This document shows positions 1-64,000 of a stretch of 64,000 nt of DNA, piece by piece (within the stretch, counting starts at the first letter, position 1; each line of letters begins with the position of its first letter). The DNA lies in NCBI GenBank assembly GCA_041664925.1, contig JBAYJV010000002.1, positions 8,302-72,301 of the forward strand. Direction: 5' to 3'. The position numbers were made by a program, and so were the translations under genes. The stretch comes from Minisyncoccota bacterium. Lineage in GTDB: Bacteria; Patescibacteriota; Minisyncoccia; JBAYJV01. Under the pieces are notes generated by a model. It was not told where the DNA came from, did not search any database, and worked only from the letters and a program-made list of their open reading frames with translations.

Positions 1-159
1 CTCATTCACAGCAAAGATGACAAAGTTGTTTCGTTTAAAGATTTTGAAAAATACAAAAAAGATCTGCCCATGGCAGAAACTATGATTTTTGAAGATCGAG
101 GCCATTTTGATCAACCCGAATTTCCTGAAGTTGTTGGGAAAATTAAAGAAATAGTTTAA
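1..159 (+). CDS. C-terminal fragment of an alpha/beta-hydrolase-like protein (5' partial, runs off window start)
   Basis: Frame 1 is open from nt 1 to TAA at 157-159 and translates to ...HSKDDKVVSFKDFEKYKKDLPMAETMIFEDRGHFDQPEFPEVVGKIKEIV*. The tail with conserved H is typical of alpha/beta-hydrolase C-termini. Confidence 0.4.
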   Translation, partial: LIHSKDDKVVSFKDFEKYKKDLPMAETMIFEDRGHFDQPEFPEVVGKIKEIV

Positions 160-161
160 AA

Positions 162-785
162 ATGAACATAAAAATCGCTCTTTCAATTCTCTCATCTGTA
201 ATAGGAATTGTAGCTTTCCTTCCGTACATCTCTGATGTAATTAAAAAAAAGACGCGACCACATATATTTACATGGTTGATTTCTTCTATTACTCAAGGAA
301 CGGCAACTGCCGGCATTTGGTATGGAAAAGGAGGAACAGGGGCGATAGCTTTAACGATTGGAACTTTTTTTGTAATATTAGTATTCTTTTTATCTCTTCG
401 TAATGGGAAAAAAGACATAGCTCGCATAGACATCGCCTTTCTTGCTATTGCTCTTGGTGCTATCTTTATTTGGTGGTTATTGGATTTACCAGTATTATCT
501 ATTTTTTTAGTGACTGGCATTAGAATAATTGGATATGTCCCAACATTCAGAAAGTCATATAAAAATCCTTGGATTGAAACGATTTTTGCTTGGGGAACTT
601 GGGCTATTGGCGATATTTTGATAATTCTTGCCTTAGAACAATATAATTTATTGACTCTAGCATTTGTTTCTATGCTTACTATGGTAAATGGAGGAATGTT
701 CATACTTCTTTTAGTAAGAAGAAAAAAAGTTCCGATTAATCAATCCGAATTTCCTGAAATTGTTGAAAAAATTAAGAAAGTTTAA
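162..785 (+). CDS. Polytopic membrane protein (6-7 predicted TM helices), function unknown. Its last 13 aa are encoded by a diverged duplicate of the upstream gene's 3' end.
   Basis: 207-aa ORF, strongly hydrophobic with TM-like segments. The C-terminus SEFPEIVEKIKKV mirrors the upstream EFPEVVGKIKEIV. Confidence 0.55.
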   Translation: MNIKIALSILSSVIGIVAFLPYISDVIKKKTRPHIFTWLISSITQGTATAGIWYGKGGTGAIALTIGTFFVILVFFLSLRNGKKDIARIDIAFLAIALGAIFIWWLLDLPVLSIFLVTGIRIIGYVPTFRKSYKNPWIETIFAWGTWAIGDILIILALEQYNLLTLAFVSMLTMVNGGMFILLLVRRKKVPINQSEFPEIVEKIKKV

Positions 786-791
786 AATTTT

Positions 792-1535
792 ATGGAGAAG
801 ATTTTAATTTTCATAGTCTTAGCGGCACTAACCTTTGTCAATGTTATTATACCGATTTCTGGCTCTGCGACGACTACACCATTGCTTGCTATAATAACTG
901 ATCCGCACAACGCAATTGGCTTGGCATCTTTTTATTTTGTTTTAAGTGGAATTGTAAGGATATTCGTTTTTAGGAAACATATTCAATGGAAATATATAAA
1001 GAGTTTATTGCCGATATCTGTTCTGGGGGCGATTTTCGGAGCACTATCACTAGTTGAAATAAATACGAATGTACTCTTGATAATTATCTTGCTGTTTCTT
1101 GTGTATTTTGTTTATAAAAAAATACGCGAGATTATCAATAAAAATATAAAAGAAAAGAAAATACACAAATTGACATTCTGGATTGTTGGATTATTTTCTG
1201 GCTTTCTTCAAGGATTTGGGCTTGCCGGCTCTGATTTAAGAAATGGATACTTATATTCAGAAAAGCTGACGATTATTGATGTTCAAGGCACGACTGCTTT
1301 TATTGGTACCGCTAACTTTCTTATAGCAACTATCGTTAGGCTATTTACCAATCAGGTGAGGCTAGTAGATTTATCAATATTGATATATTTGTTACCGTTT
1401 ATAATAATCGCAACTTACATTGGGAAGAAAGTATTATTAAAGATTAATAAAAAATATACTAATTATCTGATATTGGTAATTATGATTTTAATGATTGTTT
1501 TGTTGGTACTTAAGATGTTAGGAATAAAAGTATAA
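792..1535 (+). CDS. TSUP/TauE-SafE family (DUF81) membrane transporter-like protein
   Basis: 247 aa with 7-8 hydrophobic helices and an internal charged loop. Gly-rich helix ends (GAIFGAL, GFGLAGS) are typical of 'probable membrane transporter' TSUP proteins. Confidence 0.55.
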
Positions 1536-1581
1536 ATTGATATATTTACGGAAGTCGGACTTCCGTTACATTAAGAAAAAT

Positions 1582-2418
1582 ATGGCAAAAAATAATAAAA
1601 AACAAATAGCGATTTTTGAAGGCAAGAAAATTAGGCGAATTTGGGATGAAAAAAAAGAACTTTGGTATTTTTCGGTAGTGGATATTGTTGATGCGTTAAA
1701 CGCGAGCAAAAACCCAAGAAATTATTGGAAAGTACTCAAAAACCGCTTAAAACATGAAGGAAGTGAGGTGGTTACAAAATGTAACCAACTGAAAATGCAA
1801 GCCGTTGATGGTAAGTTTTATCTGACCGACTCTGCTGATACAGAAACAATGTTTAGAATTATTCAGTCAATTCCATCACCCAAAGCCGAACCATTTAAGC
1901 TTTGGTTAGCACGAGTTGGTTATGAAAGAATCGAAGAAATAAACGATCCGGAAAGGGCGCTTAATCGCAGTCGAAATTATTGGCAAAGAATGGGACGAAG
2001 TCAAAAATGGATTCAGCAAAGAATGATGGGACAAGAAATCAGAAATAAGCTGACGGATTATTGGAAAGACAACGAAGTTAAGAAACAGGACGAATATGCG
2101 ATTTTAACCAATATTATTCACGAGGAATGGAGTGATTTGTCGGTAAAAGAACATAAAAATTTAAAAAGATTAAAGACAGAAAATTTGCGCGATCATATGA
2201 CAGATGCGGAATTGGTATTTACGGCATTGGCGGAACTTTCTACTCGTCAGATTGCGGAAACCATGGAAACTAGGGGACTGGAAGAGAATAAAATACCAGC
2301 TAAGAAGGGTGGTCGCGTTGCCAAAAATGCGCGCTTGGAATTGGAGCAAAAAACTGGCAAAAAAATAGTTTCAGGAGAAAATTTTAAATTTCCAATTTCA
2401 AGAAAGCGATTACGATAA
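1582..2418 (+). CDS. DinD-like DNA-damage-inducible protein (Bro-N domain family)
   Basis: From [14 protein letters not shown]... The protein resembles E. coli DinD: N-terminal Bro-N-like segment ([37 protein letters not shown]) and C-terminal region (...NIIHEEWS...[20 protein letters not shown]...). The ORF-track start at 1537 overlaps a hairpin, so the internal ATG at 1582 is preferred. Confidence 0.55.
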
Positions 2419-2489
2419 TAAAGAAATCGGAGGCTAAGCCTCAGATTTTACATAACTGGCGTGAAGATTTTAAGGAAAATAAAAGAATT

Positions 2490-2921
2490 ATGAAAATATT
2501 ATTTGTTTGTAGAGGAAATGTTGGAAGAAGCCAAATAGCGGAAGCGCTTTTTAATAAAGAAACTAATGGCGAAATTGAAGCTATTTCTGCGGGAACAAAA
2601 CTTAGCGGACCAGAACAGCCAATCGGAAAAATTACAGCAGATGTTAAAAATGTGTTTGAGGTAATGAAAGAAGATGGTTTGGATATTTCAAAGAATATTC
2701 GCAAACAACTGACAAAAGAAATGGCCGATAGCGCAGATAAAATAATTTTTACTGTGGACGAAAGAGATCCGATTCCTGATTATTTAATTGGAAATCCGAA
2801 AGTTATAAAATGGCATGTTATAGATCCAAAGGGCCAATCTCTTGAATTCACCCGAAAATCAAGAGATCAAATAAAAGAACTTATTAAAGATTTGATTAAG
2901 GATATAAATAGAAATTTATAA
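2490..2921 (+). CDS. Low-molecular-weight protein-tyrosine phosphatase / ArsC-family arsenate reductase
   Basis: N-terminal P-loop MKILFVCRGNVGRSQIAEALF (C-X5-R-S signature). Size is 143 aa. Confidence 0.75.
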   Translation: MKILFVCRGNVGRSQIAEALFNKETNGEIEAISAGTKLSGPEQPIGKITADVKNVFEVMKEDGLDISKNIRKQLTKEMADSADKIIFTVDERDPIPDYLIGNPKVIKWHVIDPKGQSLEFTRKSRDQIKELIKDLIKDINRNL

Positions 2922-2944
2922 TAGAATCTTAGAAAAGGAAAAAA

Positions 2945-4234
2945 ATGTCATCTAACTACAATGCAAAATTAATAGCTGATCTTTATGCAACTAGCGATTG
3001 GAAAAGGGCAATCCGTCTTTCTGATGAAATGGTTGAGATTGGCGATAATATATTCCCAAGACAGATATACGAAGCCTACAAAAAATTCCAGAATACTACG
3101 ATTTCTCATTATTTCGTGTCTGACCTTACAAGCTTTAAAACTAGCGATGCTATCGAAATATTGAAAGAAATAGCGCATAAAACCAGCAGATCAGCCGATA
3201 TTTCTATGATGGTGGACTATTTTATTGATATCGGATATTTTGAGTCAGAGATTGTCGTCAAGGTAAAAAACTTATTTCGTGCAGACATGAACTCAAAAGA
3301 TATTCGAGGATATGACATAGAAACATATTCTGCTTATCTCAAAAAAGCAGACAAAGAGACGAGTAATCTGGAATTATTTTTACGGGAATGTTTTGAGGAT
3401 GAAGAACAAGAAATTGATGCAAGGAAAACAGCGCTCGAAGAACTTTTAAAGTTAAAACCAAAAGAATATATTAATTTTTATTACGATAAATACGATTCTA
3501 TTAAGGGAAAGAAAACGGAAAATATTTTTGTAGAACAAATTTCTACCTGGCACGGAGGAATTGTACCCAAACTTCATCAGAAAATACTCGAAATCGGATC
3601 TGAAAGAGCTAAAGAAATATTACAGAATGAACAATCTAGAATAAAAAAAGAAAAACAATCTGAAGAGATGAAAGAACAAGAGGAAATAAAGAGGCAGTAC
3701 GAAACCGCAGACGTGCTTCACGATATAGGAAAATTAAGATTAAACATAAATAAAACTAGTATTGCTGACGAGAGATTTGGGTTCTCTTTTTTCTCACAAT
3801 CAGAAGAAATTTATCAACAAGTGAAACCGGCAAAGACCAAAAATGAATTCGTTGGTTGTTGTATTGTATTACGATCTTTTCTTAATGATTTTGATAAGCA
3901 AATTACAGAATTAAAAATTTCTGAAGAAAGGGGCAAAGAAATATTGCCCAACATAGAGAAATTTAGTGGAAACATAAACAAATTTCATTTTATGCTTAAA
4001 GAAAAAGGCTTAAATATTGACCAAGATATTTTTGGTCTCAGAAACATAAATTGCATTGTTTCAAAATTCGCTCATCCTGGTAAAAAAACTAATCTTGAAA
4101 TTAATAAGATTCTTAAAAAAGAAGTCTTATTGTTTAAGTATTATAAAGAAAATAACTGGTCAGCGCTGCACAGGGAGGTTTTGTTAAAATACAAAAAAGT
4201 ATTAGAGGAATTAATGAAGGTCATGGCAATGTAA
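2945..4234 (+). CDS. Hypothetical protein (429 aa, Lys/Glu-rich, predicted soluble)
   Basis: Long uninterrupted ORF in the local coding frame. No recognisable motif. Confidence 0.55.
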   Translation: MSSNYNAKLIADLYATSDWKRAIRLSDEMVEIGDNIFPRQIYEAYKKFQNTTISHYFVSDLTSFKTSDAIEILKEIAHKTSRSADISMMVDYFIDIGYFESEIVVKVKNLFRADMNSKDIRGYDIETYSAYLKKADKETSNLELFLRECFEDEEQEIDARKTALEELLKLKPKEYINFYYDKYDSIKGKKTENIFVEQISTWHGGIVPKLHQKILEIGSERAKEILQNEQSRIKKEKQSEEMKEQEEIKRQYETADVLHDIGKLRLNINKTSIADERFGFSFFSQSEEIYQQVKPAKTKNEFVGCCIVLRSFLNDFDKQITELKISEERGKEILPNIEKFSGNINKFHFMLKEKGLNIDQDIFGLRNINCIVSKFAHPGKKTNLEINKILKKEVLLFKYYKENNWSALHREVLLKYKKVLEELMKVMAM

Positions 4235-4271
4235 CTAATAATTTTATGCCATTGTTTTAGGATTCAAGTTT

Positions 4272-4823
4272 ATGACTCTAAAAAACATTATTGAAAAGAG
4301 GAGGAGTGTTAGGAAATTTAAAGCGGATGAGAAAGTTCCGAAAGATTTGATTAATGAATTGATTGATGCTGCTCGGTTGGCACCGTCAGCTTGCAATGCC
4401 CAACCTTCCAGATTTATTTTAATCGAAGACGACAAAACAAAAGAATTACTCAAGGAAAATAACATTTTCAGGCAAGCGTTTGTTTATGAAGCACCGTTAA
4501 TTATTGTTTGTCTTGGCGATGCGAGCGTGTTTCCCAAAGAAAGATTAGAGAAAAATTATGGCAGTTTTGATGAAGAAGTTTTGGGAGATGTGGGGGCAAT
4601 CAGAGATGTGGCTATCGCCACGCAAAATTTGGTTTTAATGGCGACAGAATTGGGATTGGGAACTTGTTATATTGGACTCGTAGATCGAAAGAAAATAAAA
4701 GAAATCTTGGAAATTCCTCAAAACTATGTTTTGCCATTTGTGATTATCACGGGCTATCCGGCCGAAGAACCTAAATCCTCGCCAAGAAAAAGCGTAAAAG
4801 AAGTTATTATTAAAAATTTATGA
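4272..4823 (+). CDS. Nitroreductase-family protein
   Basis: EKRRSVRKF...LIDAARLAPSACNAQP signature of the NADH/flavin nitroreductase fold. Size is 183 aa. Confidence 0.8.
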   Translation: MTLKNIIEKRRSVRKFKADEKVPKDLINELIDAARLAPSACNAQPSRFILIEDDKTKELLKENNIFRQAFVYEAPLIIVCLGDASVFPKERLEKNYGSFDEEVLGDVGAIRDVAIATQNLVLMATELGLGTCYIGLVDRKKIKEILEIPQNYVLPFVIITGYPAEEPKSSPRKSVKEVIIKNL

Positions 4824-5518
4824 AAATATTTATTACCGGCAGTTCCGGTTATATCGGAAGCGAATTAATTAATTATTTAGGCGAGAAGCACGAAATCATT
4901 GAATATGACTTGGCTTTGAGACAAGACATTTTGGATTATGAAAAATTAAAAGAAGCGATGAAAGGTTGCGATATTGTAGTTCATTTGGCTGCTATTCGCG
5001 GACCTGACGAAACCAAAACATTTTCCGATTATTTTAAAGTTAATTGCCAAGGCACTTTTAATGTTGTAAACGCTGCGATTGAAAATAATATAAGAAGAAT
5101 GGTTTATGCCAGCTCAACCGGTTATTATGGACTAGAAAGAGGCGTGCCTTATATAAAGCCGATTAAAGAATCAAATTCTATCATCACTCAACATCTTAAA
5201 GCTGAGGATTTAAATTGCCGAGATTGCGATGTTGCCTATTCAACGAGCAAAGTTATTGCCGAACAAATTCTTGCCAATTATGGGTTAAGAAAGAAAATAG
5301 AAGTGATAATTTTAAGATTAGGTCCGATTGGAGGGAAAAAGGGCGAAAGTTGGGGAATTGATGGAATTAAATTAAAAATGGGGAATGCTTTGCAGGCTCT
5401 TGAAGAAGCGATTACGACCGATAAAAAATTATGGTACGAGGCGTTTACGATTACCGATGAATCAGAAAATGTTGATCTTACTAAAGCTAAAGATATTTTA
5501 GGATACAAGCCAGTTTAA
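4820..5518 (+). CDS. NAD-dependent epimerase/dehydratase (SDR family)
   Basis: MKIFITGSSGYIGSEL Rossmann GxxGxxG start and YxxxK-like active-site region (YSTSK). The ATG overlaps the upstream TGA (ATGA). Confidence 0.75.
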   Translation: MKIFITGSSGYIGSELINYLGEKHEIIEYDLALRQDILDYEKLKEAMKGCDIVVHLAAIRGPDETKTFSDYFKVNCQGTFNVVNAAIENNIRRMVYASSTGYYGLERGVPYIKPIKESNSIITQHLKAEDLNCRDCDVAYSTSKVIAEQILANYGLRKKIEVIILRLGPIGGKKGESWGIDGIKLKMGNALQALEEAITTDKKLWYEAFTITDESENVDLTKAKDILGYKPV

Positions 5519-5715
5519 AAATTTATCGAAGTAAAAATTTATCGAAGTCGGACTTCGATAAATTTGGCTGTTGAGGTCTGACCTCAACACTATAAGAAAA
5601 AGCGTAAAAGAGATTATTATTAAAAATTAATGTGCGGAGGTTCGTTCTTCGCACTTTTTATTTTTATAATATTTTTTTGTGGTAAAATAGAATATTAACT
5701 TGGTAATTTAAAAAT

Positions 5716-6321
5716 ATGTTTTTAACGAATAATAGTTTTTTCCATTTCCTTTTTTTTCTTATAGTTGCAATAGCAATTCTGATTTTGATAGCGCTGAAAT
5801 TATTGGTATTTTTTAAAATATCGAAACGATTTGACAAAACAATTCTTTTTAAAAAGATAGCAATATTTTTCTTTTTATATGAGGCATTATATTTTCTTTT
5901 CGTTTTAATCTATCCAACAGATATAAATTTTATCTTTAATCATTCTTCCGCCACAGTTCTTCTTTCTTCAATACCACTAATCCTTGTGTCATGCTTATTT
6001 TTCTTTTTAATCAATCGCTTTATGAAATTATTCAATCTCAAAAAAGCAATTGCAGTTTTTCTTTTAATGTTTTTTATCGCTACCCCTATTCTTTCTGTGG
6101 TCATTGGAAAAATTGCTACGACAATAAATTTTAAAATAGCAACAGGACATAATTTATCTTTAAGCGATGGGTCGTCTCTTTTTATTTTAGATCCATTGTT
6201 ATACCCTCCTTTCGGATCCTATCAAACTACTGCTCTTATAATTAGAAAAATTGGAGATAGCTTGGGAGAAGGCGCTGTAATTAAGGACATACTAATGGGT
6301 ATTTTTGCTAGTACGGAGTGA
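5716..6321 (+). CDS. Hypothetical integral membrane protein
   Basis: 201 aa, Phe/Leu/Ile-rich with several TM segments. A TTG..TAAAAT-like promoter lies upstream (5672-5700). Confidence 0.45.
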   Translation: MFLTNNSFFHFLFFLIVAIAILILIALKLLVFFKISKRFDKTILFKKIAIFFFLYEALYFLFVLIYPTDINFIFNHSSATVLLSSIPLILVSCLFFFLINRFMKLFNLKKAIAVFLLMFFIATPILSVVIGKIATTINFKIATGHNLSLSDGSSLFILDPLLYPPFGSYQTTALIIRKIGDSLGEGAVIKDILMGIFASTE

Positions 6322-6445
6322 TATCTGAAACAATAGAGGCAGACTTGGGACTTTTTTGTATATTTATACAAAATTTACGGAGGACGGACCTCCGTAAATT
6401 AAAAAAATCTCCCGCAACTTTATGCGGGAGTGATTTTCTATATTT

Positions 6446-7228
6446 CTAAGTACTAGTAAGAGCTTGAGAGAACATTTGAGAAGCTCTAATAACGTAGGTT
6501 TTCGTTGCTTCTATGTCGAGATCATATTCGGCATTGCGAAGGCGTCCCTGAGCATCAATGCTCAACTCAGGGAATTCTTCGACAAGTGGTTGGACAAGAC
6601 CAAGGGAATCAGGTCCTAGTCCGCCAGCGACGCCAAGACCAATATGCCAGTTTTGCCTTTTGATCTCACGAAGGATTTCACGCGCTCGTTCAGTGTCAAA
6701 GGGCTTACCGAGACCGCCACTTGGATCGAGCAAAATATCATTAATGAGATTAGCGTCAATGTAAGGACTAAGCCTTTCTACGATGCCCTGTGGCCCGCCA
6801 GCGGTTTCAATAGCTTTTTGTCCAATCTGCAACACAATTCGTGGAACAAATCCAACGTATTCTCGATACTGTTTCATCATTCGAATATCTGGCCATGCAA
6901 GATTGAGCTGGAAACCACCAAAATTTGATCCGGCAAGTCCTCCAATACCAAGTAAATCAGCGAGAACTGAATCTTCTCGACCTTCTTCGGTGCTGAAATG
7001 AACAAGATTTACTACTCGTTTGTCGGCTAGAAAAATAGGATTCATTACTGGCGGATCTGGCATTTGCTTTGCCCATTGGGGTTTTGTATTAATGCCACGG
7101 ATTGATTTCCATGTAACAAGCACGCCGACCATCAATTTGCGATTACCGTTTTCTGGCAATACGCTCAGCGCAGCCCTCACTTCGCTTGGTTTTGTGATGC
7201 CCGTGATCCCAATGTACGGTTTTCTCAT
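6446..7228 (-). CDS. TIM-barrel-like protein, possibly phosphoribosylanthranilate-isomerase-like; higher-GC cassette gene
   Basis: 260 aa with IGITGI.., LMVGVLV and DPSGGLGKPFD motifs reminiscent of PRAI/TrpF (GGTGxxFDW). Preceded by the conserved leader and SD (7229-7290). Followed by hairpin + T-run terminator (6399-6440). Confidence 0.45.
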   Translation of the reverse strand: MRKPYIGITGITKPSEVRAALSVLPENGNRKLMVGVLVTWKSIRGINTKPQWAKQMPDPPVMNPIFLADKRVVNLVHFSTEEGREDSVLADLLGIGGLAGSNFGGFQLNLAWPDIRMMKQYREYVGFVPRIVLQIGQKAIETAGGPQGIVERLSPYIDANLINDILLDPSGGLGKPFDTERAREILREIKRQNWHIGLGVAGGLGPDSLGLVQPLVEEFPELSIDAQGRLRNAEYDLDIEATKTYVIRASQMFSQALTST

Positions 7229-7290
7229 TTATCCTCCCTTAGAGATTTTTAACGAACTTTAGTGAGTTTAAAAGCTCTTAGGTCCCGGTT
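7229..7290 (-). promoter_or_regulatory. Conserved ~55-nt 5' leader, instance a (serves 6446-7228)
   Basis: mRNA sense: CCTAAGAGCTTTTAAACTCACTAAAGTTCGTTAAAAATCTCTAAGGGAGGATAA-ATG. Confidence 0.5.
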
Positions 7291-7364
7291 TGCCGGGACT
7301 GTATTTTTATTTATTTTTTAAGAACTGTTTTTATCCTAACAAATTATTGCAAAAAGTCAAGGAC

Positions 7365-7393
7365 ATATGTGGGAGGCTCAGCCTCCCACATAT
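7365..7393. repeat. Extended GGAGG-loop-CCTCC palindrome (ATATGTGGGAGGCTCAGCCTCCCACATAT), left flank of small-membrane-gene cassette
   Basis: Counterpart ATATGTTGGAGGTGAGACCTCCAACATAT at 7871-7899 on the right flank. Same family at 20978-21005, 21049-21079, 21130-21158, 6366-6386, 44221-44245 and elsewhere. Confidence 0.5.
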
Positions 7394-7550
7394 TTTTGTT
7401 GACATTTATGATATTGGATGGTAGGATTTAGAAAGGAAGAAGTCCCGATAGGCCCTGCCTACCGGCAGGCAGGCGGGAGAAGATTGGGCTTTGGGGGGAG
7501 CAGGGTCCGCCTTCGCAATGCCTGCCTATCGGCAGACAGGGCTTCGGCGG

Positions 7551-7610
7551 GACTTAAGATTTCTTAAGTCTCATCGAGTTCGACAAAGAAATCTAAAGGA
7601 GGATGATAGA
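7551..7610 (+). promoter_or_regulatory. Conserved leader instance c (serves 7611-7859)
   Basis: GACTTAAGATTTCTTAAGTCTCATCGAGTTCGACAAAGAAATCTAAAGGAGGATGATAGA-ATG. Confidence 0.45.
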
Positions 7611-7859
7611 ATGTTCGAGATGGTTTTTGTCATGTGGCTACAGTTAGCACTTGGTCTTTATGTATTGGGATGGATGTTTTATGTTATCTTAAGATTGGTT
7701 GGCGCTATTGCGCCTTGTCCTAGCCTTGGAATAGTGAATGACCTCGTATTGTTTTCTGCGTTGTCACTTTCAATTCTCTTAGTAGTTCTTTCTTTAATTT
7801 GGTGCAGAATCATAGAGCCCATAATTGAATGGCGCGATAGAAAAAAGCATCAATACTAA
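7611..7859 (+). CDS. Small membrane protein (82 aa, 2 TM)
   Basis: An internal ATG 6 nt after AAGGAGG is preferred over the 7491 start, which overlaps a repeat hairpin. The conserved leader lies upstream. Confidence 0.5.
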   Translation: MFEMVFVMWLQLALGLYVLGWMFYVILRLVGAIAPCPSLGIVNDLVLFSALSLSILLVVLSLIWCRIIEPIIEWRDRKKHQY

Positions 7860-7974
7860 GCCTAGTCAATATATGTTGGAGGTGAGACCTCCAACATATT
7901 TTATTCTATTCTTGACTTTTTTTGGAAAAATAGTAGGATAAGGGAAGGAGGAAGTCCTTCGACTTTGCTCAGGA

Positions 7975-8029
7975 CCTAAGAGCTTTTAAGCTCACAAAAG
8001 TTCGCTAAAAATCTCTAAGGGAGGGCTGT
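7975..8029 (+). promoter_or_regulatory. Conserved leader instance b (serves 8030-8449); near-identical to instance a
   Basis: CCTAAGAGCTTTTAAGCTCACAAAAGTTCGCTAAAAATCTCTAAGGGAGGGCTGT-ATG. Confidence 0.5.
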
Positions 8030-8449
8030 ATGGCGCGAGGAGTGAAGTGGTTCGGATTGACTCAGTTCGACGAAGTCATTGAGAAAAAAGATTTGGGAAA
8101 ACTTAGCATTGTTGCTTTAGCTGAAGGAAGAAAGATATTAGGAAGAAGCATACAAGGTTCTAATGTGTTTGGTATCCCAGTTGATAAGGATAACGTCATA
8201 TTTAGGTACATGAAGGGTGAAAAATTCGATGTTGTTATTCGGTACAGACGAGTTATTCGACAAGTTAGGTTAGTGGCACATGATCGTCTTAGTCTCTTTA
8301 GCGTTAGAAGCATGGCTCTAAAAGCACTTGGCAAGTCTTCTGAAATACTGGTTTTAGTCTTAGAAGATGATCAAGGAAGACGCATTTACATCAATTCTAA
8401 GTTTGCTATGTTATTTAGGCCATTACCTTCCGAAAAGAAAGCGAAATAG
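8030..8449 (+). CDS. Hypothetical protein (139 aa)
   Basis: ORF with the conserved leader CCTAAGAGCTTTTAAGCTCAC...TCTCTAAGGGAGG 6 nt upstream. A stem-loop + T-run terminator follows at 8466-8498. Confidence 0.5.
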   Translation: MARGVKWFGLTQFDEVIEKKDLGKLSIVALAEGRKILGRSIQGSNVFGIPVDKDNVIFRYMKGEKFDVVIRYRRVIRQVRLVAHDRLSLFSVRSMALKALGKSSEILVLVLEDDQGRRIYINSKFAMLFRPLPSEKKAK

Positions 8450-8597
8450 TTTTCAAGCAAATCAAGACTCGGCACAGACGCCGGGTCTTTTTTTTTATTG
8501 TTAATGTAATCCTCCTACGCTCCAACTAGCCGGAGCTTCGGAAGGATGTAAAACTTTCTAAAACTCAATCAATTCGTTAAGAAAGTTTAACAAACAC

Positions 8598-8626
8598 TTG
8601 ATTTTTGGATTGGAATGTGGTATAAT
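8598..8626 (+). promoter_or_regulatory. Sigma-70-like promoter TTGATT-N17-TATAAT
   Basis: CACTTGATTTTTGGATTGGAATGTGGTATAATGG, upstream of the 8688 gene. Confidence 0.45.
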
Positions 8627-8687
8627 GGATAGTGAAAGAGAGAGTTAGGGTTTTCATTCAAAAGTACTCAACCAACAAGGAGGAAAC

Positions 8688-9434
8688 GTGAGGAGGAAAA
8701 AAAGAACGGCGAAGTATTCAGGAAGTTGCGTCTATGTGGCGCCCGGCTTCGTTGTGAGGCTGAGCGGCACATTTGGGATAGCAGATCATGAGCCTTTCAA
8801 GGTTCTTGAAGTCGTCCGTCGGTATGGTGCCGTCGACAAGGGGAAGACGCGCCAGCGGCCAGTACTTCGCCTTCGCGGTCTCGAGACTGGCAAGCTTGAA
8901 TCTTGCGACAACGGATTCGTTGTCGAAGTGCTTGAGCGCCAGACGCTTCCCGTCGGACTTCCGGAGAACTATTTCCGGAATCTGGGCTACGAATGGGACA
9001 CATTCTACGAGAAGAAAGGAAGAGGTGTTTGGACCGGCAACCTGGGCTATATGATCGCTGTGGTCATGGCGACGCTTCCCATGCATCTTCCGCGACCGAC
9101 TTGCGACATCGAGCGCCTCTGTGATCTCTACATGAAGCAAAAGGCGGGATTCATCGAAGTCCCCGACTTTGGGGATTTGGAAGATCTCTTGGATGATCCG
9201 CGCGTGACGGTTCACGCGAAACCGTTCCGTGAGTGGGTCAGGAAGAACGCTTCCCGATTCATGGTGACGGTGGCGGAGCTGGAAGAAAGGGCGACGAAGA
9301 GAGAAACCGAGAGCAAAACAAGATTCCAAGAGGATTATTGGAATGGCCTCGAGGCAGACGAGAGGCTGATCGAAGAGAAGTTTCCTGAGGAGGGAAACGA
9401 AGCAGTGATTCCGAGCTGTCCGATAGGAGGATAG
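8688..9434 (+). CDS. Hypothetical protein, strongly GC-elevated (~55% vs ~34% background)
   Basis: GTG start 6 nt after AAGGAGG. A TTGATT-N17-TATAAT promoter is at 8598-8626. A stem-loop terminator CCCCGGCAGAACAGTCTGTCGGGG + T-run is at 9437-9478. Confidence 0.55.
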   Translation: MRRKKRTAKYSGSCVYVAPGFVVRLSGTFGIADHEPFKVLEVVRRYGAVDKGKTRQRPVLRLRGLETGKLESCDNGFVVEVLERQTLPVGLPENYFRNLGYEWDTFYEKKGRGVWTGNLGYMIAVVMATLPMHLPRPTCDIERLCDLYMKQKAGFIEVPDFGDLEDLLDDPRVTVHAKPFREWVRKNASRFMVTVAELEERATKRETESKTRFQEDYWNGLEADERLIEEKFPEEGNEAVIPSCPIGG

Positions 9435-9479
9435 CTTGGATCGCCCCGGCAGAACAGTCTGTCGGGGTCTTTTTTTATA

Positions 9480-9730
9480 TTATAATTCTATGGCTCACAC
9501 TCGGAATTTAGAAGCTAGAAGTTGGAATTATGAAAAATCTCAAATAACAAATTTCAAATATCAAATCAAATCCAAATGATTTAATGATAAATAGGAATTA
9601 AGGACAATTTCAAACGAATTCGATGGCCATCCTACGTTAAAACTTCGGAATGGCAAGCTCACATCTTATGGCTCACGCTATGGCTCATTTCTTCCATTTG
9701 AGCCATAGACTCTATGGCTCATTTCGGCTT
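9480..9730. repeat. Iteron-like cluster of TATGGCTCA repeats (5 direct + 1 inverted copy) in a 360-bp intergenic region
   Basis: TCTATGGCTCACACTCGG (9487); CTTATGGCTCACGCTATGGCTCATTTCTTCCATTTGAGCCATAGACTCTATGGCTCATTTCGG (9664-9727). Confidence 0.5.
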
Positions 9731-9802
9731 ATCGTCAGGCGGGCCGGCTTGAAATATAGGCAGAATTTTGCGGATATTTATAGAAAATGATAAAATGGCA
9801 AC

Positions 9803-10324
9803 ATGCAAAAGAAATTAAACAATTACGCTTTTATTGATAGTCAAAATCTCAATCTTGGCATCAGGAAGTTGAAATGGAGGCTGGATTTTAGGAAGTTTAG
9901 GGTATATTTAAAAGAAAAATATGGCGTAACGAAGGCATATCTTTTTATTGGCTATATGCCAGAGAATAAGGATATGTACAGCTCTCTTAAGGATGACGGG
10001 TATGCGCTGATTTTTAAGCCAATATTAAAAAATAAAGAAGGTGTTGTAAAAGGAAATATTGATGCCGATTTGGTTTTGCAGGCGATGGTTGATTATAAAA
10101 AATATGATAAAGCAGTTATTATAACAAGCGATGGCGATTTTTACTGTTTGGTAAAATATTTATACAATAACAAAAAATTGGAAAGCGTAATAAGTCCGGC
10201 TCGAAGAAATTGCTCGGTGTTGCTCACAAAAGAAGCAAAAGAAAAAATTGCTTTTATGGATAATTTGCAGAAGAAATTGGCGTATGGAAAAACAAAAAGA
10301 CACCGCAGAAGGACGGAACCTTAA
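9803..10324 (+). CDS. NYN-domain (LabA/DUF88-like, PIN-fold) protein
   Basis: AFIDSQNL..., IDADLVLQAMVD, VIITSDGDFYCLV match the NYN/LabA acidic-residue pattern. Confidence 0.6.
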   Translation: MQKKLNNYAFIDSQNLNLGIRKLKWRLDFRKFRVYLKEKYGVTKAYLFIGYMPENKDMYSSLKDDGYALIFKPILKNKEGVVKGNIDADLVLQAMVDYKKYDKAVIITSDGDFYCLVKYLYNNKKLESVISPARRNCSVLLTKEAKEKIAFMDNLQKKLAYGKTKRHRRRTEP

Positions 10325-10447
10325 GAGGTGTCTTTTTATCGTGATTCTGTCTTAAGTATAGCAAACTGCATTATTTTGTCAATAACCCTATCAATTGTTC
10401 GTAAGATGTGATACAATAGAACATATTAATTTACATAATTTAAAAAT

Positions 10448-11101
10448 ATGAGAAAAGATACTAAGAAAACTTTTGATAATGATTCTTTTGGAATGCATCA
10501 GGCGGTTTGCGCTGATTGCGGCAAGAAATGCGAAATTCCTTTTAAGCCGTCGAGCGATAGACCAGTTTATTGCGATGATTGTTTCAGAAGCAAGAGAGAG
10601 AGCAGAAACTCTGGCGGTGGTGGATCAAGCTTTGGGCGCGGGGGATCAGGTTCTTCTTATGGTGGCGGAGGAAGGGGCGATTTCAGAAGAAGTGACAGAG
10701 ACAAACGAATGTATTCGGCGACTTGCTCTGGTTGCGGAGCGAGATGCGAAGTCCCATTCCAGCCAACAAGCGGAAAACCAGTTTATTGCAATGATTGCTT
10801 TAAGAGAGATGGCAGTGGAAGGAATGATCGAGGCGGCGGTGGTGGGCAAGGACAAATTACTAATCAGCTGGCAGCCTTGAACAGCAAATTAGACAGAATT
10901 TTAAAGATTTTATCTCCGAGCGAACCGGTAAAAGTTGTTGAGGTAGTTGAAAAGAAGAAAATCATGAAGGAAGTGAATAAACCAGAACTCAAAAATGCCA
11001 TTAAAAATGCGCAGGAAGATGTAATACCAGAAACACCAAAGAAAGAAAAAGAAAAGAAGGTCGCGAAAAAATCTGCCAAAAAAGCAAAAGCGAAAAAGTA
11101 A
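10448..11101 (+). CDS. Tandem zinc-ribbon (CxxC...CxxC x2) protein with Gly/Arg-rich linkers and Lys-rich C-terminal tail; probable nucleic-acid-binding protein
   Basis: Two copies of C-x-DCG-x-x-CE-x-PF-x-P-x5-PVYC-x-DCF. Linkers are GGGGSSFGRGGSGSSYGGGGRG and GGGGGQGQ. The tail is KKEKEKKVAKKSAKKAKAKK. Confidence 0.6.
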   Translation: MRKDTKKTFDNDSFGMHQAVCADCGKKCEIPFKPSSDRPVYCDDCFRSKRESRNSGGGGSSFGRGGSGSSYGGGGRGDFRRSDRDKRMYSATCSGCGARCEVPFQPTSGKPVYCNDCFKRDGSGRNDRGGGGGQGQITNQLAALNSKLDRILKILSPSEPVKVVEVVEKKKIMKEVNKPELKNAIKNAQEDVIPETPKKEKEKKVAKKSAKKAKAKK

Positions 11102-11161
11102 AAATGAATTAGCGCAGGAGTCCAACTTCTGCGCTGTTTGTTTAGTTGATAAATTATATAT

Positions 11162-11665
11162 ATGAAAAAAGTTTCTGTTTCTGAAGCGTTTGATATGTTT
11201 AAGCCTGAAAAATGCGTTTTTGTTATATCTATTGATGAAAAAGGAAAACCATCGGGAATGATATGTGGTCATGCTATGAAATGTTCAAAAAAATCTGAAT
11301 TGTACGCAGTGGCTTTGTGGGAAGAAGGATACACCCAAGAACTTATTAGGAGTAGCAAGGAATTTGTAGTTGCAGTTTCGAATAAATCATTAGAAAAAGA
11401 AGTAATATTGTTTGGCTCTGTCTCGGGCAGAGATGTAGATAAATTCAAAGAAAGCAAAATCGCAACAGAAAAGGCGCAATTTATCAAATCGCCTTTATTG
11501 AAAGATGCAACAATAAATTTTGAGTGCAAATTACAAGAAGAAGTTAGAGTAGGCGATCACATTATGTTTATTGGAAAAATTCTTGCTGCATATGTCAATG
11601 AAGATAAAAAAGTATTACTTAATATGGGAAAAATTAACGGAGAAAGAATTTATAAAGAATTTTAA
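11162..11665 (+). CDS. Flavin-reductase-like (FMN-binding split-barrel) domain protein
   Basis: 167 aa with the typical layout and length of flavin reductase-like domain proteins. Weak motif support only. Confidence 0.5.
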   Translation: MKKVSVSEAFDMFKPEKCVFVISIDEKGKPSGMICGHAMKCSKKSELYAVALWEEGYTQELIRSSKEFVVAVSNKSLEKEVILFGSVSGRDVDKFKESKIATEKAQFIKSPLLKDATINFECKLQEEVRVGDHIMFIGKILAAYVNEDKKVLLNMGKINGERIYKEF

Positions 11666-11692
11666 TAAAACACAACTAACTAATTTAAAAAA

Positions 11693-12754
11693 GTGGATCA
11701 AGAACGATTAAATCCAAATAACGATTCAAGAGAATCAACTATTTCAAAGGTTGTTGGAGTTGATGCAACGACAGAACAAGAACTTTTAGATTATTTCAAA
11801 AGAAAATTTGAAGCTGAGGAAAAAAGCTTCAAAGAAAAAGAACACTCACAGGAATTAGATGATCTAATATCGAGATTAAATGCGCAAATGAAAGAATTCT
11901 TAGGGCGGTATGGAGTGAGCGCAATTGAAGTTCCGGCAAAAAATATTCACATTCCCGATCAATCAGCAATGAATTCCGAACAACTTGCAATATTCGGCGA
12001 AAAGTTTAAGGGTATTGCCGCTCAATATTTTTTAACAAAACAAAGAATCATAGTAGTGGAAGATTACAGGAAGGGAAATAAGCTAAATTTTCTTCAAGGT
12101 CTTTCACACGAAATGTTCCATTTAAATTCTTTTCATTCTGTTCAAAGAACGGATAGGCAGGATGTGGTAGATTTTCAGCTTGTCGCAAAATCGGAAGATG
12201 GAGAGACAGAAAATATATCTTTAATAGGAAGACGAGCGGGTTTTTCAATTGTTTCAAGAGATGCCGACGCAGCTTATTTTAGGGACATTGATGAAGCGAT
12301 TATGACTGAACTGGAAATGAGGTTTGACCAAGAATATCTTTCGAAAATTCCCGAGTTAGAAGAAGAATATCAGGCAAGAGAAGAAGCGATAACTGCGCTG
12401 GGCGCTCGTACTGGAGAAGACATTGAGTCATTGAGGAAAACTGTTGCCGCGCTAAGCGAAATACCGCAAGAAGATGGCGGGGCAAATGTTCGAATAATGG
12501 AGTATTCTTATAAAAATGAAAGAAAACAACTAAACGAATTAATAGATAATTTATATGAAAAAAATCAGAGTGAATTTTCTTCAAGGGAAGATGTTTTTAA
12601 ATTATTCGTAGAGGCGGCTATGAGTGGCAGGTTATTGCCAATTGCGCGTTTAATAGAAAAAACTTGCGGGAAGGGCAGTTTTCGAGAACTTGGAGAAATG
12701 ACAGCGAAAAGAGCGGAGGACACTAAACCGAAAAATAACGATTTAAATAATTAA
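11693..12754 (+). CDS. Hypothetical protein with HExxH motif (SHEMFHL); possible zincin-like metallopeptidase
   Basis: 353-aa ORF. Only the single HEMFH motif is recognisable. Confidence 0.45.
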   Translation: MDQERLNPNNDSRESTISKVVGVDATTEQELLDYFKRKFEAEEKSFKEKEHSQELDDLISRLNAQMKEFLGRYGVSAIEVPAKNIHIPDQSAMNSEQLAIFGEKFKGIAAQYFLTKQRIIVVEDYRKGNKLNFLQGLSHEMFHLNSFHSVQRTDRQDVVDFQLVAKSEDGETENISLIGRRAGFSIVSRDADAAYFRDIDEAIMTELEMRFDQEYLSKIPELEEEYQAREEAITALGARTGEDIESLRKTVAALSEIPQEDGGANVRIMEYSYKNERKQLNELIDNLYEKNQSEFSSREDVFKLFVEAAMSGRLLPIARLIEKTCGKGSFRELGEMTAKRAEDTKPKNNDLNN

Positions 12755-12769
12755 ATTAAAATTAAAAAT

Positions 12770-13285
12770 ATGATTCTTAAAAACATTCCTTTTGGAAAAA
12801 TTGATGAGTTTAATGTGCTTGTTGAAATTTCCAAAAACAATCAGAACAAATATGAATATAATGAGGAATTTGGGGCGATGGAACTCGATTGGGTTTTTAC
12901 GGGTGGTTTTTGCTTTCCATTTAATTATGGCTTGATCCCTCAAACTTTGGGCGGCGATGGCGATCACGCCGATGCTTTTGTTTTAACTGATCATCCGATT
13001 GAACCGGGAATAGTTGTTAAATGCCGAGCCATTGGAATTATAGAACTTTTAGACAGAGGCGAAGAAGATAATAAAATTCTTGCGGTTGCCTTGGCGGATC
13101 AGAAATATAAAAAATATCAAGATTTGGAAGATTTGCCGTTTGATTACAAAACCATTTTTGAGAATTTCTTTAAAGAACTGGGCATTCAAAAAAGCAAAAC
13201 TCTTGAAATCAAAGGTTTTTATGGAAAAGACAGGGCAATTCAAGAAATCAATAAATATTTAGAAAATTTTAAAGGAAAAGCCTAG
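12770..13285 (+). CDS. ppa: Inorganic pyrophosphatase
   Basis: VLVEISKNNQNKYEY..., FPFNYGLIPQTL..DGDHADAFVL match the family I PPase acidic-cluster signature (DGDPxDVLV). Confidence 0.7.
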   Translation: MILKNIPFGKIDEFNVLVEISKNNQNKYEYNEEFGAMELDWVFTGGFCFPFNYGLIPQTLGGDGDHADAFVLTDHPIEPGIVVKCRAIGIIELLDRGEEDNKILAVALADQKYKKYQDLEDLPFDYKTIFENFFKELGIQKSKTLEIKGFYGKDRAIQEINKYLENFKGKA

Positions 13286-13334
13286 ATTTATTACATAAAA
13301 AAATCCACGCACTTTCTTATGCGTGGGTTTTGTT

Positions 13335-13655
13335 TTATTTTCTTTTAGGAGTTATCACGAGAATGATAAATTTCATAAGGGAAAGGAAAGCAAATCCTCC
13401 TTGGACGATAATCTCTCCTAACAGACTTAATGTCCTGTCAGGATATGGGAACCAGATAGAGACAGCGGGAGATTTATACTGAGTCCACAAGGTAATCGTA
13501 TTGAATCCCAATAGCAGAGTTACGATAATCCAAAAGATTCGTGATTTTTCTAATGGTCTGATGAAAAAAAACACCAAACCAATTCCCAAAAGACCGATTA
13601 TTCCAGCAATAGTGCTCCACATTACAAGAGTATCCCAAGCAACTTGGCTTTCCAT
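13335..13655 (-). CDS. Small integral membrane protein (106 aa, ~4 TM)
   Basis: Hydrophobic ORF downstream (minus sense) of the 75-bp repeat that carries TTGACA-N17-TAGACT. Confidence 0.45.
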   Translation of the reverse strand: MESQVAWDTLVMWSTIAGIIGLLGIGLVFFFIRPLEKSRIFWIIVTLLLGFNTITLWTQYKSPAVSIWFPYPDRTLSLLGEIIVQGGFAFLSLMKFIILVITPKRK

Positions 13656-13671
13656 ATTTTTCTCCTTTATT

Positions 13672-13751
13672 TTGTTTTAAGAACTGATATGAGTCTATCA
13701 TATACACATAATTTGTCAAGAAAATCTTACGAAGTCGGACTTCGTAAGATT
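13672..13751. repeat. 75-80-bp direct repeat copy 1 (promoter module TTGACA-N17-TAGACT on minus strand + CGAAGTCGGACTTCG hairpin)
   Basis: Near-identical to 14193-14272. Each copy precedes a minus-strand gene. Each is also paired with a copy of terminator AAAAAAATCCACGCACTTTCTTATGCGTGGGTTTT (13286-13325 and 13763-13800). Confidence 0.6.
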
Positions 13752-13849
13752 GTTTGTAAGATAAAAAAATCCACGCACTTTCTTATGCGTGGGTTTTTGA
13801 TTTCTTTTATTTCTCTTATTTCTCTTTAGAGGATTGATTCATGTTTCGA

Positions 13850-14179
13850 TTATCGAATTTCCACTAAGTGATGGAAGATTCTACGCACTTTGCCATCTTT
13901 AACTCCAAGTTTTGCAAGACCAGAAAGTATACGCGATTTGTGTTTCATAGACCAAAAACCACGAGTATTTTCGTGAAGATCTCTTTGAAGTAAAAAGGTG
14001 TTTACTGTCAAGATTAGGAAATCACCACTTTGTAAGCGAGCCAATGGACCACGTTCCGCAACTTTCATTTTTAAAGGATCAGATTGAGTAATTTCTGCAA
14101 TGTATAATTCTGTCATGCCCACGATGTTAATAACCACTAAGTCGCCAACTTGCATTGAGCACGGAAAAAAACTTTCCAT
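13850..14179 (-). CDS. Hypothetical protein (109 aa)
   Basis: The internal ATG (MESFFPCSMQVGD...) is preceded by AAGGAGG. The longer track ORF runs through the upstream repeat and promoter. The same 75-bp promoter-bearing repeat as the previous gene lies upstream. Confidence 0.45.
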   Translation of the reverse strand: MESFFPCSMQVGDLVVINIVGMTELYIAEITQSDPLKMKVAERGPLARLQSGDFLILTVNTFLLQRDLHENTRGFWSMKHKSRILSGLAKLGVKDGKVRRIFHHLVEIR

Positions 14180-14192
14180 CCCTTCCTCCTTA

Positions 14193-14272
14193 TATTTTAA
14201 GAACTGATATGAGTCTATCATATACACATAATTTGTCAAGAAAATCTTACGAAGTCCGACTTCGTAAGATTT
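14193..14272. repeat. 75-80-bp direct repeat copy 2
   Basis: TTAAGAACTGATATGAGTCTATCATATACACATAATTTGTCAAGAAAATCTTACGAAGTCCGACTTCGTAAGATT. One substitution relative to copy 1. Confidence 0.6.
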
Positions 14273-14338
14273 TTTAAATAAACAATTGACATTAAAATTA
14301 AGTTTTGTTAGAATATTGTCAGTACCAAAGGAGGCGTT

Positions 14339-14614
14339 ATGGCGAAGAAAAAGGTGACGAGACAAGTCGAGGTTACTGAGTGCGATTTTTGTGGAGTAGA
14401 GGACAAGAATTGTTCTCGGTGCGTTCTTTGCGGGAAGTATGCTTGCACTAAGCGTGGAGGGTCGGAGCACATCGCTTTTAGTGTTAGTGTTTTTGATTAT
14501 GCAACAAATGAAAGGACAGAAACAGCTCATATTTGCAAAGAATGTACTGGGACTAAACCAGATTTAACCGTTGGGCAGTTGCTTAAAAAGATTCTTCATT
14601 GGGTACCTATGTAG
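14339..14614 (+). CDS. Small Cys-rich (zinc-binding-like) protein
   Basis: CDFCG..x9..CSRCVLCGKYAC and CKEC motifs. TTGACA-N17-TAGAAT promoter at 14286-14314. SD AAAGGAGG. Terminator at 14621-14650. Confidence 0.5.
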   Translation: MAKKKVTRQVEVTECDFCGVEDKNCSRCVLCGKYACTKRGGSEHIAFSVSVFDYATNERTETAHICKECTGTKPDLTVGQLLKKILHWVPM

Positions 14615-14693
14615 AAATTCGCTCCGAGATAGTGCCTCGGAGCTTTTTTTATCTCAAAGATTCTGATAGAATAGAAAGATAAAAAACAACAAT

Positions 14694-15665
14694 ATGTTTA
14701 TTGATGATGTAACAATTAAAATAAAAGCCGGTGACGGCGGACGAGGAGTAGTTGCTTTCAATAGGACAAAAATGAGCCTAGGTCCGACTGGGGGCAACGG
14801 TGGCAATGGCGGCAACATTTACTTAGAAGGCGTATCTGATATCAGCGCGCTCGCCCAATTTCGTTACAAAAAAGAATTAGTCGCAAAAAATGGCGAAAAT
14901 GGAAAATCAAGCTTGAATGACGGTGAAACCGGAGAAGATTTAATCTTAAAAGTGCCAATCGGTACTGTCGTCCATAATCTTTCAACAAAAGAAGATTCAG
15001 AAATTATTTCCATTGGCCAGCGCTTATTAGTCGCTAAGGGTGGTTTAGGCGGTTATGGCAATTTTGTTTTTCGTTCGTCAACTAACACAACACCAAGACA
15101 AGCGACAGACGGAAGCGAAGGCGAAGAACGAATCTTAAGGCTTGAAATAAAACTGATCGCTGATGTCGGTTTTATAGGATTACCCAACGTTGGAAAATCT
15201 AGTCTTTTAAACGAACTTACCAACGCCCAAAGCAAAGTTGCTAATTACCCCTTTACTACGCTCACTCCAAATCTGGGCACTTATTATGAATTGATTTTAG
15301 CGGATATTCCCGGGCTAATCGAAGGCGCGTCTGATGGCAAGGGATTGGGCATAAAATTTTTGCGCCACGTTGAACGCACCAAAACTCTTTTTCATTTCAT
15401 ATCTTCAGAATCGACAGATCTTCTCAAAGATTATCAGGTTATTAGAAATGAACTCGGTGTCTATAATAAACAGCTTTTAGAAAAACCGGAATACATATTC
15501 TTGACAAAAACTGATTTATTTGAAAAAAAAGAAATTACCAAAAAAATTAATCAATTAAAGAAAATTAATAAAGAAATTATTCCTATTTCCATAATAGACG
15601 ACGAAAGTGTTAAAAAAGTCGAAATAATCTTGCGTAAAGTTATTAAAGAAAAATATTCACAGTAA
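14694..15665 (+). CDS. obg: GTPase Obg/CgtA
   Basis: N-terminal Obg fold with Gly-rich GGNGGNGGNIY, then a G domain (GLPNVGKSS, DIPGLIEGAS, NKTD-like LTKTD). Confidence 0.85.
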   Translation: MFIDDVTIKIKAGDGGRGVVAFNRTKMSLGPTGGNGGNGGNIYLEGVSDISALAQFRYKKELVAKNGENGKSSLNDGETGEDLILKVPIGTVVHNLSTKEDSEIISIGQRLLVAKGGLGGYGNFVFRSSTNTTPRQATDGSEGEERILRLEIKLIADVGFIGLPNVGKSSLLNELTNAQSKVANYPFTTLTPNLGTYYELILADIPGLIEGASDGKGLGIKFLRHVERTKTLFHFISSESTDLLKDYQVIRNELGVYNKQLLEKPEYIFLTKTDLFEKKEITKKINQLKKINKEIIPISIIDDESVKKVEIILRKVIKEKYSQ

Positions 15666-15746
15666 GTCTTCAAAATGTTAGACACCGAGTGTCTAACATT
15701 TTGAATTATAAGCATTGCTAAGTTACGGACTTTCCAGTAAAATGTA

Positions 15747-16541
15747 ATGACTATGATTCAGGTTTCAAATTTAACTAAAAAATTCGATAAATTTACGGCC
15801 GTTGACGACATATCATTCTCCGTCAAAAAGGGAGAAATTTTTGCTTTTCTAGGACCCAATGGCGCCGGTAAAACCACGACAATAAAAATTCTTACCACTC
15901 TTCTTCATCCAACAACTGGAAAAATCAGCTTGAACGGTTTTGATCCGATCAGAGAAAAATATGAAGTCAGAGCATCTTTCGGAATTGTTTTTCAGGATCC
16001 GAGTTTGGATGATGAATTAACTGCCTACGAAAATATGGAATTTCATGGCGTTCTTTATCGAGTTCCCAAGAAGATTCGTCGTGAGCGCATTGAGCATCTC
16101 TTAAAGTTCGTTGAACTTTGGGATCGCAGAAACGATCTTGTTAAGAAATTTTCCGGAGGTATGAAGCGAAGGCTTGAAGTAGCGCGAGGATTAATCCATC
16201 ATCCCAAAATTCTCTTTTTGGACGAACCGACATTGGGACTAGATCCGCAAACCCGCAATCACATTTGGAATTATATAAAAGAATTAAGCAAAAGCGAGCA
16301 AATGACAATTTTCTTCACAACACATTACATGGAAGAAGCGGAAAGGGTAGCGCAAAAAATTGCTATTATTGATCATGGCAAAATTATTGCCGAGGGAACA
16401 TCGAAAGAACTAAAAGAAAAAACCAAAACATCATCGCTTGAAGATGCTTTCTTAGCATTGACAGGTAGTACTATCCGCGATGAAGAAGCAGGATTTATGG
16501 ATAATTTAAGGGCAATGAGGGCAATGCACCGAAGCCGTTAA
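15747..16541 (+). CDS. ABC transporter ATP-binding protein
   Basis: Walker A GPNGAGKTT, signature FSGGMKRRLEVA, Walker B ILFLDEPT. Confidence 0.85.
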   Translation: MTMIQVSNLTKKFDKFTAVDDISFSVKKGEIFAFLGPNGAGKTTTIKILTTLLHPTTGKISLNGFDPIREKYEVRASFGIVFQDPSLDDELTAYENMEFHGVLYRVPKKIRRERIEHLLKFVELWDRRNDLVKKFSGGMKRRLEVARGLIHHPKILFLDEPTLGLDPQTRNHIWNYIKELSKSEQMTIFFTTHYMEEAERVAQKIAIIDHGKIIAEGTSKELKEKTKTSSLEDAFLALTGSTIRDEEAGFMDNLRAMRAMHRSR

Positions 16542-16550
16542 TAAAACACC

Positions 16551-17297
16551 ATGAACACGATTTATATTCTCTGGCTTAGACAATTAAAAAGATATTTCCG
16601 ATCCAAGGCGCGAATCATTGGATCTTTAGGACAGCCAATTCTTTTTTTGGTAGCGCTTGGTTTTGGCATGAATCAAATGTACGAGAAAGCCGGCGGAGGT
16701 AATTATATTCAATTTCTCGCTCCGGGAGTGATTGCGATGGGCATTATTTTTACTGCGCTTTTTTCTGGCATCGAAATCATCTGGGATCGGCAATTCGGAT
16801 TTTTGAAAGAAACTCTCGTTGCTCCAACATCGCGTCTTAAAATCATGATCGGACGCACATTAGGCGGAGCAACTGTCGCTCTTCTTCAAGGTCTTATTAT
16901 CCTCTTTCTTGCTTTCTTGATTGGATTTAGGCCGCAAAATTTGCTTCTTCTTCCATTGGCAATCGTTTTCACATTTTTAATCGCTCTTCTTTTTACCGCG
17001 ATCGGCACGGCAATCGCTTCAATCCTAAAAGATATGCAAGGTTTCCAACTCATTATGAATTTTCTCGTCATGCCCCTCTTTTTCCTTTCAGGCGCGCTTT
17101 TCCCTCTTCAAGGAGCGCCAAAAGCGTTGGAAATAATTGCTAAAATTGATCCTTTGACTTACGGTGTTGATGGATTACGCGGTACTCTTATCGGCGTTTC
17201 ACAATTCGGCTTAGCTACTGACTTTCTCGTCTTAAGCATTCTTACAGGATTGATTCTTGTTTTGGGTGCTTATCTTTTCTCAAAGATCGAAGTATAA
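16551..17297 (+). CDS. ABC-2 type transporter permease
   Basis: 6 TM helices in ABC-2 layout. Lies directly downstream of the ATPase gene. Confidence 0.7.
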   Translation: MNTIYILWLRQLKRYFRSKARIIGSLGQPILFLVALGFGMNQMYEKAGGGNYIQFLAPGVIAMGIIFTALFSGIEIIWDRQFGFLKETLVAPTSRLKIMIGRTLGGATVALLQGLIILFLAFLIGFRPQNLLLLPLAIVFTFLIALLFTAIGTAIASILKDMQGFQLIMNFLVMPLFFLSGALFPLQGAPKALEIIAKIDPLTYGVDGLRGTLIGVSQFGLATDFLVLSILTGLILVLGAYLFSKIEV

Positions 17298-17383
17298 TTT
17301 ACGAACTTATAACACAAAACTCTTTGCGGCCACTAGGTCGTTTTTTTTGCGCCAATTATACTCAAGACAAATGACCAATCATT

Positions 17384-18559
17384 TTGTATAATATAATTAT
17401 GACTCAACGAGAAACAATAAAAAAAGCTTACGAACTAGCAGTTCAAAGCCTTCGCAAACTTTATACTGGCGAAGGGATTATAACTGGCAGAAATCATTTT
17501 ATTGATTATTGGGCGAGAGACAATGTTTTTGCTTGTTTTGGGGCGCTAGAAATCGGCGACGATGAAATTGTCAAAAAAACTCTTGAACATTACCTTAGCT
17601 ATCAAAAATCCAACGGGCTTTTACCTTTCCGCATTGGCGATTCAAGATTGTTTTTAGCAATCCGCGCTCTTGGTTTTAACGTCTTAGGTAAAAGCAAGCC
17701 CCATTATAAAGAAGATAAAAGATTTGACAAAAGTCCCACCGACCAAAATTCTTTAATCGTTATTTTATTCAGAGAATATTTGCGCAAAACTAGAAAAATC
17801 AGCTTCTTAAGAGAAAACATTGAAAAGTTGGAAAAAAGCATTCGTTGGTATATGACCCAAAACGCCGACACCGACCCGCTCATCGAAGAGGATTATTACT
17901 CAACTTGGGCTGACAATATAAAAAAAAGCGGCAAAGTTCTCTACACCAACATTTGCTATTGCCATGCCCTTAAATGCCTTTCCGAAATGTTTCTTCTTCT
18001 GGGAAATTACAAAAAAAGCAGTTATTACGAAAAAAAAGCTGACAATCTAAAAAAATATATTCTCAAGCTTTTCTGGAATTCTCACTATTTCATTGATTGG
18101 ATAAGCAAAAAACGCTACAATCATTTTTCAACCGATGGCAATGTCTTGGCAATTATTTGGGGTATTGCCAATCCGGAACAATCAAGACAAATAGAAATCA
18201 CTCTTGAAAATTTTGGCATCAATCGCTATGTTCCCAGCCTGACCAATGTTCCTAACTATCCTAAAAGAGTTGCCTCATCAATTTTATTGCGATTATTTGG
18301 CATGTCAGATTATCATAATGGCTTATGCTGGCTCTGGTTGGGAGCGGCAGATGCGATTGCAAAAAATAAAGTTGGCATGAGAGAAGAAGCGATTGAAAAT
18401 CTAGCAACAATTGCAAAAATCGCTTTGGGTTATGGCAGTTTTTGCGAGATTTACGATAAAAGAGGCAGGCCCATTCAGCGGCTTTTTTACAAATCTGAAA
18501 GAGATTTCGCTTGGAGCATTGGTGCATTTATTTGGGCATATCATCAAATTTACAAATAG
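17384..18559 (+). CDS. Six-hairpin glycoside-hydrolase-like protein (glycogen-debranching / amylo-alpha-1,6-glucosidase-like)
   Basis: 391 aa with alpha/alpha-toroid-like Trp/Tyr-rich segments (DYWARDN, GLCWLWLGAAD). Tentative. Confidence 0.4.
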   Translation: MYNIIMTQRETIKKAYELAVQSLRKLYTGEGIITGRNHFIDYWARDNVFACFGALEIGDDEIVKKTLEHYLSYQKSNGLLPFRIGDSRLFLAIRALGFNVLGKSKPHYKEDKRFDKSPTDQNSLIVILFREYLRKTRKISFLRENIEKLEKSIRWYMTQNADTDPLIEEDYYSTWADNIKKSGKVLYTNICYCHALKCLSEMFLLLGNYKKSSYYEKKADNLKKYILKLFWNSHYFIDWISKKRYNHFSTDGNVLAIIWGIANPEQSRQIEITLENFGINRYVPSLTNVPNYPKRVASSILLRLFGMSDYHNGLCWLWLGAADAIAKNKVGMREEAIENLATIAKIALGYGSFCEIYDKRGRPIQRLFYKSERDFAWSIGAFIWAYHQIYK

Positions 18560-18706
18560 GACATTTTCTGTCAACTTTTTTCACAAAATCATGAAAACAG
18601 TTGATTTTTTATGTTAAATATGCTATAATAGATAGTAGAGAGAGGTTGGGATTTAAATAAAGAAAACTAAATGAAGCCCCGCACCAGAGCATAGCACGGT
18701 GCGGGG

Positions 18707-18757
18707 TGTAAGAGCTTCTAGTCTTACTACGTTCGACAAGAATCTCTAACAGGGGGT
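18707..18757 (+). promoter_or_regulatory. Conserved leader instance d (serves 18758-19102)
   Basis: GTAAGAGCTTCTAGTCTTACTACGTTCGACAAGAATCTCTAACAGGGGGTATG-ATG. Confidence 0.45.
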
Positions 18758-19102
18758 ATGATGAGAAAGAGAGCTTTGTTTAAGCCACGCAATCCGAATC
18801 TCACAGAACGAGAATTCGTTCAGGAGTGGAATGATGTTCTGAGAGAGCGACATTCCAGTTTCCATCTTCAGTACGGTGGGTGGAATCCCAGACAGGGAAA
18901 GGAAATGCGCTGGTGCGATATTTGGAACTTCCCAAACGGGTGGTTCATCGGCTCAAGACTCAGAGGCGATCTTCTGTTGGTGATTGACGAGGATTACACA
19001 CAGGATGTCATCGATGCTCTCGTTGAGGGCAATCTGGCGGAGCGGCTCGATCCAGTCACCGGCGAACCCTTGGTTGAAAAAGTTCGAGAGGCGGCGAAGT
19101 AG
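18758..19102 (+). CDS. Hypothetical protein (114 aa), GC-elevated cassette gene
   Basis: Conserved leader GTAAGAGCTTCTAG...GTTCGACAAGAATCTCTAACAGGGGG upstream, preceded by the CCCCGCACC...GGTGCGGGG hairpin. Terminator GAGGCGGCGAAGTAGCGCGCCTC + T9 at 19083-19124. Confidence 0.5.
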   Translation: MMRKRALFKPRNPNLTEREFVQEWNDVLRERHSSFHLQYGGWNPRQGKEMRWCDIWNFPNGWFIGSRLRGDLLLVIDEDYTQDVIDALVEGNLAERLDPVTGEPLVEKVREAAK

Positions 19103-19142
19103 CGCGCCTCTCTTTTTTTTGTTAGAATAAGATTATATAAAT

Positions 19143-20165
19143 ATGAAAAAACTTGAAGAAATTTTAAATAGCCAGCCAAAGTATCGTTTAACGCAATGTT
19201 ATAAAGTGATTTTTTCTGATTTAATTTCTAATTGGCAGGAAGCAACTGCTTTGCCAGCATCACTTCGTGAAAAATTGGCAAAAGAATTTCCGCTTGAAAT
19301 CAAATCGGAATTTTTTGACTCGGTTGATGAAAAAACCACCAAAGCGCTTATTTCTCTTGAAGATGATTTAAAAATCGAAACTGTCTTGATGCGCCATCGA
19401 GATAATCGCCGAACTGTTTGTGTTTCTTGTCAGGTTGGTTGTCCCTTAAATTGCGAGTTTTGCGCGACGGGTCAAATGGGTTTTAAAAGGAATCTTTCTT
19501 CTTGGGAAATTGTCATGCAAGTTTTGACTTTTGCAAGATTTTTAGAAAAAACTGGAGATGGAAACAGAATTAGCAATATTGTTTTTATGGGAATGGGCGA
19601 ACCCTTTTTAAATTACGATAACGTCATGGAAGCGATCAGGCTTTTAAATAGTGAGGATGTTTTCAATATTGGCGCTAGGCACATTTCTGTTTCAACGGCT
19701 GGGATTACCGAAGGGATAGAAAAATTTTCTGGAGAAAACCTTCAAGTTAATTTAGCAATTTCTCTTCATGCGCCCAATGACGAATTAAGAAATAGCTTGA
19801 TGCCGATTAATAAAAAATATCCGCTCCAAAATATTTTCGAAGCGGTTGATAGATATATTGAAAAAACATCGAGAAAAGTTATGTTTGAATATTTGTTAAT
19901 TGACGGCGTAAACGATAGCGATGACTTGGCTTATGATTTAGCCAAGCTTATGCGTAAGCCACTTTATATGGTTAATTTGATTCCCTGCAATTCTGTGGGA
20001 ATCTTTAAGCCATCGCCAAGTGAAAGAGTAATGAGGTTTAGGGAAATTTTGGAAAGAGAAGGCGTCAATGTTACTCAGCGTTTTCGTTTTGGCCGCGACA
20101 TCAAAGGCGCTTGCGGACAATTAGCAGGGAGTAAAATTAAATTGGGGTTGAAATCCAACACTTAA
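19143..20165 (+). CDS. rlmN: 23S rRNA/tRNA (adenine-C2)-methyltransferase RlmN (radical SAM)
   Basis: CVSCQVGCPLNCEFCATG radical-SAM cluster, GMGEPFLNYDNV, conserved C-terminal Cys. Confidence 0.85.
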   Translation: MKKLEEILNSQPKYRLTQCYKVIFSDLISNWQEATALPASLREKLAKEFPLEIKSEFFDSVDEKTTKALISLEDDLKIETVLMRHRDNRRTVCVSCQVGCPLNCEFCATGQMGFKRNLSSWEIVMQVLTFARFLEKTGDGNRISNIVFMGMGEPFLNYDNVMEAIRLLNSEDVFNIGARHISVSTAGITEGIEKFSGENLQVNLAISLHAPNDELRNSLMPINKKYPLQNIFEAVDRYIEKTSRKVMFEYLLIDGVNDSDDLAYDLAKLMRKPLYMVNLIPCNSVGIFKPSPSERVMRFREILEREGVNVTQRFRFGRDIKGACGQLAGSKIKLGLKSNT

Positions 20166-20171
20166 ATTCCA

Positions 20172-20820
20172 ATGTATATTTATCTTGACGAATCATTCAA
20201 CCTGAGAAAGGGAGAGAAAAACCAATTTTTGATTATTGCGGGATTTGCCACTAAAAATCCAAAAGAAATTGCGAATATTTATAAGCGGATCAAAAAAACA
20301 CACGCTTCCGAAAAAGTTTATCAATCAGGAAATAAAAAGCACAAATCCTTTAGGGAATCGTGCGTTGAAACCAAAATTATTTTTAGAACTGAAAAAAACC
20401 GATATTCAGATTTATGCGATTTACCAACTTAAAAACCAATTGTCCAAAGATTATTTTCATAAAGAGAAGCTTTTATACGATAAGCTTTATTTAGATCTTT
20501 TAAACTATCTTTTGTTGAATGAGTGGAATTATTTTGATGATAAAATTGTTATTGTAACGATGGATTCTTTTAGGCCAGGAAAGATAAAAAAGGGAGAAAT
20601 CATCAATACATTAAAAAAGGGATTGGAAGATAAGTATTCCGGAAAGAAATTTTCCATATCTTTTGAAGATTCTGAAAAATTCCTGACGCTTCAATTGGCC
20701 GATCAATTTTGCGGTGTATTTTATCAGTTACTTCAGGAAAATCAAACTTGGTTTAAGATGATTGAGCCAAAATTAAAAAAGATAGTGAGCAATCCACTAT
20801 CCCCTTATAAAAAAAAGTAG
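20172..20820 (+). pseudogene. DUF3800-family gene interrupted by a frameshift (two overlapping ORFs, 20172-20432 and 20236-20820)
   Basis: N-terminal MYIYLDESFN (DUF3800 Y-x-DES start) in one frame. The C-terminal part, including LQLADQFCG, is in the +1 frame. An A7 run at 20294-20300 or an A5 run near 20330 are candidate slip sites. Confidence 0.5.
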
Positions 20821-20977
20821 CCCAACTGCTCGTGCTCTAATCTTCAACGGTTCGATTACTCGATACCTCAGAATAGCGTCAGTTGGGACTTACTACTTCT
20901 ATTATCATTATACTTTAATAAAATCATTTGTCAATAAGGTACTTATACACAATAAAAGAAAATAAATAAATTTTTAC

Positions 20978-21158
20978 AAAAATCGGAGGCTCAGCCTCCG
21001 ATTTTCTACAACTGGCAATGGTTTAAACAATTCAATAAAAAAAACGAGATATGTGGGAGGCTCAGCCTCCCACACATATGTTAGTTTTCTGCGAAGTATT
21101 CAATAATCAAGTCGAAAGATTGAATAGATAAATATTTGGAAGTCTCACTTCCAAATAT
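20978..21158. repeat. Three consecutive GGAGG/GGAAG-loop-CCTCC/CTTCC palindromes in one intergenic region
   Basis: AAAATCGGAGGCTCAGCCTCCGATTTT; ATATGTGGGAGGCTCAGCCTCCCACACATAT; AATATTTGGAAGTCTCACTTCCAAATATT. Confidence 0.5.
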
Positions 21159-21286
21159 TTTCAATTACCTTAATTTATTGACATTGGTGTTTTAATGTGA
21201 TAGATATAGACATAGTACCGTAAAAACAAAAATTTGTCTTTTGGCGGCTTGTTGCCAAAGTTCATAAGAAATCCAAAGGAGGAAGA

Positions 21287-21733
21287 ATGGCAGAGATTTT
21301 GGTTGTTACCGGGGAAGCGTTTTATTTAAAGACCTTATTGGAAGTTTTGGAAGAACAGGAAGGATTAAGAACAAGAACAGCGCGCTCAGGCGTAGAGGCA
21401 TTAGAACATCTAAAAAGTGGAAGGGCCGAGGAGAAAATGGTTTGCACTGATTTATCGTTTAACATTGGTGATGTTTCCCTTGTTCATGAAGACGAGAAAC
21501 ACCTTGTACGTAATGGATTTGCGGCAGGAGTAGTCCTGCTTCGAAGAATCAAGGAATGGCGTTCTGATTTTCCCGTGGTCCTTCTTACGAGTTGGCGAGA
21601 AGGTTCTCCTCCGAGAGTCTTAGCGGAGCCAGAAAAGTTCGACGGAGCTGTACTCTTCCGAGGGGAATTATATGATATGGTTGCTGAGATTAAAGCTTTG
21701 TGGGATAAATTGGTTTTAAAAAACCATAAATAG
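21287..21733 (+). CDS. Degenerate CheY-like receiver (pseudo-receiver) domain protein; first gene of a 2-gene GC-elevated cassette
   Basis: ILVVTGE (in place of DD/DE), PVVLLTS, and length fit the REC fold without the canonical phospho-Asp pair. Leader hairpin and AAAGGAGG upstream. Confidence 0.45.
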   Translation: MAEILVVTGEAFYLKTLLEVLEEQEGLRTRTARSGVEALEHLKSGRAEEKMVCTDLSFNIGDVSLVHEDEKHLVRNGFAAGVVLLRRIKEWRSDFPVVLLTSWREGSPPRVLAEPEKFDGAVLFRGELYDMVAEIKALWDKLVLKNHK

Positions 21734-21750
21734 AGGAGGCGGAACGATTT

Positions 21751-22230
21751 ATGGACAAAAGACGCATGGAGAGGCGAAAATTGGCTGGAATTCTTTTGGG
21801 TCTTTTGAAGCGACACAGGGGAAAAATCATCGCTATCGTTAAACAGGATCATCGATTTACCAATAAAGATGCCAAGAATCGCATATTGACTGCTAGTTTT
21901 CCGTTTGCAGGGATTAATAGTGATGTAAGCCAATTAGTGGTAGATATTTTTATCGGGTACCTTGAGATTCAGGGAGTGAAAGTTCCTAAAAGCGTAGGCG
22001 ATGTAAAGTACATAGAAAGTTTCACAGAAGAAGATGCTATCATTGAAATTGCTAGACGATTGAGAGAGACAGCGCCTATGTTTGGGTGTATGAATGTTGG
22101 AAATGTGCTGGGGAAAAGTCCTGTTAAGAAGCTGATTAATGCTCTTGTTCCTCCTGTTGTTTCAAGGGGATATCGCCATTACGATTCATCTTCAGATGAT
22201 GGAATAGGTTTAAGACCTGCTGTCGTATAG
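21751..22230 (+). CDS. Hypothetical protein (159 aa), co-transcribed with the pseudo-receiver
   Basis: RBS GAGGAGG 8 nt upstream. Terminator GGGGTCGCCTAGGGCGACCC + T-run at 22244-22272. Confidence 0.45.
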   Translation: MDKRRMERRKLAGILLGLLKRHRGKIIAIVKQDHRFTNKDAKNRILTASFPFAGINSDVSQLVVDIFIGYLEIQGVKVPKSVGDVKYIESFTEEDAIIEIARRLRETAPMFGCMNVGNVLGKSPVKKLINALVPPVVSRGYRHYDSSSDDGIGLRPAVV

Positions 22231-22300
22231 ATTAATAGAAAACGGGGTCGCCTAGGGCGACCCTTTTTGTTTTACCAAGACTTTGATAAAATCTAATTAT

Positions 22301-23068
22301 ATGAAATACTTTAAAATTTATTCTTGGAATGTGAATGGGATCAGGGCGGCAGTCAGGAACGGTTTTATGGATTGGTTTTCAAAAGAAAAGCCGGATATTT
22401 TGTGTTTGCAAGAAACTAAAGCTCATGACGACGATTTTCCGCCTGAAATAAAAAATATTTCTGGTTATTATTTATATCACTCGCAAGCTCAAAAAAAGGG
22501 GTATGCGGGCGTGGCAATTTTAACGAAAATAAAACCGCTTAAAGTTATAGACAAAATTGGTATTGATAAATTTGATAGTGAAGGAAGATTTTTAGTCTTG
22601 GAATGTGAAGATTTTTATCTTTCAAATACTTACTTTCCTCACACTCAACGAGAATTGGCGCGCCTTGATTTCAAGCAAGAATTCAACGAAGCCTATCTAA
22701 AATTTATAAAACAATTTAAAGACAAACCAATCATTTTAACGGGCGATTTCAATGTTGCGCACAAGGAGATTGATTTAAAAAATCCCAAAGAAAACGAAAG
22801 AAATGCCGGTTTTACAATTGAGGAAAGAAGTTTTGTTGATGAGCTGACTAAGGAGGGCTTTATTGATACTTTTCGCCATTTTCATCCCAAGGATATAAAA
22901 TATACTTGGTGGACTTACAGATTTGGCGCTAGAGACAGGGGGATTGGTTGGCGCATTGATTATTTCTTCGTTCAAAAATCATTCTTAAAAAATGTAAAAG
23001 TTGCCGATGTTTTGGATAATATTTACGGTTCTGATCATTGTCCTATATTATTAGAGGTTGACTTGTAA
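22301..23068 (+). CDS. xth: Exodeoxyribonuclease III (AP endonuclease, Xth family)
   Basis: MKYFKIYSWNVNGIRA start, ..LCLQETK.., GDFNVAH, SDHCPI EEP-fold motifs. Confidence 0.85.
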   Translation: MKYFKIYSWNVNGIRAAVRNGFMDWFSKEKPDILCLQETKAHDDDFPPEIKNISGYYLYHSQAQKKGYAGVAILTKIKPLKVIDKIGIDKFDSEGRFLVLECEDFYLSNTYFPHTQRELARLDFKQEFNEAYLKFIKQFKDKPIILTGDFNVAHKEIDLKNPKENERNAGFTIEERSFVDELTKEGFIDTFRHFHPKDIKYTWWTYRFGARDRGIGWRIDYFFVQKSFLKNVKVADVLDNIYGSDHCPILLEVDL

Positions 23069-23316
23069 TTCTATCCATATTTTTCGTTATTTGAGGCATT
23101 ATGCCCCTTTTTTTATGTTGTGGACATTTATCTATTGACTCTACCTGAAATAAGAGTATAATTGTCATACATTGTTTTTTGTGTTGTAAAACATGAAAAA
23201 CAGATGTCGTGCTCTCTGAACCCCTCTGCTAAAGCTTTTTCCCGTAAAAGGGACAACTTAGTTAAGGTTATCTGAGAGTAGGTCGATAAATTTAACTAAC
23301 ACAAGTTTCAATTACA

Positions 23317-23595
23317 ATGAACAAAAAGCTTTATGTAGGAAATCTTTCCTACAACACTACAGACAAGAGTTTGGAAGAGCATTTCTCACAAGCTGGTACC
23401 GTTGAATCTGCTGCTGTGATCATGGATCGCATGTCAGGCAGATCAAAGGGATTCGGTTTTGTTGAAATGGCATCAGACGAGGAAGCAAAGAAAGCCATCG
23501 AAATGCTTAATGGCAAAGAATTAGACGGTCGCGCCTTAAAGATTGATGAAGCAAGGCCTCCAAAAGAGAGACCAGCTTTCAAAAGAGAATTCTAA
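23317..23595 (+). CDS. RRM-type RNA-binding protein
   Basis: RNP2 LYVGNL and RNP1 KGFGFVEM. Size is 92 aa. TTGACT-N17-TATAAT promoter at 23145-23173 implies a ~140-nt 5'UTR with no SD. Confidence 0.8.
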   Translation: MNKKLYVGNLSYNTTDKSLEEHFSQAGTVESAAVIMDRMSGRSKGFGFVEMASDEEAKKAIEMLNGKELDGRALKIDEARPPKERPAFKREF

Positions 23596-23729
23596 AAATT
23601 AATTAGAATTGTACCTTACAAAACAAAAGACCTCGCAAGAGGTCCTTTTGTTTTTGTGGTAAAATGACACAAAAGATTGACTTTTTAGAATTTTAGTAGT
23701 ATAATAGGAGTAGGAATAAAGGAGGAGCT

Positions 23730-23891
23730 ATGATTGGGTGGAGTGTCGTATTTTTCTTATCTGCTTTAGCGGCGTTTTTCTTGGGTATTAGCGAAGCATG
23801 GGAAGGTAGTAAGGATTCTTCTGCAAAACTGCTCTTCAAGATGGCCGCTGTTGAGACTGTTGTTGGAATAGGTTTAATATTTATTCCTTAG
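23730..23891 (+). CDS. DUF1328/UPF0391-family small membrane protein (53 aa)
   Basis: MIGWSVVFFLSALAAFFLGISEAW... matches the family pattern (MLxWALxFFVIALIAxxLGFGG...). AAAGGAGG lies 6 nt upstream. Below the ORF-track size cutoff. Confidence 0.5.
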   Translation: MIGWSVVFFLSALAAFFLGISEAWEGSKDSSAKLLFKMAAVETVVGIGLIFIP

Positions 23892-23992
23892 TCTCAATCA
23901 TGATTTTCAAGAGGCGAAAGGAATAAATAGATCCGAAAAGTCCAGGGGTCGAAAAAGAATCTTCGACCCTCTTTTGTTTTATTTGTGCGAAT

Positions 23993-24154
23993 GTCATTCT
24001 GAGTGGTTGGTTCTATTTTTTCGGAGTAAACTTATAACAAGAGTCATTCTGAGTGGTTCGACGAGCTCACCATAAATTCCACGAAGAATCTCGTGTTTAA
24101 GAGCGATAATTCGGGATCCTTCCCCTATGCCTTACGGTACGGGGTCAGGATGAC
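23993..24154. mobile_element. MITE-like element(s) with GTCATTCTGAGTGG ... TCAGGATGAC terminal inverted repeats (two nested left ends)
   Basis: Left TIRs at 23993 and 24044; right TIR 24145-24154. The interior carries the family words (AAGAATCTCG..GGGATCCTTC). Confidence 0.4.
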
Positions 24155-24453
24155 TCATTTTTTTTTGTTTCGTTGCTTGCCCGTTCGAAGCCTAAAGGCG
24201 AAGGAGGGTAGGGTTGTAATGTTGTCTGTCTCCTGCCTGACGGCAGTCAGGGCAGGCAGGAACCATTGACATTTACCACAATTATTATAGAATGGTGAGT
24301 AGTTCTTGGAAAAATCAAAATAATGTAATCCGCCTACGTCTTTCGATAGATTCATTTCATTTCCATAAATGGACTCAAGACTACGGCGAGATGTAAGTTT
24401 TTCTATTTTTCGTCTATGACTCAAAAAGAAAGAACTAACAAAGGAGGGACAAA

Positions 24454-25074
24454 ATGAGTCCATGGTTGGGAGCAATTCTTGTGGGAGTTGGTATTTGTGT
24501 GATTTCTTGGCTGATTATTAATTGGGCAGTGGGTAAGTCTCAACATTTCGGCGATAGCTTTGGAAAGATATTTTCATCTGTAATCATAGGTGTTATAGGA
24601 ACCCTAATCTTTTTCTTGGCTTCGACAGTTTATATTTCTGGACCGGTAGTTGATACTCGGAATAATCTTATCACTCACTACGGAACAAACACGCATATTT
24701 TGAGATGGTCTGAGGAAGCCAAGGCTTATGAAAGTGGATTTTTGAAATCCATTCCTATTTACTCGCAAACATTCAGAGTCATTATTGACCCAGCGATTGC
24801 TAAGCTACATCTTGAGATTACGGTTGTTCCGGGAGAAGACGACGAATCAATCATGGCGCAATATGAGAGAATTATTTCTCATGGGGACACTCTTGAGGCG
24901 TATATCAGGCGACTGACTTTCTTGTACGAAACAAGAGGGCTTTCCCAGAATCTTGATAACTTCCCAAATGACTACATCAAATTTCTTGAGCCTTTGTTAA
25001 AAGCATCGGGAGTGAAGGGACTTAGAATCTTTATAAATGGAAACGCAGTTCCCATCGTTACGCAAATTGAGTAA
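24454..25074 (+). CDS. Hypothetical N-terminally membrane-anchored protein (2 TM then soluble domain)
   Basis: AAAGGAGGG RBS. Promoter TTGACA..TATAGAAT at 24268-24297. Confidence 0.5.
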   Translation: MSPWLGAILVGVGICVISWLIINWAVGKSQHFGDSFGKIFSSVIIGVIGTLIFFLASTVYISGPVVDTRNNLITHYGTNTHILRWSEEAKAYESGFLKSIPIYSQTFRVIIDPAIAKLHLEITVVPGEDDESIMAQYERIISHGDTLEAYIRRLTFLYETRGLSQNLDNFPNDYIKFLEPLLKASGVKGLRIFINGNAVPIVTQIE

Positions 25075-25236
25075 CAATCAGCGAACCCTGTATTCAGCGT
25101 GGTACAGGGTGTTTTTAATTGAGTGCGTTTCTGAGTGTAACGAAGACTACGCAATCAATAACCCGTCCGTAGCTTTAGCGAAGGAGGGTTTTTTGTTTTC
25201 CCCAGTTTTGATTGCGACAGGATATAAAATTTGGTA

Positions 25237-25386
25237 AAATTGTAAATTAGTCATGATAACTCAAAGCTCAAATCTTAAAACTCAAAACAAAAACTTAAAA
25301 CCATTAAACTATTTAGCTTTGAATTTTGAGCTTTGAACTCTAAGCTATGGCTTTGACCTTTAACATTTAAGCTTTAAGTTATTTTC
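25237..25386. repeat. Low-complexity AAAACTCAAAGC-word tract; inverted partner at 26990-27120 flanking pduL-ackA
   Basis: AACCATTAAACTATTTAGCTTTGAATTTTGAG (25290-25325) versus CTCAAAATTCAAAGCTAAATAGTTTAATAGTTTTAAG (27041-27078). Similar tracts at 38500-38660, 49440-49530 and 57780-58010. Confidence 0.45.
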
Positions 25387-25950
25387 ATGTTAATTAAAAT
25401 TGAAGTTTCGGCTCGCCACATTCATTTCACCAGACAAGACATTAATGTTTTATTTGGAGAAAATTATCAGCTTAGGCAGCGAAATAAGCTTTCTCAAGCC
25501 GATGATTTTGCTTCCCAAGAAACTGTCAGCGTTAAAACAGAAAAAGGTGAACTTGAGCTGCGCATTATTGGTCCTGAAAGAGCCTATTCTCAGGTAGAAC
25601 TTTCTATAACGGATACTATTAAACTTGGCATTGACACATCTCTTAAGTTATCCGGCGATATCAAGTCTGTACCCAGAGTCAATGTTCTTGGACCCAATGG
25701 CGCCATTCAAACACCTGTCATTATTGCCAAAAGGCACTTGCATCTATCAAAGGAACAGGCAAGTGAACTGGGTATTGAGGATGGCAAGATTTGTAAAATA
25801 AAAATAGAAGGCGAGAGGGGATTGGTTTTTGATAATGTTATTGCTCGGGTTGGCGAAGGTTTTGACTTAGTTTTTCATATTGATACCGACGAAGCTAATG
25901 CTTGCGGGCTTGGTAAAACTTGTGAAGAAGAAGGAGAAATAATTCTGTGA
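25387..25950 (+). CDS. pduL: Phosphate propanoyl/acetyl-transferase PduL-type
   Basis: Two PduL half-repeats with the RHIHF / RHLHLS His motifs. Directly upstream of, and overlapping, ackA. Confidence 0.7.
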   Translation: MLIKIEVSARHIHFTRQDINVLFGENYQLRQRNKLSQADDFASQETVSVKTEKGELELRIIGPERAYSQVELSITDTIKLGIDTSLKLSGDIKSVPRVNVLGPNGAIQTPVIIAKRHLHLSKEQASELGIEDGKICKIKIEGERGLVFDNVIARVGEGFDLVFHIDTDEANACGLGKTCEEEGEIIL

Positions 25951-26984
25951 AAATTTTAGTTTTAAATATCGGATCATTCACTTTCAAATGGGAGTTATTT
26001 GATGAAGATTTAGTGTCGCTTAAAAAAGGAAACAATGATTTGCTCGATATCAGCATTGAAGAGAAATTGAAATTAGCGCTTGAACAAATTGGCGATACTA
26101 GTGAAATAAAATCTATTGGTCATCGAGTTGTTCATGGTGGCAGGGAATTTGTCCAGACAACGGAGATTAAAAACGAAAATATTTTAAATCTTGAAAAATA
26201 TAATCCTCTTGCGCCGCTTCATAACCCCTATAATGTTCAGGGAATAAAAGCGAGTCTTAAATTATTGACAGGAATTCCTAATTTTGCCGTTTTTGATACG
26301 GCTTTTTACAAAGACTTGCCGGAAGTTGCCAAAACCTACGCGCTTCCCCTGAAGTATTATAATGATGGCATCCAAAAATATGGTTTTCATGGTATTTCCC
26401 ACCAATATGTCGCCGAGGAAGCGGCACAACACACGGGAAAGGCCATAGAAGAATGCAATTTAATTACTATTCATTTGGGAGGCGGGAGTTCAATTACTGC
26501 CATAAAGAATGGCAAAGCGATTGATACTTCAATGGGCTTTACTCCGCTTGAGGGATTAGTTATGGGAACGAGATGTGGCGATATTGATGCGGGAATAATT
26601 TTAAAATTAATAAGAGAAGACGGGTTATCTATTGATCGGTTGGATGATCTTTTAAATAAGGAATCTGGTGTTAAGGCACTATCTGGGTTTGTTGATTTCA
26701 GGGATGTTTTAAAGGCACGAGAAGGAGGCGACCGGAAAGCGAAACTAGCTTTTGATGTTTTTGTTTATCATATTAAAAAATATATTGGTGCTTATTTTGC
26801 GATTCTCGGAAATATCGATGCGATTGTTTTTACAGGAAGCATTGGATCAGGAATAGAAACAACGCGCAATGAAATTGTCAATGGATTGGAGATTCTTAAA
26901 GGTGTTCCTGTTTTTGCAATTCCAAGCGGAGAAAATATTGCTATTGCCAAAGAAGCGAAAAGATGTCTTGCAAATCGCAATTAA
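25947..26984 (+). CDS. ackA: Acetate kinase
   Basis: MKILVLNIGSFTFKWELF N-terminal ASKHA motif, HLGGGSS, TGSIGSGIE C-terminal motifs. Confidence 0.85.
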   Translation: MKILVLNIGSFTFKWELFDEDLVSLKKGNNDLLDISIEEKLKLALEQIGDTSEIKSIGHRVVHGGREFVQTTEIKNENILNLEKYNPLAPLHNPYNVQGIKASLKLLTGIPNFAVFDTAFYKDLPEVAKTYALPLKYYNDGIQKYGFHGISHQYVAEEAAQHTGKAIEECNLITIHLGGGSSITAIKNGKAIDTSMGFTPLEGLVMGTRCGDIDAGIILKLIREDGLSIDRLDDLLNKESGVKALSGFVDFRDVLKAREGGDRKAKLAFDVFVYHIKKYIGAYFAILGNIDAIVFTGSIGSGIETTRNEIVNGLEILKGVPVFAIPSGENIAIAKEAKRCLANRN

Positions 26985-27111
26985 TAATTCTTTATAAACT
27001 CAAAGCGCAAAGTTCAAAACTCAAAACTACAACTCAAAATTCAAAGCTAAATAGTTTAATAGTTTTAAGTTTTCCTGCCTGTCGGCAGACAGGTGTTTTG
27101 AGTTCTAAGAT

Positions 27112-28896
27112 TTGAGTTTTGAGTTTAAACACATGAGGTATTCTTGGAAAATTGGCGGACCAGCAGGATATGGCATAAAAAGTGCCGGTGAAATTTTTGC
27201 AAAAGCTTTTCTTAAAAAAGGTCTTTATGTTTTTTGTTATTCTGAATATCCTTCTTTAATTCGCGGTGGTCACAATACTGTCCAAGTTGATATTTCTGAT
27301 CAGCCCGTCAGATCTGCTTCAGACAAAGTAAGTTTTTTGGTGGCGCTTGATGAAGAAACAATAAAAGTAGATCACGAACATCTTCGCGAAAGAGGCATGA
27401 TGATTTATGATGCGTCCACAGTTACCAATAAAAGAAAAATCCCTAGAAAACACACTTTTAATGTGCCTTTTAGCGATCTTGCCAAAGAAGCAGGCAACCT
27501 GCTTTTAAGAAATACTGTCGCCTTGGGAGCAAGCTTGGCGTTTTTTGGAACAGACGCAAAAGAACTGAAAGAAATTGTCAAAGAGTCTTTTTCGGGAAAA
27601 GAAGAAGAGATGATCAGGCAAAATATAAGAGCAGTTGATTTGGGTTTTCATTATGTTATCAATCATTATAAAGTCACGCCCAATGAATTTTTTGATAAAG
27701 ATGTTATTGACAAAAAACATGTTTTAATTACTGGTAATACGACCATGGCGATGGGCGCTGTTGTCGGCGGTTGCAAGTTTTTTGCTTCCTATCCAATGAC
27801 CCCATCAACGGGACTTTTTCAATACTTAATTGCCCATGAACGAGATTATGATATGGTTGTTCATCAAGGCGAAGATGAAATCGGCGTAATTCACGAAGCT
27901 CTTGGCGCTTCTTTTGCGGGCGCAAGATCAATGATTACGACTTCTGGTGGGGGATTTGCTTTAATGAATGAAGCGATTTCTTTGTCGGGCATGACAGAAA
28001 TACCGATTGTAATCGCAGAAGTTATGAGACCAGCGCCGGCGACTGGACTACCCACTTGGACAGATCAGGGAGATTTAAGTTTTGTTTTAAATGCTGGACA
28101 CGGAGATTTTCCAAAAGTCGTGCTGGCGGCAGGAGATCCCGAAGAAGCTTATGAATTGGCTTGGAGGGCGCTCAATTTTTCAGAAAAGTTTCAGATTCCT
28201 GTCATTGTCTTAAGTGATAAATTTTTAGGAGAAAGCCAATACACGGTTTCTTCAAAAAAACTTAGTGAAATAAAAATGGCAATTGAAAGGGGAAAGATTT
28301 TAGAGAAAATTGGTGAAAACTATAAACGCTACGAAAATACCAAAGATGGCATTTCTTCCAGGGTTTTTCCTGGCGCAGAAAAAGGGGAGCACATTGCCAA
28401 TAGCGATGAACATAACGAATTTAGTTTTTCCGTTGAGGCCTATGGCGATGATAGAATTGTGCAAATGGATAAGCGCGCTAAAAAAATCAATGGCATAAAA
28501 AAAGAAATAAGACTGCCCATTATGTTTGGCAAAAAAGATGCCGATATTACGATTGTCAGCTGGGGATCAAATAAAGGGCCGATTCTTGATGCGCTCGACT
28601 CAATCAATTACTCCTCGCCTATCACAAAAAAATCAATCAATTATCTTCATTTCACCGACATCTATCCTTTCCCTCAAGGAGCAGAGAAAATATTAAGGAA
28701 ATCGAAAAAATTGATTTTGATAGAATGCAATCAGTCGGGGCAATTTGGCAAATTGATTCGCCAAGAAACGGGCATTGGTATTCAAGATAAGCTTTTGAAA
28801 TATGATGGTCGTCCTTTCTGGCCTGAAGAAATTGTTGCTTATCTAAAAAAATTACCCCTAGCAAACATAAAAAAAATCTTATGGAAGAAAAATTAA
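27112..28896 (+). CDS. 2-oxoacid(pyruvate):ferredoxin oxidoreductase, fused gamma-alpha subunit
   Basis: N-terminal gamma-like domain (GGPAGYGIKSAGEIFAKA), then alpha (GNTTMAMGAVVGGCKFFASYPMTPSTG). Confidence 0.8.
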   Translation: MSFEFKHMRYSWKIGGPAGYGIKSAGEIFAKAFLKKGLYVFCYSEYPSLIRGGHNTVQVDISDQPVRSASDKVSFLVALDEETIKVDHEHLRERGMMIYDASTVTNKRKIPRKHTFNVPFSDLAKEAGNLLLRNTVALGASLAFFGTDAKELKEIVKESFSGKEEEMIRQNIRAVDLGFHYVINHYKVTPNEFFDKDVIDKKHVLITGNTTMAMGAVVGGCKFFASYPMTPSTGLFQYLIAHERDYDMVVHQGEDEIGVIHEALGASFAGARSMITTSGGGFALMNEAISLSGMTEIPIVIAEVMRPAPATGLPTWTDQGDLSFVLNAGHGDFPKVVLAAGDPEEAYELAWRALNFSEKFQIPVIVLSDKFLGESQYTVSSKKLSEIKMAIERGKILEKIGENYKRYENTKDGISSRVFPGAEKGEHIANSDEHNEFSFSVEAYGDDRIVQMDKRAKKINGIKKEIRLPIMFGKKDADITIVSWGSNKGPILDALDSINYSSPITKKSINYLHFTDIYPFPQGAEKILRKSKKLILIECNQSGQFGKLIRQETGIGIQDKLLKYDGRPFWPEEIVAYLKKLPLANIKKILWKKN

Positions 28897-29738
28897 AACC
28901 GGAAAATTATAATACTACCCGTCAACCGACATGGTGTCCCGGTTGTGGTGATTTTGTTATTTGGCAGGCAGTCAAAATGGCTTTAGCCGAATTGGAAATT
29001 CCCTCTCATAAAATTATTATTACTTATGGCATTGGTTGCGCAGGAAATATGGTCAATAATATCAAGGCTTATGCTTTTCATTCTCTTCATGGAAGAAGTT
29101 TGCCAATCGCTTTGGGCGCAAAATTAGCCAATCATGGACTGACGGTTTTGGCAATTACGGGCGATGGCGACGCTTATGGCGAAGGCACTAATCATTTGAT
29201 TCACACGGCTCGATCAAATATTAATATTACCCATATTGTTTGTAATAATCATTCCTATTCTTTAACGACTGGCCAATCTTCTCCGACTTCAGAAAAAGGC
29301 TATGAAACAAAAACGACTCCTTGGGGAGAAGTAAAAAAACCGCTCAACCCAATTAGTTTAGCGATTTCTTCGGGCGCAAGTTTTGTGGCTCGAGGTTTTG
29401 CCGGCGACCTTGAGCATCTAAAAGAAACCATAAAAAAAGCCATCAAGCACAAAGGTTTTTCTCATGTTGACGTTTTGCAGCAATGCGTTACTTTCAATAA
29501 GGTTCAAACGCTGGATTATTTCAGAAAACGAGTTTATAAGCTTGAAGAAGAAAAAGACTATGACGCCAAAGATAAAATAAAAGCTTTTGAAAAAGCAGAA
29601 GAAACCAAAAAGATCCCCATCGGTGTTTTTTATGATATTACTTGTCCAACTTACGAATCAACCTTTTCTCAAATAGAAAAAGAAACTTTAGTTTCCAAAA
29701 AAGTTGGCGAGGTAAAATTTAAAGATTTAAAATATTAA
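28881..29738 (+). CDS. 2-oxoacid:ferredoxin oxidoreductase beta subunit (TPP-binding)
   Basis: TWCPGCGDFVI and GIGCAG..., GDGDAYGEG TPP motif. Confidence 0.8.
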   Translation: MEEKLKPENYNTTRQPTWCPGCGDFVIWQAVKMALAELEIPSHKIIITYGIGCAGNMVNNIKAYAFHSLHGRSLPIALGAKLANHGLTVLAITGDGDAYGEGTNHLIHTARSNINITHIVCNNHSYSLTTGQSSPTSEKGYETKTTPWGEVKKPLNPISLAISSGASFVARGFAGDLEHLKETIKKAIKHKGFSHVDVLQQCVTFNKVQTLDYFRKRVYKLEEEKDYDAKDKIKAFEKAEETKKIPIGVFYDITCPTYESTFSQIEKETLVSKKVGEVKFKDLKY

Positions 29739-29796
29739 AATCTTGCTTGCCCGTCCGGAGTCTTGACTGTCGTCAGGCAGGCTTGGCGTAGGAGGG

Positions 29797-29850
29797 TCAT
29801 TCTGAGTATTAGCGAAGAATCTCGGGATCCTTCATTTCATTCAGGATGAC
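29797..29850. mobile_element. 54-bp MITE-like element (TIR GTCATTCTGAG / TTCAGGATGAC)
   Basis: GTCATTCTGAGTATTAGCGAAGAATCTCGGGATCCTTCATTTCATTCAGGATGAC. Confidence 0.4.
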
Positions 29851-29903
29851 TCATTTTTTTATCGCGATTAAAAAAGCGGAGACCTTGTCTCCGCTAGTAT
29901 TTT

Positions 29904-30041
29904 TTACTTACTTTTTTCTAGCTTTCTAAGTTCTCTATATCTCTCAAAATGTAGTTTTGCAGCTACGCTGGCGCAAACGACTACAACAAGCAATGCCGCG
30001 ATTTCAAATATCTTTAGTCCGAAGATCACTCTTTCAATCAT
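29904..30041 (-). CDS. Candidate small membrane protein (~44 aa) not in ORF track
   Basis: Minus-strand AGGAGGGAAAG-ATG-ATTGAAAGA... encodes MIERVIFGLKIFEIAALLVVVCASVAAKLHFERYRELRKLEKSK. It ends at a bidirectional terminator (29868-29905). Confidence 0.3.
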   Translation of the reverse strand: MIERVIFGLKIFEIAALLVVVVCASVAAKLHFERYRELRKLEKSK

Positions 30042-30128
30042 CTTTCCCTCCTATTGATTTTCCGATTGACATATTACTATACTATCACAACAAAAATAAA
30101 TATCAATAAAAAACTCCTGAACCTATGT

Positions 30129-31028
30129 TCAGGAGCATGTTGCTGCTTCCAGCTGTCCCAGTAAACGGCTGTACTTTGGATGAGCTTCAAGCCACATTCT
30201 AATCTTTTCAAGCGATTCTTTTTCAATCTGACGAGCTCTTTCGCCAGAAATCCCATGCTGTCTGCCTATTTCCTCGAATCCTTGTTCTTCTCTTGAAGGA
30301 TTCATTCCGTAACGCGCCCTTAGGACGGCTGCTTCCCTTTGAGAAAGACCCAAGACCATCGCTTCAGAAATAAGCCTTCTTATAGAACTGTTTCTGATCT
30401 CTTCTCCGACAACTTTTTCTGGAGAAAAAGTTTCATCAATAATACCATTAACTTCAGCGGTCTCATCAGGGTCACTTTTAATGGGCGTGTCTAAAGACAG
30501 CACATCAAAAACTCCAAGAGCGGCGATTAAAGTTTTGGGATTAATCTTATTCTTTCTAGCAAAATCTACTATCGCTATTTCGGTATTACTATTGAGTCTT
30601 GCGTCGGGATGTTCTCTTGCGAATTTGACGATTGACCACTTAATATTTTGAGGCAATCTAATAGGAGAGGATATATCGTGAAGTTTTCTCCCAATCGTAT
30701 CGTCAATCCACCAAACTGCGTAAGTTGATGGTTTGCTGCCTTTTGTTGAGTCGAATTTTGCCGATGAATCGTAAAAAACACGAAGCAAAACTAAATAACA
30801 GTCATGAAGTAAATCAGCAATAGTTTCTTCGTCATTAAAGGTTTGGATCTTTACGAAAATTCTCTTAAGGATTAGCTTGGTCATGCTTAAAACTAAGCGT
30901 GCACAAGCTTCTTTATCGCCATTTCTGGCCTTTTTGGCTAGTTCTAATTGTTCTTCTTTTCTTTGAATTTCTGTGAACAAGCTTTTTTCTGGCATCTGGA
31001 CATGACTCTCAATCGTCGCTAGTGGCAT
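30129..31028 (-). CDS. Sigma-70 family RNA polymerase sigma factor (divergent paralog 1)
   Basis: Region 2 (STYAVWWIDDTIGR) and region 4 HTH (LSQREAAVLRARYGM...EEIGRQHGISGERARQIEKESLEKIR). Confidence 0.75.
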   Translation of the reverse strand: MPLATIESHVQMPEKSLFTEIQRKEEQLELAKKARNGDKEACARLVLSMTKLILKRIFVKIQTFNDEETIADLLHDCYLVLLRVFYDSSAKFDSTKGSKPSTYAVWWIDDTIGRKLHDISSPIRLPQNIKWSIVKFAREHPDARLNSNTEIAIVDFARKNKINPKTLIAALGVFDVLSLDTPIKSDPDETAEVNGIIDETFSPEKVVGEEIRNSSIRRLISEAMVLGLSQREAAVLRARYGMNPSREEQGFEEIGRQHGISGERARQIEKESLEKIRMWLEAHPKYSRLLGQLEAATCS

Positions 31029-31267
31029 TGAACATCCTCCTTTAGAATTTCCTTCTGAATGTAATGAAGAGTAGAAATTCTTAAGCCCTTCCGTAGCTTC
31101 GGCTTGCCCTGCCTACCCTGCCTACCGGCAGGCAGGCGGAGCGTAGAAGGGTAATAATTTTTTAACACTAGACTGTATTTTCATTATTAAAGAACAATAC
31201 TTGCCAACAATACTAACATATTTTTATAAAAAAGCAACCCTCCTACGCACCAGTATAAAAACAATTA

Positions 31268-31385
31268 TCCCTGAAACCCCGCACCAGTATCCTGCAGCAG
31301 AATAAATTCGCTTCAGGACAAGTAAATACGGTGCGGGGTTGTGATTGCGTATTCCTTCATAAATTCAGGAACGCACTCAATAACA
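31268..31385 (-). repeat. ~115-bp composite element copy 1 (minus orientation): TTATTGAGTGCG..CGCAATCA hairpin + long ACCCCGCACC(N~45)GGTGCGGGGT hairpin
   Basis: The reverse complement matches 35041-35156 almost base for base. Confidence 0.5.
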
Positions 31386-31478
31386 AAAAGGAGAGGGAAG
31401 CTTTCTTCCCTCTCTGGTCCCGCTTGCCATGTAGCGAGACGCCCCGAGCACTCCGCAAAGGAGGTTCGACAACGGTGC
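31385..31478 (-). ncRNA. Candidate small RNA D (promoter + intrinsic terminator unit)
   Basis: Minus-sense TTGACA (31507-31512), 16-nt spacer, TACAAT (31485-31490), then ~90 nt ending in GGAGAGGGAAGAAAGCTTCCCTCTCC + T-run (31390-31416). A DnaA-box-like TTATCCACA abuts the -35. Confidence 0.3.
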
Positions 31479-31533
31479 TTCTTTATTGTACCAAACACCT
31501 AGCCTCTGTCAAGAGATATTGTGGATAAGTTAA

Positions 31534-31896
31534 TCAAAGCGTCTTTAGAAAAGAACGAAACTTAAACTTAAAAAAGTATCTTGCGAAGAAAACGCTGATT
31601 GCGACGGGAATTGCTAGGCCGAGAAATGGCGAAACAAGGACAACTGTTCCTCCAAGAATCGTTTTATTGGTGTAGTTTTCCTTCGTAAGTAAATAGATAG
31701 CAAGATCGAATGTAATGTACATCGCAGCGGCTAGATTTAACAGAAGACCGAAGCCGATTGTCGTAATCATTTTCCCTGAAAAACCTGTAAATTGAAGTAT
31801 GATAACCAAAAGAACCGTTTCTATAATCAATGACGGAAAAAGAACTTTATAAATAAACTCTCGCAAAAACTGATCATTCTTATCCTGCGTCTTCAT
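31534..31896 (-). CDS. Small integral membrane protein (120 aa, 3-4 TM); leader-class cassette gene
   Basis: Conserved leader on minus strand (31897-31960) with SD AGAGAGGTG. Preceded further upstream by a CCTGCCTACCGGCAGG hairpin. Confidence 0.5.
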   Translation of the reverse strand: MKTQDKNDQFLREFIYKVLFPSLIIETVLLVIILQFTGFSGKMITTIGFGLLLNLAAAMYITFDLAIYLLTKENYTNKTILGGTVVLVSPFLGLAIPVAISVFFARYFFKFKFRSFLKTL

Positions 31897-31960
31897 GTTT
31901 TCACCTCTCTTAGAGATTCTTGCTGAATGACAGTGAAATTAGAAGCTCTTTACCCTGAGC
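31897..31960 (-). promoter_or_regulatory. Conserved leader instance e (serves 31534-31896)
   Basis: TAAAGAGCTTCTAATTTCACTGTCATTCAGCAAGAATCTCTAAGAGAGGTGAAAAC-ATG. Confidence 0.45.
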
Positions 31961-32266
31961 TTGTCGAAGGGTTAGACCCCGGCTTGCCCTGCCTACCGGC
32001 AGGCAGGCGGGACTACACTTGCAACTCTTTCATTATAAAACAAAAAGAAGGAAAGTCAAATGTAAACCTGTTAACCGTTAAGCGTAAACCGTGAACCGCA
32101 AACCTCGCATTTCGCGATTAACGAATAACGACTAATTTTCTTGCCCTTCCGAAGCCCTGCCTACCGGCAGGCAGGCTTGTGCGTAGGAGGGTTGCATTTT
32201 AATCAAAATGTGCTAGTATCGTTGGCAGTTATCATGGTTCTTTAATATTAACAAAGGAGGGGGGGG

Positions 32267-33256
32267 ATGATTGGACAACTAGAAGTTCTCTATGCTTATT
32301 TCAGAGAAATTAGCAGAACTCCTCTTTTAACCAAAGAAGAAGAAATTGAATTGGCTAAAAAAATTGCTCAAGGAGACAAAGAGGCAAAAGAAAAATTTAT
32401 TAGAGCTAATCTGGGATTAGTTGCTTCAATTGTACAAAGATATAGAGTAAGAGATTCTCATTTAAGTTATTTTGACTTGATCCAAGAAGGAACATTGGGC
32501 TTAATTAGGGCGGTTGAAAAATTTAATCCTTGTAAAGAATGTAGATTTGCTAATTATGCCGCTTGGTGGATTAGACAATCGGTCTTGGTGGCAGTAGCAA
32601 AACATAGTAACAATATTAGATTGCCATGGGATGCAAGACGGTTGGTTTCCAAATTTACAAGAGAGAGTTCTGACGTAGGACTTAGTATGACTAACGGCGC
32701 GATGGCAGATTTTTGCAGAAAACACGCTGGAACCAATCGTAAGATACTAATCGCTGCTCTCGGGGCTTATAATAATATTGTGTGCTTGAATTTATCTATT
32801 GGCTGCGATGACAGTGATGCTATTGAAAGACAAAGCCTAAGAGAGATTCCTATTGAAGAGGATGGATTTGGAGATACCAATACCATAAAAATTGTTCTTG
32901 TTTCTCAAGAAGCAATTTCCTTGATGACCATAATTGGCGATGATGGAGATGCTCCCGAAGAGTATGTTTTAGGCGAGCAAAATCCTCAAGAAGATGAGCT
33001 CAGAAAATTGCGCAAAAAAGAAATCTTAGAAAAGGCGATGAATGCTGTTCTTAATTCTAGAGAAATAGATGTTCTCACCTTGCGATTTGGATTGGGAGAC
33101 ATAAAAGAACTAACTCTTCAAGAAGTAGCAGAGCAATATCATCTTTCTCGAGAAAGAATCAGACAGATTGAAAAAAATGCTCTTGAAAAAATTAAATGTT
33201 ATCTCAGAGCAGAATATGGAGAACGTATTCATGAATTAGCAAGATACCTTGTGTAA
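32267..33256 (+). CDS. Sigma-70 family RNA polymerase sigma factor (divergent paralog 2, with ~100-aa insertion between regions 2/3 and 4)
   Basis: Region 1.2/2 (LTKEEEIELAKKIAQGDKEAKEKFIRANLGLV...IQEGTLGLIRAVEKF...YAAWWIRQ) and region 4 (LTLRFGL...TLQEVAEQYHLSRERIRQIEKNALEKIK). Confidence 0.8.
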   Translation: MIGQLEVLYAYFREISRTPLLTKEEEIELAKKIAQGDKEAKEKFIRANLGLVASIVQRYRVRDSHLSYFDLIQEGTLGLIRAVEKFNPCKECRFANYAAWWIRQSVLVAVAKHSNNIRLPWDARRLVSKFTRESSDVGLSMTNGAMADFCRKHAGTNRKILIAALGAYNNIVCLNLSIGCDDSDAIERQSLREIPIEEDGFGDTNTIKIVLVSQEAISLMTIIGDDGDAPEEYVLGEQNPQEDELRKLRKKEILEKAMNAVLNSREIDVLTLRFGLGDIKELTLQEVAEQYHLSRERIRQIEKNALEKIKCYLRAEYGERIHELARYLV

Positions 33257-33465
33257 AATGGTAAGCGGTCACTAAAGAATAGTGACCGCATTTATAATCC
33301 TTGCTTTTTCTTATAAATGTGTTAATATGGGGACCTAGAATAGTTCTTTAACTTAATGTAGTCCTACGGTCACGAATAAAGTCCTCCTTCACTAAAGTTA
33401 CGGCGGGACGTAAGAATCTTCATTTCTCGTAAACTCGAAAGAATCTTCTAACGGAGGTGGGAAAA

Positions 33466-34320
33466 ATGTTTGAATGGCAAAAAGGAATTAGAAGCTATCT
33501 TAAAGAAATTGGCAAAATTCCTCTTTTAACTAGAGAACAAGAATTTGCTTTAGCTGAAAGAGTTGCCAACGGAGACAAAAAGGCAACAGAAGAATTTGCT
33601 CTAGCGAATTTGCGATTAGTCGTTTCAGTCGCAAGAAACATTCATTATTATTCTCCCACGCTCAGCATGCTCGATCTGATTCAAGAAGGCAATATTGGTT
33701 TAATGAAAGCTATCGAGAAATTCGATCGCCATAAAGGCTATAAATTCTCCACATACGCGAAATGGTGGATTTGGCAAGCGATTTTGAGAGCAATATCGGA
33801 TCATGGTAGAGACATAAGACTACCGTCTCATATACTTGAATCAATTCGCAAGGCTCAAAGGAAAATTTCTCAAGAGAAAGATAGAGAAGAGGATCCAAGA
33901 GATTTAGGAGAAATTCTTGAAGAAGACGGATTGAGCGATGCGAGTATTGTTGGGATTATCTCTGCTACTCGCGGAAGACTTTCTTTGGATGTTGAACTTG
34001 GAGAAGACGGAGAAACTTTTGAAGAATATGCTGATGGCAAGCAACCTTCTCAAGAAGATGAATTTAATGCATTGAGAAAAAGAGAAATCATAAAAGAGGC
34101 GATAAATGAGACTCTTGATGATAGAGAGAAGGATATTATTAACTTGCGATTTGGGATGGATGGGACAAAAGCATTAACTCTTAAAGAAATATCAGCTCTG
34201 CATGATATTAGTCGAGAAAGAATTAGGCAAATTCAAATAAAAGCTCTTAGAAAGATCGGACACTATATTGAAACAAAATATAGGGAGCAAATGACGGACA
34301 TAGAAAAAGCGTTTTTATAG
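33466..34320 (+). CDS. Sigma-70 family RNA polymerase sigma factor (divergent paralog 3)
   Basis: LLTREQEFALAERVANGDKKA...ANLRLVVSVAR...IQEGNIGLMKAIEKFD...YAKWWIWQAI and region 4 (INLRFGM...TLKEISALHDISRERIRQIQIKALRKI). ATG is 5 nt after GGAGGTGG. The ORF track used the GTG at 33457. Confidence 0.8.
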   Translation: MFEWQKGIRSYLKEIGKIPLLTREQEFALAERVANGDKKATEEFALANLRLVVSVARNIHYYSPTLSMLDLIQEGNIGLMKAIEKFDRHKGYKFSTYAKWWIWQAILRAISDHGRDIRLPSHILESIRKAQRKISQEKDREEDPRDLGEILEEDGLSDASIVGIISATRGRLSLDVELGEDGETFEEYADGKQPSQEDEFNALRKREIIKEAINETLDDREKDIINLRFGMDGTKALTLKEISALHDISRERIRQIQIKALRKIGHYIETKYREQMTDIEKAFL

Positions 34321-34377
34321 CAGTTGCTAAGGATTGGTTAAAACTTGACAATGGGTAAAATTCTGTTAGTATAGTAA

Positions 34378-34486
34378 ACAGGAGCGCAGAGGTGATTCTC
34401 GGCGTTCTCTTGACTCCATAACGCTCCATTGGGGAGTATCTTGGTGATTCACACGGAAGGGGAAGATGGCTTTCCCTTCCTTTTTG
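34378..34486 (+). ncRNA. Candidate small RNA A
   Basis: TTGACA (34345-34350), 16-nt spacer, TAGTAT. Then ~105 nt ending in GGAAGGGGAAGATGGCTTTCCCTTCC + T5. Shares the GCG(T)TCTCTTGACTC core with sRNA B. Confidence 0.3.
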
Positions 34487-34532
34487 TTATCTGCGTTTCT
34501 GAGTTAAGCGAAGATTACGCAAATAACAATCC

Positions 34533-34650
34533 TGAGCGAAGCTTGCCCTGAACTTAGTTGAAGGGTCGAAGAATTTATCCTGAGCGAAGTTTGCCCTGAA
34601 CTTAGTTGAAGGGTCGAAGAATTTATCCTGAGCGAAGTCGAAGGATCCTC
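34533..34650. repeat. Tandem repeat, ~54-bp unit x 2.2
   Basis: AATCCTGAGCGAAGCTTGCCCTGAACTTAGTTGAAGGGTCGAAGAATTT / ATCCTGAGCGAAGTTTGCCCTGAACTTAGTTGAAGGGTCGAAGAATTT / ATCCTGAGCGAAGTCGAAGG. Confidence 0.6.
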
Positions 34651-34684
34651 TTGACATAAAATAAAATTCTGTTAGTATTATATA

Positions 34685-34792
34685 CGAGAAACAAGAAAAA
34701 TGCTGGGTTGATACCCAGCGCTCTCTTGACTCACGTTCCATAGTGGAACGTTCCAATGGTTCGGAGAGGGAAGATGGCTTCCCTCTCTTTTT
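34685..34792 (+). ncRNA. Candidate small RNA B
   Basis: TTGACA (34651-34656), 16-nt spacer, TAGTAT (34673-34678). Terminator GAGAGGGAAGATGGCTTCCCTCTC + T5 (34764-34792). Confidence 0.3.
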
Positions 34793-34912
34793 ATTGACTC
34801 TGTTTTTGAATGAAATGAAAATTACAGAGTTAACAACCCCGCACCGTATTTACTTGTCCTGAAGCGAATTTATTCTGCTGCAGGATACTGGTGCGGGGTA
34901 TTTATCCTCTTG
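34793..34912 (+). repeat. Composite element copy 2
   Basis: TTATTGACTCTGTTTTTGAATGAAATGAAAATTACAGAGTTAACAACCCCGCACCGTATTTACTTGTCCTGAAGCGAATTTATTCTGCTGCAGGATACTGGTGCGGGGT. Confidence 0.5.
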
Positions 34913-34941
34913 ACATAGAATAAAGTTTTGATAACATAAAT

Positions 34942-35047
34942 ATTGAGGAAGGTAGCTCCTCACTCCCGGTGTCCTGGCGTCCTCCTGGTGGACGTCCTGC
35001 CACCCGCCGTGCGCTGGAGAGGGAAATAGTTTCCCTCTCCTTTTTTT
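34942..35047 (+). ncRNA. Candidate small RNA C (GC-rich)
   Basis: TTGACA (34909-34914) with a weak -10 (TAACAT). GC-rich body ...GGTGTCCTGGCGTCCTCCTGGTGGACGTCCTGCCACCCGCCGTGCGCTGG. Terminator GGAGAGGGAAATAGTTTCCCTCTCC + T8 (35015-35047). Confidence 0.3.
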
Positions 35048-35156
35048 ATTGAGTGCGTTCCTGAATTTATGAAGGAATACGCAATCAATAACCCCGCACC
35101 GTATTTACTTGTCCTGAAGCGAATTTATTCTGCAGCAGGATACTGGTGCGGGGTTT
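35041..35156 (+). repeat. Composite element copy 3
   Basis: TTATTGAGTGCGTTCCTGAATTTATGAAGGAATACGCAATCAATAACCCCGCACCGTATTTACTTGTCCTGAAGCGAATTTATTCTGCAGCAGGATACTGGTGCGGGGT. Confidence 0.5.
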
Positions 35157-35204
35157 ATTATTGTACTTCGGGGTTTACGCTCTGGTGCTGGTTTTTTTTA
35201 CAAT

Positions 35205-35435
35205 TAAATATCCACCCATATCCATAAATATCATCCGCTCGGGGCGGATAAATATCCATTAATGTCTATGAATTTTAAGAATTATAATTTAAATATTGTT
35301 TCGTATTTCGGATTTTGATATTCGGATTTTATTATATATATAATATTGTAGCTCTGTTTGAGTTATCCACAGAATCTTAGAAAAGTTATCCACAGATTAT
35401 AGGCGCTTTTTCAGGTTTATCACTATCCATGCATT
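35205..35435. promoter_or_regulatory. DnaA-box cluster with adjacent AT-rich tract (oriC-like or DnaA-regulated region)
   Basis: Perfect TTATCCACA at 35363-35371 and 35386-35394 (direct, 23 bp apart). 7/9 or 6/9 matches near 35209, 35221, 35263, 35417 and 35424. AT-rich 35281-35350 (...TTTCGTATTTCGGATTTTGATATTCGGATTTTATTATATATATAATATTG). Confidence 0.35.
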
Positions 35436-35772
35436 CTTTGACAATGATCTAGTTTTTTTGGTAGGATTGGTTATAAAGAAAGAGGAGAAATATATTTCAT
35501 CGCTAACAAAAATTTGTTAGAAACAACAAAATGCATTGTTTGTCTTTGTTTGTAGGGGGGACAAACGGCTCATTTAAAAACCAACACGAGAGAGGATTGG
35601 TTTTTTTTGTTTAAAATCGTTGTGTAGATGTCCGACATCTACAGCCAAGCGAGAAGGAACAGAACCTTAAAAACGGAAAAATTATTTACACTAGTGTTGA
35701 TAATTGATTATTGAAAGTTGAAAATTAATTCGCAAGCTTAGCTAAAAATGTGTGACAACATTAAAGCTTCGC

Positions 35773-35895
35773 GTCATCCTGAGTGTTTCCTGTCATTCCG
35801 CACTTGATGCGGAATCCAGGAAATAAAACAGATTCCTGCTCGCCTTGCTGTCGAAGCAGGCCTATGCAGGAATGACAGGATTATATCAGGATGAC
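35773..35895. mobile_element. 123-bp MITE-like element with nested inverted repeats
   Basis: GTCATCCTGAGTG...CCTGTCATTCC...GGAATGACAGG...ATCAGGATGAC. Inner hairpins TTCCGCACTTGATGCGGAA and CCTGCTCGCCTTGCTGTCGAAGCAGG. Confidence 0.4.
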
Positions 35896-36110
35896 AAACA
35901 TAAAATGGTCGACCACACATCTAAGCTTATTATTGAAAGGTTAATTAACCTTTTCTCTGATTTTCAACGTATCGTAGGGCGTAGTACGAAATACGCAATA
36001 CGAAATACGATTTGAAAAATCGAGAACTTAAATTGATCTTAGTTATGAAAAAAGAATGAAGAAACCAAAGGAGGCTTCTGCATTTCAAAATCATAACTTA
36101 AATTAAAAAA

Positions 36111-37208
36111 ATGAAAAAAGTAATAGCAATTTACACTATCTTAGCAACTATTTGCTGGATAGTAAGCCCAGCATTCGTTGGCGCTATTGATACTGGACTA
36201 ACGAAGGATTCGGGCAGTGGAGCAAACCCAATTGTTAAAGCAAGTTGGGAAATGTATCCATCCGCGACACAAGGACTTAATGGTCGTGATGACTCGACAG
36301 ATCCAGCTTCACAATTTAAGGCATCAGGAATTTATGATTCAGATAAAACCATTCAAGTTTGTTCCATTGTAACAGATACTGATGGCATGACTGACATTAA
36401 TAATGTTTATGCTGATATTTATTATCCAACAGGAATATCGGGAAAACCAGTTCATCCAACTTGGGGATGTGGCAATCCTCATGGTAATGAATTTCTTTTG
36501 AGCCAGCTTCTTAAGGCTGATGGCATAACACTTGTTTGCAACGAATTGCAAAATAGTACTACTAATTCCAACTTAATTACTTGGGAAACAGGTTATAGCT
36601 ATACCGAAGTCTGTAATCCTGACGGAGAGCTAATGAAGGGCACTGCTTATGTGTATTGTGGATCAGCAGTACTTGATTACGAAGACCCATCAGGTGATTA
36701 TCGAACATTAGTCTTAGCTCAAGATAAGAGTGGTAAAAATGGAACCAACGGAACATCAGGACATCCTTTCACTTATCTTGCTACAACTGCTTACGAAGTT
36801 GATTTCAACAAAATCTCTTATGGTGCAGTTAAGTTGGGTACTACCAAAACCATCAATGGTAATTTAGCTTGGGATAGCGTTGGAACCAATAACGCTACTG
36901 TAAGAAATGTAGGAAATACACGATTAGCCATGACGGTACAACAGAACGATATGGGTCTTGGTATGACTGGCTCAGACTATAATGTGTCTTATGGTGCAAG
37001 ATTAGGCAATGATGCCGCATTTGCTCCATACGCTCCAAATGCTGCAGCGAAACAATTATTAGCTGAATTGGATCTTTCATCATCGAATGAAATGGATTTC
37101 ACAATTAATGTGAGTAAATTCCCAGTTACTGGATCAGACACATTCACTGGTACGATGACTCTCGGTGCTGTTTATGTAGATCATCTACTTTCACCTTGCG
37201 AAAACTGA
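36111..37208 (+). CDS. Secreted protein (signal peptide; Thr/Gly/Asn-rich), unknown function
   Basis: N-terminal MKKVIAIYTILATICWIVSPAFVGA signal. First gene of the surface locus. Confidence 0.55.
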   Translation: MKKVIAIYTILATICWIVSPAFVGAIDTGLTKDSGSGANPIVKASWEMYPSATQGLNGRDDSTDPASQFKASGIYDSDKTIQVCSIVTDTDGMTDINNVYADIYYPTGISGKPVHPTWGCGNPHGNEFLLSQLLKADGITLVCNELQNSTTNSNLITWETGYSYTEVCNPDGELMKGTAYVYCGSAVLDYEDPSGDYRTLVLAQDKSGKNGTNGTSGHPFTYLATTAYEVDFNKISYGAVKLGTTKTINGNLAWDSVGTNNATVRNVGNTRLAMTVQQNDMGLGMTGSDYNVSYGARLGNDAAFAPYAPNAAAKQLLAELDLSSSNEMDFTINVSKFPVTGSDTFTGTMTLGAVYVDHLLSPCEN

Positions 37209-37445
37209 ACAGATAATGATATAGGCGGGGGATTTCCAGCGCCTTGATAGGCACGGAAAAATTCCTTCGTGAAGGGGGAGGCTCTCACTGTCTCAATGAG
37301 ACATGAGCGCCTTCTCCGGAGAGGCTTGTGGCTGACCGTAGCCGTTAACCGCGAATCCTCCTTCGTTTCGGTTTAACCGGGACTACGGACGGACGCAGTC
37401 GTTAATCGTGAATCGTCGGCGACAAACTTCTCTGAACATATAATC
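37205..37445 (+). promoter_or_regulatory. GC-rich (~52%) structured intergenic leader between two AT-rich secreted-protein genes; candidate cis-regulatory RNA
   Basis: Multiple stems: TGTCTCAATGAGACA; GCCTTCTCCGGAGAGGC; CCGTAGCCGTTAACCG...CGGTTTAACCGGGACTACGG. Confidence 0.25.
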
Positions 37446-37501
37446 AATATTTAGGAAGTGCGGACTTCCAAAGGAAGACCGACTTCCACTTTAATAAAAC
37501 T

Positions 37502-38455
37502 ATGAAAAAGATTTATTTAGCCATTACATTACTATTAGCTTCAATTTTTGTCTTGCCTCAATTTGCCGGTGCAATTGGACAAGTAACTCAACCAATTGTC
37601 TTAAAGGATGTTTTAAGGGGACAGACAGTCCAAGCAGATTTAATATTGCTTAATTCGGACACAAAAGTTATTACCTATGAATTATCAGCCGAAGGAGCAA
37701 TTGCTAAATGGGCGAAGTTTTACAAGAAAGATGACTCAATTAATCCAATTACGACAATTCAAGTTCCAGCTACAAGCACAATAGGTTGTGTTATAAAATT
37801 AACTATTCCTCAAGATACGCCCAACGGTGAATATAAAGGACAAGCAATGATTACAACCATAGAAACAGAAGGCGAAACAGCAGGAGAATCAAACGCCTCT
37901 ATTAGATTGAGGATTGGAAGAGATATTTCCATTACTATTACAGACCAAGAAATTCTTAAATTCACAGCATTAGTAACCCCCATGAAGTATGTAATTGCAA
38001 GCAACGAATTACTAAAAACGAGAATTATTTACAGCAACCAGGGCAATATTTTAATTAAACCAACGGTTGATTTTAAAATTTTGAAAGATAATCAGGTTAT
38101 TTTTAACGCGATTTATCCTTATCCAGAAGGAGATGAAGGAGTTATTCCTTTTACCCAAAAAATCATCCCTCTAATTGAATGGCCTACTAGTGGACACGAA
38201 AATGGTATGTATCAAGCACAGATTAAAACACTATTAAATGGCGTAGTACAAGGTGAGTATAAATTTGCATTTGAAGTTGGTCGTGATCTCTCTTGGTATT
38301 TGGCAGCGCTTGCTTCAATCGGTCCAGGAAAAGTTGGTTTGATTTTGATTGCGATTGGAATTGTGCTGATTGGGATATTTGCGGTAAGGACATTCGTCTT
38401 TAAAAAAAAAGATTGGGAACTAGCCGCAGGGTTTTTTAGAAACCTATTCTCGTAA
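37502..38455 (+). CDS. Secreted protein with C-terminal TM anchor
   Basis: Signal peptide MKKIYLAITLLLASIFVLPQFAGA. C-terminal LILIAIGIVLIGIFAV followed by a basic tail. Confidence 0.55.
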   Translation: MKKIYLAITLLLASIFVLPQFAGAIGQVTQPIVLKDVLRGQTVQADLILLNSDTKVITYELSAEGAIAKWAKFYKKDDSINPITTIQVPATSTIGCVIKLTIPQDTPNGEYKGQAMITTIETEGETAGESNASIRLRIGRDISITITDQEILKFTALVTPMKYVIASNELLKTRIIYSNQGNILIKPTVDFKILKDNQVIFNAIYPYPEGDEGVIPFTQKIIPLIEWPTSGHENGMYQAQIKTLLNGVVQGEYKFAFEVGRDLSWYLAALASIGPGKVGLILIAIGIVLIGIFAVRTFVFKKKDWELAAGFFRNLFS

Positions 38456-38675
38456 GAGTAAGTTTAAAACTCCTGCCTACCGGCAGGCAGGCAAAAGTCA
38501 AAAGTTAAAGCCACAGTTCAAAAATCAAAACTTTAGTAGCTCATAAGTTTTAAGTTATGGTTTTGCACTTTAAGCTTTGCGCTTTGAATTAAATACAATG
38601 AAATTAAGATTTAAACATTGTTTCGAGTTTCGGATTTAGAAATTCGAATTTAAGCAAGAGATTTTTAAAAGTATA

Positions 38676-41600
38676 ATGATTAAAAAACGATACAACAAAA
38701 TATTATTAAGCAGCTTAACGATCTTAATGCTCGTTTTGCAGACTTGTAGTTTTGGAACAACGAATGTTTTGAATACTTTTAAGGTGGAAAAATCTCTTGC
38801 CAATGATATGTGTTCTGTTGACACGGATACGATTTTAATTATGGACAGGTCTGGTAGTATGGCGGATGGAGCAGCTCAAAGCAAATGCGAATGGTGGAGA
38901 ATGGAATGGGTAGTTAATACTTTTCAATGGGTTTTTCATACGGATTACAATGTAACACAAGAATGGTGTAGTGCAAAAAATCTTCCAAATCCAAGAAATT
39001 CAGTATTTTATCCTGCAGTTAAAAGTAAGATTCAGAATGCCAAAGATGCAGCGGATACATTTTTGGATAATTTTAAATCAAATGATCAAAGCGCCTTGGT
39101 GTCTTACGCGACCACTGCAACTCTTGACAAAACTCTTTCAAATAATCATGCCTCCACACTTACGGCCGTCAACGCTTTAACGCCTTCAGGCGCAACAAAT
39201 ATCGGCGATGCCATCAAATTAGGCATCCAGGAATTATCGTCTGTGAGAGCCCGAGCGCAGGCGACAAAAGCGATGGTGCTTTTAACGGATGGCTTGGCAA
39301 ACAAACCCAACGGCGATGGACAAAATGAAAATCCCTTGGATGTCGCTTATGCTGAATCTCAGGCAACAATCGCTGCTGGTCTTGGTTATAAAATCTTTAC
39401 CGTCGGATTGGGTGACGATGGACAAATTGACCAAACAATGTTACAAAATATTGCGACGATTACGGGTGCGACTTATCACCATGTGCCCAATGGCAGTGAT
39501 TTATCGCCAATTTATGATGAAATAGCTTATCAAGTTTGTCAATACGGTTCAATCTCGGGTTGCAAATACGAAGACAAAAATAATAACAGCGCTCTTGACA
39601 ATGGCGAAGAAGGATTGTCTGGCTGGGAAATGGTTTTATCCACCGGCACCTCGACGACTTTATATCAAGACACCGATCAAAACGGTTGTTATCAATTCGC
39701 TGGACTGACCGATGGCAGCTATGCTATCTTCGAAGGTCCTAATTTGGACAAAGGCGACTTCACGCTTACCAGTCCGAGCGTCAACCTCTACGACAATTTA
39801 ATTATTTCAAATCATAACAATATCGCTGATATTGACTTTTTGAATTATTTACCTTCTTGCGGAAACAGCATTACTGATAGTAGCGAACAATGCGATGATG
39901 GTAATTTAATTGATGGCGACGGCTGTTCAGTGACTTGTACGACCGAACAAATTGATTGCGATCAAATCGGTTCAACAGAAATTTCCCGCGAATGCTCTTC
40001 TGACGGCGAAGCTAGCGTTACTTATGCTTGGAATAACGATCAATGCGGTCAAAACTACACTCAAGATGAAACAGATTCTTTGTGCGCTTGTCAAGCGTCA
40101 GATACCGGAGTACAAGGCGAGTGCGTTTCTAATGGCGAGAGACAGCATTACTATACATACAATTACGAATACTGCGGCGCGGATTACGAAGAACCTCAAG
40201 CCGATGCAACTTGCAATTGCGTTGCTTCAGAATCAGGTAGAGAATGTGTCGGCGATAATTCCGCAGAAGTTACCTATTCATACAATTACGATTTTTGTGA
40301 AGCGGATTATACCGAGACTAAAGAAGATTTATCTTGCGGGTCTGAATATCAATGCGGCGATTGGCAAGACGAAGAATGTGTTGATAATGCCTTGAGACAG
40401 CAAACCCGAACTTGCGAGGATCAATATGGAACTTCTTATCCAGAATCGCGATCAGTCAGTGATGATACTTGCGGCTGCCAATCTTCAGAAACAGATCGAA
40501 CTTGCGCAGGCGATGGTTACGCCGATGTCAGCTTCACTTACAATTTTGGATATTGCGGAACGGATTATCAGTCCCAAGAAACTGATAGCTCTTGCGGCTG
40601 TCAGTCATCAGACACTAATCAAGAAGGTGAATGTGTGGGAGATGGCTTGAGGCAACATTATTTTACATACAATTACGGTTACTGCGGCTCAGATTTTGAA
40701 AATCCCCAATCCGATCCGACTTGCGCTTGTGTCGCCTCTGAATTATCAAGAGAATGTAAAAATTCTTCTGAAGCGGACGTAACCTATTCTTATAATTTTG
40801 AATATTGCGGAGCAAATTATACTCAAACCGAAGAAGATTTATCCTGCAATTCGGATTATGAATGTAGCGCTTGGGAAGATGGCGATTGTTCAGGTGATGG
40901 AACAAGAGAACAATCAAGAACTTGCGAAGATCAATACGGAAGCTCTTATCCAGATTCGCGATCAACCAATGATGCTGCTTGCGGATGTGTTGAGACGGAA
41001 GTTTCAGGATCTTGCACGGACACAACTTACAGAGAATTTACTTTCACTTACAATTTTTCATACTGTACTCAAAAACCAGCTGAACAAAGAGATGACTCAA
41101 GCTGTGGCGGTGGAGGCGGCGAGACCTGTGAATATTCTACTTGGCAAGACGGTGAATGTTATGCCGATGGAATGAGACAACAAACGAGAACTCAAACAAA
41201 CACTCTTGACGGTTGCACCGATTTAACACAGAATATTTCAGACACTTCTTGTGATTGTGTTGAGACGGAAGTGCAAGGATCTTGCACAGACACAACTCAC
41301 AGAGAATTTACTTTCACTTATAATTTTTCATATTGCACCCAAAAACCAGCTGAACAAAGAGTTGACTCAAGTTGCGGCGGTGGTGGGGGAGGCGGTGATA
41401 GTCTCGGTTCTATTTCTGGTTGTAAATATTTAGATGCAAATTATAATTATAATATTTTAGACGATACCGTGACACTTTCCGGTTGGGACATATTATTATC
41501 GGGTTCGGCTAGCACAACCACGGCGACTGATGTTAATGGTTGTTATATTTTCAGAGATTTATCGGCAGGAACTTATCAAGTAAAGGAAGGTGTTAATTTT

Positions 41601-42881
41601 AGCAAGATGCCGTTTATCCAAACTTATCCGACAAGCACGCCGACATATAATTTTACTCTTGGAGAAAGCGAGGATAAATTAAATATAAACTTTGGCAATT
41701 ATTTGCCCGTCTGCGGAAATGGAGTTTTGGATAATAATTATAATGAAAAATGCGATGACGGCAATTTAACCGATGGCGATGGCTGTTCAAAAACTTGCCA
41801 AGTAACTTATCAATGTAATGACGGTGTTGATAATGATGACAACGGCAAGATTGATTATCCCGAGGATTCAGGGTGTTCAAGCTCAACTGATAATACTGAA
41901 AAAACCGAATCTTCAGGTGGCGGTGGCGGCGGATCGGTGATTCTTCCACCTGTGGCAGAACTTAATATATTTAATGAAGGCGAAAGCGTCGGCGGCGATA
42001 TTGCCCATTTCATATGGGAAACCAATCTTAATTCCAACAGCACAATTATTTATTCAGCTGAGGACGAAGGCCATGTTTTAAATAAAAATAATCCAGGGCT
42101 TTACGGCTATGCCCATTCCTATAAAAATCCCAGCGATGACTTAGGTGTGATTTTGCACAGTGTAGATATTCCATGGCTTAGAGTTTGCACAACTTATTAT
42201 TATAGAGCAGTTTCAATGACTGGATCCGTCGGCACAGCTTTTGGCAACGAAAGATCATTTAAGACTCTTTGCCCAGCGACGATTGTTGAGCCGATACCTT
42301 CCGGGGTGGGTGGTCCGACAGGGGAGTTGGGCGAAGTTAAAGTCGTAACTCCTGTAGTAGAACAAACTGAACCGGAAGTTACCCATTCGACAAGCTCAGG
42401 GCAAGCAACTCCAGAAGAAATTGCTCAAACAAATGGCGGATTTTTGGCAAGTCTCGCGAATCTTCTTAATGGTTTTGGCGGAACGTGTTTTGCTGGTTTT
42501 CCTTGGTGGCTGATCTTCGTCTTCGCTCTCTATCCTGCTTTTAAAATTTACGAAGCTTACAGACAGAAAAATAAAAGACATTCGCTTTTCTCTTGGGTTG
42601 CCTTATTTATTGTCCATATCGCATTGGCGCTTGCTTTCTACTTTGCGAATGTGTTGATTATTTTTATCTGGGTTTTCCTTGCGCTTGGATTTGCCAACTT
42701 TTTCACTAACTATTTTGTATCATTTAGAAAAGAAGAAGATAAAAATATATTTCTTGTTGAACTTCTGACGATTTTAATTTTAGAAATTCTTACTCTAATT
42801 CTTAGTTGTCTTTATCTCTGGCTGGTCTTATTTATTCTTTTGATCTGTTTGGCGATTACCCTTTCATTTAAGAAAAAATAA
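38676..42881 (+). CDS. Giant surface protein (1401 aa). Domain order: signal peptide, vWA (MIDAS) domain, SdrD-B/Cna-B-like domains, ~10 Cys-rich repeats, two Myxococcus-type Cys-rich (DUF4215-like) repeats, poly-Gly linkers, C-terminal polytopic membrane anchor.
   Basis: vWA: ILIMDRSGSMAD ... TNIGDAIKLG ... MVLLTDGLAN. DUF4215-like: CGNSITDSSEQCDDGNLIDGDGCSVTC and CGNGVLDNNYNEKCDDGNLTDGDGCSKTC. SdrD-B-like: ISGCKYEDKNNNSALDNGEEGLSGWEMVL...DQNGCYQF. Repeated ...C..D...R...TYNY.YCG.DY....D..C modules. C-terminal ~150 aa form multiple TM helices. Confidence 0.75.
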   Translation: MIKKRYNKILLSSLTILMLVLQTCSFGTTNVLNTFKVEKSLANDMCSVDTDTILIMDRSGSMADGAAQSKCEWWRMEWVVNTFQWVFHTDYNVTQEWCSAKNLPNPRNSVFYPAVKSKIQNAKDAADTFLDNFKSNDQSALVSYATTATLDKTLSNNHASTLTAVNALTPSGATNIGDAIKLGIQELSSVRARAQATKAMVLLTDGLANKPNGDGQNENPLDVAYAESQATIAAGLGYKIFTVGLGDDGQIDQTMLQNIATITGATYHHVPNGSDLSPIYDEIAYQVCQYGSISGCKYEDKNNNSALDNGEEGLSGWEMVLSTGTSTTLYQDTDQNGCYQFAGLTDGSYAIFEGPNLDKGDFTLTSPSVNLYDNLIISNHNNIADIDFLNYLPSCGNSITDSSEQCDDGNLIDGDGCSVTCTTEQIDCDQIGSTEISRECSSDGEASVTYAWNNDQCGQNYTQDETDSLCACQASDTGVQGECVSNGERQHYYTYNYEYCGADYEEPQADATCNCVASESGRECVGDNSAEVTYSYNYDFCEADYTETKEDLSCGSEYQCGDWQDEECVDNALRQQTRTCEDQYGTSYPESRSVSDDTCGCQSSETDRTCAGDGYADVSFTYNFGYCGTDYQSQETDSSCGCQSSDTNQEGECVGDGLRQHYFTYNYGYCGSDFENPQSDPTCACVASELSRECKNSSEADVTYSYNFEYCGANYTQTEEDLSCNSDYECSAWEDGDCSGDGTREQSRTCEDQYGSSYPDSRSTNDAACGCVETEVSGSCTDTTYREFTFTYNFSYCTQKPAEQRDDSSCGGGGGETCEYSTWQDGECYADGMRQQTRTQTNTLDGCTDLTQNISDTSCDCVETEVQGSCTDTTHREFTFTYNFSYCTQKPAEQRVDSSCGGGGGGGDSLGSISGCKYLDANYNYNILDDTVTLSGWDILLSGSASTTTATDVNGCYIFRDLSAGTYQVKEGVNFSKMPFIQTYPTSTPTYNFTLGESEDKLNINFGNYLPVCGNGVLDNNYNEKCDDGNLTDGDGCSKTCQVTYQCNDGVDNDDNGKIDYPEDSGCSSSTDNTEKTESSGGGGGGSVILPPVAELNIFNEGESVGGDIAHFIWETNLNSNSTIIYSAEDEGHVLNKNNPGLYGYAHSYKNPSDDLGVILHSVDIPWLRVCTTYYYRAVSMTGSVGTAFGNERSFKTLCPATIVEPIPSGVGGPTGELGEVKVVTPVVEQTEPEVTHSTSSGQATPEEIAQTNGGFLASLANLLNGFGGTCFAGFPWWLIFVFALYPAFKIYEAYRQKNKRHSLFSWVALFIVHIALALAFYFANVLIIFIWVFLALGFANFFTNYFVSFRKEEDKNIFLVELLTILILEILTLILSCLYLWLVLFILLICLAITLSFKKK

Positions 42882-42969
42882 ATTTTTCCCACTTCAATTC
42901 ACTAATGTACGAGATTCGACCTCGTACATTTTATATCTTGACAAAAAGAACGGTTTTGATAATATAGAT

Positions 42970-43072
42970 AGTGGCAATCCTGCAACCCACGGATGCTGGA
43001 TGCCAGGGGTAATTGGTACCCCACCGTACCCTCCCGCGCAGAGAGGGAGGACGAGCCTCCCTCTCCCTTTTC
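42970..43072 (+). ncRNA. Candidate small RNA E (same promoter/terminator architecture; shares TCCTGC(A/C)ACCC(A/G)C..GCTGG motif with sRNA C)
   Basis: TTGACA (42938-42943), 16-nt spacer, TAATAT. Terminator GAGAGGGAGGACGAGCCTCCCTCTCC + T-run (43041-43071). The overlapping 72-aa minus ORF is judged spurious. Confidence 0.3.
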
Positions 43073-43152
43073 TTCGATTCATAGGAATTGAAAAAAACAA
43101 ATCCCGCATCACACGATACGGGGTTTTTTGATTGCGTTTCTGAATTATTATT

Positions 43153-43482
43153 TCAGCTTCCTCTTACTTTCCACAAAAAATAATTAAAATAATTCTGCCA
43201 CTGTTTGTTGTTTGAATGATACTCGTTGTCGTAAATAAAATAATCCACTAATGCTTCGCGTGTTTTTGTAATCTCTCTAAGTCGCGATTGATTTTTTACA
43301 TCGCTAATCGTTAAATCTATAAGTTCAAGTCCTCTGAAAAATGCTTGGCGAGAGTAATCAGGATTATTTTTATTTTTCCATGAAATTGTTCTTTCGATTT
43401 CACTTCCGACATTTGCCATCTGTTCAAAAAAAGAAAGCTTAACCCATCCACCATCCGCCAACTGTTTATGTTGAAAAGCCAT
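43153..43482 (-). CDS. Hypothetical protein (109 aa; helical, possibly HEPN-like)
   Basis: ORF only. Lies next to the TA pair. Confidence 0.4.
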   Translation of the reverse strand: MAFQHKQLADGGWVKLSFFEQMANVGSEIERTISWKNKNNPDYSRQAFFRGLELIDLTISDVKNQSRLREITKTREALVDYFIYDNEYHSNNKQWQNYFNYFLWKVRGS

Positions 43483-43683
43483 AATTTGATTAAATTATTG
43501 ACCGATTTGTGTCTTCCTTCTAATCCTATCAAAAATTCAGTCGATTGACAACTAACAAAACAAAACCCACAACGATACAATTTTACATTAAACAACATTA
43601 AAACACGACAGTTGTGGATAAATAATATTGATTAATTAATACAGTTGTATTACAATAGAATTATATCAACTAACTACAATTAT

Positions 43684-43917
43684 ATGCGCCAAGTAATAAG
43701 TTTATCTTTTGCAGAAAATGTCGCCAAAGAGGTTAAAACCCTTTCTAGAAAAAGAGGATATTTTTCTGTTAGTAAATATATTCAAGGATTAGTAGAGATG
43801 GACAAGGAAATCATTTCTGAACAGGAGTTGTTAAGTTCAATTAAACAGTCAAGACAGGAATACAAAAAGGGCAAAGCGATTACTGCTAAATCAATGGCAG
43901 AACTATATGATAATTAA
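43684..43917 (+). CDS. Putative antitoxin of RelE/ParE-type TA pair
   Basis: Small ORF (MRQVISLSF...) overlapping the toxin gene start by 11 nt. Start chosen at the internal ATG. Confidence 0.45.
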   Translation: MRQVISLSFAENVAKEVKTLSRKRGYFSVSKYIQGLVEMDKEIISEQELLSSIKQSRQEYKKGKAITAKSMAELYDN

Positions 43918-44179
43918 GGCTATTTATTATTCTAAAAAATTTCAGCAAGAATTAAAGAAACTGCCAAAAGAAATTGTTAATTTAGCAATTAAAAAAGAAT
44001 CGTTGTTCAGAAAGAACCCACTACACACTTCTTTGCGCCTTCACGAATTACATGTAAAGTTTCAAGGCATTTGGTCTATATCTATAACGGGAAATTATAG
44101 AATCATCTTTGAGAGGATGACTAATGGCGATATCCTGTTCATCTCTATCGGCAAGCACGATATTTATAGATATTTATAA
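43907..44179 (+). CDS. RelE/ParE-family type II toxin
   Basis: 90 aa with ...LHELHVKFQGIWSISITGNYRIIFERMTNGDILFISIGKHDIY, the characteristic RelE/ParE C-terminal pattern. Confidence 0.7.
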   Translation: MIIKAIYYSKKFQQELKKLPKEIVNLAIKKESLFRKNPLHTSLRLHELHVKFQGIWSISITGNYRIIFERMTNGDILFISIGKHDIYRYL

Positions 44180-44249
44180 AAAAAGTTTACTTGCGCAAAC
44201 TTCTTTTGACGGAAGAATGATTTACGGAGGTCCGTCCTCCGTAAATTTT

Positions 44250-45143
44250 TTATTCCCTTTCCCTTCTTTTTTGCCAAAGAAGAATTAAAAGAAGAATAAG
44301 AAGTAAGATAAAGAAAAGGAGAATAAGAAAAAACCTTGTTTCGTTACTATTGTCGACGAGATCCTTCATTTCATTCAGGATGACAGGTGGCAAGATAGAA
44401 AATAAATTGGACTGAAGGGGAAGGGGAGACAAGGAATGCAGAGGAGATATGGGATATATAGGAATAGTGGAAGATGAGGACGAGGGATAATACAAAGGAG
44501 ACAGAGAAGATGTGGGAGATAAGGGGGATACAGGAATAATACTTTCTGTCTGTATTATATTTTCCGGTTGAGAACTTGTAGAGTTCTCATTTTTTGTATT
44601 ATTTTCTGGTGAATTCATTGGCGAATCTTCTTTATTTGGCGAACTATTATAAATTCCTGGCAAAACAACAGATCCGAAAGTTTCATGACTGTCGCCAATC
44701 TGAGTGACATTAATTTTAAAATCAGCCCCAAGAGATCCTGCTTGAAATTCATTTCCAGAGTTTTGGAGAAAAACTATTTCAAGGGAAATGTTTTTACTTG
44801 AGTTTCGCGGAATATTGGCAACAAAAATACCTTCTTTAAATAATTCTGAAAGCGAAATCGGTTTGTCTTTATCAAAAGACAAGAGAAGAACTGAAGCGAG
44901 ATTCTTTTTTTCAGAAATTTTATTGGCTCCCAAATAGACACTAATATCAAAATTTTCGTGGTTATCAATGGTAATTTCTTTAGTTTCGCTTTTCCCCGGG
45001 ATTAAATTATTTAGATTAAAAGGCAGGCTGCCAAAATCAATAAAAATCTGCTTATCGCCAAATTGTTCTGTTTTGGCAAAAAACAAAGACGGAATTAAGA
45101 GGAAAGCAATGATTAAATATTTTAGCAATTTAATTTTGGTCAT
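44250..45143 (-). CDS. Secreted protein with Pro/Ser-rich linker and C-terminal TM anchor; part of TasA/SipW locus
   Basis: N-terminal signal. C-terminal ILLFFILLLILLLILLWQKRRERE. The linker is SPLSPTSSLSPLYYPSSSSS... Confidence 0.5.
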   Translation of the reverse strand: MTKIKLLKYLIIAFLLIPSLFFAKTEQFGDKQIFIDFGSLPFNLNNLIPGKSETKEITIDNHENFDISVYLGANKISEKKNLASVLLLSFDKDKPISLSELFKEGIFVANIPRNSSKNISLEIVFLQNSGNEFQAGSLGADFKINVTQIGDSHETFGSVVLPGIYNSSPNKEDSPMNSPENNTKNENSTSSQPENIIQTESIIPVSPLSPTSSLSPLYYPSSSSSTIPIYPISPLHSLSPLPLQSNLFSILPPVILNEMKDLVDNSNETRFFLILLFFILLLILLLILLWQKRRERE

Positions 45144-46182
45144 TATTTAATTTATTAACGCTTCCCATCGTGGGGGCGGGATCGTACCAAGCGCCAGTTC
45201 CATCAGGAATTCGGGCATACGATTTATTTTCTGGCACCGCAAGAACAGTATTACATGTCGAGGAAGTTGTCAGGGAATTGGTTTGTTGAGGAGTGGGGGA
45301 TAGTTCACAATTTGTGCCGTGGTAACTATAAGAATCAATTAAGGTATTGGCATTATCGTATAAATAAACAATGTCGGCAGGAGTGCTGCTGCCAGAAGTA
45401 TTGTTTAAAACAGAATGATTTAAATAAACAACCAACCAATCTTTGGCGCCAACAATTGTTGTAGCGGGCAAAGTATTGGTTGCGGTGATAGCGATAGCAT
45501 GATCGGTTTCGTCGTTGATGTGCCAGCCAGCAACATCAATTGGCTGGTCACTAGTATTATAAAGCTCAACCCATTCCCCCTCGGGCATAACGAGAGAGTC
45601 GGATCCGATGGGATTGGGCAGGAATTCATTAAGAAAAACGCCGGATCTCCAAGTTCCCGAAGAAAGCGTTAACTCTAGCTCTCTATTTTTATAGAAGCCC
45701 TGAGAATTGTTTTCTAAGTTTAATTGCCAAGCCTCAAACAATAATTTAAAGCTGCAAGATTTTTGAAAAAGGGATTCGTCTTGGGAAGCAAGAGAAAATT
45801 CAAAAGACCAGTCTTTAAAAGTTTGAGTACTGGAAGCTTGATAGGAAAAACCAGAAAGCAAATCTTGTTCTTTAAAGTCGCCACCAAGATTCGCCTTGAT
45901 ATTTAAATAATCACAAAGTTCTCCTGATAAATCAGAAGTTTTTATTTGATATTGAAAATCTAAACTGCCCTCTTTTTCAACAACTAAATCAAGGTGTCCT
46001 GATTGCGAGGGCGTGATGCTGGATAGCGAAGAAGTGGCGATTTGGTCTAAAGAAAAATCCAAGGTTCCCACCTCAAAACCATTCGCTTGCTTTGTTTCTT
46101 CATCGGTAAAAAAGGCAAAAGAAAAGTTAGTAAAAAATATAACAACTATCAATATTAAAAGGTAACTGAAATATTTAGACAT
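45130..46182 (-). CDS. SipW-cognate-signal protein with Lamin-Tail Domain (LTD)
   Basis: N-terminal ...FAFFTDEETKQANGFEVGTLDFSL (SipW-cognate class signal). LTD signature LNEFLPNPIGSDSLVMPEGEWVELYNTSDQPIDVAGWHI. Confidence 0.6.
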   Translation of the reverse strand: MSKYFSYLLILIVVIFFTNFSFAFFTDEETKQANGFEVGTLDFSLDQIATSSLSSITPSQSGHLDLVVEKEGSLDFQYQIKTSDLSGELCDYLNIKANLGGDFKEQDLLSGFSYQASSTQTFKDWSFEFSLASQDESLFQKSCSFKLLFEAWQLNLENNSQGFYKNRELELTLSSGTWRSGVFLNEFLPNPIGSDSLVMPEGEWVELYNTSDQPIDVAGWHINDETDHAIAITATNTLPATTIVGAKDWLVVYLNHSVLNNTSGSSTPADIVYLYDNANTLIDSYSYHGTNCELSPTPQQTNSLTTSSTCNTVLAVPENKSYARIPDGTGAWYDPAPTMGSVNKLNNDQN

Positions 46183-46194
46183 ACTTATATCATC

Positions 46195-46383
46195 GTCATC
46201 CTAAGAACATAGTCATCTTGAGGTCGCCTAAGGCGACCGAAGAGTCTCGGGATTCTTCACGGAGTTTATCCTGAGAAACTCGAAGGGTTCAGAATGACAG
46301 ACGCACACGGGATTCTTCGTGGAATTTATAGTGAGCTTGCCTGTGGTGAGCTTATCGAATCCATCGAACTACTCAGAATGACA
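46195..46383. mobile_element. MITE-like elements (one complete at 46195-46298, one truncated to 46383) between LTD-protein and SipW genes
   Basis: GTCATCCTAAG...TTCAGAATGAC, then ...CTCAGAATGACAC. Interiors share GATTCTTCACGGAGTTTATCCTGAGAAACTCGAAGG with the 47571 copy. Confidence 0.4.
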
Positions 46384-46839
46384 CTTTATTTTTCTAACCT
46401 CACTAAAAATTACTACCAAGCAGGGAATTGACAAGAGAATAATAATTCCAATCGGAGTTCTCGTCAGATTAAAAATATAACCGAGATAAGGGACTGCCAA
46501 AACAACTTTTCCCAAGATTTGATCTTGCCTGATTTTTTTTAAATCAGAACTAGGATTAGCATCGCCTCTGGTGGTATATAAATTTTCATCTTTGTTAAAG
46601 ATGCGATGAGTGATTTTTCTTTGGTGATTTTCCTTTTCAAAAAATGTTATAACATCTCCTATTTTGTATTCTGCCATTCTCAAAATAACAATAATACCTC
46701 CTTGTCTGATAGCGGGCGCCATTGATCCAGAAGTGACCATAAGTATTTTATGAGGAGCGCTGGGTAAAAGCGAAGTCAATAAAAACAAAACCAGCGCTCC
46801 CAAAAACCAATAAAAATACTTTGTCGTTAGTCTTTTCAA
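46369..46839 (-). CDS. sipW: Signal peptidase I, SipW/archaeal-ER type (S26B)
   Basis: TSGSMAPAI (catalytic Ser), RIFNKDENLYTTRGDANPSSD (TKGDNNxxxD signature), VPYLGYI. Confidence 0.75.
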   Translation of the reverse strand: MKRLTTKYFYWFLGALVLFLLTSLLPSAPHKILMVTSGSMAPAIRQGGIIVILRMAEYKIGDVITFFEKENHQRKITHRIFNKDENLYTTRGDANPSSDLKKIRQDQILGKVVLAVPYLGYIFNLTRTPIGIIILLSIPCLVVIFSEVRKIKCHSE

Positions 46840-46851
46840 GATATTTCTAGA

Positions 46852-47472
46852 TTACTTCTGTTTGAAGTCAAAAGTAATCGAGAAACCAGTACTATCGCTT
46901 TGAAAAATATTGCCGCCCAAATGAGCAGGATCAGCTTCCCATTTAACTTTAATATCGGCTGTTTGATCGGCAGAAAGACTGACTTCAGATGACGGTTGAG
47001 AAATTACCCCATTAAGCAAAATTAAACTTTGACTAGAAGAAACAAAGTAAGTTTCTGTTCCATCCAAAACACCATTGCCATCTGTGTCTATCCAAACAGT
47101 CAATTTCAAATAATCATCAAGTTCGCCTTCGCCAGTACCGGGATTTCCGCAAGTTGTGTCTATAAGCGCTTCAGGGGAATTGCAATTGTTTTCTTTATCG
47201 TCAGTTTTATTAATTGTGGCAGCAATAATATCTCCCGTAATTGTCCCAGCGTTTTTTAATCTAATAACGCCGGAATCAAAGTCACCGGGCTTGATATTAG
47301 TAACTTGAATAGGCAAGGTTGTGTTTGGTCCATCTGTTGTCAAATCCAAAGTACCGGCAGCGAAAACATTTGTCGGAGAAGTTTCGGTATCGGTAAAGTA
47401 AGCGCCAGTTGCGCCTAAAACGACGCCAACAATAATAGCGATGAAAGAAAAGGCATTAATAATTTTTTTCAT
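46852..47472 (-). CDS. TasA/camelysin (M73)-like fiber protein with SipW-cognate signal peptide
   Basis: ...GATGAYFTDTETSPTNVFAAGTLDL closely matches the TasA/CalY N-terminus (AAFNDIKSKDATFASGTLDL). Size is 206 aa. Confidence 0.7.
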   Translation of the reverse strand: MKKIINAFSFIAIIVGVVLGATGAYFTDTETSPTNVFAAGTLDLTTDGPNTTLPIQVTNIKPGDFDSGVIRLKNAGTITGDIIAATINKTDDKENNCNSPEALIDTTCGNPGTGEGELDDYLKLTVWIDTDGNGVLDGTETYFVSSSQSLILLNGVISQPSSEVSLSADQTADIKVKWEADPAHLGGNIFQSDSTGFSITFDFKQK

Positions 47473-47484
47473 GGTTTTTATACT

Positions 47485-47648
47485 GTCATCCTGAATATGG
47501 TGAAGGATCCGTGTTTAACAGTTTTTTTCGAGATTCTTCACTTCGTTCAGAATGACACCTTAATTTTATTGTCATCCTGAATGAATGAATGATCCCCGGG
47601 ACTCTTCACGGAGTTTATCCTGAGAAACTTCGAAAGACTCAGAGTGAC
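47485..47648. mobile_element. Two tandem MITE-like elements (47485-47556 and 47571-47648)
   Basis: GTCATCCTGAA...TTCAGAATGAC and GTCATCCTGAATGAATGAATGATCCCCGGGACTCTTCACGGAGTTTATCCTGAGAAACTTCGAAAGACTCAGAGTGAC. Confidence 0.4.
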
Positions 47649-48246
47649 ATACTTTTGTTTAATATTTTATGACAGGAAAACAGATCACTCGACCTTTAAA
47701 ACAAAAAAAGCTCACAAAAAAATGAGAGCTGTTAAACTAATCTATTTCCCCTCCTATCATGATGAAATGTTTCGATGAAATACTTAAGAGAATATTTTAT
47801 CAAATCCTGAAGGTATTTTTCAATGTGGATAACTCATTATTATGTTTCCGAGGTAACGAGGAATTACATAATAATGACCCCGGCACGCCGGGGTTATTGA
47901 TTGCGTAGTTTCTCATTTTATTCGAAAACGCGACACCCTCCTTCACTAAAGTTACGGACGGGTTATTGACTCTGTAATCTTTCGCATAGACTTAAGAATA
48001 GAGTCAATAAAATGAGGGCCTGTTTTTCTTACAGACCCTCGCAATGCATTAGCCCACTATAGAGGTTATTGTGACTCCACTCTTATGATTATACTAAAAA
48101 ATTAATCGTTTGCAATATCTTGGAATTATCCGCCTTAACTAAAGTTACGGCGAGATTATTAACTGTGTAATCTTCGCCTTGCTCAGAAACGCAGTCAATA
48201 AAAAGAGAGCCCGCGCACTTTGCACGGGCTCCTACTTTGAAACTCT

Positions 48247-49287
48247 CTACTGAACGGTTACTTCGTACCGTCCAGTCACCTCCTCTCCGTTAAGAGAGGC
48301 GGTAACCGTCCATGTTCCGGAGTGGAAGAACTTGACCTTGATGTATTGGCCAAAATCTCCCCACACCTTCACGATCTCGAAGTCATCGCCGAGAACCGGC
48401 GACGAATCGCCGCAGCACCAAGCGAAGTCCCAAGAGATCTTCGTCTTGTTGCAGCCACAGCCACAATCTGGCTCCGATGGGCAAGGGACGATACCTTGAA
48501 TTCCGACGCTCTGTTCATCGAAGACATTTCTGCACTGGTCGCATTCATCGAAACACGGCCAGTCGTTGAAGAGAACTGCGATCTCGAATTCATCGTATGC
48601 CGAGACGCATCCTCTCTCCGGTTCCAGACGGTCCAATACGATCGAATCGCATGGGTCATCGCACGGATCGTCGGGACAAGGCGGCGTTGGGTCGCAGCAC
48701 TCCTCAACCTTTAGGGTTGCGGTCTTATATGCGACCGTTCCCGCATCGTCCCGTACCGTCAGGTAAATGGTCTTCGTTCCGGCCGATCCGAATGTGAAAG
48801 TCGTGGACGAGTCGGAACTCACGTGGCCATCACTTGAGGACCATTCATAGGTAATCGGGCGACTGTGTTCGATAACCGCCGATACCCGCGTCGGGATGTT
48901 CTTGCAGACAGGATTGAGGTCGATGTTGATAGACGTAATCCTGACGAACGGCTTCTCTCCGACGGTGATGGTAATCGAGTCGCTTGCCGTCTCGGTGCCA
49001 CACATCCCGCTGTTGGTCACCGTAACCGTTGCAGTGTAGGTGCCAACGTTTTGGTAGACGTGGATTGGGTTCTCTTCGGAACTTGTTCCACCGTCTCCGA
49101 ATGACCATGCGCGCGTCTTATCTGCACAAGTAGTTACGGCACTGAACGCGACCGTCAAGGGCGCGTAGCCGCTGGTTCGATCAGCCGAGACTTCGACTGT
49201 GGGCGGAACTGTCATACATCCGCCCAGACCGAGCGCCAGTACTACGACCAGCGCGCCAAGCAGTACAAACATCCGTCCTCGCTTCAT
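48247..49287 (-). CDS. Lipoprotein with PKD domains and Cys-rich C-terminal domain (GC-rich island)
   Basis: Lipobox LALGLGGC. PKD: GYAPLTVAFSA...WSFGDGGTSSEENPIHVY..GTYTATVTVTN. C-terminal EECCDPTPPCPDDPCDDPCD...CGCGCN...WCCGD. Confidence 0.7.
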   Translation of the reverse strand: MKRGRMFVLLGALVVVLALGLGGCMTVPPTVEVSADRTSGYAPLTVAFSAVTTCADKTRAWSFGDGGTSSEENPIHVYQNVGTYTATVTVTNSGMCGTETASDSITITVGEKPFVRITSINIDLNPVCKNIPTRVSAVIEHSRPITYEWSSSDGHVSSDSSTTFTFGSAGTKTIYLTVRDDAGTVAYKTATLKVEECCDPTPPCPDDPCDDPCDSIVLDRLEPERGCVSAYDEFEIAVLFNDWPCFDECDQCRNVFDEQSVGIQGIVPCPSEPDCGCGCNKTKISWDFAWCCGDSSPVLGDDFEIVKVWGDFGQYIKVKFFHSGTWTVTASLNGEEVTGRYEVTVQ

Positions 49288-49561
49288 TCTGAACCTCCTT
49301 AGGTTCGTATTTGTTTTTTTTGTTTGTGTACATAGGGAATCTTAACTTCCCTTTCTACTATCCATTATAGCATATTAGAACACTAAAGTCAAGGATTTTG
49401 GTGAAATATTTATATTTGTGAACTTAATATGTAAAAAGAAACAATAAATAATATAACTTAAAATTCAAAACTCAAAGCGCAAAACAACAATTTAAAACTT
49501 AAAACTATTTAATTTTTATTAACTATGCAAACAAAAACCCCGTATTGTTTGATACGGGGAA

Positions 49562-50488
49562 TTAGTGATCATTAGTGATTACCCAAAGAACTTTTGGTAA
49601 AACGCTAATCTTGATTGTATTCGTTGGCAATTCAATCGGTTCGCCGTCAACTTGAGCGGAAAGGATGTCATCGTCTTCGTCTTCATCTTCTATAATAATC
49701 TTTATTTCTTTTCCTTCAAATGTGTGTAAACGCGGCAATCTGTCAAGTTTTCCCGTTGTCATTTGAATGACATATTTGAGTCTTTCTTGAAGCGATGGCA
49801 GATCCTCAATTACAAGCAGATTCAAGATGCCATCGGAAATACTGCCCTGAAGATTGATTGGAAAATAAGAACCTTCGCGCTTGCCGTTGTGAACGCCGAC
49901 AAAAAAGGTTTCACCTTCAAAAGCAACTCTACCGTCAATCTCAATTCGCACCTGTCTAATATTGGGATTTTGCAATTCATTAATCATTGGCAGGCCATAG
50001 CGAAGTTCTTTGAAAGGCAATCTTCGAAAGATTGGATGTTTGTGAGCCAAATGATCAATATCTGCATCAATGCCGATACTAAAGACATTCAGGAAGATAA
50101 GCTTATCAACTAGCCCGACATCAGCTTGAATTCTTGCGCCAGACATAAGCGCCTCAAGAGCTTTCTTGGGATTTTGGGGCATTCCAAGAGAAGCAATCGC
50201 AAAATCATTGGATGTGCCAAGCGGCAGAACTCCGAGAGCGACATCTGTACCCATAAGTTCTCGGCCAATGAGATTGACAGTGCCATCGCCGCCACAAGCG
50301 ACAATGATTTTTTCACCTTTTAAAATTGCTTCCTGACAAGCTTTTTGCGCTTCTTCTTGATTATTCGTAATCCTGAAATCAAAGGCGATGCCGCTCTTTT
50401 TAAGCAACGGCAAGATTCTTTTCAAAAATATTTGACAACCAATACTTTGAGATGCGTTTCTATTAATTATAAAGAACATTGAGAACAC
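49562..50488 (-). CDS. Diacylglycerol/lipid kinase catalytic-domain protein (YegS/DgkA-like)
   Basis: ...KIIVACGGDGTVN..., GVLPLGTSNDFA. Conserved leader upstream on minus strand (50489-50556). Confidence 0.65.
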   Translation of the reverse strand: MFSMFFIINRNASQSIGCQIFLKRILPLLKKSGIAFDFRITNNQEEAQKACQEAILKGEKIIVACGGDGTVNLIGRELMGTDVALGVLPLGTSNDFAIASLGMPQNPKKALEALMSGARIQADVGLVDKLIFLNVFSIGIDADIDHLAHKHPIFRRLPFKELRYGLPMINELQNPNIRQVRIEIDGRVAFEGETFFVGVHNGKREGSYFPINLQGSISDGILNLLVIEDLPSLQERLKYVIQMTTGKLDRLPRLHTFEGKEIKIIIEDEDEDDDILSAQVDGEPIELPTNTIKISVLPKVLWVITNDH

Positions 50489-50556
50489 CTCCTTTAGAGT
50501 TTCTTGACGAACGAAGTGAGTACTAGAAAATCTTAAGTCCCGCCGTAGTTCCGGTA
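50489..50556 (-). promoter_or_regulatory. Conserved leader instance f (serves 49562-50488)
   Basis: CTTAAGATTTTCTAGTACTCACTTCGTTCGTCAAGAAACTCTAAAGGAGGTGTTCTCA-ATG, preceded by a GTTCCGGTTTACCGGAAC hairpin. Confidence 0.45.
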
Positions 50557-51174
50557 AACCGGAACAGAGGAGGACAACTTCATTAGCTTATTTAGTCTTG
50601 ACGAGGGCGGACTTTATTTACGACCGTAGGACTACCATCATCTCCACTCATATCTTACTCTTTTGGAGTTTGGTTGCAATGGATAAAACAATTACCCGTC
50701 TACGCTGTCTCCTACGCTAAACCTGCCTGCCCTGACTGCCGTCAGGCAGGCGTCAGGCAGGGCTATGGATGACCGAGGAAAGCTTCGGCAGGGTTATTGA
50801 ATCTGTAAATCTTTCATTATGCTCAAGAACAGAGTCAACCCTGACACCAGAGCAAAGCTCGGTGCAGGGTTTGATTTTCGTTTCCCTTCATAAATTCAGG
50901 GACGAAAATCAATTAAAAAAAGGGACAGAATGAGATTCCTAGGTAAATCTCACCTGTCCCTTGCGCTAGCTAGGCTGCGAAGTTGGCATCACTCTTGCGC
51001 GAGAGCAACGCTTTCCTCGTAGGTTTTGACTGCGGCTCTCTGGAATGAAAGCGCAATCGGACTGAAAGAACTGTGCCATCTCCATACGAGGGAGTTGGCG
51101 GTACTCTACTTTTTCCTGTGCTCTATACGATGGAGCGACAGGGCGACAAACTTACTTGGTTAGACTACCAGATT

Positions 51175-52107
51175 TTACTCCGGGAGGTTGTTGGTTCCGC
51201 GGAAATCAATGAGGTAGCCGACGCTGGTGTGCTGTGGCAACGACGGCCAGTAAGCACCGGTACCAGCCCCAGACTGCAGGTTCAGGGGAACCGTATCAAC
51301 ATAGTTCACGTTATTAGCGAACGTTACCTGATGGGTAATTGATCCGACGACATTATCGGCATCAACTTCCTGATTGTGAGTCGTGTCGGTCGTACCCTTT
51401 GCATTGAAATCCATACCAACCGGGTTGTTCGTGCCTGCTCCGATGTAAGAAGAACCAGAACCGGAAGCGGCGACATCACCCATAAGGGTATTGGAGAGGT
51501 ACTGACAGTAAGACGTCGGCTTAACCATCGTCACAATACCAGCGTCATTCGTTGCCAGAGCGACCTGAGCGGTATGCGTGATGGTCGAACCGGACTGGTT
51601 GAAGAGCACATTCGCGACACCGCCGCCACCAGGGATAATGATCGTAGCATCAAGAGCGCTTTCAACATCGAAGGTGTCGTTCTTGGTGCGGATCGAGACA
51701 TCGTAGTTACCAGCCACGCTGGTGTCGACAAGGAATCCGTTGGTGGGGTTCAATCCGTGCACATCATCGTTCGCGTTGTGTCGGAATCGAATCGCCTGCG
51801 CCTGATTATACCCAGCCGCATCCAGGGTCTGATTATCCAGGTTAAACGTCCCGTAGTAGGGGTTAACCGGAGTAGTCTTTACCTGACTCGTCAGAGTTCC
51901 CTGAGAAATACCGTCAACATTGACGGTCGTCGTTACGGGATTGATGGAGCCAGGGAAGTTGGACGGGCCGACATTTGTGGTAGCGTCGATCTGCATGCTT
52001 CCGCTGTCCATGTACCAAGAATTGGTCACGGTTGCATCCGCAAACGTCGCAACACCCACACCCAACGCCATCACGAGAGCCAGAACACAGATCATTACTC
52101 GCTTCAT
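51175..52107 (-). CDS. Secreted Thr/Asn/Gly-rich protein, unknown function (GC-rich island)
   Basis: Signal peptide MKRVMICVLALVMALGVGVATFA. The 'both strands open' pattern is typical of high-GC coding DNA. Minus strand chosen by signal peptide and SD. Confidence 0.5.
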   Translation of the reverse strand: MKRVMICVLALVMALGVGVATFADATVTNSWYMDSGSMQIDATTNVGPSNFPGSINPVTTTVNVDGISQGTLTSQVKTTPVNPYYGTFNLDNQTLDAAGYNQAQAIRFRHNANDDVHGLNPTNGFLVDTSVAGNYDVSIRTKNDTFDVESALDATIIIPGGGGVANVLFNQSGSTITHTAQVALATNDAGIVTMVKPTSYCQYLSNTLMGDVAASGSGSSYIGAGTNNPVGMDFNAKGTTDTTHNQEVDADNVVGSITHQVTFANNVNYVDTVPLNLQSGAGTGAYWPSLPQHTSVGYLIDFRGTNNLPE

Positions 52108-52305
52108 CGCTTACTCCTTTTGTGATCCGACCTTTTGCCGGATCGGCTTTTTGGTTGGTTTGTTCTTTGCTTCTTTGCTGCTCGCATCTCTACTCAGTCG
52201 ATTTTAAATGGGTCTAATCACCTTGTCTCCTTTCTTCTTGTATGAAGAGAACTTTATCGTCTGAGCATTCTAATCTATTTTTCTTTCTCTGTCAAGAGTT
52301 GTAGA

Positions 52306-53268
52306 TTAGATATTGACGTTGGTTAAGAAAGGAATGTAGGCGACCGCGTAAACACCGTTACCGAACATTCCGCCAACATCAATAATGAAGCCGACGAAGT
52401 CATGATCCGGGTCTTGGTCAGTATTTCCAAACCACCAGTAATTCCAGCGTGCCTGAAAAACTTTAACGGCATCGTCCGGAATTGGCGGTAAGGAGAATCT
52501 GATCGTCGTCGTTTCTCCGGGCTTGAGGGTAATTCTGCCAAGACTATTGCTGTCCTGCCAGAACCATGTTCCCTTATTCCAGTCATCTTTGATATCGGGA
52601 TCATTATAGAAACGACCTTCTGGAACCCAATCGGCCCAGTAAGACAGTCCAGCTGTAACGGTTGCAGGCCCCTTGATCACCTGATTGCCGGTATTCTTGA
52701 GGGTTACGACCAGCTCCATATTCTCAATTTTCCACTCCAGAACCTTCATAGATTTTCTTGGAGATGGATTACTGTCGCGCTCATTAAGCGAAAATCTACC
52801 ATTAAGGTAGAGCCAAACGCTTCCTGAGCAAGGATCAACGCCGCCAATATAAATTGCTTCATCAATATTTCCAGTTCCACTGAAAGACGAACTTAGCGAG
52901 ATCGAGGAAGTCAAAGTAGAATTATTCATAATTCCAAGTTCAATATCAAGCTGTCTTTCAAGGGTCACAGAATCGGATCCAAGAGTTAATTGCTGGCGAA
53001 GATCAAGAGAATAGAGACTAGTAGCTAGAATATTGTCAGTTAAGAGATTATTGGGCGGACATCCGCAATCATTCACATTAGTGAAAATACCTGCGGTTCC
53101 GGTTCCAAAGATTCTCAGGTCAATGAAACCTTGATTTTCGATGCCGAAACTTAACCAAGTTTCTTCGGTGAAAAGATCTGTCGTGTGACTAGCAAAAGCA
53201 GCCACAGAAGAAATCAACACAACCCCCAACAACCCAACCAACAACATCTTCGACGCTCTGTTTCGCAT
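52306..53268 (-). CDS. Secreted protein, unknown function (GC-rich island)
   Basis: Signal peptide ...LLVGLLGVVLISSVAAFA. SD GGAGAGGG upstream. Confidence 0.5.
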   Translation of the reverse strand: MRNRASKMLLVGLLGVVLISSVAAFASHTTDLFTEETWLSFGIENQGFIDLRIFGTGTAGIFTNVNDCGCPPNNLLTDNILATSLYSLDLRQQLTLGSDSVTLERQLDIELGIMNNSTLTSSISLSSSFSGTGNIDEAIYIGGVDPCSGSVWLYLNGRFSLNERDSNPSPRKSMKVLEWKIENMELVVTLKNTGNQVIKGPATVTAGLSYWADWVPEGRFYNDPDIKDDWNKGTWFWQDSNSLGRITLKPGETTTIRFSLPPIPDDAVKVFQARWNYWWFGNTDQDPDHDFVGFIIDVGGMFGNGVYAVAYIPFLTNVNI

Positions 53269-53545
53269 ATCCCTCTCCTTTTTTCTTTTTATGAATGCGT
53301 TTGTAAAAGAACTTTAACATCCTAGCATACAAAAATATAATTGTCAATAGCTGATGATAATTTGATGCGATTAACCCTGAAGTACAATAAATTGACTTCA
53401 GGATTATTGACTGCGTAATCTTCGCTGTTAATGTATTATCCTCCTTCGCCAAGGCTTCGGAAGGATTTTAATTTTGTTTCTCTTTATAAATTCAGAGACG
53501 AAATTAAAAAATAGCCAGTATGCTTTTCATACTGGCTAAACGAGA

Positions 53546-54592
53546 TTACTCAGAAATAGTGTACGTTTTTGTTTCGTAGTTCGTTGCGCCATTGCAGGTG
53601 AGATAAGCCTGAACCGTCAAACTTCCCGTCTGCTCGGGGGTGTAGTATACACAATTGCCGTATTCAATGGTTTCACAACCATCAAGTTCGAAGTGCCATT
53701 CCCAGTCACCGTCGCGGCATCCATTGCAACCACCACACGAATTCTCACAGTCGCATGGCTCAGGATCGCCACAATAATTCTTGGGATCGATGTTGAGTGA
53801 TTTGGCGGCAAGGGCAGCGGCAAGATCCTGACAGCCGTTATGACCGTGGTTGTCAGGTACGCCGCAGAACTCCATCGCGCAGTCAACCTTGTAACAACCG
53901 GAAGCATCAATCGAGATCTCCGGAACACAAGGCCTACAACACTCCTCGATAGTGATTTTCCCTTCAAAGGTATTCGATACGCCTTCGTTATCAGTCAAGG
54001 TGACTCGCACGGTGTAAACGCCAGGGAGGTTATAGTTATAAACAACAGGATTACCCGAAACAGGTTGGCTATCATCGCCAAAGTCCCAGTCGTAGCTTAC
54101 AATGTAATTGCCATCAACCGGATGTGTTGGATCAACCACGAAGAATTCGATCTGATCTTTTGAGGCGCAATAAGGCGGCACTCCATCACAGTCAGAACAT
54201 CCGCCATTGACCTTTCGGTAACTAATCCCCTTAGAGTCCGGTCCAGGATTGGTTGCCTCAATTGACTGGCTGAATGTGTCCACTGATCCATACTTGTCGG
54301 TGATAGTGAGATAGACGACGAAATTGCCGACAGTTGTAAAGGTATGACTGGGTGCTCGCTCATGGCTGGTAATGCCATCGCCAAACTCCCAGTAATACTC
54401 CAGTTCTGCAATCTCGCCATCGTCGGTCACATTCGGCGTGAACTTGACTGTAAGAGGCACTTTGCCTGTCAGGTGATCAACCGTGATTCCGACAATGTTG
54501 GGCTTCTGATTAAAAAGATTGCATCCAGCAATCACCAGAAGCGACAACACTAACACTCCGACTCCGGCTCCTAACCACAATCTCTTTTTCAC
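53546..54592 (-). CDS. Lipoprotein with two PKD domains and Cys-rich C-terminal domain (paralog of 48247-49287)
   Basis: Lipobox LLVIAGC. PKD: VPLTVKFTP...WEFGDG..HTF..GNFVVYLTITD and YDWDFGDD...GVYTVRVTLTDNEG. Shares the EECC and Cys-cluster tail. Confidence 0.7.
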   Translation of the reverse strand: MKKRLWLGAGVGVLVLSLLVIAGCNLFNQKPNIVGITVDHLTGKVPLTVKFTPNVTDDGEIAELEYYWEFGDGITSHERAPSHTFTTVGNFVVYLTITDKYGSVDTFSQSIEATNPGPDSKGISYRKVNGGCSDCDGVPPYCASKDQIEFFVVDPTHPVDGNYIVSYDWDFGDDSQPVSGNPVVYNYNLPGVYTVRVTLTDNEGVSNTFEGKITIEECCRPCVPEISIDASGCYKVDCAMEFCGVPDNHGHNGCQDLAAALAAKSLNIDPKNYCGDPEPCDCENSCGGCNGCRDGDWEWHFELDGCETIEYGNCVYYTPEQTGSLTVQAYLTCNGATNYETKTYTISE

Positions 54593-54604
54593 TTTGTACC
54601 TCCT

Positions 54605-54787
54605 TTAGGTACCTTCTGTTTTTGTTGCTTCTTCTTCTGGAATATACCATTCTATACCAGAAAGATCCATTACGTTAAGAAAAGCACAGATAAATTCTCT
54701 TAAAAGAGAACGAATCTTCAAAATTAAACCAACAAGAACTGTAAAGAAGAGTATCAACAACCACCCCCACCAAGGCATATTTTTCAC
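54605..54787 (-). CDS. Small membrane protein (60 aa)
   Basis: MKNMPWWGWLLILFFTVLVGLIL... with SD and conserved leader (54788-54850). Confidence 0.4.
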   Translation of the reverse strand: MKNMPWWGWLLILFFTVLVGLILKIRSLLREFICAFLNVMDLSGIEWYIPEEEATKTEGT

Positions 54788-54850
54788 CTCTCTTAGAGTT
54801 TTTTCTTGAGTATAACGAAAGTAAAAAACTCTTATATCCTGAGCGAAGTC
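54788..54850 (-). promoter_or_regulatory. Conserved leader instance g (serves 54605-54787)
   Basis: TATAAGAGTTTTTTACTTTCGTTATACTCAAGAAAAAACTCTAAGAGAGGTGAAAAAT-ATG, preceded by GTCCTTCGACTTCGCTCAGGA (as upstream of instance b). Confidence 0.4.
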
Positions 54851-55020
54851 GAAGGACTTATCCTGAGTTTATCGAAGGATTAATTTTTTCAAGTACTACC
54901 TCCCTTGTATCATAATATAAGTGCTGTGTCAAGAGATTTAGCCTTTAATAACAGATTTTAAGGCAAAATCAATTAAAAATGGCACTACTTCTTTGTAGTG
55001 CCAAAAGAACTGAGGAACTT

Positions 55021-55551
55021 TTATTCAGTGATTGCAAACCCAATCATGGTTGGAGAATATATCTTTCCATAAGAAGCCCTAATAACAATGTAAACAATGT
55101 AACTACCTATGTCCAGACTAGTCACATCCATAGAGAGTTGATATTCTTGGTGAGGCGCGTAGAAAGAGAACGGCAGGTATTCATAACCATAGATAGGGGC
55201 AACAGCTTCATTTTCGCCATTATATCTGAAAATGGCAGCATATGGCTCATTGACGGGGCATTCCCCAGTAGCCAAATCAATTACTTTGAAGTTGATGATG
55301 ATAATTTGTTTGGCGCTAGCTGTGTGTCTTACAGCTGGTAACCCGACCTTTGAACCGAGTCTTGCTCCGCCAGAATAGTCATATTGATTGTTGAATTGGA
55401 CTCCAAAAAAAGGTATGCTAATAAACTGACTGCTGGCTGTTGTCGCTGTTCCTGTCGTAGTCCCTGAAAATTCTTTTGCAAATACACTTGGAACGACGGC
55501 AAAACCGATTGTTAACATTAACACCAAGACCGAAACGACCAATCTTTTCAT
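55021..55551 (-). CDS. Secreted protein (176 aa), unknown function
   Basis: Signal peptide MKRLVVSVLVLMLTIGFAVVPSVFA. GGAGGAG SD. Confidence 0.5.
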   Translation of the reverse strand: MKRLVVSVLVLMLTIGFAVVPSVFAKEFSGTTTGTATTASSQFISIPFFGVQFNNQYDYSGGARLGSKVGLPAVRHTASAKQIIIINFKVIDLATGECPVNEPYAAIFRYNGENEAVAPIYGYEYLPFSFYAPHQEYQLSMDVTSLDIGSYIVYIVIRASYGKIYSPTMIGFAITE

Positions 55552-55783
55552 TTCTCCTCCTTCTGGAGACGAACTTGAAACGAAGCCTCAAGCGCTTCAT
55601 TAATCAGAAATTTTGTTCTTTTTGCGGCGATCACCTCCTCTTATATATTTTAAAAGAACTAAACCATAATTTGATTATAACTCGCCACAAAATCTTTTCA
55701 ATGAAGTTACGATCAATTAAAAAAAATCCCCGTACCATACGATACGGGGTTGTTAGAGGTTTTCCTTTCTCTAACCAAACTGC

Positions 55784-55870
55784 TTAGCAACAGCCGCCTC
55801 CGAAGAGAAACACAATCGCTGCGATCGCTGCTAATACTCCAAGAACGAGACTCCAGTTGATGCAGCACAT
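55784..55870 (-). CDS. Candidate 28-aa hydrophobic peptide MCCINWSLVLGVLAAIAAIVFLFGGGCC
   Basis: ATG 8 nt after GAGGAGGTG, and 22 nt downstream of the stop of the preceding Cys-rich secreted protein. Below ORF-track cutoff. CC at both ends. Confidence 0.3.
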   Translation of the reverse strand: MCCINWSLVLGVLAAIAAIVFLFGGGCC

Positions 55871-55892
55871 AGTTCTGCTCACCTCCTCAGAC

Positions 55893-56426
55893 TTAAGGAT
55901 TACAGCAACAGAAACAGCATCGCTGGCAACAATCCTTAGAGAAAAGAGAGAACGACTCAATGGCTACAAACCCGCAACGGGGGTAACCAAGGAAGTTCCA
56001 AGAACCGAGAGTCTCATATTGTCCAGCAATTCCGAAGAGTCGCGTTGTCGACAGAATCAGGGTGACCGTCTGGTACCCCAGATGGAATGTTCCCTGCCCA
56101 TCATTGTATCTTGACGGGACAGGAATAAGGAAGTCGCCGTTTCTTTGGATCTGCCTCCAAGAAATCAGCTGATTTCCATCAAGAATGATATACCAATATG
56201 CCTGTTCGCAGAGACCGAGTCCTCTTACGGTGAGAGTGAAGGTGCCTGTCTCGCAAGGACCTTTCGTGATCGTTGCGTCAAGGCAACTTCTCCAACATCC
56301 CTGATTGGCTTGATCCTGAAGAGTAAAGTCTCCGATCTGGACCGAGCCAGCCCAAGTCACTGCTGTCAGTACGAGTACCAAAGCGAGTGACACCACCAAA
56401 CCTCTTCGCAGTCTTTTCATATGCAT
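55893..56426 (-). CDS. Secreted Cys-rich protein (177 aa) ending ...DCCQRCCFCCCNP
   Basis: Signal peptide MHMKRLRRGLVVSLALVLVLTAVTWA. SD AAGGAGGG. Confidence 0.5.
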   Translation of the reverse strand: MHMKRLRRGLVVSLALVLVLTAVTWAGSVQIGDFTLQDQANQGCWRSCLDATITKGPCETGTFTLTVRGLGLCEQAYWYIILDGNQLISWRQIQRNGDFLIPVPSRYNDGQGTFHLGYQTVTLILSTTRLFGIAGQYETLGSWNFLGYPRCGFVAIESFSLFSKDCCQRCCFCCCNP

Positions 56427-56594
56427 CCCTCCTTAGGATGACCTAACTACCTAAATCCTACCAGATTGTATTGATGATGTCAATATTTTTACCATTTTTC
56501 TTGACAAAAGTAAAAAACAGGAGTATGATGTTGGTAGTTCTATAAAAAGATAGGTCTTGTTTCACTCGGCAAAAAAGCTAACAAAGGAGGAAGC

Positions 56595-57401
56595 ATGAAG
56601 AAAGCGTTAGTAGCTGGACTTGGTTTGTGTATGGTGCTGTTTGCTGTCGCTTGCGTAGGATTTACAGCAGATGGCGCTACTCAAATTGGCGCATCTCTGT
56701 GGTCTGGGCTTGAGGTCGAGAATGCGGGTAATATTGGCGGATATATTGGGGGTCAAGCCAATGTTGTCGTCGCCAATCATTTGGCTTTTGACGCTCAAGT
56801 TGAAGAAACATTCTACAGCACTACTGATCTGTCTGCGATTTTCGGACTAAGAGGCGTTTTTGCCGATTGGTCAATGGGTGTTGGAGGAGGATTTAATGCC
56901 TATGACCTAGAAGGCAATAGTCCATATTGTTTAGGAAAAGCGGATATCTGGGCATCTACTTATGCGCCCGGTTTCTTTGCTAAGCTCTATATTGACGGGA
57001 TTCCGCGTACTGAGTATGGCAAGGTCAGTATTGCTTTAGACTGGCGAAATAAGCCAGTTGGGTTTGCTGGATCATACTTTTTCAGCAATAACCCTGGCGG
57101 AATCTATAATGAAACAAGAGGCGACCTGTCAGCTTCACTCTTCTATCCGTGCAGTATTTGTATAAAGAGCGAATACGACTGTGATTTTCGCCTTTTTGCA
57201 GGAGCGCGCTACGCGAATTTCGATAACCTCAATATTGGCAATCCATATTGGAGTCATACCTACGGGTGGTTGGCAGGATTGCGCTTGATTGCCTTTAATA
57301 TCACGCTTAAAGCTGAATTACAAGGCAATTACAAAACCGATCCTTGGGTGAATAATAACTTTGCGCTCAAGTTTGTCTTGAACAGCAGTATTTCTTTCTA
57401 G
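56595..57401 (+). CDS. Secreted beta-strand-rich protein with C-terminal Phe (outer-membrane-beta-barrel-like)
   Basis: Signal/lipobox-like MKKALVAGLGLCMVLFAVAC. Alternating hydrophobic pattern. Terminal ...NSSISF. AAAGGAGGAAGC SD. Confidence 0.45.
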   Translation: MKKALVAGLGLCMVLFAVACVGFTADGATQIGASLWSGLEVENAGNIGGYIGGQANVVVANHLAFDAQVEETFYSTTDLSAIFGLRGVFADWSMGVGGGFNAYDLEGNSPYCLGKADIWASTYAPGFFAKLYIDGIPRTEYGKVSIALDWRNKPVGFAGSYFFSNNPGGIYNETRGDLSASLFYPCSICIKSEYDCDFRLFAGARYANFDNLNIGNPYWSHTYGWLAGLRLIAFNITLKAELQGNYKTDPWVNNNFALKFVLNSSISF

Positions 57402-57573
57402 AAACACAAAGCGGCTCTCAGTGAGCCGCTCTTTTTTAATTGATTTTCGTCCCTGAAATTATGAAGGGAAACGAAAATCAAACCCTGAGGTCAATTTATT
57501 GTACTTCGGGGTTGATTGTGTTCCTGAGTTTGCCGAGCGGGGTTACTTACCTATTTTTACTATTTTCAAAATC

Positions 57574-57795
57574 TTATATTTTAATTTCTAAATATTTTTC
57601 TTTCTTTGTTTCGCCTGATTTAATTGTGATAGCGGATTTGGAAATATGAAAATAATCAGCCAAAAATTCTATGAGTTTTTTGTTGGCTTTTCCTTTTTCA
57701 GGATTTGCGGCAATTTTAACACGCATAAAATTAGCCGTATGCTCAACGATTTCATTTTTTGCTGAATTGGGAGTAACTTTGACTTTAAAAAGCAT
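57574..57795 (-). CDS. DUF167/YggU (UPF0235) family protein
   Basis: MLFKVKVTPNSAKNEIVEH...RVKIAANPEKGKANKKLIEFLADYFHISKSAITIKSGETKKEKYLEI matches the DUF167 consensus. Confidence 0.6.
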   Translation of the reverse strand: MLFKVKVTPNSAKNEIVEHTANFMRVKIAANPEKGKANKKLIEFLADYFHISKSAITIKSGETKKEKYLEIKI

Positions 57796-58009
57796 GGACT
57801 TAGCTCAAAGCTTAAAGCTTAAAGCGCAAAAACACAGTTCAAAACTAAAAATTAAATAACCCTTGAATCTTAGATTTTTGTTTTAACACTTGAGTCTTGA
57901 GCTTAAATTAAATTACATTACATTACAATAAAAACCTAAAACTGAAACAGTTTTAAGTTTTGAACTGCAACTTTTAACTTTTAATTTTAAACTTTTAATT
58001 TATCTGAGA

Positions 58010-58351
58010 TCAGATATAATACTGTTTCAAATGTTCTTTTGTTTTTTGAATCGTTGTCGCTCTTGTTGTTGTCCAGCGCAAAGTTCTTGAAAGTTTTTTA
58101 TCACCCAAGACAAGATTTATCCACCTAGCAAAATCATTTTTCTTTGAATTAACATGGCTTCTAAAGGTCAAGTCATCCATAGTTTCAAGCGCTTTTATAA
58201 AATCTCTGATGTTATATAATTTTCTTTTGTCAGAAGTCCAGAAAACTTTTCCTTCAGGAGAATTGGCTAAAATTTTCTTTATATTTAATTTTGCTCGTTT
58301 TGTTTTTAACATATTTTTAATAACATCTATTACATTTATAGATTTTATCAA
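58010..58351 (-). CDS. Hypothetical protein (113 aa)
   Basis: ORF only. Low-GC native-like composition. Confidence 0.4.
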   Translation of the reverse strand: MIKSINVIDVIKNMLKTKRAKLNIKKILANSPEGKVFWTSDKRKLYNIRDFIKALETMDDLTFRSHVNSKKNDFARWINLVLGDKKLSRTLRWTTTRATTIQKTKEHLKQYYI

Positions 58352-58398
58352 AAAGTGGAGGTAGTAGCAATCTAATTATCCACACGCAATAGAAATAA

Positions 58399-58701
58399 TT
58401 ATTTAATGGCAGAAAATCTTTCTTTTATTCTCTGTTCTTCTTCCTTAAGCCAGTCATTTTCGTTGCTATATTCGCCAGAATGGGCAGTATTTCCTCCGTA
58501 AGATGGCGCCTTCACATCGAGATGGATAGTAATGAAATTATTATCTTTTTCAAAATAAACGTGAAATTTAGGATAATCAGCGCCTGATAAACGGCGGGAA
58601 AAACTCAAAATGCCTAATTTTCTTTGCCTGTCGGGATGATAACCCAATTCTCTGAAAAGAAGCGTAAAGTTTGAAGGACGATTATTGAAGAATATTCTCA
58701 T
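58399..58701 (-). CDS. Hypothetical protein (100 aa)
   Basis: ORF only. Abuts the downstream gene. Confidence 0.4.
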   Translation of the reverse strand: MRIFFNNRPSNFTLLFRELGYHPDRQRKLGILSFSRRLSGADYPKFHVYFEKDNNFITIHLDVKAPSYGGNTAHSGEYSNENDWLKEEEQRIKERFSAIK

Positions 58702-59859
58702 TTATGTAATCAGACTAACTAAGTAATATCCGCCTAAAATAAGAAGAATTATGCCTTCGATCAGAGTAATCATTTTTGTCGCTTTTCCAGACGACAGCCA
58801 AAGCTTCATTGTAAAGAAAGCAATCAAAAAGACAATAATTTCGTCTAGCAGATACATCACTAAATAAATAGCGATATAAAGGAAGTATTGAAAACCGCCG
58901 ATATTCGCTTGCGCAAGGACACCAGAGAATACCAGAGGGACTGCAGCAGAGCAGGGGAATTCAATGACCGTAACAAGTCCAGCAAAGATAAGGACGCTGC
59001 CAGCAACAAGTAGAATATTTCTAGTATTATTAAAGGTATTTCCTAATTTCTGGGTAAGTTTATTGATAGTCTTATTTTCGTTAGCTTCGCACAAAACTCC
59101 TTGCTTTCTAAATTTAATAAATTGCTTAAAGAAATACCAGGCGCCGACAAAAGAAATTACCACGACTATAATCTGCATCAAAAACATATAAGAAGAAAGC
59201 AACGAAAATAGCTGATACCAAACACCCATCAATGCTCCATAAACAAGAGCTGTCGTTAAAAGAAAAATACTGCCAAAAATCAGCGTTTTTTTGCGTGAAC
59301 GAAAAGCTAAAACCAATCCTAAAATAAAAACCAAGGCTCCCAAAGAACAAACATTGAAACCGTCAAGGAATCCCAAAACAACTGCTAATGCTGGTATGGA
59401 ATATTTTGACGTATCTATGTTGCCTAAAATAGGAAGATTAATTTTATCTTTGTTTATTGGAGGAGTGGTAGTTGCATCATTTAAAATAGCATTTTTTATA
59501 GCTGATTCGATTTTGCTCCCCATGCCTTGATCATTATCAAAGCCGAGAAAAAATTCATCTTGAACAAAAGTTAAAGGCACGAGCCCCAAATATCTTTCTG
59601 CGCTAATTTTATCGAGAAGCGACTTGAGTAATTCTTGTTTTGATTGATCGGTATTTAGATAACGCAAAATTTCAAGGTCTGGGTATTTCACCTCCATTTT
59701 ATCTAAAAACTTCTCTTCGGCAGCGCAATGAGGACAAGTTTTTGAGTAAAAAAAGAAAAGCTGAGTCTTTTCTTTGACCTCTTGAGCCAAAATTGGCTTA
59801 GAAAAAACAAAGCCTAATCCAATAATTAAGAACAGTAAAAAAAATACAATCTTTTTCAT
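58702..59859 (-). CDS. Thioredoxin-fold / CcdA-DsbD-like transmembrane thiol:disulfide oxidoreductase fusion
   Basis: N-terminal signal + thioredoxin CPHC motif (FFFYSKTCPHCAAEEKFL). C-terminal 6-TM domain with the two conserved Cys (FNVCSLGAL, EFPCSAAVP) as in CcdA/DsbD. Confidence 0.7.
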   Translation of the reverse strand: MKKIVFFLLFLIIGLGFVFSKPILAQEVKEKTQLFFFYSKTCPHCAAEEKFLDKMEVKYPDLEILRYLNTDQSKQELLKSLLDKISAERYLGLVPLTFVQDEFFLGFDNDQGMGSKIESAIKNAILNDATTTPPINKDKINLPILGNIDTSKYSIPALAVVLGFLDGFNVCSLGALVFILGLVLAFRSRKKTLIFGSIFLLTTALVYGALMGVWYQLFSLLSSYMFLMQIIVVVISFVGAWYFFKQFIKFRKQGVLCEANENKTINKLTQKLGNTFNNTRNILLVAGSVLIFAGLVTVIEFPCSAAVPLVFSGVLAQANIGGFQYFLYIAIYLVMYLLDEIIVFLIAFFTMKLWLSSGKATKMITLIEGIILLILGGYYLVSLIT

Positions 59860-59945
59860 AAATTTATACTAAAAATTGTAGCAAAACAATGCCTATTTTG
59901 CAATACAAAAGACGGAATTTTTTTATTCCATCTTTAATGGGGGGA

Positions 59946-60581
59946 TTATTCAATTATTTCTTTTGGTTCTAAGATTTTCGTTGTTTGCGAATAAAGAATG
60001 TATTTTGAACTTCCGTCATCGGAAACAACAGTTATAGAAGCATCATCTTTTTGAGTGATTTTTCCAAAAATTGTTTCCATTTGACCAGATAGTCTTTGAC
60101 GACCCTGATCTCTTGCTGTTCTCATTTTTTCTAACTCTTCTGGTGAGAGATCTTGAAAACCTTGAGGAGGATTTCCTCTGAACCTGTTTTCTTGCTTAGT
60201 AGTATTTCCATCGGGCGAGCTGGCAGTATTTGGATTTTGACCAGGTTCTCCTCCCATAAATTGACCTGGTTGGTTCTTAAAATCTTCTTGAGTCATACCA
60301 AGCACAATTCTTTCAGATGAAATTACACCATTACTATCTTTTAAACCAAACACCATCACAGATTCTCCTACAATTAAATCATTCGGAGTTGTTGTTGAAA
60401 AATTTTCATCAAATCCTGACTGTATATTGCTTTGAACTTGAGTAAGCCTTGCCTCAGATTGATTTTCTACGGTGTCATTTTTTTTAGATAGGACAAAGAT
60501 AAGAATAATGACAGATATTATAATAAAAACGATAATAATAAGAATCGGTAATGGATTTTTTGAAAGAAGATTATTTTTCAT
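59946..60581 (-). CDS. Membrane-anchored Gly/Gln/Pro-rich protein, unknown; first gene downstream of efflux operon
   Basis: N-terminal TM PLPILIIIVFIIISVIILIFVL. Confidence 0.45.
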   Translation of the reverse strand: MKNNLLSKNPLPILIIIVFIIISVIILIFVLSKKNDTVENQSEARLTQVQSNIQSGFDENFSTTTPNDLIVGESVMVFGLKDSNGVISSERIVLGMTQEDFKNQPGQFMGGEPGQNPNTASSPDGNTTKQENRFRGNPPQGFQDLSPEELEKMRTARDQGRQRLSGQMETIFGKITQKDDASITVVSDDGSSKYILYSQTTKILEPKEIIE

Positions 60582-60598
60582 TTTACTTTTTACAATTA

Positions 60599-61825
60599 TT
60601 ATTCGTATCTCAAAGCTTCGATGGGATTAAGTTTGGCGGCTCGTCTGGCTGGATAATAACCAAACACAATACCAATAAGACCGGACACACCAGCAGCCAA
60701 CAAAATAGAAAATAACGAAACTTGAGTAGCAAGAGATCCTAGTTTTGTAATTAAGAAAGCGGTGAGACAACCAATAATTATACCGACAATACCACCCAAT
60801 GAAGTCAGAACAGTTGCTTCGGTTAAGAATTGAGTGCTAATGTCTTTATTTTTTGCTCCTAAGGATTTTCGTAAGCCGATTTCTCTGGTTCTTTCTGTAA
60901 CCGTTGTCAACATCATATTCATAATGCCGATTCCGCCAACGACCAGAGAAATGCCCGCGATTGCACCTAAAAGCAAAGTGAGTGTTCCTGAAACTGACGA
61001 CATTGTGCCTAAAATATCTGCTTGATTCATAATCGAAAAATCAGCACTTGCGGCATCGGAAATATTATGCCTTTTTAATAATAAATCAGAAATTTCCTGT
61101 TGCACTTGGTCCATCAATTTTTCTTGAGTTACTTCAATATTTATCATACTCACCGATTCACTTCCCGTAATATATCTTTGAGCAGTTGTAAGAGGAATAT
61201 AGATCAAATCATCTGAATTATTCATACCGCTTCCTCCTTTTGTCACCGTTACGCCAATAACGGTAAATTCCTGGCTATTAATACGAATTTTTTGTCCAAT
61301 TGGATCTGAATTTTCTCCAAACAAATCATCGCGAGTAGTCGGTCCAATAACTGCCACTTTCGATAAATTATTAATATTTAAATCAGTTAAAAGTTCTCCT
61401 AACTCAGCTGTTATATTCTTTACGGAGAAATAATTTGGCATAACGCCGTATATGCTTGTATTTGTGTTCGTGCCATTCTTGCTGGTTACCTGTTTTCTTG
61501 ACGAAACAACGGGAGCGATAGTTTTGATTGAATCAATTTCTTGTTCAATTGCCTCTGAATCATCAATTGTCAACGAAGTCGCTGACCCCATACCGCCTCT
61601 TACTTGTGAACCAACGCCCTTTGATGATCCTGGCATAACAATTAATAAATTTGATCCTAAGGCCTGAATATTTGATTGAATATTGCTCGTTGCTCCTTGT
61701 CCAATAGAAATCATAGCTATTACTGATGCAATACCAATAACAATACCCAGAATTGTCAATCCTGATCTGGATTTATTGGATATTAAAGCTGAGTATGTTT
61801 CTTGGAGTAAATCTGATGTTCTCAT
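60599..61825 (-). CDS. ABC transporter permease, MacB/FtsX-like
   Basis: N-terminal TM, large periplasmic domain, C-terminal FtsX 3-TM bundle (...RTREIGLRKSLGA...). Confidence 0.8.
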   Translation of the reverse strand: MRTSDLLQETYSALISNKSRSGLTILGIVIGIASVIAMISIGQGATSNIQSNIQALGSNLLIVMPGSSKGVGSQVRGGMGSATSLTIDDSEAIEQEIDSIKTIAPVVSSRKQVTSKNGTNTNTSIYGVMPNYFSVKNITAELGELLTDLNINNLSKVAVIGPTTRDDLFGENSDPIGQKIRINSQEFTVIGVTVTKGGSGMNNSDDLIYIPLTTAQRYITGSESVSMINIEVTQEKLMDQVQQEISDLLLKRHNISDAASADFSIMNQADILGTMSSVSGTLTLLLGAIAGISLVVGGIGIMNMMLTTVTERTREIGLRKSLGAKNKDISTQFLTEATVLTSLGGIVGIIIGCLTAFLITKLGSLATQVSLFSILLAAGVSGLIGIVFGYYPARRAAKLNPIEALRYE

Positions 61826-62541
61826 GATAATTTATCAATAGCGCTGACAATTTTTCTTTTGTTTTTTTCATCTGAAACGATTTTGCCGTCTCTTATTTCA
61901 ATAATTCTGTCTGCGTGTTCAGCAACATAGCGTTCGTGAGTGATAAGAATAATGGTATGACCTTGATTATCATTTAGATTTTGAAATGTTGCCAAAACCA
62001 CCTCTCCTGTTTTACTGTCTAAATTTCCAGTTGGCTCGTCCGCTAAAATTAGATCTGGTTCATTAACAAGCGCTCTTGCAATAGCAACGCGTTGCATCTG
62101 ACCTCCAGATAATTGATTTGAAAGATGATGCCACCTTTCCTTATTCAACCCTGCAGCAATTAAGGCTTGCTTTGCTCTATCTTCTCTTTCTTCAGGCGCA
62201 GTTTTTCTATCATAAATTAATGGCAGAATAACGTTTCTGATGACGCTAGTGCGGGGCAATAAATTGAATGATTGAAAAACAAATCCAATATCATGAGCTC
62301 TAATTTCAGCCAAGTCATTATTAGAAAGATTTAGCATATCTTTCCCGTTCAAGTAATATGTCCCGCTCGAAGGTCGATCAAGCGCTCCTAAGATATGCAT
62401 TAAAGTTGATTTTCCTGAGCCGGATGGTCCCATGATAGCCACGAACTCGCCTTTTTCTATTTTAAAGGAAGCGTCATTTAGCGCGTAAGTTTCTGTATCG
62501 CCAGTTTTATAAATTTTAGTTAAATGTTCACACTTAATCAT
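61822..62541 (-). CDS. ABC transporter ATP-binding protein (MacB/LolD-like)
   Basis: GPSGSGKSTL Walker A, LSGGQMQRVAIARAL, ILADEPTGNLD. Confidence 0.85.
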   Translation of the reverse strand: MIKCEHLTKIYKTGDTETYALNDASFKIEKGEFVAIMGPSGSGKSTLMHILGALDRPSSGTYYLNGKDMLNLSNNDLAEIRAHDIGFVFQSFNLLPRTSVIRNVILPLIYDRKTAPEEREDRAKQALIAAGLNKERWHHLSNQLSGGQMQRVAIARALVNEPDLILADEPTGNLDSKTGEVVLATFQNLNDNQGHTIILITHERYVAEHADRIIEIRDGKIVSDEKNKRKIVSAIDKLS

Positions 62542-62542
62542 T

Positions 62543-64000
62543 TTAAAAAATTCTCATTAGTTCACCTGCTCCACCAGGTCCGCCCCTGTCAGTGTTATTA
62601 TTTTTACTTGAAGAGGAGTTTGATGAAGATGAAGATGTGTTACTATTGCTGGTCGAAGCTGAGGTTTTTATTACTACCTTATCATTTTCGCTAATACCGC
62701 TAATTATTTCTGTTTGAGTATCATTACTTATACCAATTTCAACTGTTTTGCGAGTTGGGGCTGTTTGATCTTTTTCCATAATTTCAACATAATAACTACT
62801 TCCTTGGGTCTTAACCGCTGAATTGGAAACCAATAAAACATTTGATTTGTTTTCTGTGATAATACTTACACTTGTACTCATACCCGGTCGGATGTTCTCG
62901 TTGTTCACATCAAGAATAATTTGAACATCATAACTAACAACTCCTTGATTTACCGTTCCAGAGGCATCTATATTTGTGACACTACCCGTAATTGATAAAT
63001 CACTAAGCGCATCAAAAGTAAGGATAGCTTTTTGATTAACCTTAACTTTTGTCACATCAACTTCATTAAGGGTAATAACGGCGATTTTTTGATCAGTCAT
63101 TAGTGTAGCAATAGTTGCTCCTGAGCTTACTTCTTCTCCGAGAGTTGGAACAATATCGGTTATTGTGCCGTCAAATGGCGCGTAAACATAATAATCGGCT
63201 AATTTATCCTTGGCGTTCTGCAGAGCAACTTGTTTTTGTTCCAAAGAAAGCTTTTGTGATCTAATGTCTAATTCATCTGCGCCTGCCTTCAAATCAGCCA
63301 GAGATTCGGTTTTCTCTTCGATAGTTCTTTCGTAATTAATAATTTGTTGTTTCGCGGAAATAATATTATTTTGATTAGAAATCAAAGATGATACATATCC
63401 GCCTACTTTTGAAGAATAAGATGATAAGTCGCTGCGATAAGCGGTAACTGTCGCAAACACAGACATTTCTTTATCAGTGCGATAATCCATCCAATAATCA
63501 AGAGTGTTAATTAAATCCTTAATAGCTTCGGACATTTTTTTAACAGTTTCTACGGTTTTATCCAGTAATACTTGAATTTTTTCATTGTCGGAATAACGAT
63601 TAAGAGCTGTATAATCTACCAAGTTCTGATCATAGCTTTCTCTAATTGTTTTATAACTGTTTTCGGCTCTGGTCACTAAGTTTTCAATCGTAGTACGATC
63701 CTCTGGATTGATAGTATCTATATAGACCGAGTTGTTTTGTTTGGAATCAATAACAGTCAATTCTGCTTGACCAATATCATATCCGTGTAAAACATTATCA
63801 AGTTTTGTTATGACAGAAGGAAGAACCAGAAACGAATCAGAAATATTACCAAAAGTATCCTCGTAAGATTTCTCCAGATTAGTTTCTGAAGTAACCTTAT
63901 TCTCCTTAGCTTGTTCCAAAGAATTTTCTGCCTGTAAAATCGTTAAGTCGTCTGCAGGCGCTATTAATTTATCATAAGAAATTTTGGCGTTTTCTAAGCT
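62543..64000 (-). CDS. HlyD/MacA-family periplasmic adaptor (membrane-fusion) protein, 5' partial (frame stays open to window end)
   Basis: Coiled-coil segment, then beta-barrel/lipoyl-like motifs (YVYAPFDGTITDI). Ser/Asn-rich C-terminal tail. Confidence 0.65.
   Translation of the reverse strand, partial: SLENAKISYDKLIAPADDLTILQAENSLEQAKENKVTSETNLEKSYEDTFGNISDSFLVLPSVITKLDNVLHGYDIGQAELTVIDSKQNNSVYIDTINPEDRTTIENLVTRAENSYKTIRESYDQNLVDYTALNRYSDNEKIQVLLDKTVETVKKMSEAIKDLINTLDYWMDYRTDKEMSVFATVTAYRSDLSSYSSKVGGYVSSLISNQNNIISAKQQIINYERTIEEKTESLADLKAGADELDIRSQKLSLEQKQVALQNAKDKLADYYVYAPFDGTITDIVPTLGEEVSSGATIATLMTDQKIAVITLNEVDVTKVKVNQKAILTFDALSDLSITGSVTNIDASGTVNQGVVSYDVQIILDVNNENIRPGMSTSVSIITENKSNVLLVSNSAVKTQGSSYYVEIMEKDQTAPTRKTVEIGISNDTQTEIISGISENDKVVIKTSASTSNSNTSSSSSNSSSSKNNNTDRGGPGGAGELMRIF

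Follow-up and report, generated by a model that had tools for sequence, protein, structure and literature searches.

The stretch of DNA analysed here (the window, 64 kb), from an uncultivated bacterium of the Candidatus Paceibacterota (CPR/Patescibacteria), contains a non-coding region of 1.8 kb (34320-36111), lying between the last of three sigma-70 paralogue genes and a group of secreted/surface-protein genes. From left to right this region holds three repeated sRNA-like units, each with its own promoter and terminator, then ATATC repeats with a hairpin, an A+T-rich tract, a pair of DnaA boxes, a promoter (P2) and a 139-nt transcript. Rfam searches of the region, at gathering and at E-value thresholds, gave no credible family, and no tRNA match was found in the 1.8 kb. 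With the adjacent sigma factor as query against genome contigs, the best matches were housekeeping sigma factors from other phyla, at 48% identity. Downstream on the + strand is a conserved two-gene unit (36111..38455). Its products are a secreted beta-sandwich protein of 365 aa and a protein of 317 aa, and the gene after it encodes a giant VWA/SdrD protein. No Pfam family was found for the unit. The predicted structure of the 365-aa protein (pLDDT 86.6) comprises a signal peptide and beta-sandwich domains, and a fold search returned only weak beta-sandwich and pilin-like matches. The gene and its partner of ~320 aa occur widely in Paceibacterota: homologues 45-54% identical number more than 200.

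We found two perfect DnaA boxes on the + strand of the non-coding region, box 1 at 35363..35371 and box 2 at 35386..35394, in the same orientation and 23 bp apart from start to start, just where the original prediction had placed them. The repeated unit is the 13-mer AGTTATCCACAGA, inside which lies the box TTATCCACA; the flanks of both boxes have the G...G arrangement of E. coli R1 (GTTATCCACAG). There are four other perfect boxes in the window, at 31520 (-), 43613 (-), 47824 (-) and 58376 (+). Three of these had been predicted as single boxes and do exist, two of them with starts that were off by one (given as 31519 and 47823), while the box at 58376 had been overlooked, leaving that list incomplete. 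The total of six compares with 0.44 expected from dinucleotide-preserving shuffles (n = 100), none of which gave six. Non-coding DNA makes up 22.6% of the window and holds all six (P ~1.3e-4). Boxes with one mismatch are barely enriched window-wide (25 against 17 expected). Within 250 bp at the site there are two perfect boxes and no one-mismatch box, the nearest further one-mismatch box being at 35695, 300 bp off.

The box pair is followed by promoter P2 (35438..35467, + strand), which reads TTGACA, 18 nt, TAGGAT, with a TG before the -10. Boxes 1 and 2 are 66 and 43 nt 5′ of its -35 hexamer (the latter counted from the end of box 2), and box 1 spans ~-111 to -103 relative to the inferred P2 start. 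Closer to P2 is a weak box with three mismatches, CTATCCATG (35423..35431, + strand), which ends 6 nt 5′ of the -35 and occupies the slot that is filled by perfect boxes at other promoters. The transcript expected from P2, a small RNA or 5′ leader (35474..35612, + strand; 139 nt), can form three hairpins, with a T-run after the third, and has a fold z-score of -2.8. Its final hairpin and T-run are a predicted weak terminator, and its end is ~500 nt from the start of the surface-protein operon. The transcript is probably non-coding by its sequence, and P2 probably makes a conserved small leader RNA and reads on into the operon. Two small ORFs in the transcript were examined and rejected: in one, of 27 codons, 4/4 substitutions are non-synonymous, and in the other frame the ATG is absent in the window.

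On the other side of the boxes, 5′ of them on the TTATCCACA strand, is the A+T-rich tract (35265..35350; 85% A+T over 80 bp). With a rank among the window's top 4-8 stretches for A+T content, it is notable and not unique. The sequence TTCGGATTTT occurs in it in exactly two copies, at 35307 and 35321; the predicted A+T-rich stretch with its twofold repeat is therefore real, though the 11-mer originally given as the repeat is exact in copy 1 only. Fold tests gave no sign of structured RNA on either strand of the tract. A candidate promoter inside it, TTGATA-18-TATAAT, was rejected as a chance-level match that is not conserved in a related species (L088, below), and a candidate - strand small RNA over the tract was not supported, with no convincing -35 and no structure (z = -0.28). 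Farther 5′, the segment 35205..35264 contains ATATC repeats with 10-bp phasing (at 35208, 35218, 35228 and 35252) and a G+C hairpin amid them (35233-35249). Four or more degenerate boxes had been claimed as parts of an origin. Such sites can be found (ATATCCACC at 35208, ATATCCATA at 35218, TTATCCGCC at 35243 (- strand), plus three with three mismatches), yet their density is not above background: the 250 bp at the site hold five boxes with up to two mismatches, a number also reached in coding DNA, at 38 and 41.6 kb. For the supposed weak boxes at 35208-35262, a better description is a G+C hairpin amid ATATC repeats with 10-bp phasing.

The same gene order is found in L088, a related species whose sigma factor is 74% identical at the protein level. 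The box pair is identical there (at 11828 and 11851), and a promoter scan of L088 recovers P2 (11902-11931). The block containing the pair (35351-35396) is 98% identical, with 36 identical bases in a row. Conservation within the module is lowest in the 24-nt spacer after box 2 (57%), the weak box with P2 is 85% identical (the weak box reading CACTATCCATGC in L088), and the P2 transcript 91%. Upstream, the A+T tract is 93% identical, and the segment 35205..35264 only 67% overall, with compensatory differences in the hairpin stem. Nucleotide identity of the genes flanking the module is 69-90%. These identities indicate stronger constraint on the pair, P2 and transcript than on the coding DNA around, in a fine-scale comparison that covers one close relative. 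Contigs L001 and L002, from the same species as the window, are 100% identical to it across the module and are therefore uninformative. In a third species, L094, what follows the sigma gene is arranged differently, with a single reversed box 8 nt from the -35 of another small-RNA promoter. The alignment with L088 shows one conserved module, made up of the pair, the weak box near the promoter, P2 and its predicted transcript.

Promoters accompany the other perfect boxes of the window as well. The box at 31520..31528 (-) precedes a small-RNA promoter on the - strand, as TTATCCACA-7-TTGACA-16-TACAAT; the original prediction had a box abutting the -35 of this RNA (its sRNA D), and we place it 7 nt 5′ of a -35 hexamer. 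This box and its offset of 7-8 nt are kept in L088, L091 and L095 (four species with the window), through inversion of the unit between species and differences in the spacer bases. The box at 43613..43621 (-) is read on the + strand as TGTGGATAA-6-TTGATT-17-TACAAT, at an antitoxin/YafQ-like toxin pair. That at 47824..47832 (-) gives TTATCCACA-0-TTGAAA-18-TAAAAT on the - strand, in the leader of a camelysin-like (M73) peptidase gene, and that at 58376..58384 (+) gives TGTGGATAA-5-TTGCTA-17-TAAAAT on the - strand. A one-mismatch box, TTATACACA (20943..20951, +), is likewise followed on the - strand by a perfect consensus promoter, TGTGTATAA-8-TTGACA-17-TATAAT. All four perfect boxes outside the pair, and this one-mismatch box, are therefore 0-8 nt 5′ of a sigma-70-type -35 hexamer. 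Of the 19 perfect boxes in the Paceibacterota loci analysed, 11 have a promoter-like -35 within 0-8 nt, against a baseline of 3.1% of arbitrary positions (P ~2e-12); when orthologous sites are collapsed, 8 of 14 do (P ~2e-9). Two observations count against a promoter function for the site: the pair itself is off the usual offset next to the -35, where only a site with three mismatches is found, and the boxed promoters are already near consensus.

Perfect boxes also recur ahead of the 365-aa gene and its orthologues, which are 49-54% identical. With the window and L088 counted as one lineage, five of the six lineages have at least one in the upstream spacer of 270-1,800 bp (chance ~3e-12). The spacer in L215 has one perfect box; that in L216 has two, one of them as TGTGGATAA-6-TTGACA; L221/L222 have one, as TGTGGATAA-5-TTGACA; and L223 has one, as TGTGGATAA-6-TTGACA, together with a one-mismatch box. 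The exception is L219/L220 (Staskawiczbacteria), with no box upstream of the orthologue. The gene neighborhood of the unit differs in every lineage, and at several of the orthologous loci the unit adjoins type IV pilus-like genes. Boxes that move with a two-gene unit into unrelated neighborhoods are expected of an operator and not of an origin, and the two-gene unit is likely the ultimate target of the box-bearing promoter region. Across species the box is conserved together with its location with respect to the promoter, as is expected of a DnaA-regulated promoter. At the level of sequence, these comparisons demonstrate selective maintenance of consensus DnaA boxes at fixed positions relative to promoters.

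The original prediction had read the site as a chromosomal or plasmid origin, and an oriC relocated away from dnaA, where box-bound DnaA would melt the adjacent A+T tract, is the first reading to be weighed; we hold it to be very improbable. There is a likeness to the unwinding module of oriC (BUS; E. coli DUE-R1), in that two direct, perfect boxes adjoin a tract of 85% A+T containing a short tandem repeat, both boxes and tract being strongly conserved in L088 and placed within a long non-coding region. Origins usually lie near dnaA/dnaN but need not. In E. coli oriC is far from dnaA (PMC8287927). Yet neither dnaA nor dnaN is found across ~80 kb (window plus flanks): a Pfam scan of all window ORFs of at least 290 aa found neither DnaA nor DnaN, in agreement with what had been noted for the window, and the two genes are in neither the gene lists of the flanks (8.3 kb left, 7.8 kb right) nor any of five orthologous loci of 16-21 kb. 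Gene orientation speaks against an origin more strongly than skew. From -8.3 kb to 34 kb ~50 of 55 genes are on the + strand, and likewise from 36 to 43 kb, a run that reaches from the site 44 kb leftward and 7 kb rightward, so that replication starting here would meet ~44 kb of genes head-on. Cumulative GC skew over the ~80 kb is in mid-rise at 35.3 kb, with no minimum there, and intergenic skew is +0.04 to the left, +0.08 in the 1.8-kb region and +0.035 to the right, turning negative only past 43 kb. Skew at third codon positions mainly reflects codon usage and says nothing about the direction of replication, so intergenic skew and gene orientation were used in its place; the skew test is the weaker of these two because total skew mostly tracks the coding strand. 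A replication terminus at the convergent strand switch at 43 kb was considered and rejected, as this is just a - strand block of 24 kb (43 to ~67 kb) after which + strand genes resume; a search for a dif-like terminus site found none. The internal arrangement is also wrong for an origin. BUS consists of one or more DnaA boxes, a spacer of up to 16 bp, at least three NAN DnaA-trios and then A+T-rich DNA (PMC8287927), and reversal of the proximal boxes inactivates B. subtilis incC (PMC6669920). E. coli oriC has the order 5′-13-mers...TGTGGATAA(R1)-3′, with the unwinding element 5′ of TGTGGATAA; we checked this order in complete genomes, where it matched at 100% at a single site, between mnmG and mioC, in 5,425 of 5,426. 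Here the polarity is reversed, with the A+T tract 5′ of TTATCCACA and so on the opposite side, and no run of three or more NAN trios is found within 16 bp on the correct side of box 2 (at most two in a row, in three frames read). The travel of the boxes with the operon into different neighborhoods also disfavors an origin, and so does the frequency of TTATCCACA, ~1 per 10 kb in the window; the original prediction had itself named a high genome-wide frequency as a reason to give up the origin. The origin claim thus fails for want of replication genes, a strand or skew switch and trios, and for an A+T tract on the wrong side; the site is most likely a DnaA-box regulatory region and not oriC.

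The remaining alternatives accept the boxes and assign them another role, or none. A DnaA reservoir or titration site like E. coli datA/DARS or the B. subtilis DnaA-box clusters, buffering or recycling DnaA, seems unlikely. As at those sites, conserved intergenic boxes here lie outside any origin and far from it, two of high affinity with weak sites beside them, and together the numerous boxes from 31 to 58 kb could titrate DnaA. The arrangement is different, however: datA has about five boxes and an IHF site, and the core of DARS has oppositely oriented boxes, whereas this site has just two strong boxes, both direct, with clear promoter geometry and with no IHF-type element identified. A fixed offset between box and -35 is moreover a transcriptional signature that titration does not need. 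The titration and transcriptional roles are not mutually exclusive. We also give little credence to the idea that some other, lineage-specific transcription factor binds the 9-mer, or that the 9-mer serves one of the three adjacent sigma-70 paralogues as an extended promoter element, with a coincidental likeness to the DnaA box. The very regular offset to the -35, unusual among described DnaA-regulated promoters, and the three paralogues encoded next door would suit it. The motif, on the other hand, is the universal DnaA box at 9/9 positions, the pair shares the R1 flanks (GTTATCCACAG), and DnaA is nearly universal among bacteria. Boxes occur in both orientations and at offsets of 0-8, 43 and 66 nt, which argues for a separate DNA-binding protein rather than an element contacted by sigma. 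That the pair is a functionless, chance co-occurrence of 9-mers in an A+T-rich spacer agrees with the chance level of the degenerate boxes and of the promoter-like match in the A+T tract, but has next to no probability left: it is refuted by the box excess over shuffles, by the 36 identical bases in a row across species beside a spacer of 57% identity, and by the recurrence of boxes upstream of orthologues. A promoter model accounts for neither the 93% conservation of the A+T tract nor the ATATC/hairpin element, and since these stay unexplained we reserve a slight chance for origin-like unwinding and a small one for titration.

We think it quite probable that the box pair is an upstream operator of the sigma-70-type promoter P2, within the genome's set of promoter-proximal DnaA boxes, and not an origin. 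The boxes are upstream of promoters, as are the other boxes of the window, and so most likely tie expression to the replication initiator. The comparative evidence supports the alternative that the original prediction had offered beside the origin, namely DnaA-dependent transcriptional control of the adjacent sRNA and surface genes. In the mechanism that we propose, DnaA would occupy the two high-affinity boxes, and as active DnaA rises it would spread cooperatively to the weak box ending 6 nt from the P2 -35. DnaA in this slot may alter recruitment of RNA polymerase at P2, which would yield the leader or small RNA, and the weak terminator may be read through into the surface-protein operon. 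The outcome would be small RNAs, a toxin-antitoxin pair and surface proteins coupled to the status of the replication initiator. By analogy with E. coli nrdAB, a fixed site by the -35 (box center ~-46) would fit activation or an occupancy-dependent dual control; at nrdAB, low occupancy by DnaA is activating and high DnaA-ATP leads to repression (PMC8203912).

DnaA is already established as a transcription factor, working from boxes in the promoter regions of dnaA, nrdAB, sda and others (PMC8203912), and consensus boxes in the upstream region of a promoter are what we find at this site. As at E. coli dnaA and nrdAB and B. subtilis dnaA-dnaN, sda, ywlC and yydA, the boxes are 5′ of sigma-70-type promoters, and high-affinity boxes are mixed with weaker sites. 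Output at the known promoters depends on the level of DnaA and on its bound nucleotide (PMC8203912), and the same would be expected here. What differs from them is the strikingly constant distance between box and -35 (0-8 nt) at several promoters, whichever way the box faces. The presumed targets also differ, being small RNAs, a toxin-antitoxin pair and secreted/surface proteins, where those of the known systems are replication and nucleotide genes. The host differs too, being an uncultivated CPR bacterium, unlike E. coli and B. subtilis. A broader generalization is tentative, and we would sooner doubt than assert it: that the DnaA of Paceibacterota is a general promoter-proximal regulator, acting from a box 5-8 nt 5′ of the -35 in either orientation and coupling sRNAs, toxin-antitoxin genes and the secreted-protein operon to initiator status, with the pair and weak site of the window as a graded, cooperative version. 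The literature searched yielded no paper on transcriptional control by DnaA in Patescibacteria.

The stereotyped spacing of box and -35, recurring across promoters and lineages, is of moderate interest. To our knowledge CPR bacteria have very few recognisable regulators, and a conserved set of boxes at a fixed distance from the -35, ahead of surface-protein genes and small RNAs, suggests that the replication initiator may double as a significant transcription factor in reduced genomes. The analysis also disposes of a false origin call. Two perfect boxes with an A+T tract do not suffice to name an oriC, and consensus boxes are spread at about one per 10 kb in this lineage, at promoters. A scan of metagenome contigs for GTTATCCACAG-N12-GTTATCCACAG, of no use for calibration, matched at least 119 unrelated contigs; among the matches listed none was related to the window, only 6 had a DnaA-like ORF by a crude motif test, and many carried a third box between the two.

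Small-RNA-like units of about 100 nt each, all of one family, occur in the window at 34345-34490, 34651-34800, 34910-35050 and 42930-43075 on the plus strand and at 31512-31385 on the minus strand. Every unit has one promoter of the TTGACA-N16-TAGTAT type with a TG, and their terminators (GGAGAGGGAAGATAGCTTCCCTCTCC followed by a T-run) are near-identical. Rfam returned no match for the family, and single further copies were found in L088, a related species' locus with the same gene order, and in the third species' locus L094. Long repeated hairpins (AACCCCGCACC...GGTGCGGGGTT) stand after units, at 34831-34904, 35085-35163 and 31345-31275 (minus strand), and look like REP-type elements. Between two of the units lies a 48-bp tandem repeat (34529-34637), with two full copies at 98% identity and the 13-nt start of a third. 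Three consecutive sigma-70-family paralogues (299, 329 and 287 aa) occupy 30129-34320; the last in the row has only four close relatives among 5.8 billion proteins, at 73-100% identity.

A second conserved non-coding block (35721-35940, 84% identical to L088) separates the P2 transcript from the 365-aa gene of the secreted/surface-protein operon. It holds a long hairpin with 27-nt arms (inverted repeat 35773-35799/35869-35895) and may belong to a 5′ leader that is long and structured. We examined the orthologous operon leaders of other Paceibacterota lineages (L216 4560-4838, L221 9760-10001, L223 7760-7984 and, in part, L215 9860-10001), and found a common motif, ...AACTTTAGTTTTT...GTTGTTTTTTGTTATCC..AAAGGTCGAAGTTG...GGGTGAAAGATT..., that is a candidate cis-regulatory leader RNA; in that form it is absent from the window.

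Phased ATATC repeats with a hairpin were found at 35205-35264 in the window, at 11648-11700, 8930-8994 and 9720-9790 in L088, and at 955-1000 and 1880-1905 in L094. The hairpin is short and G+C, flanked by the repeats, whose phasing is 10 bp. Its stem varies compensatorily between species (ATCCGC/GCGGAT vs. ATCATCC/GGATGAT), and ATATC-N5-ATATC occurs four times in the window against 0.19 expected; this candidate may be a dispersed protein-binding element.

DnaA boxes are also found elsewhere. The promoter of an antitoxin/YafQ-like toxin pair (43685-44180) has a perfect box 6 nt upstream of its -35 hexamer. At least 119 unrelated contigs from metagenomes (L096-L214) contain the arrangement GTTATCCACAG-N12-GTTATCCACAG; among the matches listed, the gap usually holds a third box, yielding tandem arrays of 11-12-bp period, and a crude motif test found a DnaA-like ORF in only six of these contigs.

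A 120-aa gene, the DnaA box downstream of it and a small-RNA gene are inverted as a single unit between the window (31385-31896) and L088 (9180-9690). A 24-kb block of minus-strand genes, from 43 to about 67 kb (window 43000-64000 and its right flank, L226), lies in otherwise plus-strand surroundings; in L088 the plus strand encodes the M73 peptidase genes that follow the VWA gene, so an inversion has taken place between the two species. G+C content is 0.41-0.49 at 6000-10000 and 47000-56000, vs. 0.33-0.39 elsewhere in the window, and a Bro-N domain gene is located at 1537-2418; these may be acquired segments.

Follow-up and report, generated by a model that had tools for sequence, protein, structure and literature searches.

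The interval described here lies in a window of 64,000 nucleotides (the whole stretch of DNA analyzed) from a Patescibacteria (Paceibacterota/Minisyncoccota) genome and carries two convergent cell-surface operons. Operon B, on the minus strand, is a self-contained cassette for TasA-type fibers that are apparently tethered to the cell's own membrane, operon A is a separate triad conserved throughout the Patescibacteria, and the two probably cooperate in adhesion. We favor this explanation over the others with moderate confidence; it turns the locus into a testable model for the assembly of attachment structures in tiny-genome patescibacterial cells. The original prediction for this DNA, a dedicated SipW-TasA fiber system with a tip adhesin, is supported in part. 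All eight of its ORFs are real and correctly placed, its motifs and domain calls are genuine, and the component assignments stand, while the tip-adhesin role does not and the case for a single dedicated system is weaker. The features are as follows (positions are those of the window).

36111-42881, plus strand: operon A (365-aa gene, 317-aa gene, vWA giant)
36111-37208, plus: conserved secreted protein of 365 aa, no known family, two beta-sandwich domains
37502-38455, plus: 317-aa protein with a signal peptide, two Ig-like domains, a C-terminal transmembrane (TM) helix, and a short basic tail
38297-38407, plus: TM helix of the 317-aa protein (aa 266-302)
38676-42881, plus: predicted membrane-anchored adhesin of 1401 aa, the giant (Pfam/NCBIfam matches, hydropathy)
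38796-39560, plus: vWA domain with the MIDAS motif DRSGS...T...D (aa 41-295)
39561-39959, plus: first SdrD_B and DUF4215 unit (aa 296-428)
39960-41420, plus: about 11 Cys-rich repeats (aa 429-915)
41421-41819, plus: second SdrD_B and DUF4215 unit (aa 916-1048)
41952-42569, plus: Gly linker, FN3 domain, and "PWW" TM segment (aa 1093-1298)
43645-44179, plus: ParE/YafQ toxin-antitoxin pair, between the operons
43645-43917, plus: putative antitoxin, partner of the toxin
43907-44179, plus: ParE/YafQ-type toxin (ParE_toxin, 25 bits; YafQ_toxin, 27 bits)
47472-44250, minus: operon B, predicted TasA-type fiber cassette of four genes
46852-47472, minus: predicted TasA-like major fiber subunit, 206 aa (Peptidase_M73 and TIGR04088)
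47401-47472, minus: its signal peptide (aa 1-24)
47362-47400, minus: its donor-strand region (aa 25-37)
46369-46839, minus: SipW-like ER/archaeal-type signal peptidase I, 156 aa (TIGR02228)
45130-46182, minus: predicted minor subunit, 350 aa, with a SipW-type signal
45649-46113, minus: its TasA-like N-domain (aa 24-178)
45136-45648, minus: its lamin-tail domain (LTD; aa 179-349)
44250-45143, minus: membrane-anchored TasA-fold protein with no donor strand, 297 aa (hhalign and TM prediction)
44679-45074, minus: its TasA-like domain (aa 24-155)
44352-44678, minus: its Pro/Ser-rich stalk (aa 156-264)
44253-44351, minus: its TM helix and KRRERE tail (aa 265-297)

The genes had been described as one cell-surface locus; they are all present, but the layout is that of two convergent operons, each followed by a terminator-like hairpin. 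Between them sit the ParE/YafQ pair, which is outside the surface system and is found at this position in relatives too, and a conserved 109-aa ORF. PKD lipoproteins and further secreted proteins are grouped on the other side of the locus.

The 206-aa protein scores 56.2 bits against Peptidase_M73/TasA (cut-off, 22.5) and 29.3 bits against the SipW-cognate signal model TIGR04088 (cut-off, 19), in agreement with the earlier TasA/camelysin-like call, and its NCBI annotation already reads "TasA family protein." The profile of its family aligns over the full length with the TasA structures 5OF1 and 8AUR (E value of about 1e-4). Residues T22, A24, F26, D28, and E30 are invariant across the family and, because of their register, the protein has Ala at -1, Thr at -3, and Phe at P2', as in TasA. 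SipW cleavage is predicted between A24 and Y25, and the AYFTDTE motif aligns with the cleavage site of Bacillus subtilis TasA, as expected from its proposed position at a signal peptidase site. The donor strand of TasA comprises residues 28 to 38, with F29, I32, and F39 held in the groove (PMC9674648); in the alignment, its counterpart is Y25-F37.

The adjacent signal peptidase matches TIGR02228 (archaeal/ER-type signal peptidase I) with 101.5 bits, well above the cut-off of 51.85, and NF046067 (SipW) with 89 bits, below the cut-off of 190. In the alignment with human SEC11A (E value of 3.4e-5), the Ser of SGSM, the His of THR, and the Asp of GDAN are in register, giving S39, H78, and D93/D99 as the catalytic residues; a TM helix is found at either terminus. 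The SipW/ER-type assignment holds.

The other two proteins of operon B extend the TasA family in different directions. The 350-aa protein combines the SipW-type signal and donor-strand motif SFA/FFTDEET with an LTD (63.4 bits, above the curated cut-off), both as first reported. Its Peptidase_M73 score of 22.1 bits is just below the 22.5 cut-off; when its N-domain family is compared with that of TasA, hhalign gives a probability of 97.6% in an alignment that spans FFTDEET, with the likeness confined to the first ~77 columns. It has no membrane anchor. The 297-aa protein had been described as having a Pro/Ser linker and a C-terminal anchor; the anchor is there, and hhalign adds a TasA-fold domain (96.9%, E value of 1.5e-10). 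Its mature N-terminus aligns at TasA-like residue P33, so that the domain lacks the first ~8 donor-strand residues. This division recurs in metagenome cassettes, where the A[YFWA]FxD motif is found in 0/25 anchored TasA-fold proteins versus 123/176 other TasA-like proteins (Fisher p = 3e-12) and a C-terminal TM segment in 18/25 versus 4/176 (p = 1e-16).

We surveyed such cassettes on 41 metagenome contigs of at least 8 kb each. Of these, 36 carry sipW, 31 have a TasA-LTD gene located after sipW, and 28 have the anchored TasA-fold gene; where present, the genes follow the order tasA(n)-sipW-TasA-LTD-anchored TasA-fold. For the minus-strand operon, a donor-strand fiber is the reading that fits best, in line with the non-pilin extracellular fiber proposed originally. 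We infer the following course of polymerization, with a polarity for the fiber and a part for the LTD protein and for the anchored protein. All three TasA-fold proteins would be exported by Sec, and SipW would cleave after A24 of the 206-aa protein and A23 of the 350-aa protein, leaving a free N-terminal Y/F-F-T-D-x-E-T strand. As B. subtilis TasA does, each subunit would donate this strand to complete the beta-sandwich of the following one, so that the 206-aa protein polymerizes into a shaft. The LTD protein, with a donor strand and no anchor, may be a minor initiator or distal subunit in a TapA-like role, carrying a binding domain. The 297-aa protein could act only as a strand acceptor; by taking the last free donor strand, it would stop growth and tether the fiber to the membrane through a wall-spanning stalk.

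Operon A is built differently. Its first product, the 365-aa protein, has no match in Pfam or NCBIfam and no profile similarity to TasA; the AF2 model (pLDDT of 90.5) gives only generic fold matches. It is about 50% identical across Patescibacteria classes, with roughly 55 invariant residues that include Cys and His, six conserved cysteines, and a conserved N-terminal segment, TGLTxDxxGGAxPIVKAKWE; the family comprises 813 clusters at 50% identity. The gene comes first after a long leader, in which strong promoter-like boxes occur. It is followed by the 317-aa gene in 40/45 loci, and the pair, which is also found in Thermoplasmatota and Methanomicrobiales, is followed by a vWA protein in 25/35. 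Both members of the pair had been taken for secreted proteins; this holds for the 365-aa protein, while the 317-aa protein is membrane anchored, given its C-terminal TM helix. Its architecture resembles that of WxLIP, and by analogy to WxLIP and WxL proteins, this TM-anchored two-Ig partner probably holds the 365-aa protein at the surface.

For the giant, Pfam/NCBIfam matches and hydropathy bear out the vWA MIDAS, the SdrD_B domains, the two TIGR02232/DUF4215 (myxo) repeats (60.6 bits), and the polytopic C-terminal anchor, with 4 to 5 hydrophobic helices and TM helices continuing to the end; the vWA, SdrD_B, and myxo scores exceed the curated cut-offs. The Cys-rich repeats, previously put at about 10, number about 11. 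An FN3 (Pur_ac_phosph_N-like) module ahead of the anchor was absent from the first description. Fixed in the membrane by its FN3-"PWW" polytopic anchor, the protein would display, at the surface and on a disulfide-rich stalk, a vWA domain whose binding is metal dependent.

In 14/59 species-level genomes, TasA-system genes are next to the 365/317/vWA triad or interleaved with it, against the few per cent expected for a ~14-kb locus in a ~1-Mb genome, but 0/41 metagenome TasA cassettes have 365/317 genes within 10 kb. The link is therefore at most facultative, and the operons are not an obligate single machine, which leaves the dedicated system originally proposed only partly supported. It is possible, although we consider it clearly the less probable view, that the operons are functionally unrelated, an autonomous TasA cassette and a separate vWA adhesin having come together where variable cell-envelope genes accumulate. 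Besides the 0/41 count, this would fit the many triad loci that lack TasA genes within 10 kb, the opposite orientation of the operons in the window with a toxin-antitoxin pair between them and a hairpin each, and the grouping of PKD lipoproteins and other secreted proteins nearby. Against it stand, in addition to the 14/59 loci, the same-strand interleaving of TasA-system and triad genes in loci L021, L039, and L023, with overlapping genes (in L021, w317 and sipW overlap by 17 nt), and the modules common to both gene sets, namely, LTDs and the FN3-PWW anchor of vWA giants and anchored TasA-fold proteins. The giant's FN3-anchor module resembles the last TasA-cassette gene of a relative (blastp, 2e-13), and fusions of an anchored-type TasA domain to a 365-aa body are known. 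In the closest relative, a full TasA cassette comes directly after the triad. TasA-vWA fusion subunits and the sipW-bsaA-bsaB-bsaC(vWA) operon of Clostridium perfringens also link TasA systems to vWA proteins. With this common vocabulary and frequent proximity, cooperation of the two operons in adhesion is probable.

As in Bacillus, the TasA-like proteins might instead be released as the scaffold of a biofilm or extracellular matrix, with the 297-aa protein being an independent surface protein. B. subtilis TasA and Clostridium perfringens BsaA are matrix components, and neither the 206-aa nor the 350-aa protein is anchored. We regard this as unlikely, as the cassette conserves the donor-strand-less anchored gene in last place (28/41) and its product differs sharply from the unanchored subunits; moreover, BsaA oligomers are reported to be cell associated, and some strains carry a wall-anchored (LPXTG) BsaB-like protein (PMC11580942). 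Somewhat less likely still is that the 365/317 pair forms an S-layer of canopy and membrane stalk, like SlaA/SlaB, through which the vWA giant and TasA fibers protrude. Such a role would suit a protein that is secreted, unanchored, very widespread, and highly conserved and whose gene precedes that of a TM-anchored Ig-domain partner; the promoter-like boxes and the occurrence of the pair in archaeal lineages would fit as well. However, S-layer proteins are usually larger and poorly conserved, and the identity and invariant Cys/His residues of the 365-aa protein point to specific interactions.

The role first suggested for the giant, that of a tip adhesin on the TasA fiber, is very improbable. 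Other pili do have vWA tip or ancillary subunits, L121 and L140 encode TasA-vWA fusion subunits, and BsaC is a vWA protein within a sipW operon, but the giant has neither a TasA-like domain nor TIGR04088 or a donor-strand motif, and it ends in FN3 and its own membrane anchor, which its orthologue in the closest relative retains. It is best predicted to be a self-anchored adhesin. Finally, the Pfam family name Peptidase_M73 might suggest camelysin-type metalloproteases rather than structural subunits, a reading we give almost no weight, since the 206-aa sequence has a single His and no HExxH or other metal-protease motif and the solved members of the family are jellyroll fiber subunits.

TasA homologues (PF12389) in Patescibacteria have already been published (PMC9245690). 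A close parallel to the fiber cassette proposed here is tapA-sipW-tasA of B. subtilis, where TasA fibers form by donor-strand exchange (PMC9674648, PMC10151520). In both, a dedicated ER-type signal peptidase adjoins its substrates, the TasA-family jellyroll has an aromatic P2' residue after the cleavage site and an N-terminal donor-strand segment, and an accessory protein (TapA or the LTD protein) has a TasA-like N-terminal strand. The gene order differs (tasA-sipW-LTD-anchor here), the accessory domain is a lamin tail instead of the macroglobulin-like domain of TapA, the signal peptidase scores under the Bacillus SipW equivalog cut-off, and the third TasA-fold protein, with a TM anchor and no donor strand, has no Bacillus counterpart. 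The published sipW-bsaA-bsaB-bsaC(vWA) operon of C. perfringens (Obana et al. 2020, as cited in PMC11580942) likewise unites SipW, two TasA-like proteins, and a vWA protein at one locus (PMC11580942). However, BsaC is a 70-kDa secreted protein from the same operon, whereas the vWA protein here is a 1401-aa membrane-anchored giant whose operon is separate and convergent and includes two further conserved genes. The isopeptide triad of BsaA is N35/E56/K74; by position count only, the sequences being unaligned, the 206-aa protein has N35, Q56, and K73, with E56 in relatives.

Archaeal bundling pili (AbpA/AbpB and AbpX; PMC9245690, 9sj2) are also TasA-like donor-strand filaments outside Firmicutes, but their operon has no dedicated signal peptidase; the TasA-family profile detects AbpX with weak similarity (E value of 0.11). 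The triad recalls the WxL clusters of Enterococcus and Lactobacillus, which encode a small WxL protein, WxLIP, and a large WxL adhesin (PMC10599100), except that neither a WxL domain nor a sequence match to DUF916/DUF3324 is present here, and the large adhesin is TM anchored instead of WxL anchored. Chaperone-usher and sortase pili, some with vWA tip or ancillary subunits such as Mfa5 (PMC7835359), share the plan of a beta-sandwich shaft with specialized adhesive and terminating subunits and a polarity set by acceptor-only and donor-only subunits. The cassette of this monoderm bacterium contains no chaperone, usher, or sortase, and its acceptor-only subunit would be a membrane-anchored base, whereas FimH is distal.

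Every open reading frame (ORF) named in the original prediction is present at the coordinates assigned to it. The genes for the TasA-like and SipW-like proteins belong to a four-gene minus-strand operon (hereafter, the cassette), whereas the giant vWA protein is encoded in a plus-strand operon together with a 365-aa and a 317-aa protein (the triad).

Features of the interval
47472→44250, minus strand: genes for the 206-aa (TasA-like), 156-aa (SipW-like), 350-aa (lamin-tail domain, LTD), and 297-aa (anchored) proteins, in this order
36111-37208, plus strand: 365-aa protein
37502-38455, plus strand: 317-aa protein
38676-42881, plus strand: 1401-aa giant
42904-42930 and 43041-43065: terminator-like hairpins after the giant
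43153-43482, minus strand: conserved 109-aa ORF of no family, between the convergent sets
43645-44179: ParE/YafQ-type toxin and its small upstream partner, between the convergent sets
44219-44247: terminator-like hairpin after the toxin gene
48232-48206: terminator-like hairpin after the upstream PKD gene

The 350-aa and 297-aa genes overlap by 14 nt. Because hairpins follow the giant, the toxin gene, and the PKD gene, the operons are taken to be separate transcription units. Rfam and tRNA searches, covering both the window and the 1.8-kb leader that precedes the 365-aa gene, gave no RNA above threshold. Contigs from several metagenomes, as long as 360 kb, carry the same sequence, and its NCBI deposit is assigned to “Candidatus Paceibacterota,” with the 206-aa protein named “TasA family protein.”

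The leader (34320-36110), which has no sizeable ORF and extends from a sigma-70 gene to the 365-aa gene, includes three direct repeat units of ~255 to 308 nt, each with a TTGACA-N16-TAxxAT box (at 34345, 34651, and 34910) and a GC hairpin with a T-run (at 34455, 34763, and 35016); a 48-nt tandem repeat is found at 34529-34638. They may represent sRNAs or small transcription units arranged in tandem. Two tandem sigma-70 paralogues (32267-34320; 329 and 287 aa) are located upstream of the plus-strand operon, and sigma-70 genes occupy the equivalent position in the closest relative (L071; L numbers denote compared loci or contigs from relatives and metagenomes). The 109-aa ORF is 94% identical in a relative with just 84% TasA identity and keeps the same inter-operon position there. 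Two PKD-domain proteins are encoded on the minus strand (48247-49287 and 53546-54592) within a block (48000-56000) that has a G+C content of 0.44 to 0.48, versus ~0.37 elsewhere; the first of them combines an LGLGGC lipobox with a Cys-rich C-terminal domain. In three related genomes, a PKD gene directly precedes tasA, and in the window the two are kept apart by the strong terminator-like hairpin at 48232-48206. Ig-like and PKD proteins with signal peptides and high expression have been reported from Paceibacteria co-cultures (PMC10936435). A weaker hairpin of this kind (46913-46928, minus strand) lies within the 3' end of the tasA-like ORF, directly before sipW; it could be an attenuator favoring the subunit transcript over the downstream genes or, equally, a chance match.

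Assignment of the 206-aa protein to the TasA family holds, with 56.2 bits for Peptidase_M73 (PF12389; gathering threshold, 22.5) and 29.3 bits for the TIGR04088 SipW-cognate signal (cut-off, 19). A profile built from 19 relatives aligns to Bacillus subtilis TasA over its full length (5OF1/8AUR, E = 8.6e-5, residues 5 to 204) and gives a weak match to archaeal AbpX; the predicted jellyroll core of the 206-aa protein can thus be aligned full length with the solved TasA. The family alignment shows no variation at T22, A24, F26, D28, and E30. Mature TasA in 8AUR starts at A28, which aligns to residue 25-26 of the window protein, so that cleavage is predicted to occur after A24, which puts T and A at positions -3 and -1 and F at P2'. 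The AYFTDTE motif therefore lies at the predicted cleavage site, contrary to what would have refuted the original prediction. According to PMC10269814, this is the feature that makes TasA a substrate of SipW and not of LepB. The donor strand of B. subtilis TasA consists of residues 28 to 38, and F29, I32, and F39 are buried in the next subunits (PMC9674648). The N-terminal donor-strand segment of the 206-aa protein aligns with TasA residues 28 to 38, and we infer that this protein would polymerize by N-terminal donor-strand complementation.

The intermolecular isopeptide triad of Clostridium perfringens BsaA (CPE0515) consists of N35 (the donor-strand Asn), E56, and K74. By position count, N35, Q56, and K73 of the 206-aa protein would be the candidate counterparts; position 56 is E in relatives at 63% identity but Q in the window protein, as in the relatives nearest to it.

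The 156-aa protein is indeed a signal peptidase of the SipW/ER type, scoring 101.5 bits against TIGR02228 (archaeal/ER-type signal peptidase I, S26B; cut-off, 51.85). With 89.4 bits against the Bacillus SipW equivalog model NF046067, it stays under the cut-off of 190 and is, by these scores, SipW-like but not a Bacillus SipW equivalog. Alignment with human SEC11A places it in the Ser/His(/Asp) catalytic type, rather than Ser/Lys, with the SGSM Ser, the TH78R His, and the GD93ANPSSD99 Asp residues all in register; hydrophobic helices are found at both the N and the C terminus. From gene adjacency and the position of the motif, this enzyme is predicted to cleave the adjacent TIGR04088-type substrates.

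Domain fusions of such peptidases occur elsewhere. In L007 (13561-14769, minus strand), a SipW-type peptidase is followed, in one polypeptide, by a TM segment, a SipW-type NAYFSDS motif, and He_PIG/Big_9/FN3 domains; with peptidase and motif in the same chain, the enzyme is apparently fused to its own substrate. SipW-type peptidases with further fused domains are also encoded in L104, L109, L110, L125, L142, and L146, and several metagenome cassettes encode SipW-TasA-N/LTD fusions.

The two remaining cassette proteins appear to be TasA paralogues of opposite kinds. The lamin-tail domain claimed for the 350-aa protein is present at aa 180-287 (PF00932, 63.4 bits versus 34.3). Its Peptidase_M73 score (22.1) is just under 22.5, the family of its N-domain matches the TasA family with an hhalign probability of 97.6% over the signal and FFTDEET region, and its SipW-dependent signal motif is seen by alignment only. 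The 297-aa protein has no match in Pfam or NCBIfam, and no TIGR04088-type SipW signal was found in it. A profile of its N-terminal 160 residues, aligned with related domains of relatives, matches the TasA family over 134 columns (hhalign probability, 96.9%; E = 1.5e-10). This alignment begins at the position of P33 in the 206-aa protein; hence, once its signal peptide is removed (between FFA and KTEQ), the 297-aa protein has no equivalents of Y25 to S32. Its TasA-like domain is followed by a Pro/Ser-rich stretch of ~110 residues, a TM helix, and a KRRERE tail.

The same division is seen well beyond the window. Scanning metagenome contigs with the TasA alignment yielded 79 loci, which were annotated with HMMs built from the sequences of this analysis; the cassette counts refer to the 41 loci that span 8 kb or more. 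Genes run in the order tasA (one to four copies), sipW, TasA-N+LTD, and anchored TasA-fold protein, the last often with an FN3 module; sipW is found in 36 of these loci, LTD in 31, and the anchored class (TasA-fold proteins of the 297-aa type) in 28. Among nonredundant proteins, the A[YFWA]FxD motif occurs within the first 70 residues in 0/25 members of the anchored class versus 123/176 other TasA-like proteins (Fisher p = 3e-12), whereas a C-terminal TM segment is found in 18/25 versus 4/176 (Fisher p = 1e-16); several of the 7 anchored-class proteins without it are cut by contig ends. This dichotomy of donor strand and anchor is the strongest comparative support for a division of labor in which strand donors would be free and strand-less proteins tethered. 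Two otherwise canonical tasA-sipW-LTD-anchor cassettes include a TasA-like subunit with a SipW-type N terminus and a C-terminal vWA/MIDAS domain (L121, 10677-12482; L140, 271-1710).

The predicted architecture of the giant was largely recovered. Pfam VWA matches above threshold with 53.9 bits, and the MIDAS residues can be read from the sequence (DRSGS at 57-61, the ATN threonine, and LLTDG). There are two SdrD_B modules, two Myxococcus-type TIGR02232/DUF4215 repeats, a weak FN3 (Pur_ac_phosph_N) match, ~11 Cys-rich repeats, 68 Cys in total, and a polytopic anchor of 4 to 5 C-terminal hydrophobic helices. The orthologue in a relative (1179 aa) ends alike and has a different number of internal modules. 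The proposal that the giant is a fiber tip adhesin is not supported: it has neither a TasA-like domain nor a SipW-type motif, and its own helices anchor it. It is best read as a putative stalked, membrane-anchored, metal-dependent adhesin. Origin of its FN3 anchor by a recent deletion fusion with the terminal gene of a TasA cassette since lost was rejected, because the anchor is only 30% identical to that gene and the orthologous giant of the relative already has it. The apparent length polymorphism (1384 versus 1401 aa) comes down to the gene caller's choice of start codon.

A conserved P-W-W (or W-W-W) motif, often with Cys before and basic residues after it, marks the outer edge of the C-terminal TM helix (aa 1271-1298 of the giant, nt ~42486-42569) and is common to vWA giants and anchored TasA-fold proteins (L005, L007, L021, L023, L025, L039, L055, L059, and L061). 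This motif, matched by no NCBIfam model, resembles a tripartite sorting signal.

No domain of the 365-aa protein is a known one. Full-length homologues of ~50% identity number in the hundreds across Parcubacteria-type lineages; in a library of 1.8 billion proteins, the family forms 813 clusters at 50% identity, and remote relatives occur in Thermoplasmatota, Methanomicrobiales, and Chloroflexota. Its AF2 model (pLDDT 90.5) consists of two beta-sandwich domains; CfaB-CfaB pilin fusions are the top Foldseek matches (E = 2.5e-5) with a TM score of only 0.28, and fold searches with this model revealed no specific relative. A divergent TasA was rejected, as profile-profile comparisons with the TasA and anchored families matched the signal peptide only. 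Of the 45 loci with sufficient flanking sequence, in a set of 59 species-level genomes, 40 have the 317-aa gene next after the 365-aa gene, and a vWA/SdrD_B protein then follows in 25 of 35. We flag this very conserved, unannotated pair and the vWA giant associated with it as part of the core cell-surface equipment of Parcubacteria-type CPR bacteria.

Homologues of the 365-aa protein at 25 to 30% identity are encoded in Thermoplasmatota and Methanomicrobiales (L065, L066, L067, and L069), with a 317-aa-like gene again next in L065 and L066 and then an LTD protein in L066. These archaeal pairs may reflect inter-domain transfer, which would be notable because some Paceibacteria parasitize methanogens.

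The original prediction joined the fiber genes and the giant in a single system. An association stands: TasA-system genes are found in 14 of the 59 triad loci, several-fold above the expectation for a ~14-kb locus in a ~1-Mb genome. In L021, L039, and L023, genes of both sets are interleaved on the same strand, with a 17-nt overlap between the 317-aa homologue and sipW in L021. One contig of the closest relative (84% TasA identity) has the triad, directly followed by tasA-tasA-sipW-LTD/LamG-anchor, a set convergent with the orthologue of the window cassette. Furthermore, the Gly-linker/FN3/“PWW”-TM module of the giant is homologous to the C terminus of anchored TasA-fold proteins (blastp, 2e-13), the PWW/WWW-TM motif recurs across lineages in both protein classes, LTD is frequent in the vWA giants of other lineages, and an anchored-type TasA domain is found at the N terminus of a few 365-aa paralogues. 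The TasA-vWA subunits of L121 and L140 and the C. perfringens operon that combines sipW with a vWA gene also speak for a link. Against a link, 365-aa or 317-aa genes are absent within 10 kb of all 41 cassettes sampled from the TasA side, and in the window the toxin-antitoxin pair separates the two sets, which lie on opposite strands. We conclude that the cassette is autonomous and that its link to the triad, although real, is facultative. Fusion of an anchored-type TasA domain to the 365-aa body was rejected as a common form (2 of 54 N-extended family representatives); N-extensions in this family are mostly acidic, Pro/Thr-rich linkers.

The steps of the proposed fiber mechanism are modeled on the published one for TasA; its observed basis is the family assignments, the position of the motif, the domain architecture, and a gene order that is conserved. 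SipW would free the N-terminal strand, and strand complementation would then produce a polymer of 206-aa subunits. The LTD protein, with a strand, a binding domain, and no anchor, might act as a TapA-like initiator or in a distal role. The anchored, acceptor-only protein would capture the last free strand, ending growth, and its wall-spanning stalk would tie the fiber to the membrane. According to Böhning et al., a TasA subunit lets go of its own strand only once its groove is filled, so a strand-less acceptor would be a natural terminator. The complete scheme, i.e., a cell-tethered patescibacterial fiber with an LTD initiator or distal subunit, a TasA shaft, and an anchored acceptor-only terminator, physically integrated in many lineages via shared FN3-“PWW” anchors with the 365/317/vWA complex as an attachment organelle or an S-layer-plus-fiber envelope by which these host-dependent, ultra-small bacteria would grip partner cells, is offered as a speculative reading that we consider rather unlikely.

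To our knowledge, the start, stop, and cell attachment of TasA-type fibers are unsettled even in Bacillus, where the anchoring role of TapA is debated, and CPR envelope and host-attachment machinery beyond type IV pili is essentially uncharted. The cassette offers a clean natural experiment: one paralogue has kept the donor strand and gained a binding domain, another has lost the strand and gained a membrane anchor, and this holds over dozens of uncultured genomes.

PF12389 homologues in Patescibacteria have already been published (PMC9245690); beyond that remark on distribution, the searched literature does not tie TasA/SipW to CPR surface structures. The same literature yielded no LTD-bearing and anchored strand-less paralogues as conserved cassette members, no FN3-PWW anchor shared between the two protein classes, and no conserved 365/317/vWA triad. 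The 317-aa protein has no match to DUF916/DUF3324 (PF06030 and PF11797) in Pfam at E <= 0.1. Unlike WxL clusters, the triad has no WxL domain in either the 365-aa protein or the giant; the 317-aa protein is similar to WxLIP in its two tandem Ig-like domains and C-terminal TM helix. Already known are the NCBI annotation of the 206-aa protein as a TasA family member and the sipW/TasA/vWA operon in Clostridium, which in C. perfringens has the order sipW-bsaA-bsaB-bsaC(vWA).

Follow-up and report, generated by a model that had tools for sequence, protein, structure and literature searches.

A lineage-specific, probably vertically inherited cell-envelope gene cluster in Candidatus Paceibacterota

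Introduction

Why should a bacterium thought to have a single membrane carry a gene for an outer-membrane-type beta-barrel within a compositionally atypical stretch of its genome? The stretch covers positions 48247-57401 of a 64-kb segment of a Candidatus Paceibacterota contig, which was analysed as a whole (the window). The literature describes Patescibacteria as monoderm (PMC11665869, PMC12102498), so that the known barrel-insertion machinery is not expected, and treats them as having lost porins (PMC11665869; PMC12102498; bioRxiv 10.1101/2021.05.31.446380). Envelope architecture in the CPR has been reported for few organisms only (PMC8871954). A sequence-only reading had described the region as a likely horizontally acquired, GC-rich island of secreted proteins and lipoproteins.

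Results

The region had a G+C content of 45.2%, versus 37.4% elsewhere in the window. In a sliding scan of the 64 kb, the next-highest 9.2-kb windows reached at most 39.8% (mean 38.2, sd 0.7), and the tetranucleotide correlation between the region and the rest of the window was down to 0.62-0.82. The anomaly is genuine, yet its size had been exaggerated: instead of a jump from 34% to 50%, we found a change from ~37% to ~45%, made gene by gene. The excess was carried by the genes, with a GC3 of 0.41-0.64 versus a background of ~0.30; coding DNA had 47.3% G+C, versus 38.3% in the AT-rich intergenic spacers. By gene, G+C was 55% in PKD1, 53% in p310, 49% in PKD2 and p177, 45% in p268 and 44% in p320, and close to background in the lipid kinase gene, p176, p57 and the spacers. 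Codon choice was inverted for lysine (AAG 0.76 vs 0.19 in the background) and for CAG (0.82 vs 0.23), and equalled the background for Gly, Ala and Cys.

Every ORF was recovered where the sequence-only reading had placed it, preceded at 5-9 nt by an AGGAGG-type Shine-Dalgarno (SD) sequence, the 28-codon ORF included. Signal peptides or lipoboxes had been claimed for almost every gene; an N-terminal signal peptide was found in seven of ten products, and a lipobox in both PKD proteins (regex match). The Cys clusters are also present as quoted. By all sequence signs the genes are real and conserved, their products are exported, and purifying selection acts on them. The conserved core consists of three parts, each with its own promoter and terminator.

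The first part would be a porin-like barrel. The Sec-exported p268 (56595..57401, plus strand) was predicted to form a 14-stranded outer-membrane-type beta-barrel with a pLDDT of 86.7 (all five models 84-87), from a shallow alignment of 13 sequences; the barrel suggested earlier for this gene is thus borne out at the level of prediction. Hydrophobic/polar alternation was strict in all 14 strands. TM-scores against solved barrels were only ~0.5, and no outer-membrane-protein family matched in Pfam or NCBIfam. Among the closest known systems are the monomeric 14-stranded outer-membrane barrels OmpG and FadL, with which p268 shares 8-12% identity, that is, no detectable sequence similarity. Unlike FadL, p268 has no N-terminal plug. 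Unlike in both, its loops are very short, and one of them carries a conserved cysteine motif, PCxxC...DCD; it is also encoded by a bacterium whose phylum is described as without outer membrane and BAM. Across related loci the family invariably adjoins a DUF167 gene. p268 is only 35% identical to the copy in species where identity of the neighbouring genes is 72-96%; the gene appears to have been swapped, or to be evolving far faster than its neighbours. A bidirectional terminator hairpin follows it (57408..57432; plus 57410-57430, minus 57432-57408).

The second part would be a bicistronic operon divergent from p268, encoding p177 and a single-pass peptide of 28-33 residues with Cys clusters at both ends. 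The spacer shared by the divergently transcribed p177 and p268 genes (56427..56594) holds back-to-back promoter-like sites, TTGACA-17-TAGGAT towards p177 (minus strand, 56483-56455) and TTGACA-17-TATGAT towards p268 (plus strand, 56501-56529). p177 (55893..56420, minus strand) is an exported beta-rich protein with a signal peptide, 12 Cys and a C-terminal poly-cysteine tail, DCCQRCCFCCCNP, which closes with CCxxCCxCCCNP. Its relatives formed only four clusters among 5.8 billion proteins, plus copies in the related loci L014 and L015 at 29-40% identity. The tail is conserved (CCQTCCFCCCNP, CCQPCCFPCCNP, CCFCCCCNH, CCQSCCCCMGCCCP and RCCCCHCP), and omega was 0.11-0.18. The AlphaFold2 model was poor (pLDDT 47), and neither a family nor a solved structure matched.

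The smORF (55784-55870, minus strand), second gene of the operon, encodes a 28-aa membrane micro-protein, MCCINWSLVLGVLAAIAAIVFLFGGGCC. It starts 22 nt past the p177 stop codon, behind its own SD, GAGGAGGTG. Six species share the pattern of 28-33 codons, M-(x)-CC-x2-3-W, a transmembrane stretch and a C-terminal Cys cluster, and pN/pS was below 1 in all 15 pairs (0.27-0.73). The candidate Cys-Cys ORF of the sequence-only reading therefore appears to be a real, conserved gene. In all six species a terminator hairpin lies 3' of the smORF; here it is an intrinsic terminator with a 9-bp stem (six G-C pairs) and a T8 run (55728..55749, minus strand), with equivalents in L007, L009, L010, L014 and L015. 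The peptide is essentially one transmembrane helix without charged flanks, and had no family or solved-structure match. Juxtamembrane poly-cysteine strings are known from S-acylated eukaryotic and viral membrane proteins, and CC/CxC/CxxC motifs from metallothionein-like tails. p177 and the smORF likewise have terminal CCxxCCxCCC-type runs and Cys clusters abutting a transmembrane helix, a likeness that serves as a lead only; unlike those proteins, they are Sec-exported or tiny bacterial proteins, and no acyltransferase or metal-handling gene was found in the locus.

The third part would comprise two lipid-anchored PKD-PKD proteins with a conserved Cys-rich head domain, one of them preceded by a 57-residue membrane protein. 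PKD1 (48247..49287, minus strand; lipobox LGGC, 19 Cys, GC3 0.64) and PKD2 (53546..54592, minus strand; lipobox IAGC, 20 Cys) each have two PKD domains, an 'EECC' linker and a Cys-rich C-terminal domain. The Pfam search confirmed the PKD domains (PKD1: PKD_4 4e-22, PKD 2e-17; PKD2: PKD_4 1e-26). The paralogy proposed earlier amounts to only ~25% identity, across the PKD region, while the lipoboxes and Cys clusters stand. PKD surface lipoproteins and adhesins (PF18911/PF00801) likewise carry tandem Ig-like PKD domains behind a lipobox; the proteins described here differ in adding the linker and a ~150-residue domain with at least seven invariant Cys, which matched no family or solved structure. 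PKD1 orthologues were 41-72% identical among ten sequences, with C128, C197, C204, C209, C245, C249, C277 and C292 invariant besides the lipobox Cys, seven of these eight in the C-terminal region. Its omega was 0.15-0.21 and its dS 0.99-1.37 against L007 and L010; a promoter-like site lies at 49392-49364 and a terminator-like hairpin at 48232-48206. PKD2 orthologues were 74-80% identical in L007 and L010 and 32% in L014 (omega 0.20-0.22). The single-pass membrane protein p57 (MPWWGW...; 54605..54778, minus strand) is encoded 12 nt upstream of PKD2. By tblastn, it was 53-63% identical in L007, L010 and L011, immediately upstream of the PKD2 orthologue; the pairing is kept in L007 and L010, with a p57 omega of ~0.65.

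The content between the core parts varies by species. Here it comprises p176, p320, p310 and a cytoplasmic YegS/BmrU-type lipid (diacylglycerol) kinase. The kinase gene (49562..50479, minus strand; GC 40%) matched DAGK_cat (7e-28), YegS_C (7e-16) and TIGR00147 (119.9 bits vs a cut-off of 118.65), and SD spacing favours the ATG at 50479. At this site it occurs only in the window species and in L010/L011, the L010 copy being 88% identical. The Gly/Asn/Thr-rich p310 (51175..52107, minus strand; GC3 0.61) and p176 (55021..55551, minus strand), both with signal peptide and SD, appear to be species-specific orphans. p310 had no Pfam, NCBIfam, PHROG or PDB match and no relative in related loci, genome contigs or viral contigs; it was seen only in the window species. 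p176 had no homologue in any search, is absent from the sister-species loci, and has its own promoter-like site (55701-55674) and terminator-like hairpin (55003-54980). The exported p320 (52306..53268, minus strand; signal peptide) had no match in Pfam, NCBIfam or PDB, and one distant relative, a 296-aa protein at L014 (25% identity over 184 aa, E 3e-6).

A 600-bp noncoding stretch of palindromes had been noted at 50560-51175. It is indeed noncoding, a spacer of 686 bp (50489..51174) containing no ORF with a homologue and matching nothing in Rfam, and consists mostly of dispersed repeat modules and a conserved kinase leader: 95 nt match the upstream region of the L010 kinase gene at 86%, and other pieces reappear at 7.5, 24.2, 31.0, 33.4, 48.0, 53.5 and 57.4 kb. 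The clusters said to bound the island are made of the same short intergenic modules, with copies at 7.5, 18.6, 24, 25, 31 and 33-35 kb. Since these are dispersed over the whole window, they do not mark borders.

Four independent assemblies, made from different samples, carry the region and its flanks in identical form. Syntenic loci were found in L007, L010/L011, L014, L015/L021, L016 and L017, so that at least five other Paceibacterota species share the locus between the same neighbours; L009 has a partial set (p177-like, smORF, PKD1-like) in another context, beside glutaredoxin and thioredoxin-like genes. For p177, PKD2 and PKD1, omega was 0.11-0.22, indicating purifying selection, and dS (0.59-1.37) overlapped that of flanking genes (0.35-1.06). 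Orthologues had a GC3 of 0.36-0.65 in each species, versus 0.17-0.40 for flanking genes.

The flanks are constant: a SipW/TasA-like fibre operon lies on one side of the region, the DUF167 gene on the other. Near the DUF167 gene is a gene (58702..59859, minus strand) whose product joins an exported thioredoxin-like domain (CPHC) to a polytopic membrane domain. Residues 25-110 of this fusion protein weakly matched glutaredoxin and thioredoxin, and L007 and L014 have the gene next to the locus as well (86% and 60% identical, respectively). The protein is a candidate thiol-disulfide oxidoreductase for the Cys-rich proteins. The fibre operon (44250-47472) shares with SipW-TasA/camelysin operons an archaeal-type signal peptidase I/SipW, a Peptidase_M73/TasA-like protein with a SipW-type signal peptide, and an LTD protein. 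It is of background composition and belongs to the flank, linked to the region by position only. The synteny of both neighbours may be coincidental.

Discussion

The region is probably a vertically inherited, lineage-specific cell-envelope cluster of one Candidatus Paceibacterota clade that encodes a thiol/disulfide-dependent surface apparatus. Host contact is probably its role; we keep the earlier suggestion of surface or host-interaction proteins as the best functional guess.

The suggested horizontal acquisition, from a GC-richer donor with incomplete amelioration, would account for the atypical G+C, GC3, tetranucleotides and inverted Lys and CAG codon choice, for the lack of p310 and p176 in sister species, and for the divergent barrel gene. 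Classical genomic islands share such composition and orphan genes. Unlike them, the region is syntenic and co-diverges with its flanks in all relatives, and its anomaly persists despite saturated synonymous sites. Because at least five further species have the core at this position, its dS matches the flanks and its GC3 is equally high in each species, it appears to have been inherited and not brought in recently. The region showed no tRNA gene, no integrase and no island-specific flanking or direct repeat, and the searches with p268 and p310 turned up no donor-like homologue. Its spacers are AT-rich and native, carrying repeat modules, promoters and terminators of the genome itself, and background-like Gly, Ala and Cys codons do not fit a simple GC-rich donor. 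Recent import is largely refuted for the core, and we consider it improbable. The abrupt change at gene borders might also suggest a chimera of two organisms joined at ~47.9 and 57.4 kb. The four assemblies exclude such a mis-join; syntenic loci of other species repeat the junctions and native repeat modules lie inside the region, leaving the idea a negligible chance.

Two further readings concern p268. It could be no membrane barrel at all, its alternating beta-rich prediction being an artefact or a soluble or S-layer-associated beta structure, and the cluster a set of fast-evolving secreted proteins. The shallow alignment, the modest TM-scores, the missing family match and an organism without a known target membrane speak for this. 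The consistent models and strict alternation speak against it, as does geometry, since a 14-stranded barrel is too wide for a packed hydrophobic core; we regard this reading as unlikely. Or the clade is not strictly monoderm, and p268 is the porin of an outer membrane or outer lipid layer belonging to the cell itself, with the lipoproteins facing the periplasm or the outer layer. The family is conserved and vertically placed, and few CPR envelopes have been described. Yet no BamA/Omp85, Lpt, Lol, TolC or OmpM-type gene was found in the window or in ~100 kb of related loci, a single barrel family does not suffice for an outer membrane, and the literature cited above takes the phylum as monoderm without porins, which makes a second membrane unlikely. 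The operon beside p268 had been read as a possible peptide maturation module. A conserved short ORF that has Cys pairs at its ends and adjoins a gene for a Cys-rich protein would suit the precursor of a RiPP (ribosomally synthesised, post-translationally modified peptide) with its maturation module, or a small hydrophobic toxin. However, radical-SAM, YcaO, lanthipeptide-type and protease/transporter genes were not found in the region, the closest radical-SAM gene being 35 kb off. The nearly all-helical peptide is without leader/core organisation, and its gene is predicted to be co-transcribed with that of a signal-peptide protein and shows no sign of an antisense partner. Either form is very improbable.

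For the inherited envelope cluster, a partial parallel exists in hypervariable surface-protein or porin loci at fixed chromosomal sites, the antigenic-variation or phage-receptor loci of diderm bacteria. The region likewise has fixed flanks, a conserved core, species-specific cassettes and a barrel gene whose place is taken, in genomes that are otherwise close, by an allele of 35% identity. Unlike them, it has no recombinase, silent cassettes or switching repeats, and its composition is anomalous and conserved.

A tentative mechanism is a disulfide/thiol-stabilised surface assembly for contact with a host or substrate. The lipoproteins would project Ig-like PKD stalks. p177 might be held at the membrane by a bond between its Cys tail and the Cys cluster that the micro-protein would turn outward, a tether suggested by gene adjacency and matching Cys clusters. 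The barrel would open a channel not in the cytoplasmic membrane of the cell itself but in another one, most plausibly the host's outer membrane. A CPR bacterium from a group thought to be single-membraned encodes a predicted porin-like barrel.

Gene content and expression signals

The GC-rich cluster of genes for exported cysteine-rich proteins at positions 48247-57401 of the window is a conserved, compositionally aberrant envelope locus. Three of its features are unusual: a family of outer-membrane-type barrels in a phylum presumed to be monoderm, a protein with a cysteine tail together with a micro-protein, and a cysteine-rich domain on PKD lipoproteins. The window comes from a metagenome-assembled genome of Candidatus Paceibacterota, in the candidate phyla radiation (CPR). 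The sequence-only reading that had flagged this island was partly confirmed, its proposals of horizontal transfer and of a maturation module being the parts that did not stand.

The island ORFs are genuine genes. An AGGAGG-type Shine-Dalgarno sequence was located 5-9 nt upstream of each of them, including one of 28 codons (55784-55870, minus strand). Most genes had their own sigma-70-like promoter and hairpin-T terminator, placed in AT-rich spacers. Signal peptides were present in seven of the products, and lipoboxes in the PKD-domain proteins PKD1 (48247-49287, minus strand) and PKD2 (53546-54592, minus strand). A single transmembrane helix was found both in p57 (54605-54778, minus strand) and in the 28-aa peptide. 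The sole cytoplasmic product was a YegS-type lipid kinase (49562-50479, minus strand).

Composition and codon choice

The G+C content was 45.2% in the island, compared with 37.4% in the rest of the window. This placed the island ~10 standard deviations above the other 9.2-kb windows (mean 38.2%, s.d. 0.7), none of which exceeded 39.8%. Tetranucleotide correlation with the rest of the window dropped to 0.62-0.82. The atypical composition of a horizontally acquired island was thus present in G+C, in GC3 (up to 0.64 vs ~0.30) and in tetranucleotide usage (r 0.62).

The anomaly is by gene, not by region. It was found in PKD1 (55% G+C, GC3 0.64), p310 (51175-52107, minus strand; 53%, 0.61), PKD2 (49%, 0.52), p177 (55893-56420, minus strand; 49%, 0.50), p268 (56595-57401, plus strand; 45%, 0.41) and p320 (52306-53268, minus strand; 44%, 0.45), against a background GC3 of ~0.30. 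The lipid kinase, p176 (55021-55551, minus strand), p57 and all spacers of the island were near background, with island coding DNA at 47.3% G+C and intergenic DNA at 38.3%. Because the rise is gene-wise, the abrupt shift from 34% to 50% G+C described earlier is a real anomaly whose size was overstated.

Codon choice in the island genes was inverted for Lys, Gln, Glu, Phe, Tyr, Ile and Leu, as illustrated by the fractions of AAG (0.76 vs 0.19 in the background), TTC (0.77 vs 0.23) and ATA (0 vs 0.21). PKD1, p310, PKD2 and the ORF at 55893-56426 preferred AAG, CAG, GAG, TTC, TAC, ATC and CTG/CTC, and nearly lacked ATA and TTA. For Gly, Ala and Cys, codon choice was that of the background. The pattern looks like avoidance of AT-rich codons, not like a foreign GC-rich codon table, and such a partial inversion is not the simple signature of a GC-rich donor.

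Across species, GC3 ranged from 0.43 to 0.64 in PKD1-type, from 0.45 to 0.65 in p177-type and from 0.40 to 0.53 in barrel orthologues, and from 0.17 to 0.40 in flanking genes. Core orthologues had a high GC3 in every species, even in pairs with saturated dS. A transferred gene would have ameliorated over such divergence, which argues that the composition is being maintained. Candidate causes are selection against AT-rich codons and biased gene conversion at a recombining surface locus.

Another GC-rich gene (8688-9434, plus strand; 54.5% G+C, GC3 0.63) was located within a patch of 40-44% G+C (6400-10000), so the island is not alone in having GC enrichment at the level of single genes. Its 248-aa product was without a signal peptide and matched neither Pfam nor PHROGs. 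YafQ-type toxins cleave at AAA codons. A weak YafQ-type toxin gene with an adjoining small gene, a putative toxin-antitoxin pair, was mapped from positions 15109-15381 of L001 to ~43907-44179, just beyond the putative fibre operon described below. AAA codons were avoided by the island genes, and this correspondence with the toxin may be a coincidence.

Assembly and inheritance of the locus

The island is not an assembly chimera. A mis-join, which had to be considered, was excluded by the recovery of the island and both flanks, 100% identical at the protein level, in four independent assemblies: ENA ERZ27249449 (192 kb), JGI 3300037810 (186 kb), Logan SRR6484324 and Logan SRR18595301.

Syntenic loci in other Paceibacterota species were reached via full-length PKD1 relatives, and further ones via an exhaustive p268 search. 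In three of them (L007, L010 and L014, the last on a 768-kb contig), a core of barrel, p177 with its 28-codon-type ORF, PKD2 and PKD1 was found between a DUF167 gene and a Peptidase_M73 gene. On the DUF167 side there were also two genes of 100 aa and one for a thioredoxin-like membrane protein of 385 aa; on the other side was a Peptidase_M73/SipW/LTD operon. The partial locus L011 carried part of the core. In L015 the core was beside DUF167, and in L015/L021, L016 and L017 the barrel adjoined DUF167, all on contigs that stop short of the Peptidase_M73 flank. In L009, p177-like, micro-protein and PKD1-like genes were found in another context, adjoining glutaredoxin and thioredoxin-like genes.

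Relative to L007 and L010, dS was 0.69-1.08 for p177, 0.59-0.88 for PKD2 and 0.99-1.37 for PKD1, overlapping the 0.35-1.06 of the flanking genes. Omega was 0.11-0.22 for core genes and 0.03-0.31 for flanks. The overlap in dS and the low omega indicate that the core co-diverged with the chromosome under purifying selection.

The likely horizontal acquisition suggested from the sequence was not supported by these data. The core was present at the syntenic site in relatives, and its divergence agreed with that of the flanks, p268 alone being discordant (35% identity). Hallmarks of integration were likewise missing: there was no tRNA in the 64-kb window, no integrase or transposase domain in the island proteins and no island-specific repeat, the flanking repeats being modules spread across the window. 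By these comparisons, the island core is not a recent import.

Short modules, intergenic across the window and in relatives, make up the "repeat clusters" of both borders and of the 686-bp spacer. The dispersed modules were 20-60 nt long and partly palindromic, and they were found at 7.5, 18.6, 24.1-24.3, 25.1, 31.0, 33.4, 34.6-35.2, 46.2-48.2, 50.5-51.0, 53.3-53.5, 54.8 and 57.4-57.5 kb, as well as in L007, L010, L015 and L017. Being dispersed over the whole window, they do not bound the island, as had been supposed. The nested palindromes noted in the spacer were barely recovered, as one 11-bp perfect hairpin at the settings used. A ~60-nt module ending in the Shine-Dalgarno sequence upstream of the lipid kinase gene (50489-50545) recurred in L007 and L017, there upstream of barrel genes, in the manner of a portable leader or promoter cassette. 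Rfam gave nothing at the gathering threshold. A sub-threshold match to the RT-17 RNA over the full model length (56490-56584, plus strand; 27.7 bits, gathering threshold 40.4; E 0.066), in the divergent p177/p268 promoter region, is probably due to chance.

A predicted outer-membrane-type barrel

The p268 product (56595-57401; NCBI "hypothetical protein WC242_03100") had no Pfam or NCBIfam match and belonged to no curated outer-membrane-protein family. A word-indexed protein search returned p268 itself as the sole match, and a scan of genome_contigs returned nothing. Exhaustive HMMER searching of 1.84 billion representatives revealed 12 relatives with 27-42% identity. A thirteenth match (P0138, 1101 aa) was spurious, being a eukaryotic MATH-repeat protein. 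All seven relatives with fetched loci adjoined DUF167, six of them in the syntenic arrangement.

The AlphaFold2 model from the 13-sequence alignment (pLDDT 86.7, pTM 0.79) showed a signal helix (residues 2-21), followed by 14 antiparallel strands with short connecting turns. As in OmpG/FadL-like proteins, the predicted barrel is closed, and its antiparallel strands are even in number. A cleavable N-terminal signal peptide (MKK, a hydrophobic core and FTA-DG) was assigned by rule and inspection, the mature protein being residues ~26-268. One face was hydrophobic and the other polar in 14 of 14 strands, with the conserved residues R86, K115 and R230 on the polar face. The protein ends in ...SSISF, a C-terminal aromatic beta-signal. 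A C-terminal F or W was found in 7 of the 13 family members, and five more had F or L at the aligned position with an extension of 6-12 residues. The 14-strand model, the alternation of faces and the C-terminal Phe bear out, as a prediction, the outer-membrane beta-barrel first suspected from the sequence. In BFVD, only weak phage-encoded OMP-like barrels were matched.

p268 was only 35% identical to the barrels of L007 and L010, where neighbouring genes were 72-96% identical. The barrel gene appears either to have been replaced by a divergent allele or to evolve extremely fast, as expected of an exposed surface component. L016 had two tandem copies (133-954 and 1058-1885; 273 and 275 aa) adjoining the DUF167 gene, and one of these two barrel proteins has a Cys-Cys tail (...GLGLMSGCCE). 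Omp85, Lpt, Lol and TolC domains were absent from the 64-kb window and ~100 kb of related loci. According to the literature, Patescibacteria are monoderm and have lost their porins (PMC11665869; PMC12102498; bioRxiv 10.1101/2021.05.31.446380), and envelope data exist for only a few of them (PMC8871954). No report of such barrels in CPR was found in the literature searched.

Cysteine-rich lipoproteins and a conserved micro-protein

PKD1 and PKD2 each consist of two PKD domains, then EECC, then a ~150-residue cysteine-rich region. Both are PKD-domain lipoproteins by PKD_4 (78.4 and 93.2 bits, cut-off 27) and by a lipobox that matches G+LPPv2. The cysteine-rich region matched no family or structure. 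Besides the lipobox cysteine, eight cysteines were invariant in 10 PKD1-family sequences, down to 41% identity. The lipoproteins thus appear to carry a conserved novel cysteine-rich domain. In NCBIfam, PKD2 weakly matched PamR, a CPR pilus protein (E 2e-4, 20 bits, cut-off 300), a similarity that reflects a common Ig-like fold rather than membership.

The p177 product is exported and beta-rich, and its C-terminal end is DCCQRCCFCCCNP. Its AlphaFold2 model from four sequences was poor (pLDDT 47). The 28-codon ORF begins 22 nt past the p177 stop codon, behind GAGGAGGTG, and is followed by a terminator with a 9-bp stem. The arrangement of p177, small ORF and terminator was found in six species, with the micro-protein sequences MCCINWSLVLGVLAAIAAIVFLFGGGCC, MCCATIDWGIVLGVLAAIAAIALLFGGGC, MWPCCGVDWVLVLLVLAAVVVVAAIAGGGFCCY, MCCVNWLLLLLGVAGALAAIGLVALISICW, MCCIPSWLVLLVVALGFLVYCASQCCCC and MLCCVPDWLILAIVAAVLLIVAAASCGGCC. 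These have 28-33 residues, organized as CC-x-W, ~20 hydrophobic residues and a cysteine cluster. The 28-residue micro-protein lacks tryptic sites. The pN/pS was below 1 in all 15 pairs (0.27-0.73), and the poly-cysteine tail of p177 was likewise conserved. Given its own Shine-Dalgarno sequence, its recurrence in six species and these ratios, the candidate Cys-Cys peptide is a real gene, coding for a single-pass membrane micro-protein. A metagenome scan with the p177 alignment recovered only loci of the already-known carrier species.

No domain of a RiPP-modifying enzyme (radical SAM, YcaO, LanM/LanBC etc.) or of a protease/exporter was found in the island proteins, and the nearest radical-SAM gene was at 19143-20165. 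Leader-core organization was not seen in the micro-protein of any of the six species. Since modifying enzymes are absent from the island, a peptide maturation module is unsupported.

Species-variable genes and the lipid kinase

Species-specific content was limited to p310 and p176 and, in part, to p320 and the kinase. p310 had no relative in the fetched loci, genome_contigs, viral_contigs or PHROGs, and p176 had none in the fetched loci or PHROGs. In L014, a 263-aa and a 220-aa protein were not similar to p310 and p176, respectively, and the island contained a p320 relative with 25% identity. The kinase gene was at the locus only in the window species and L010/L011. Other species had different genes, of 119, 410, 220, 263 and 251 aa, at the same positions. 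Membership of the kinase in the YegS/BmrU family was supported by PF00781 (97.2 bits), PF19279 (58.8 bits) and TIGR00147 (119.9 bits, cut-off 118.65).

PDB sequence searches with the PKD1 C-terminal domain, p310, p320 and the p177 profile gave nothing credible. WD40 matches in the PDB had scores summed over repeats, without any significant single stretch. In PHROGs, the island proteins gave nothing but a generic Ig-like "Hoc" match to the PKD domains.

Neighbourhood of the locus

Outside the island, the window codes for a small fermentative repertoire, with PFOR, acetate kinase, Obg, pyrophosphatase, sigma factors, and ABC and MacB transporters; outer-membrane biogenesis genes were absent there. 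A 4-kb stretch contains three paralogues of the sigma-70 family (30129-31028, minus strand; 32267-33256 and 33457-34320, plus strand). Region 44250-47472 (minus strand) encodes a TasA/camelysin-like protein (Peptidase_M73, SipW-type signal peptide), an archaeal-type signal peptidase I (SipW-like), a lamin-tail-domain protein and a 297-aa protein. It is a putative fibre or matrix operon, kept beside the island in all relatives. A further cysteine-rich surface protein near the locus (38676-42881, plus strand) is an exported VWA/SdrD_B protein of 1401 aa, with cysteine-rich acidic repeats (TIGR02232/DUF4215) and near-background composition. The 385-aa protein (58702-59859, minus strand), a conserved neighbour in L007 and L014, combines a signal peptide with a thioredoxin/glutaredoxin-like domain (CPHC) and a polytopic membrane domain. 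By eye, the latter has FNVC and FPC motifs similar to those of CcdA/DsbD. No Pfam family was matched at threshold.

Proposed function and implications

The locus, which adjoins the conserved exported thioredoxin-like (CPHC) membrane protein, may encode a surface assembly that is stabilized by thiols/disulfides and makes contact with a host or substrate. The lipoproteins would display PKD stalks with Cys-knotted heads, and the cysteine tail of p177 could tether to the outward cysteine cluster of the micro-protein. As the micro-protein has cysteines at both ends, either topology would allow this. Alternatively, the cysteine strings may serve in metal binding or acylation. The barrel would form a channel in a membrane that is not the cell's own, most plausibly the host outer membrane, the alternative being an outer layer of the cell itself.

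Taken as a whole, the following picture is speculative, and we consider it rather unlikely to be right in full. A monoderm, host-dependent CPR clade would export its own 14-stranded porin-type barrel without BAM. The barrel would insert into the host outer membrane, or into an unseen outer CPR layer, and serve there as a conduit for nutrients or lipids. Its partner would be a surface assembly tethered by thiols/disulfides between poly-cysteine tails and a 28-residue membrane peptide, and the aberrant GC-rich codon usage would be actively maintained.

Inverted codon choice and high GC3 were kept in orthologues with saturated synonymous sites; therefore, a compositionally atypical "island" need not be a recent horizontal transfer. 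The finding calls for care with island-calling methods and is a puzzle of its own, in which selection, biased gene conversion or AT-rich-codon avoidance may be involved. The p177/micro-protein pair adds a new, testable example to the conserved micro-proteins of bacteria, with thiol-based anchoring as a possibility.

How ultrasmall CPR/Patescibacteria attach to their hosts and take up nutrients, especially lipids, is an open question, and according to a review no mechanism of lipid uptake has been identified in them (PMC11665869). In a phylum considered to lack an outer membrane, a porin-like barrel that is conserved and exported is unexpected. It provides a concrete, clonable candidate for a trans-envelope channel, or else a reason to re-examine the envelope architecture of this clade.
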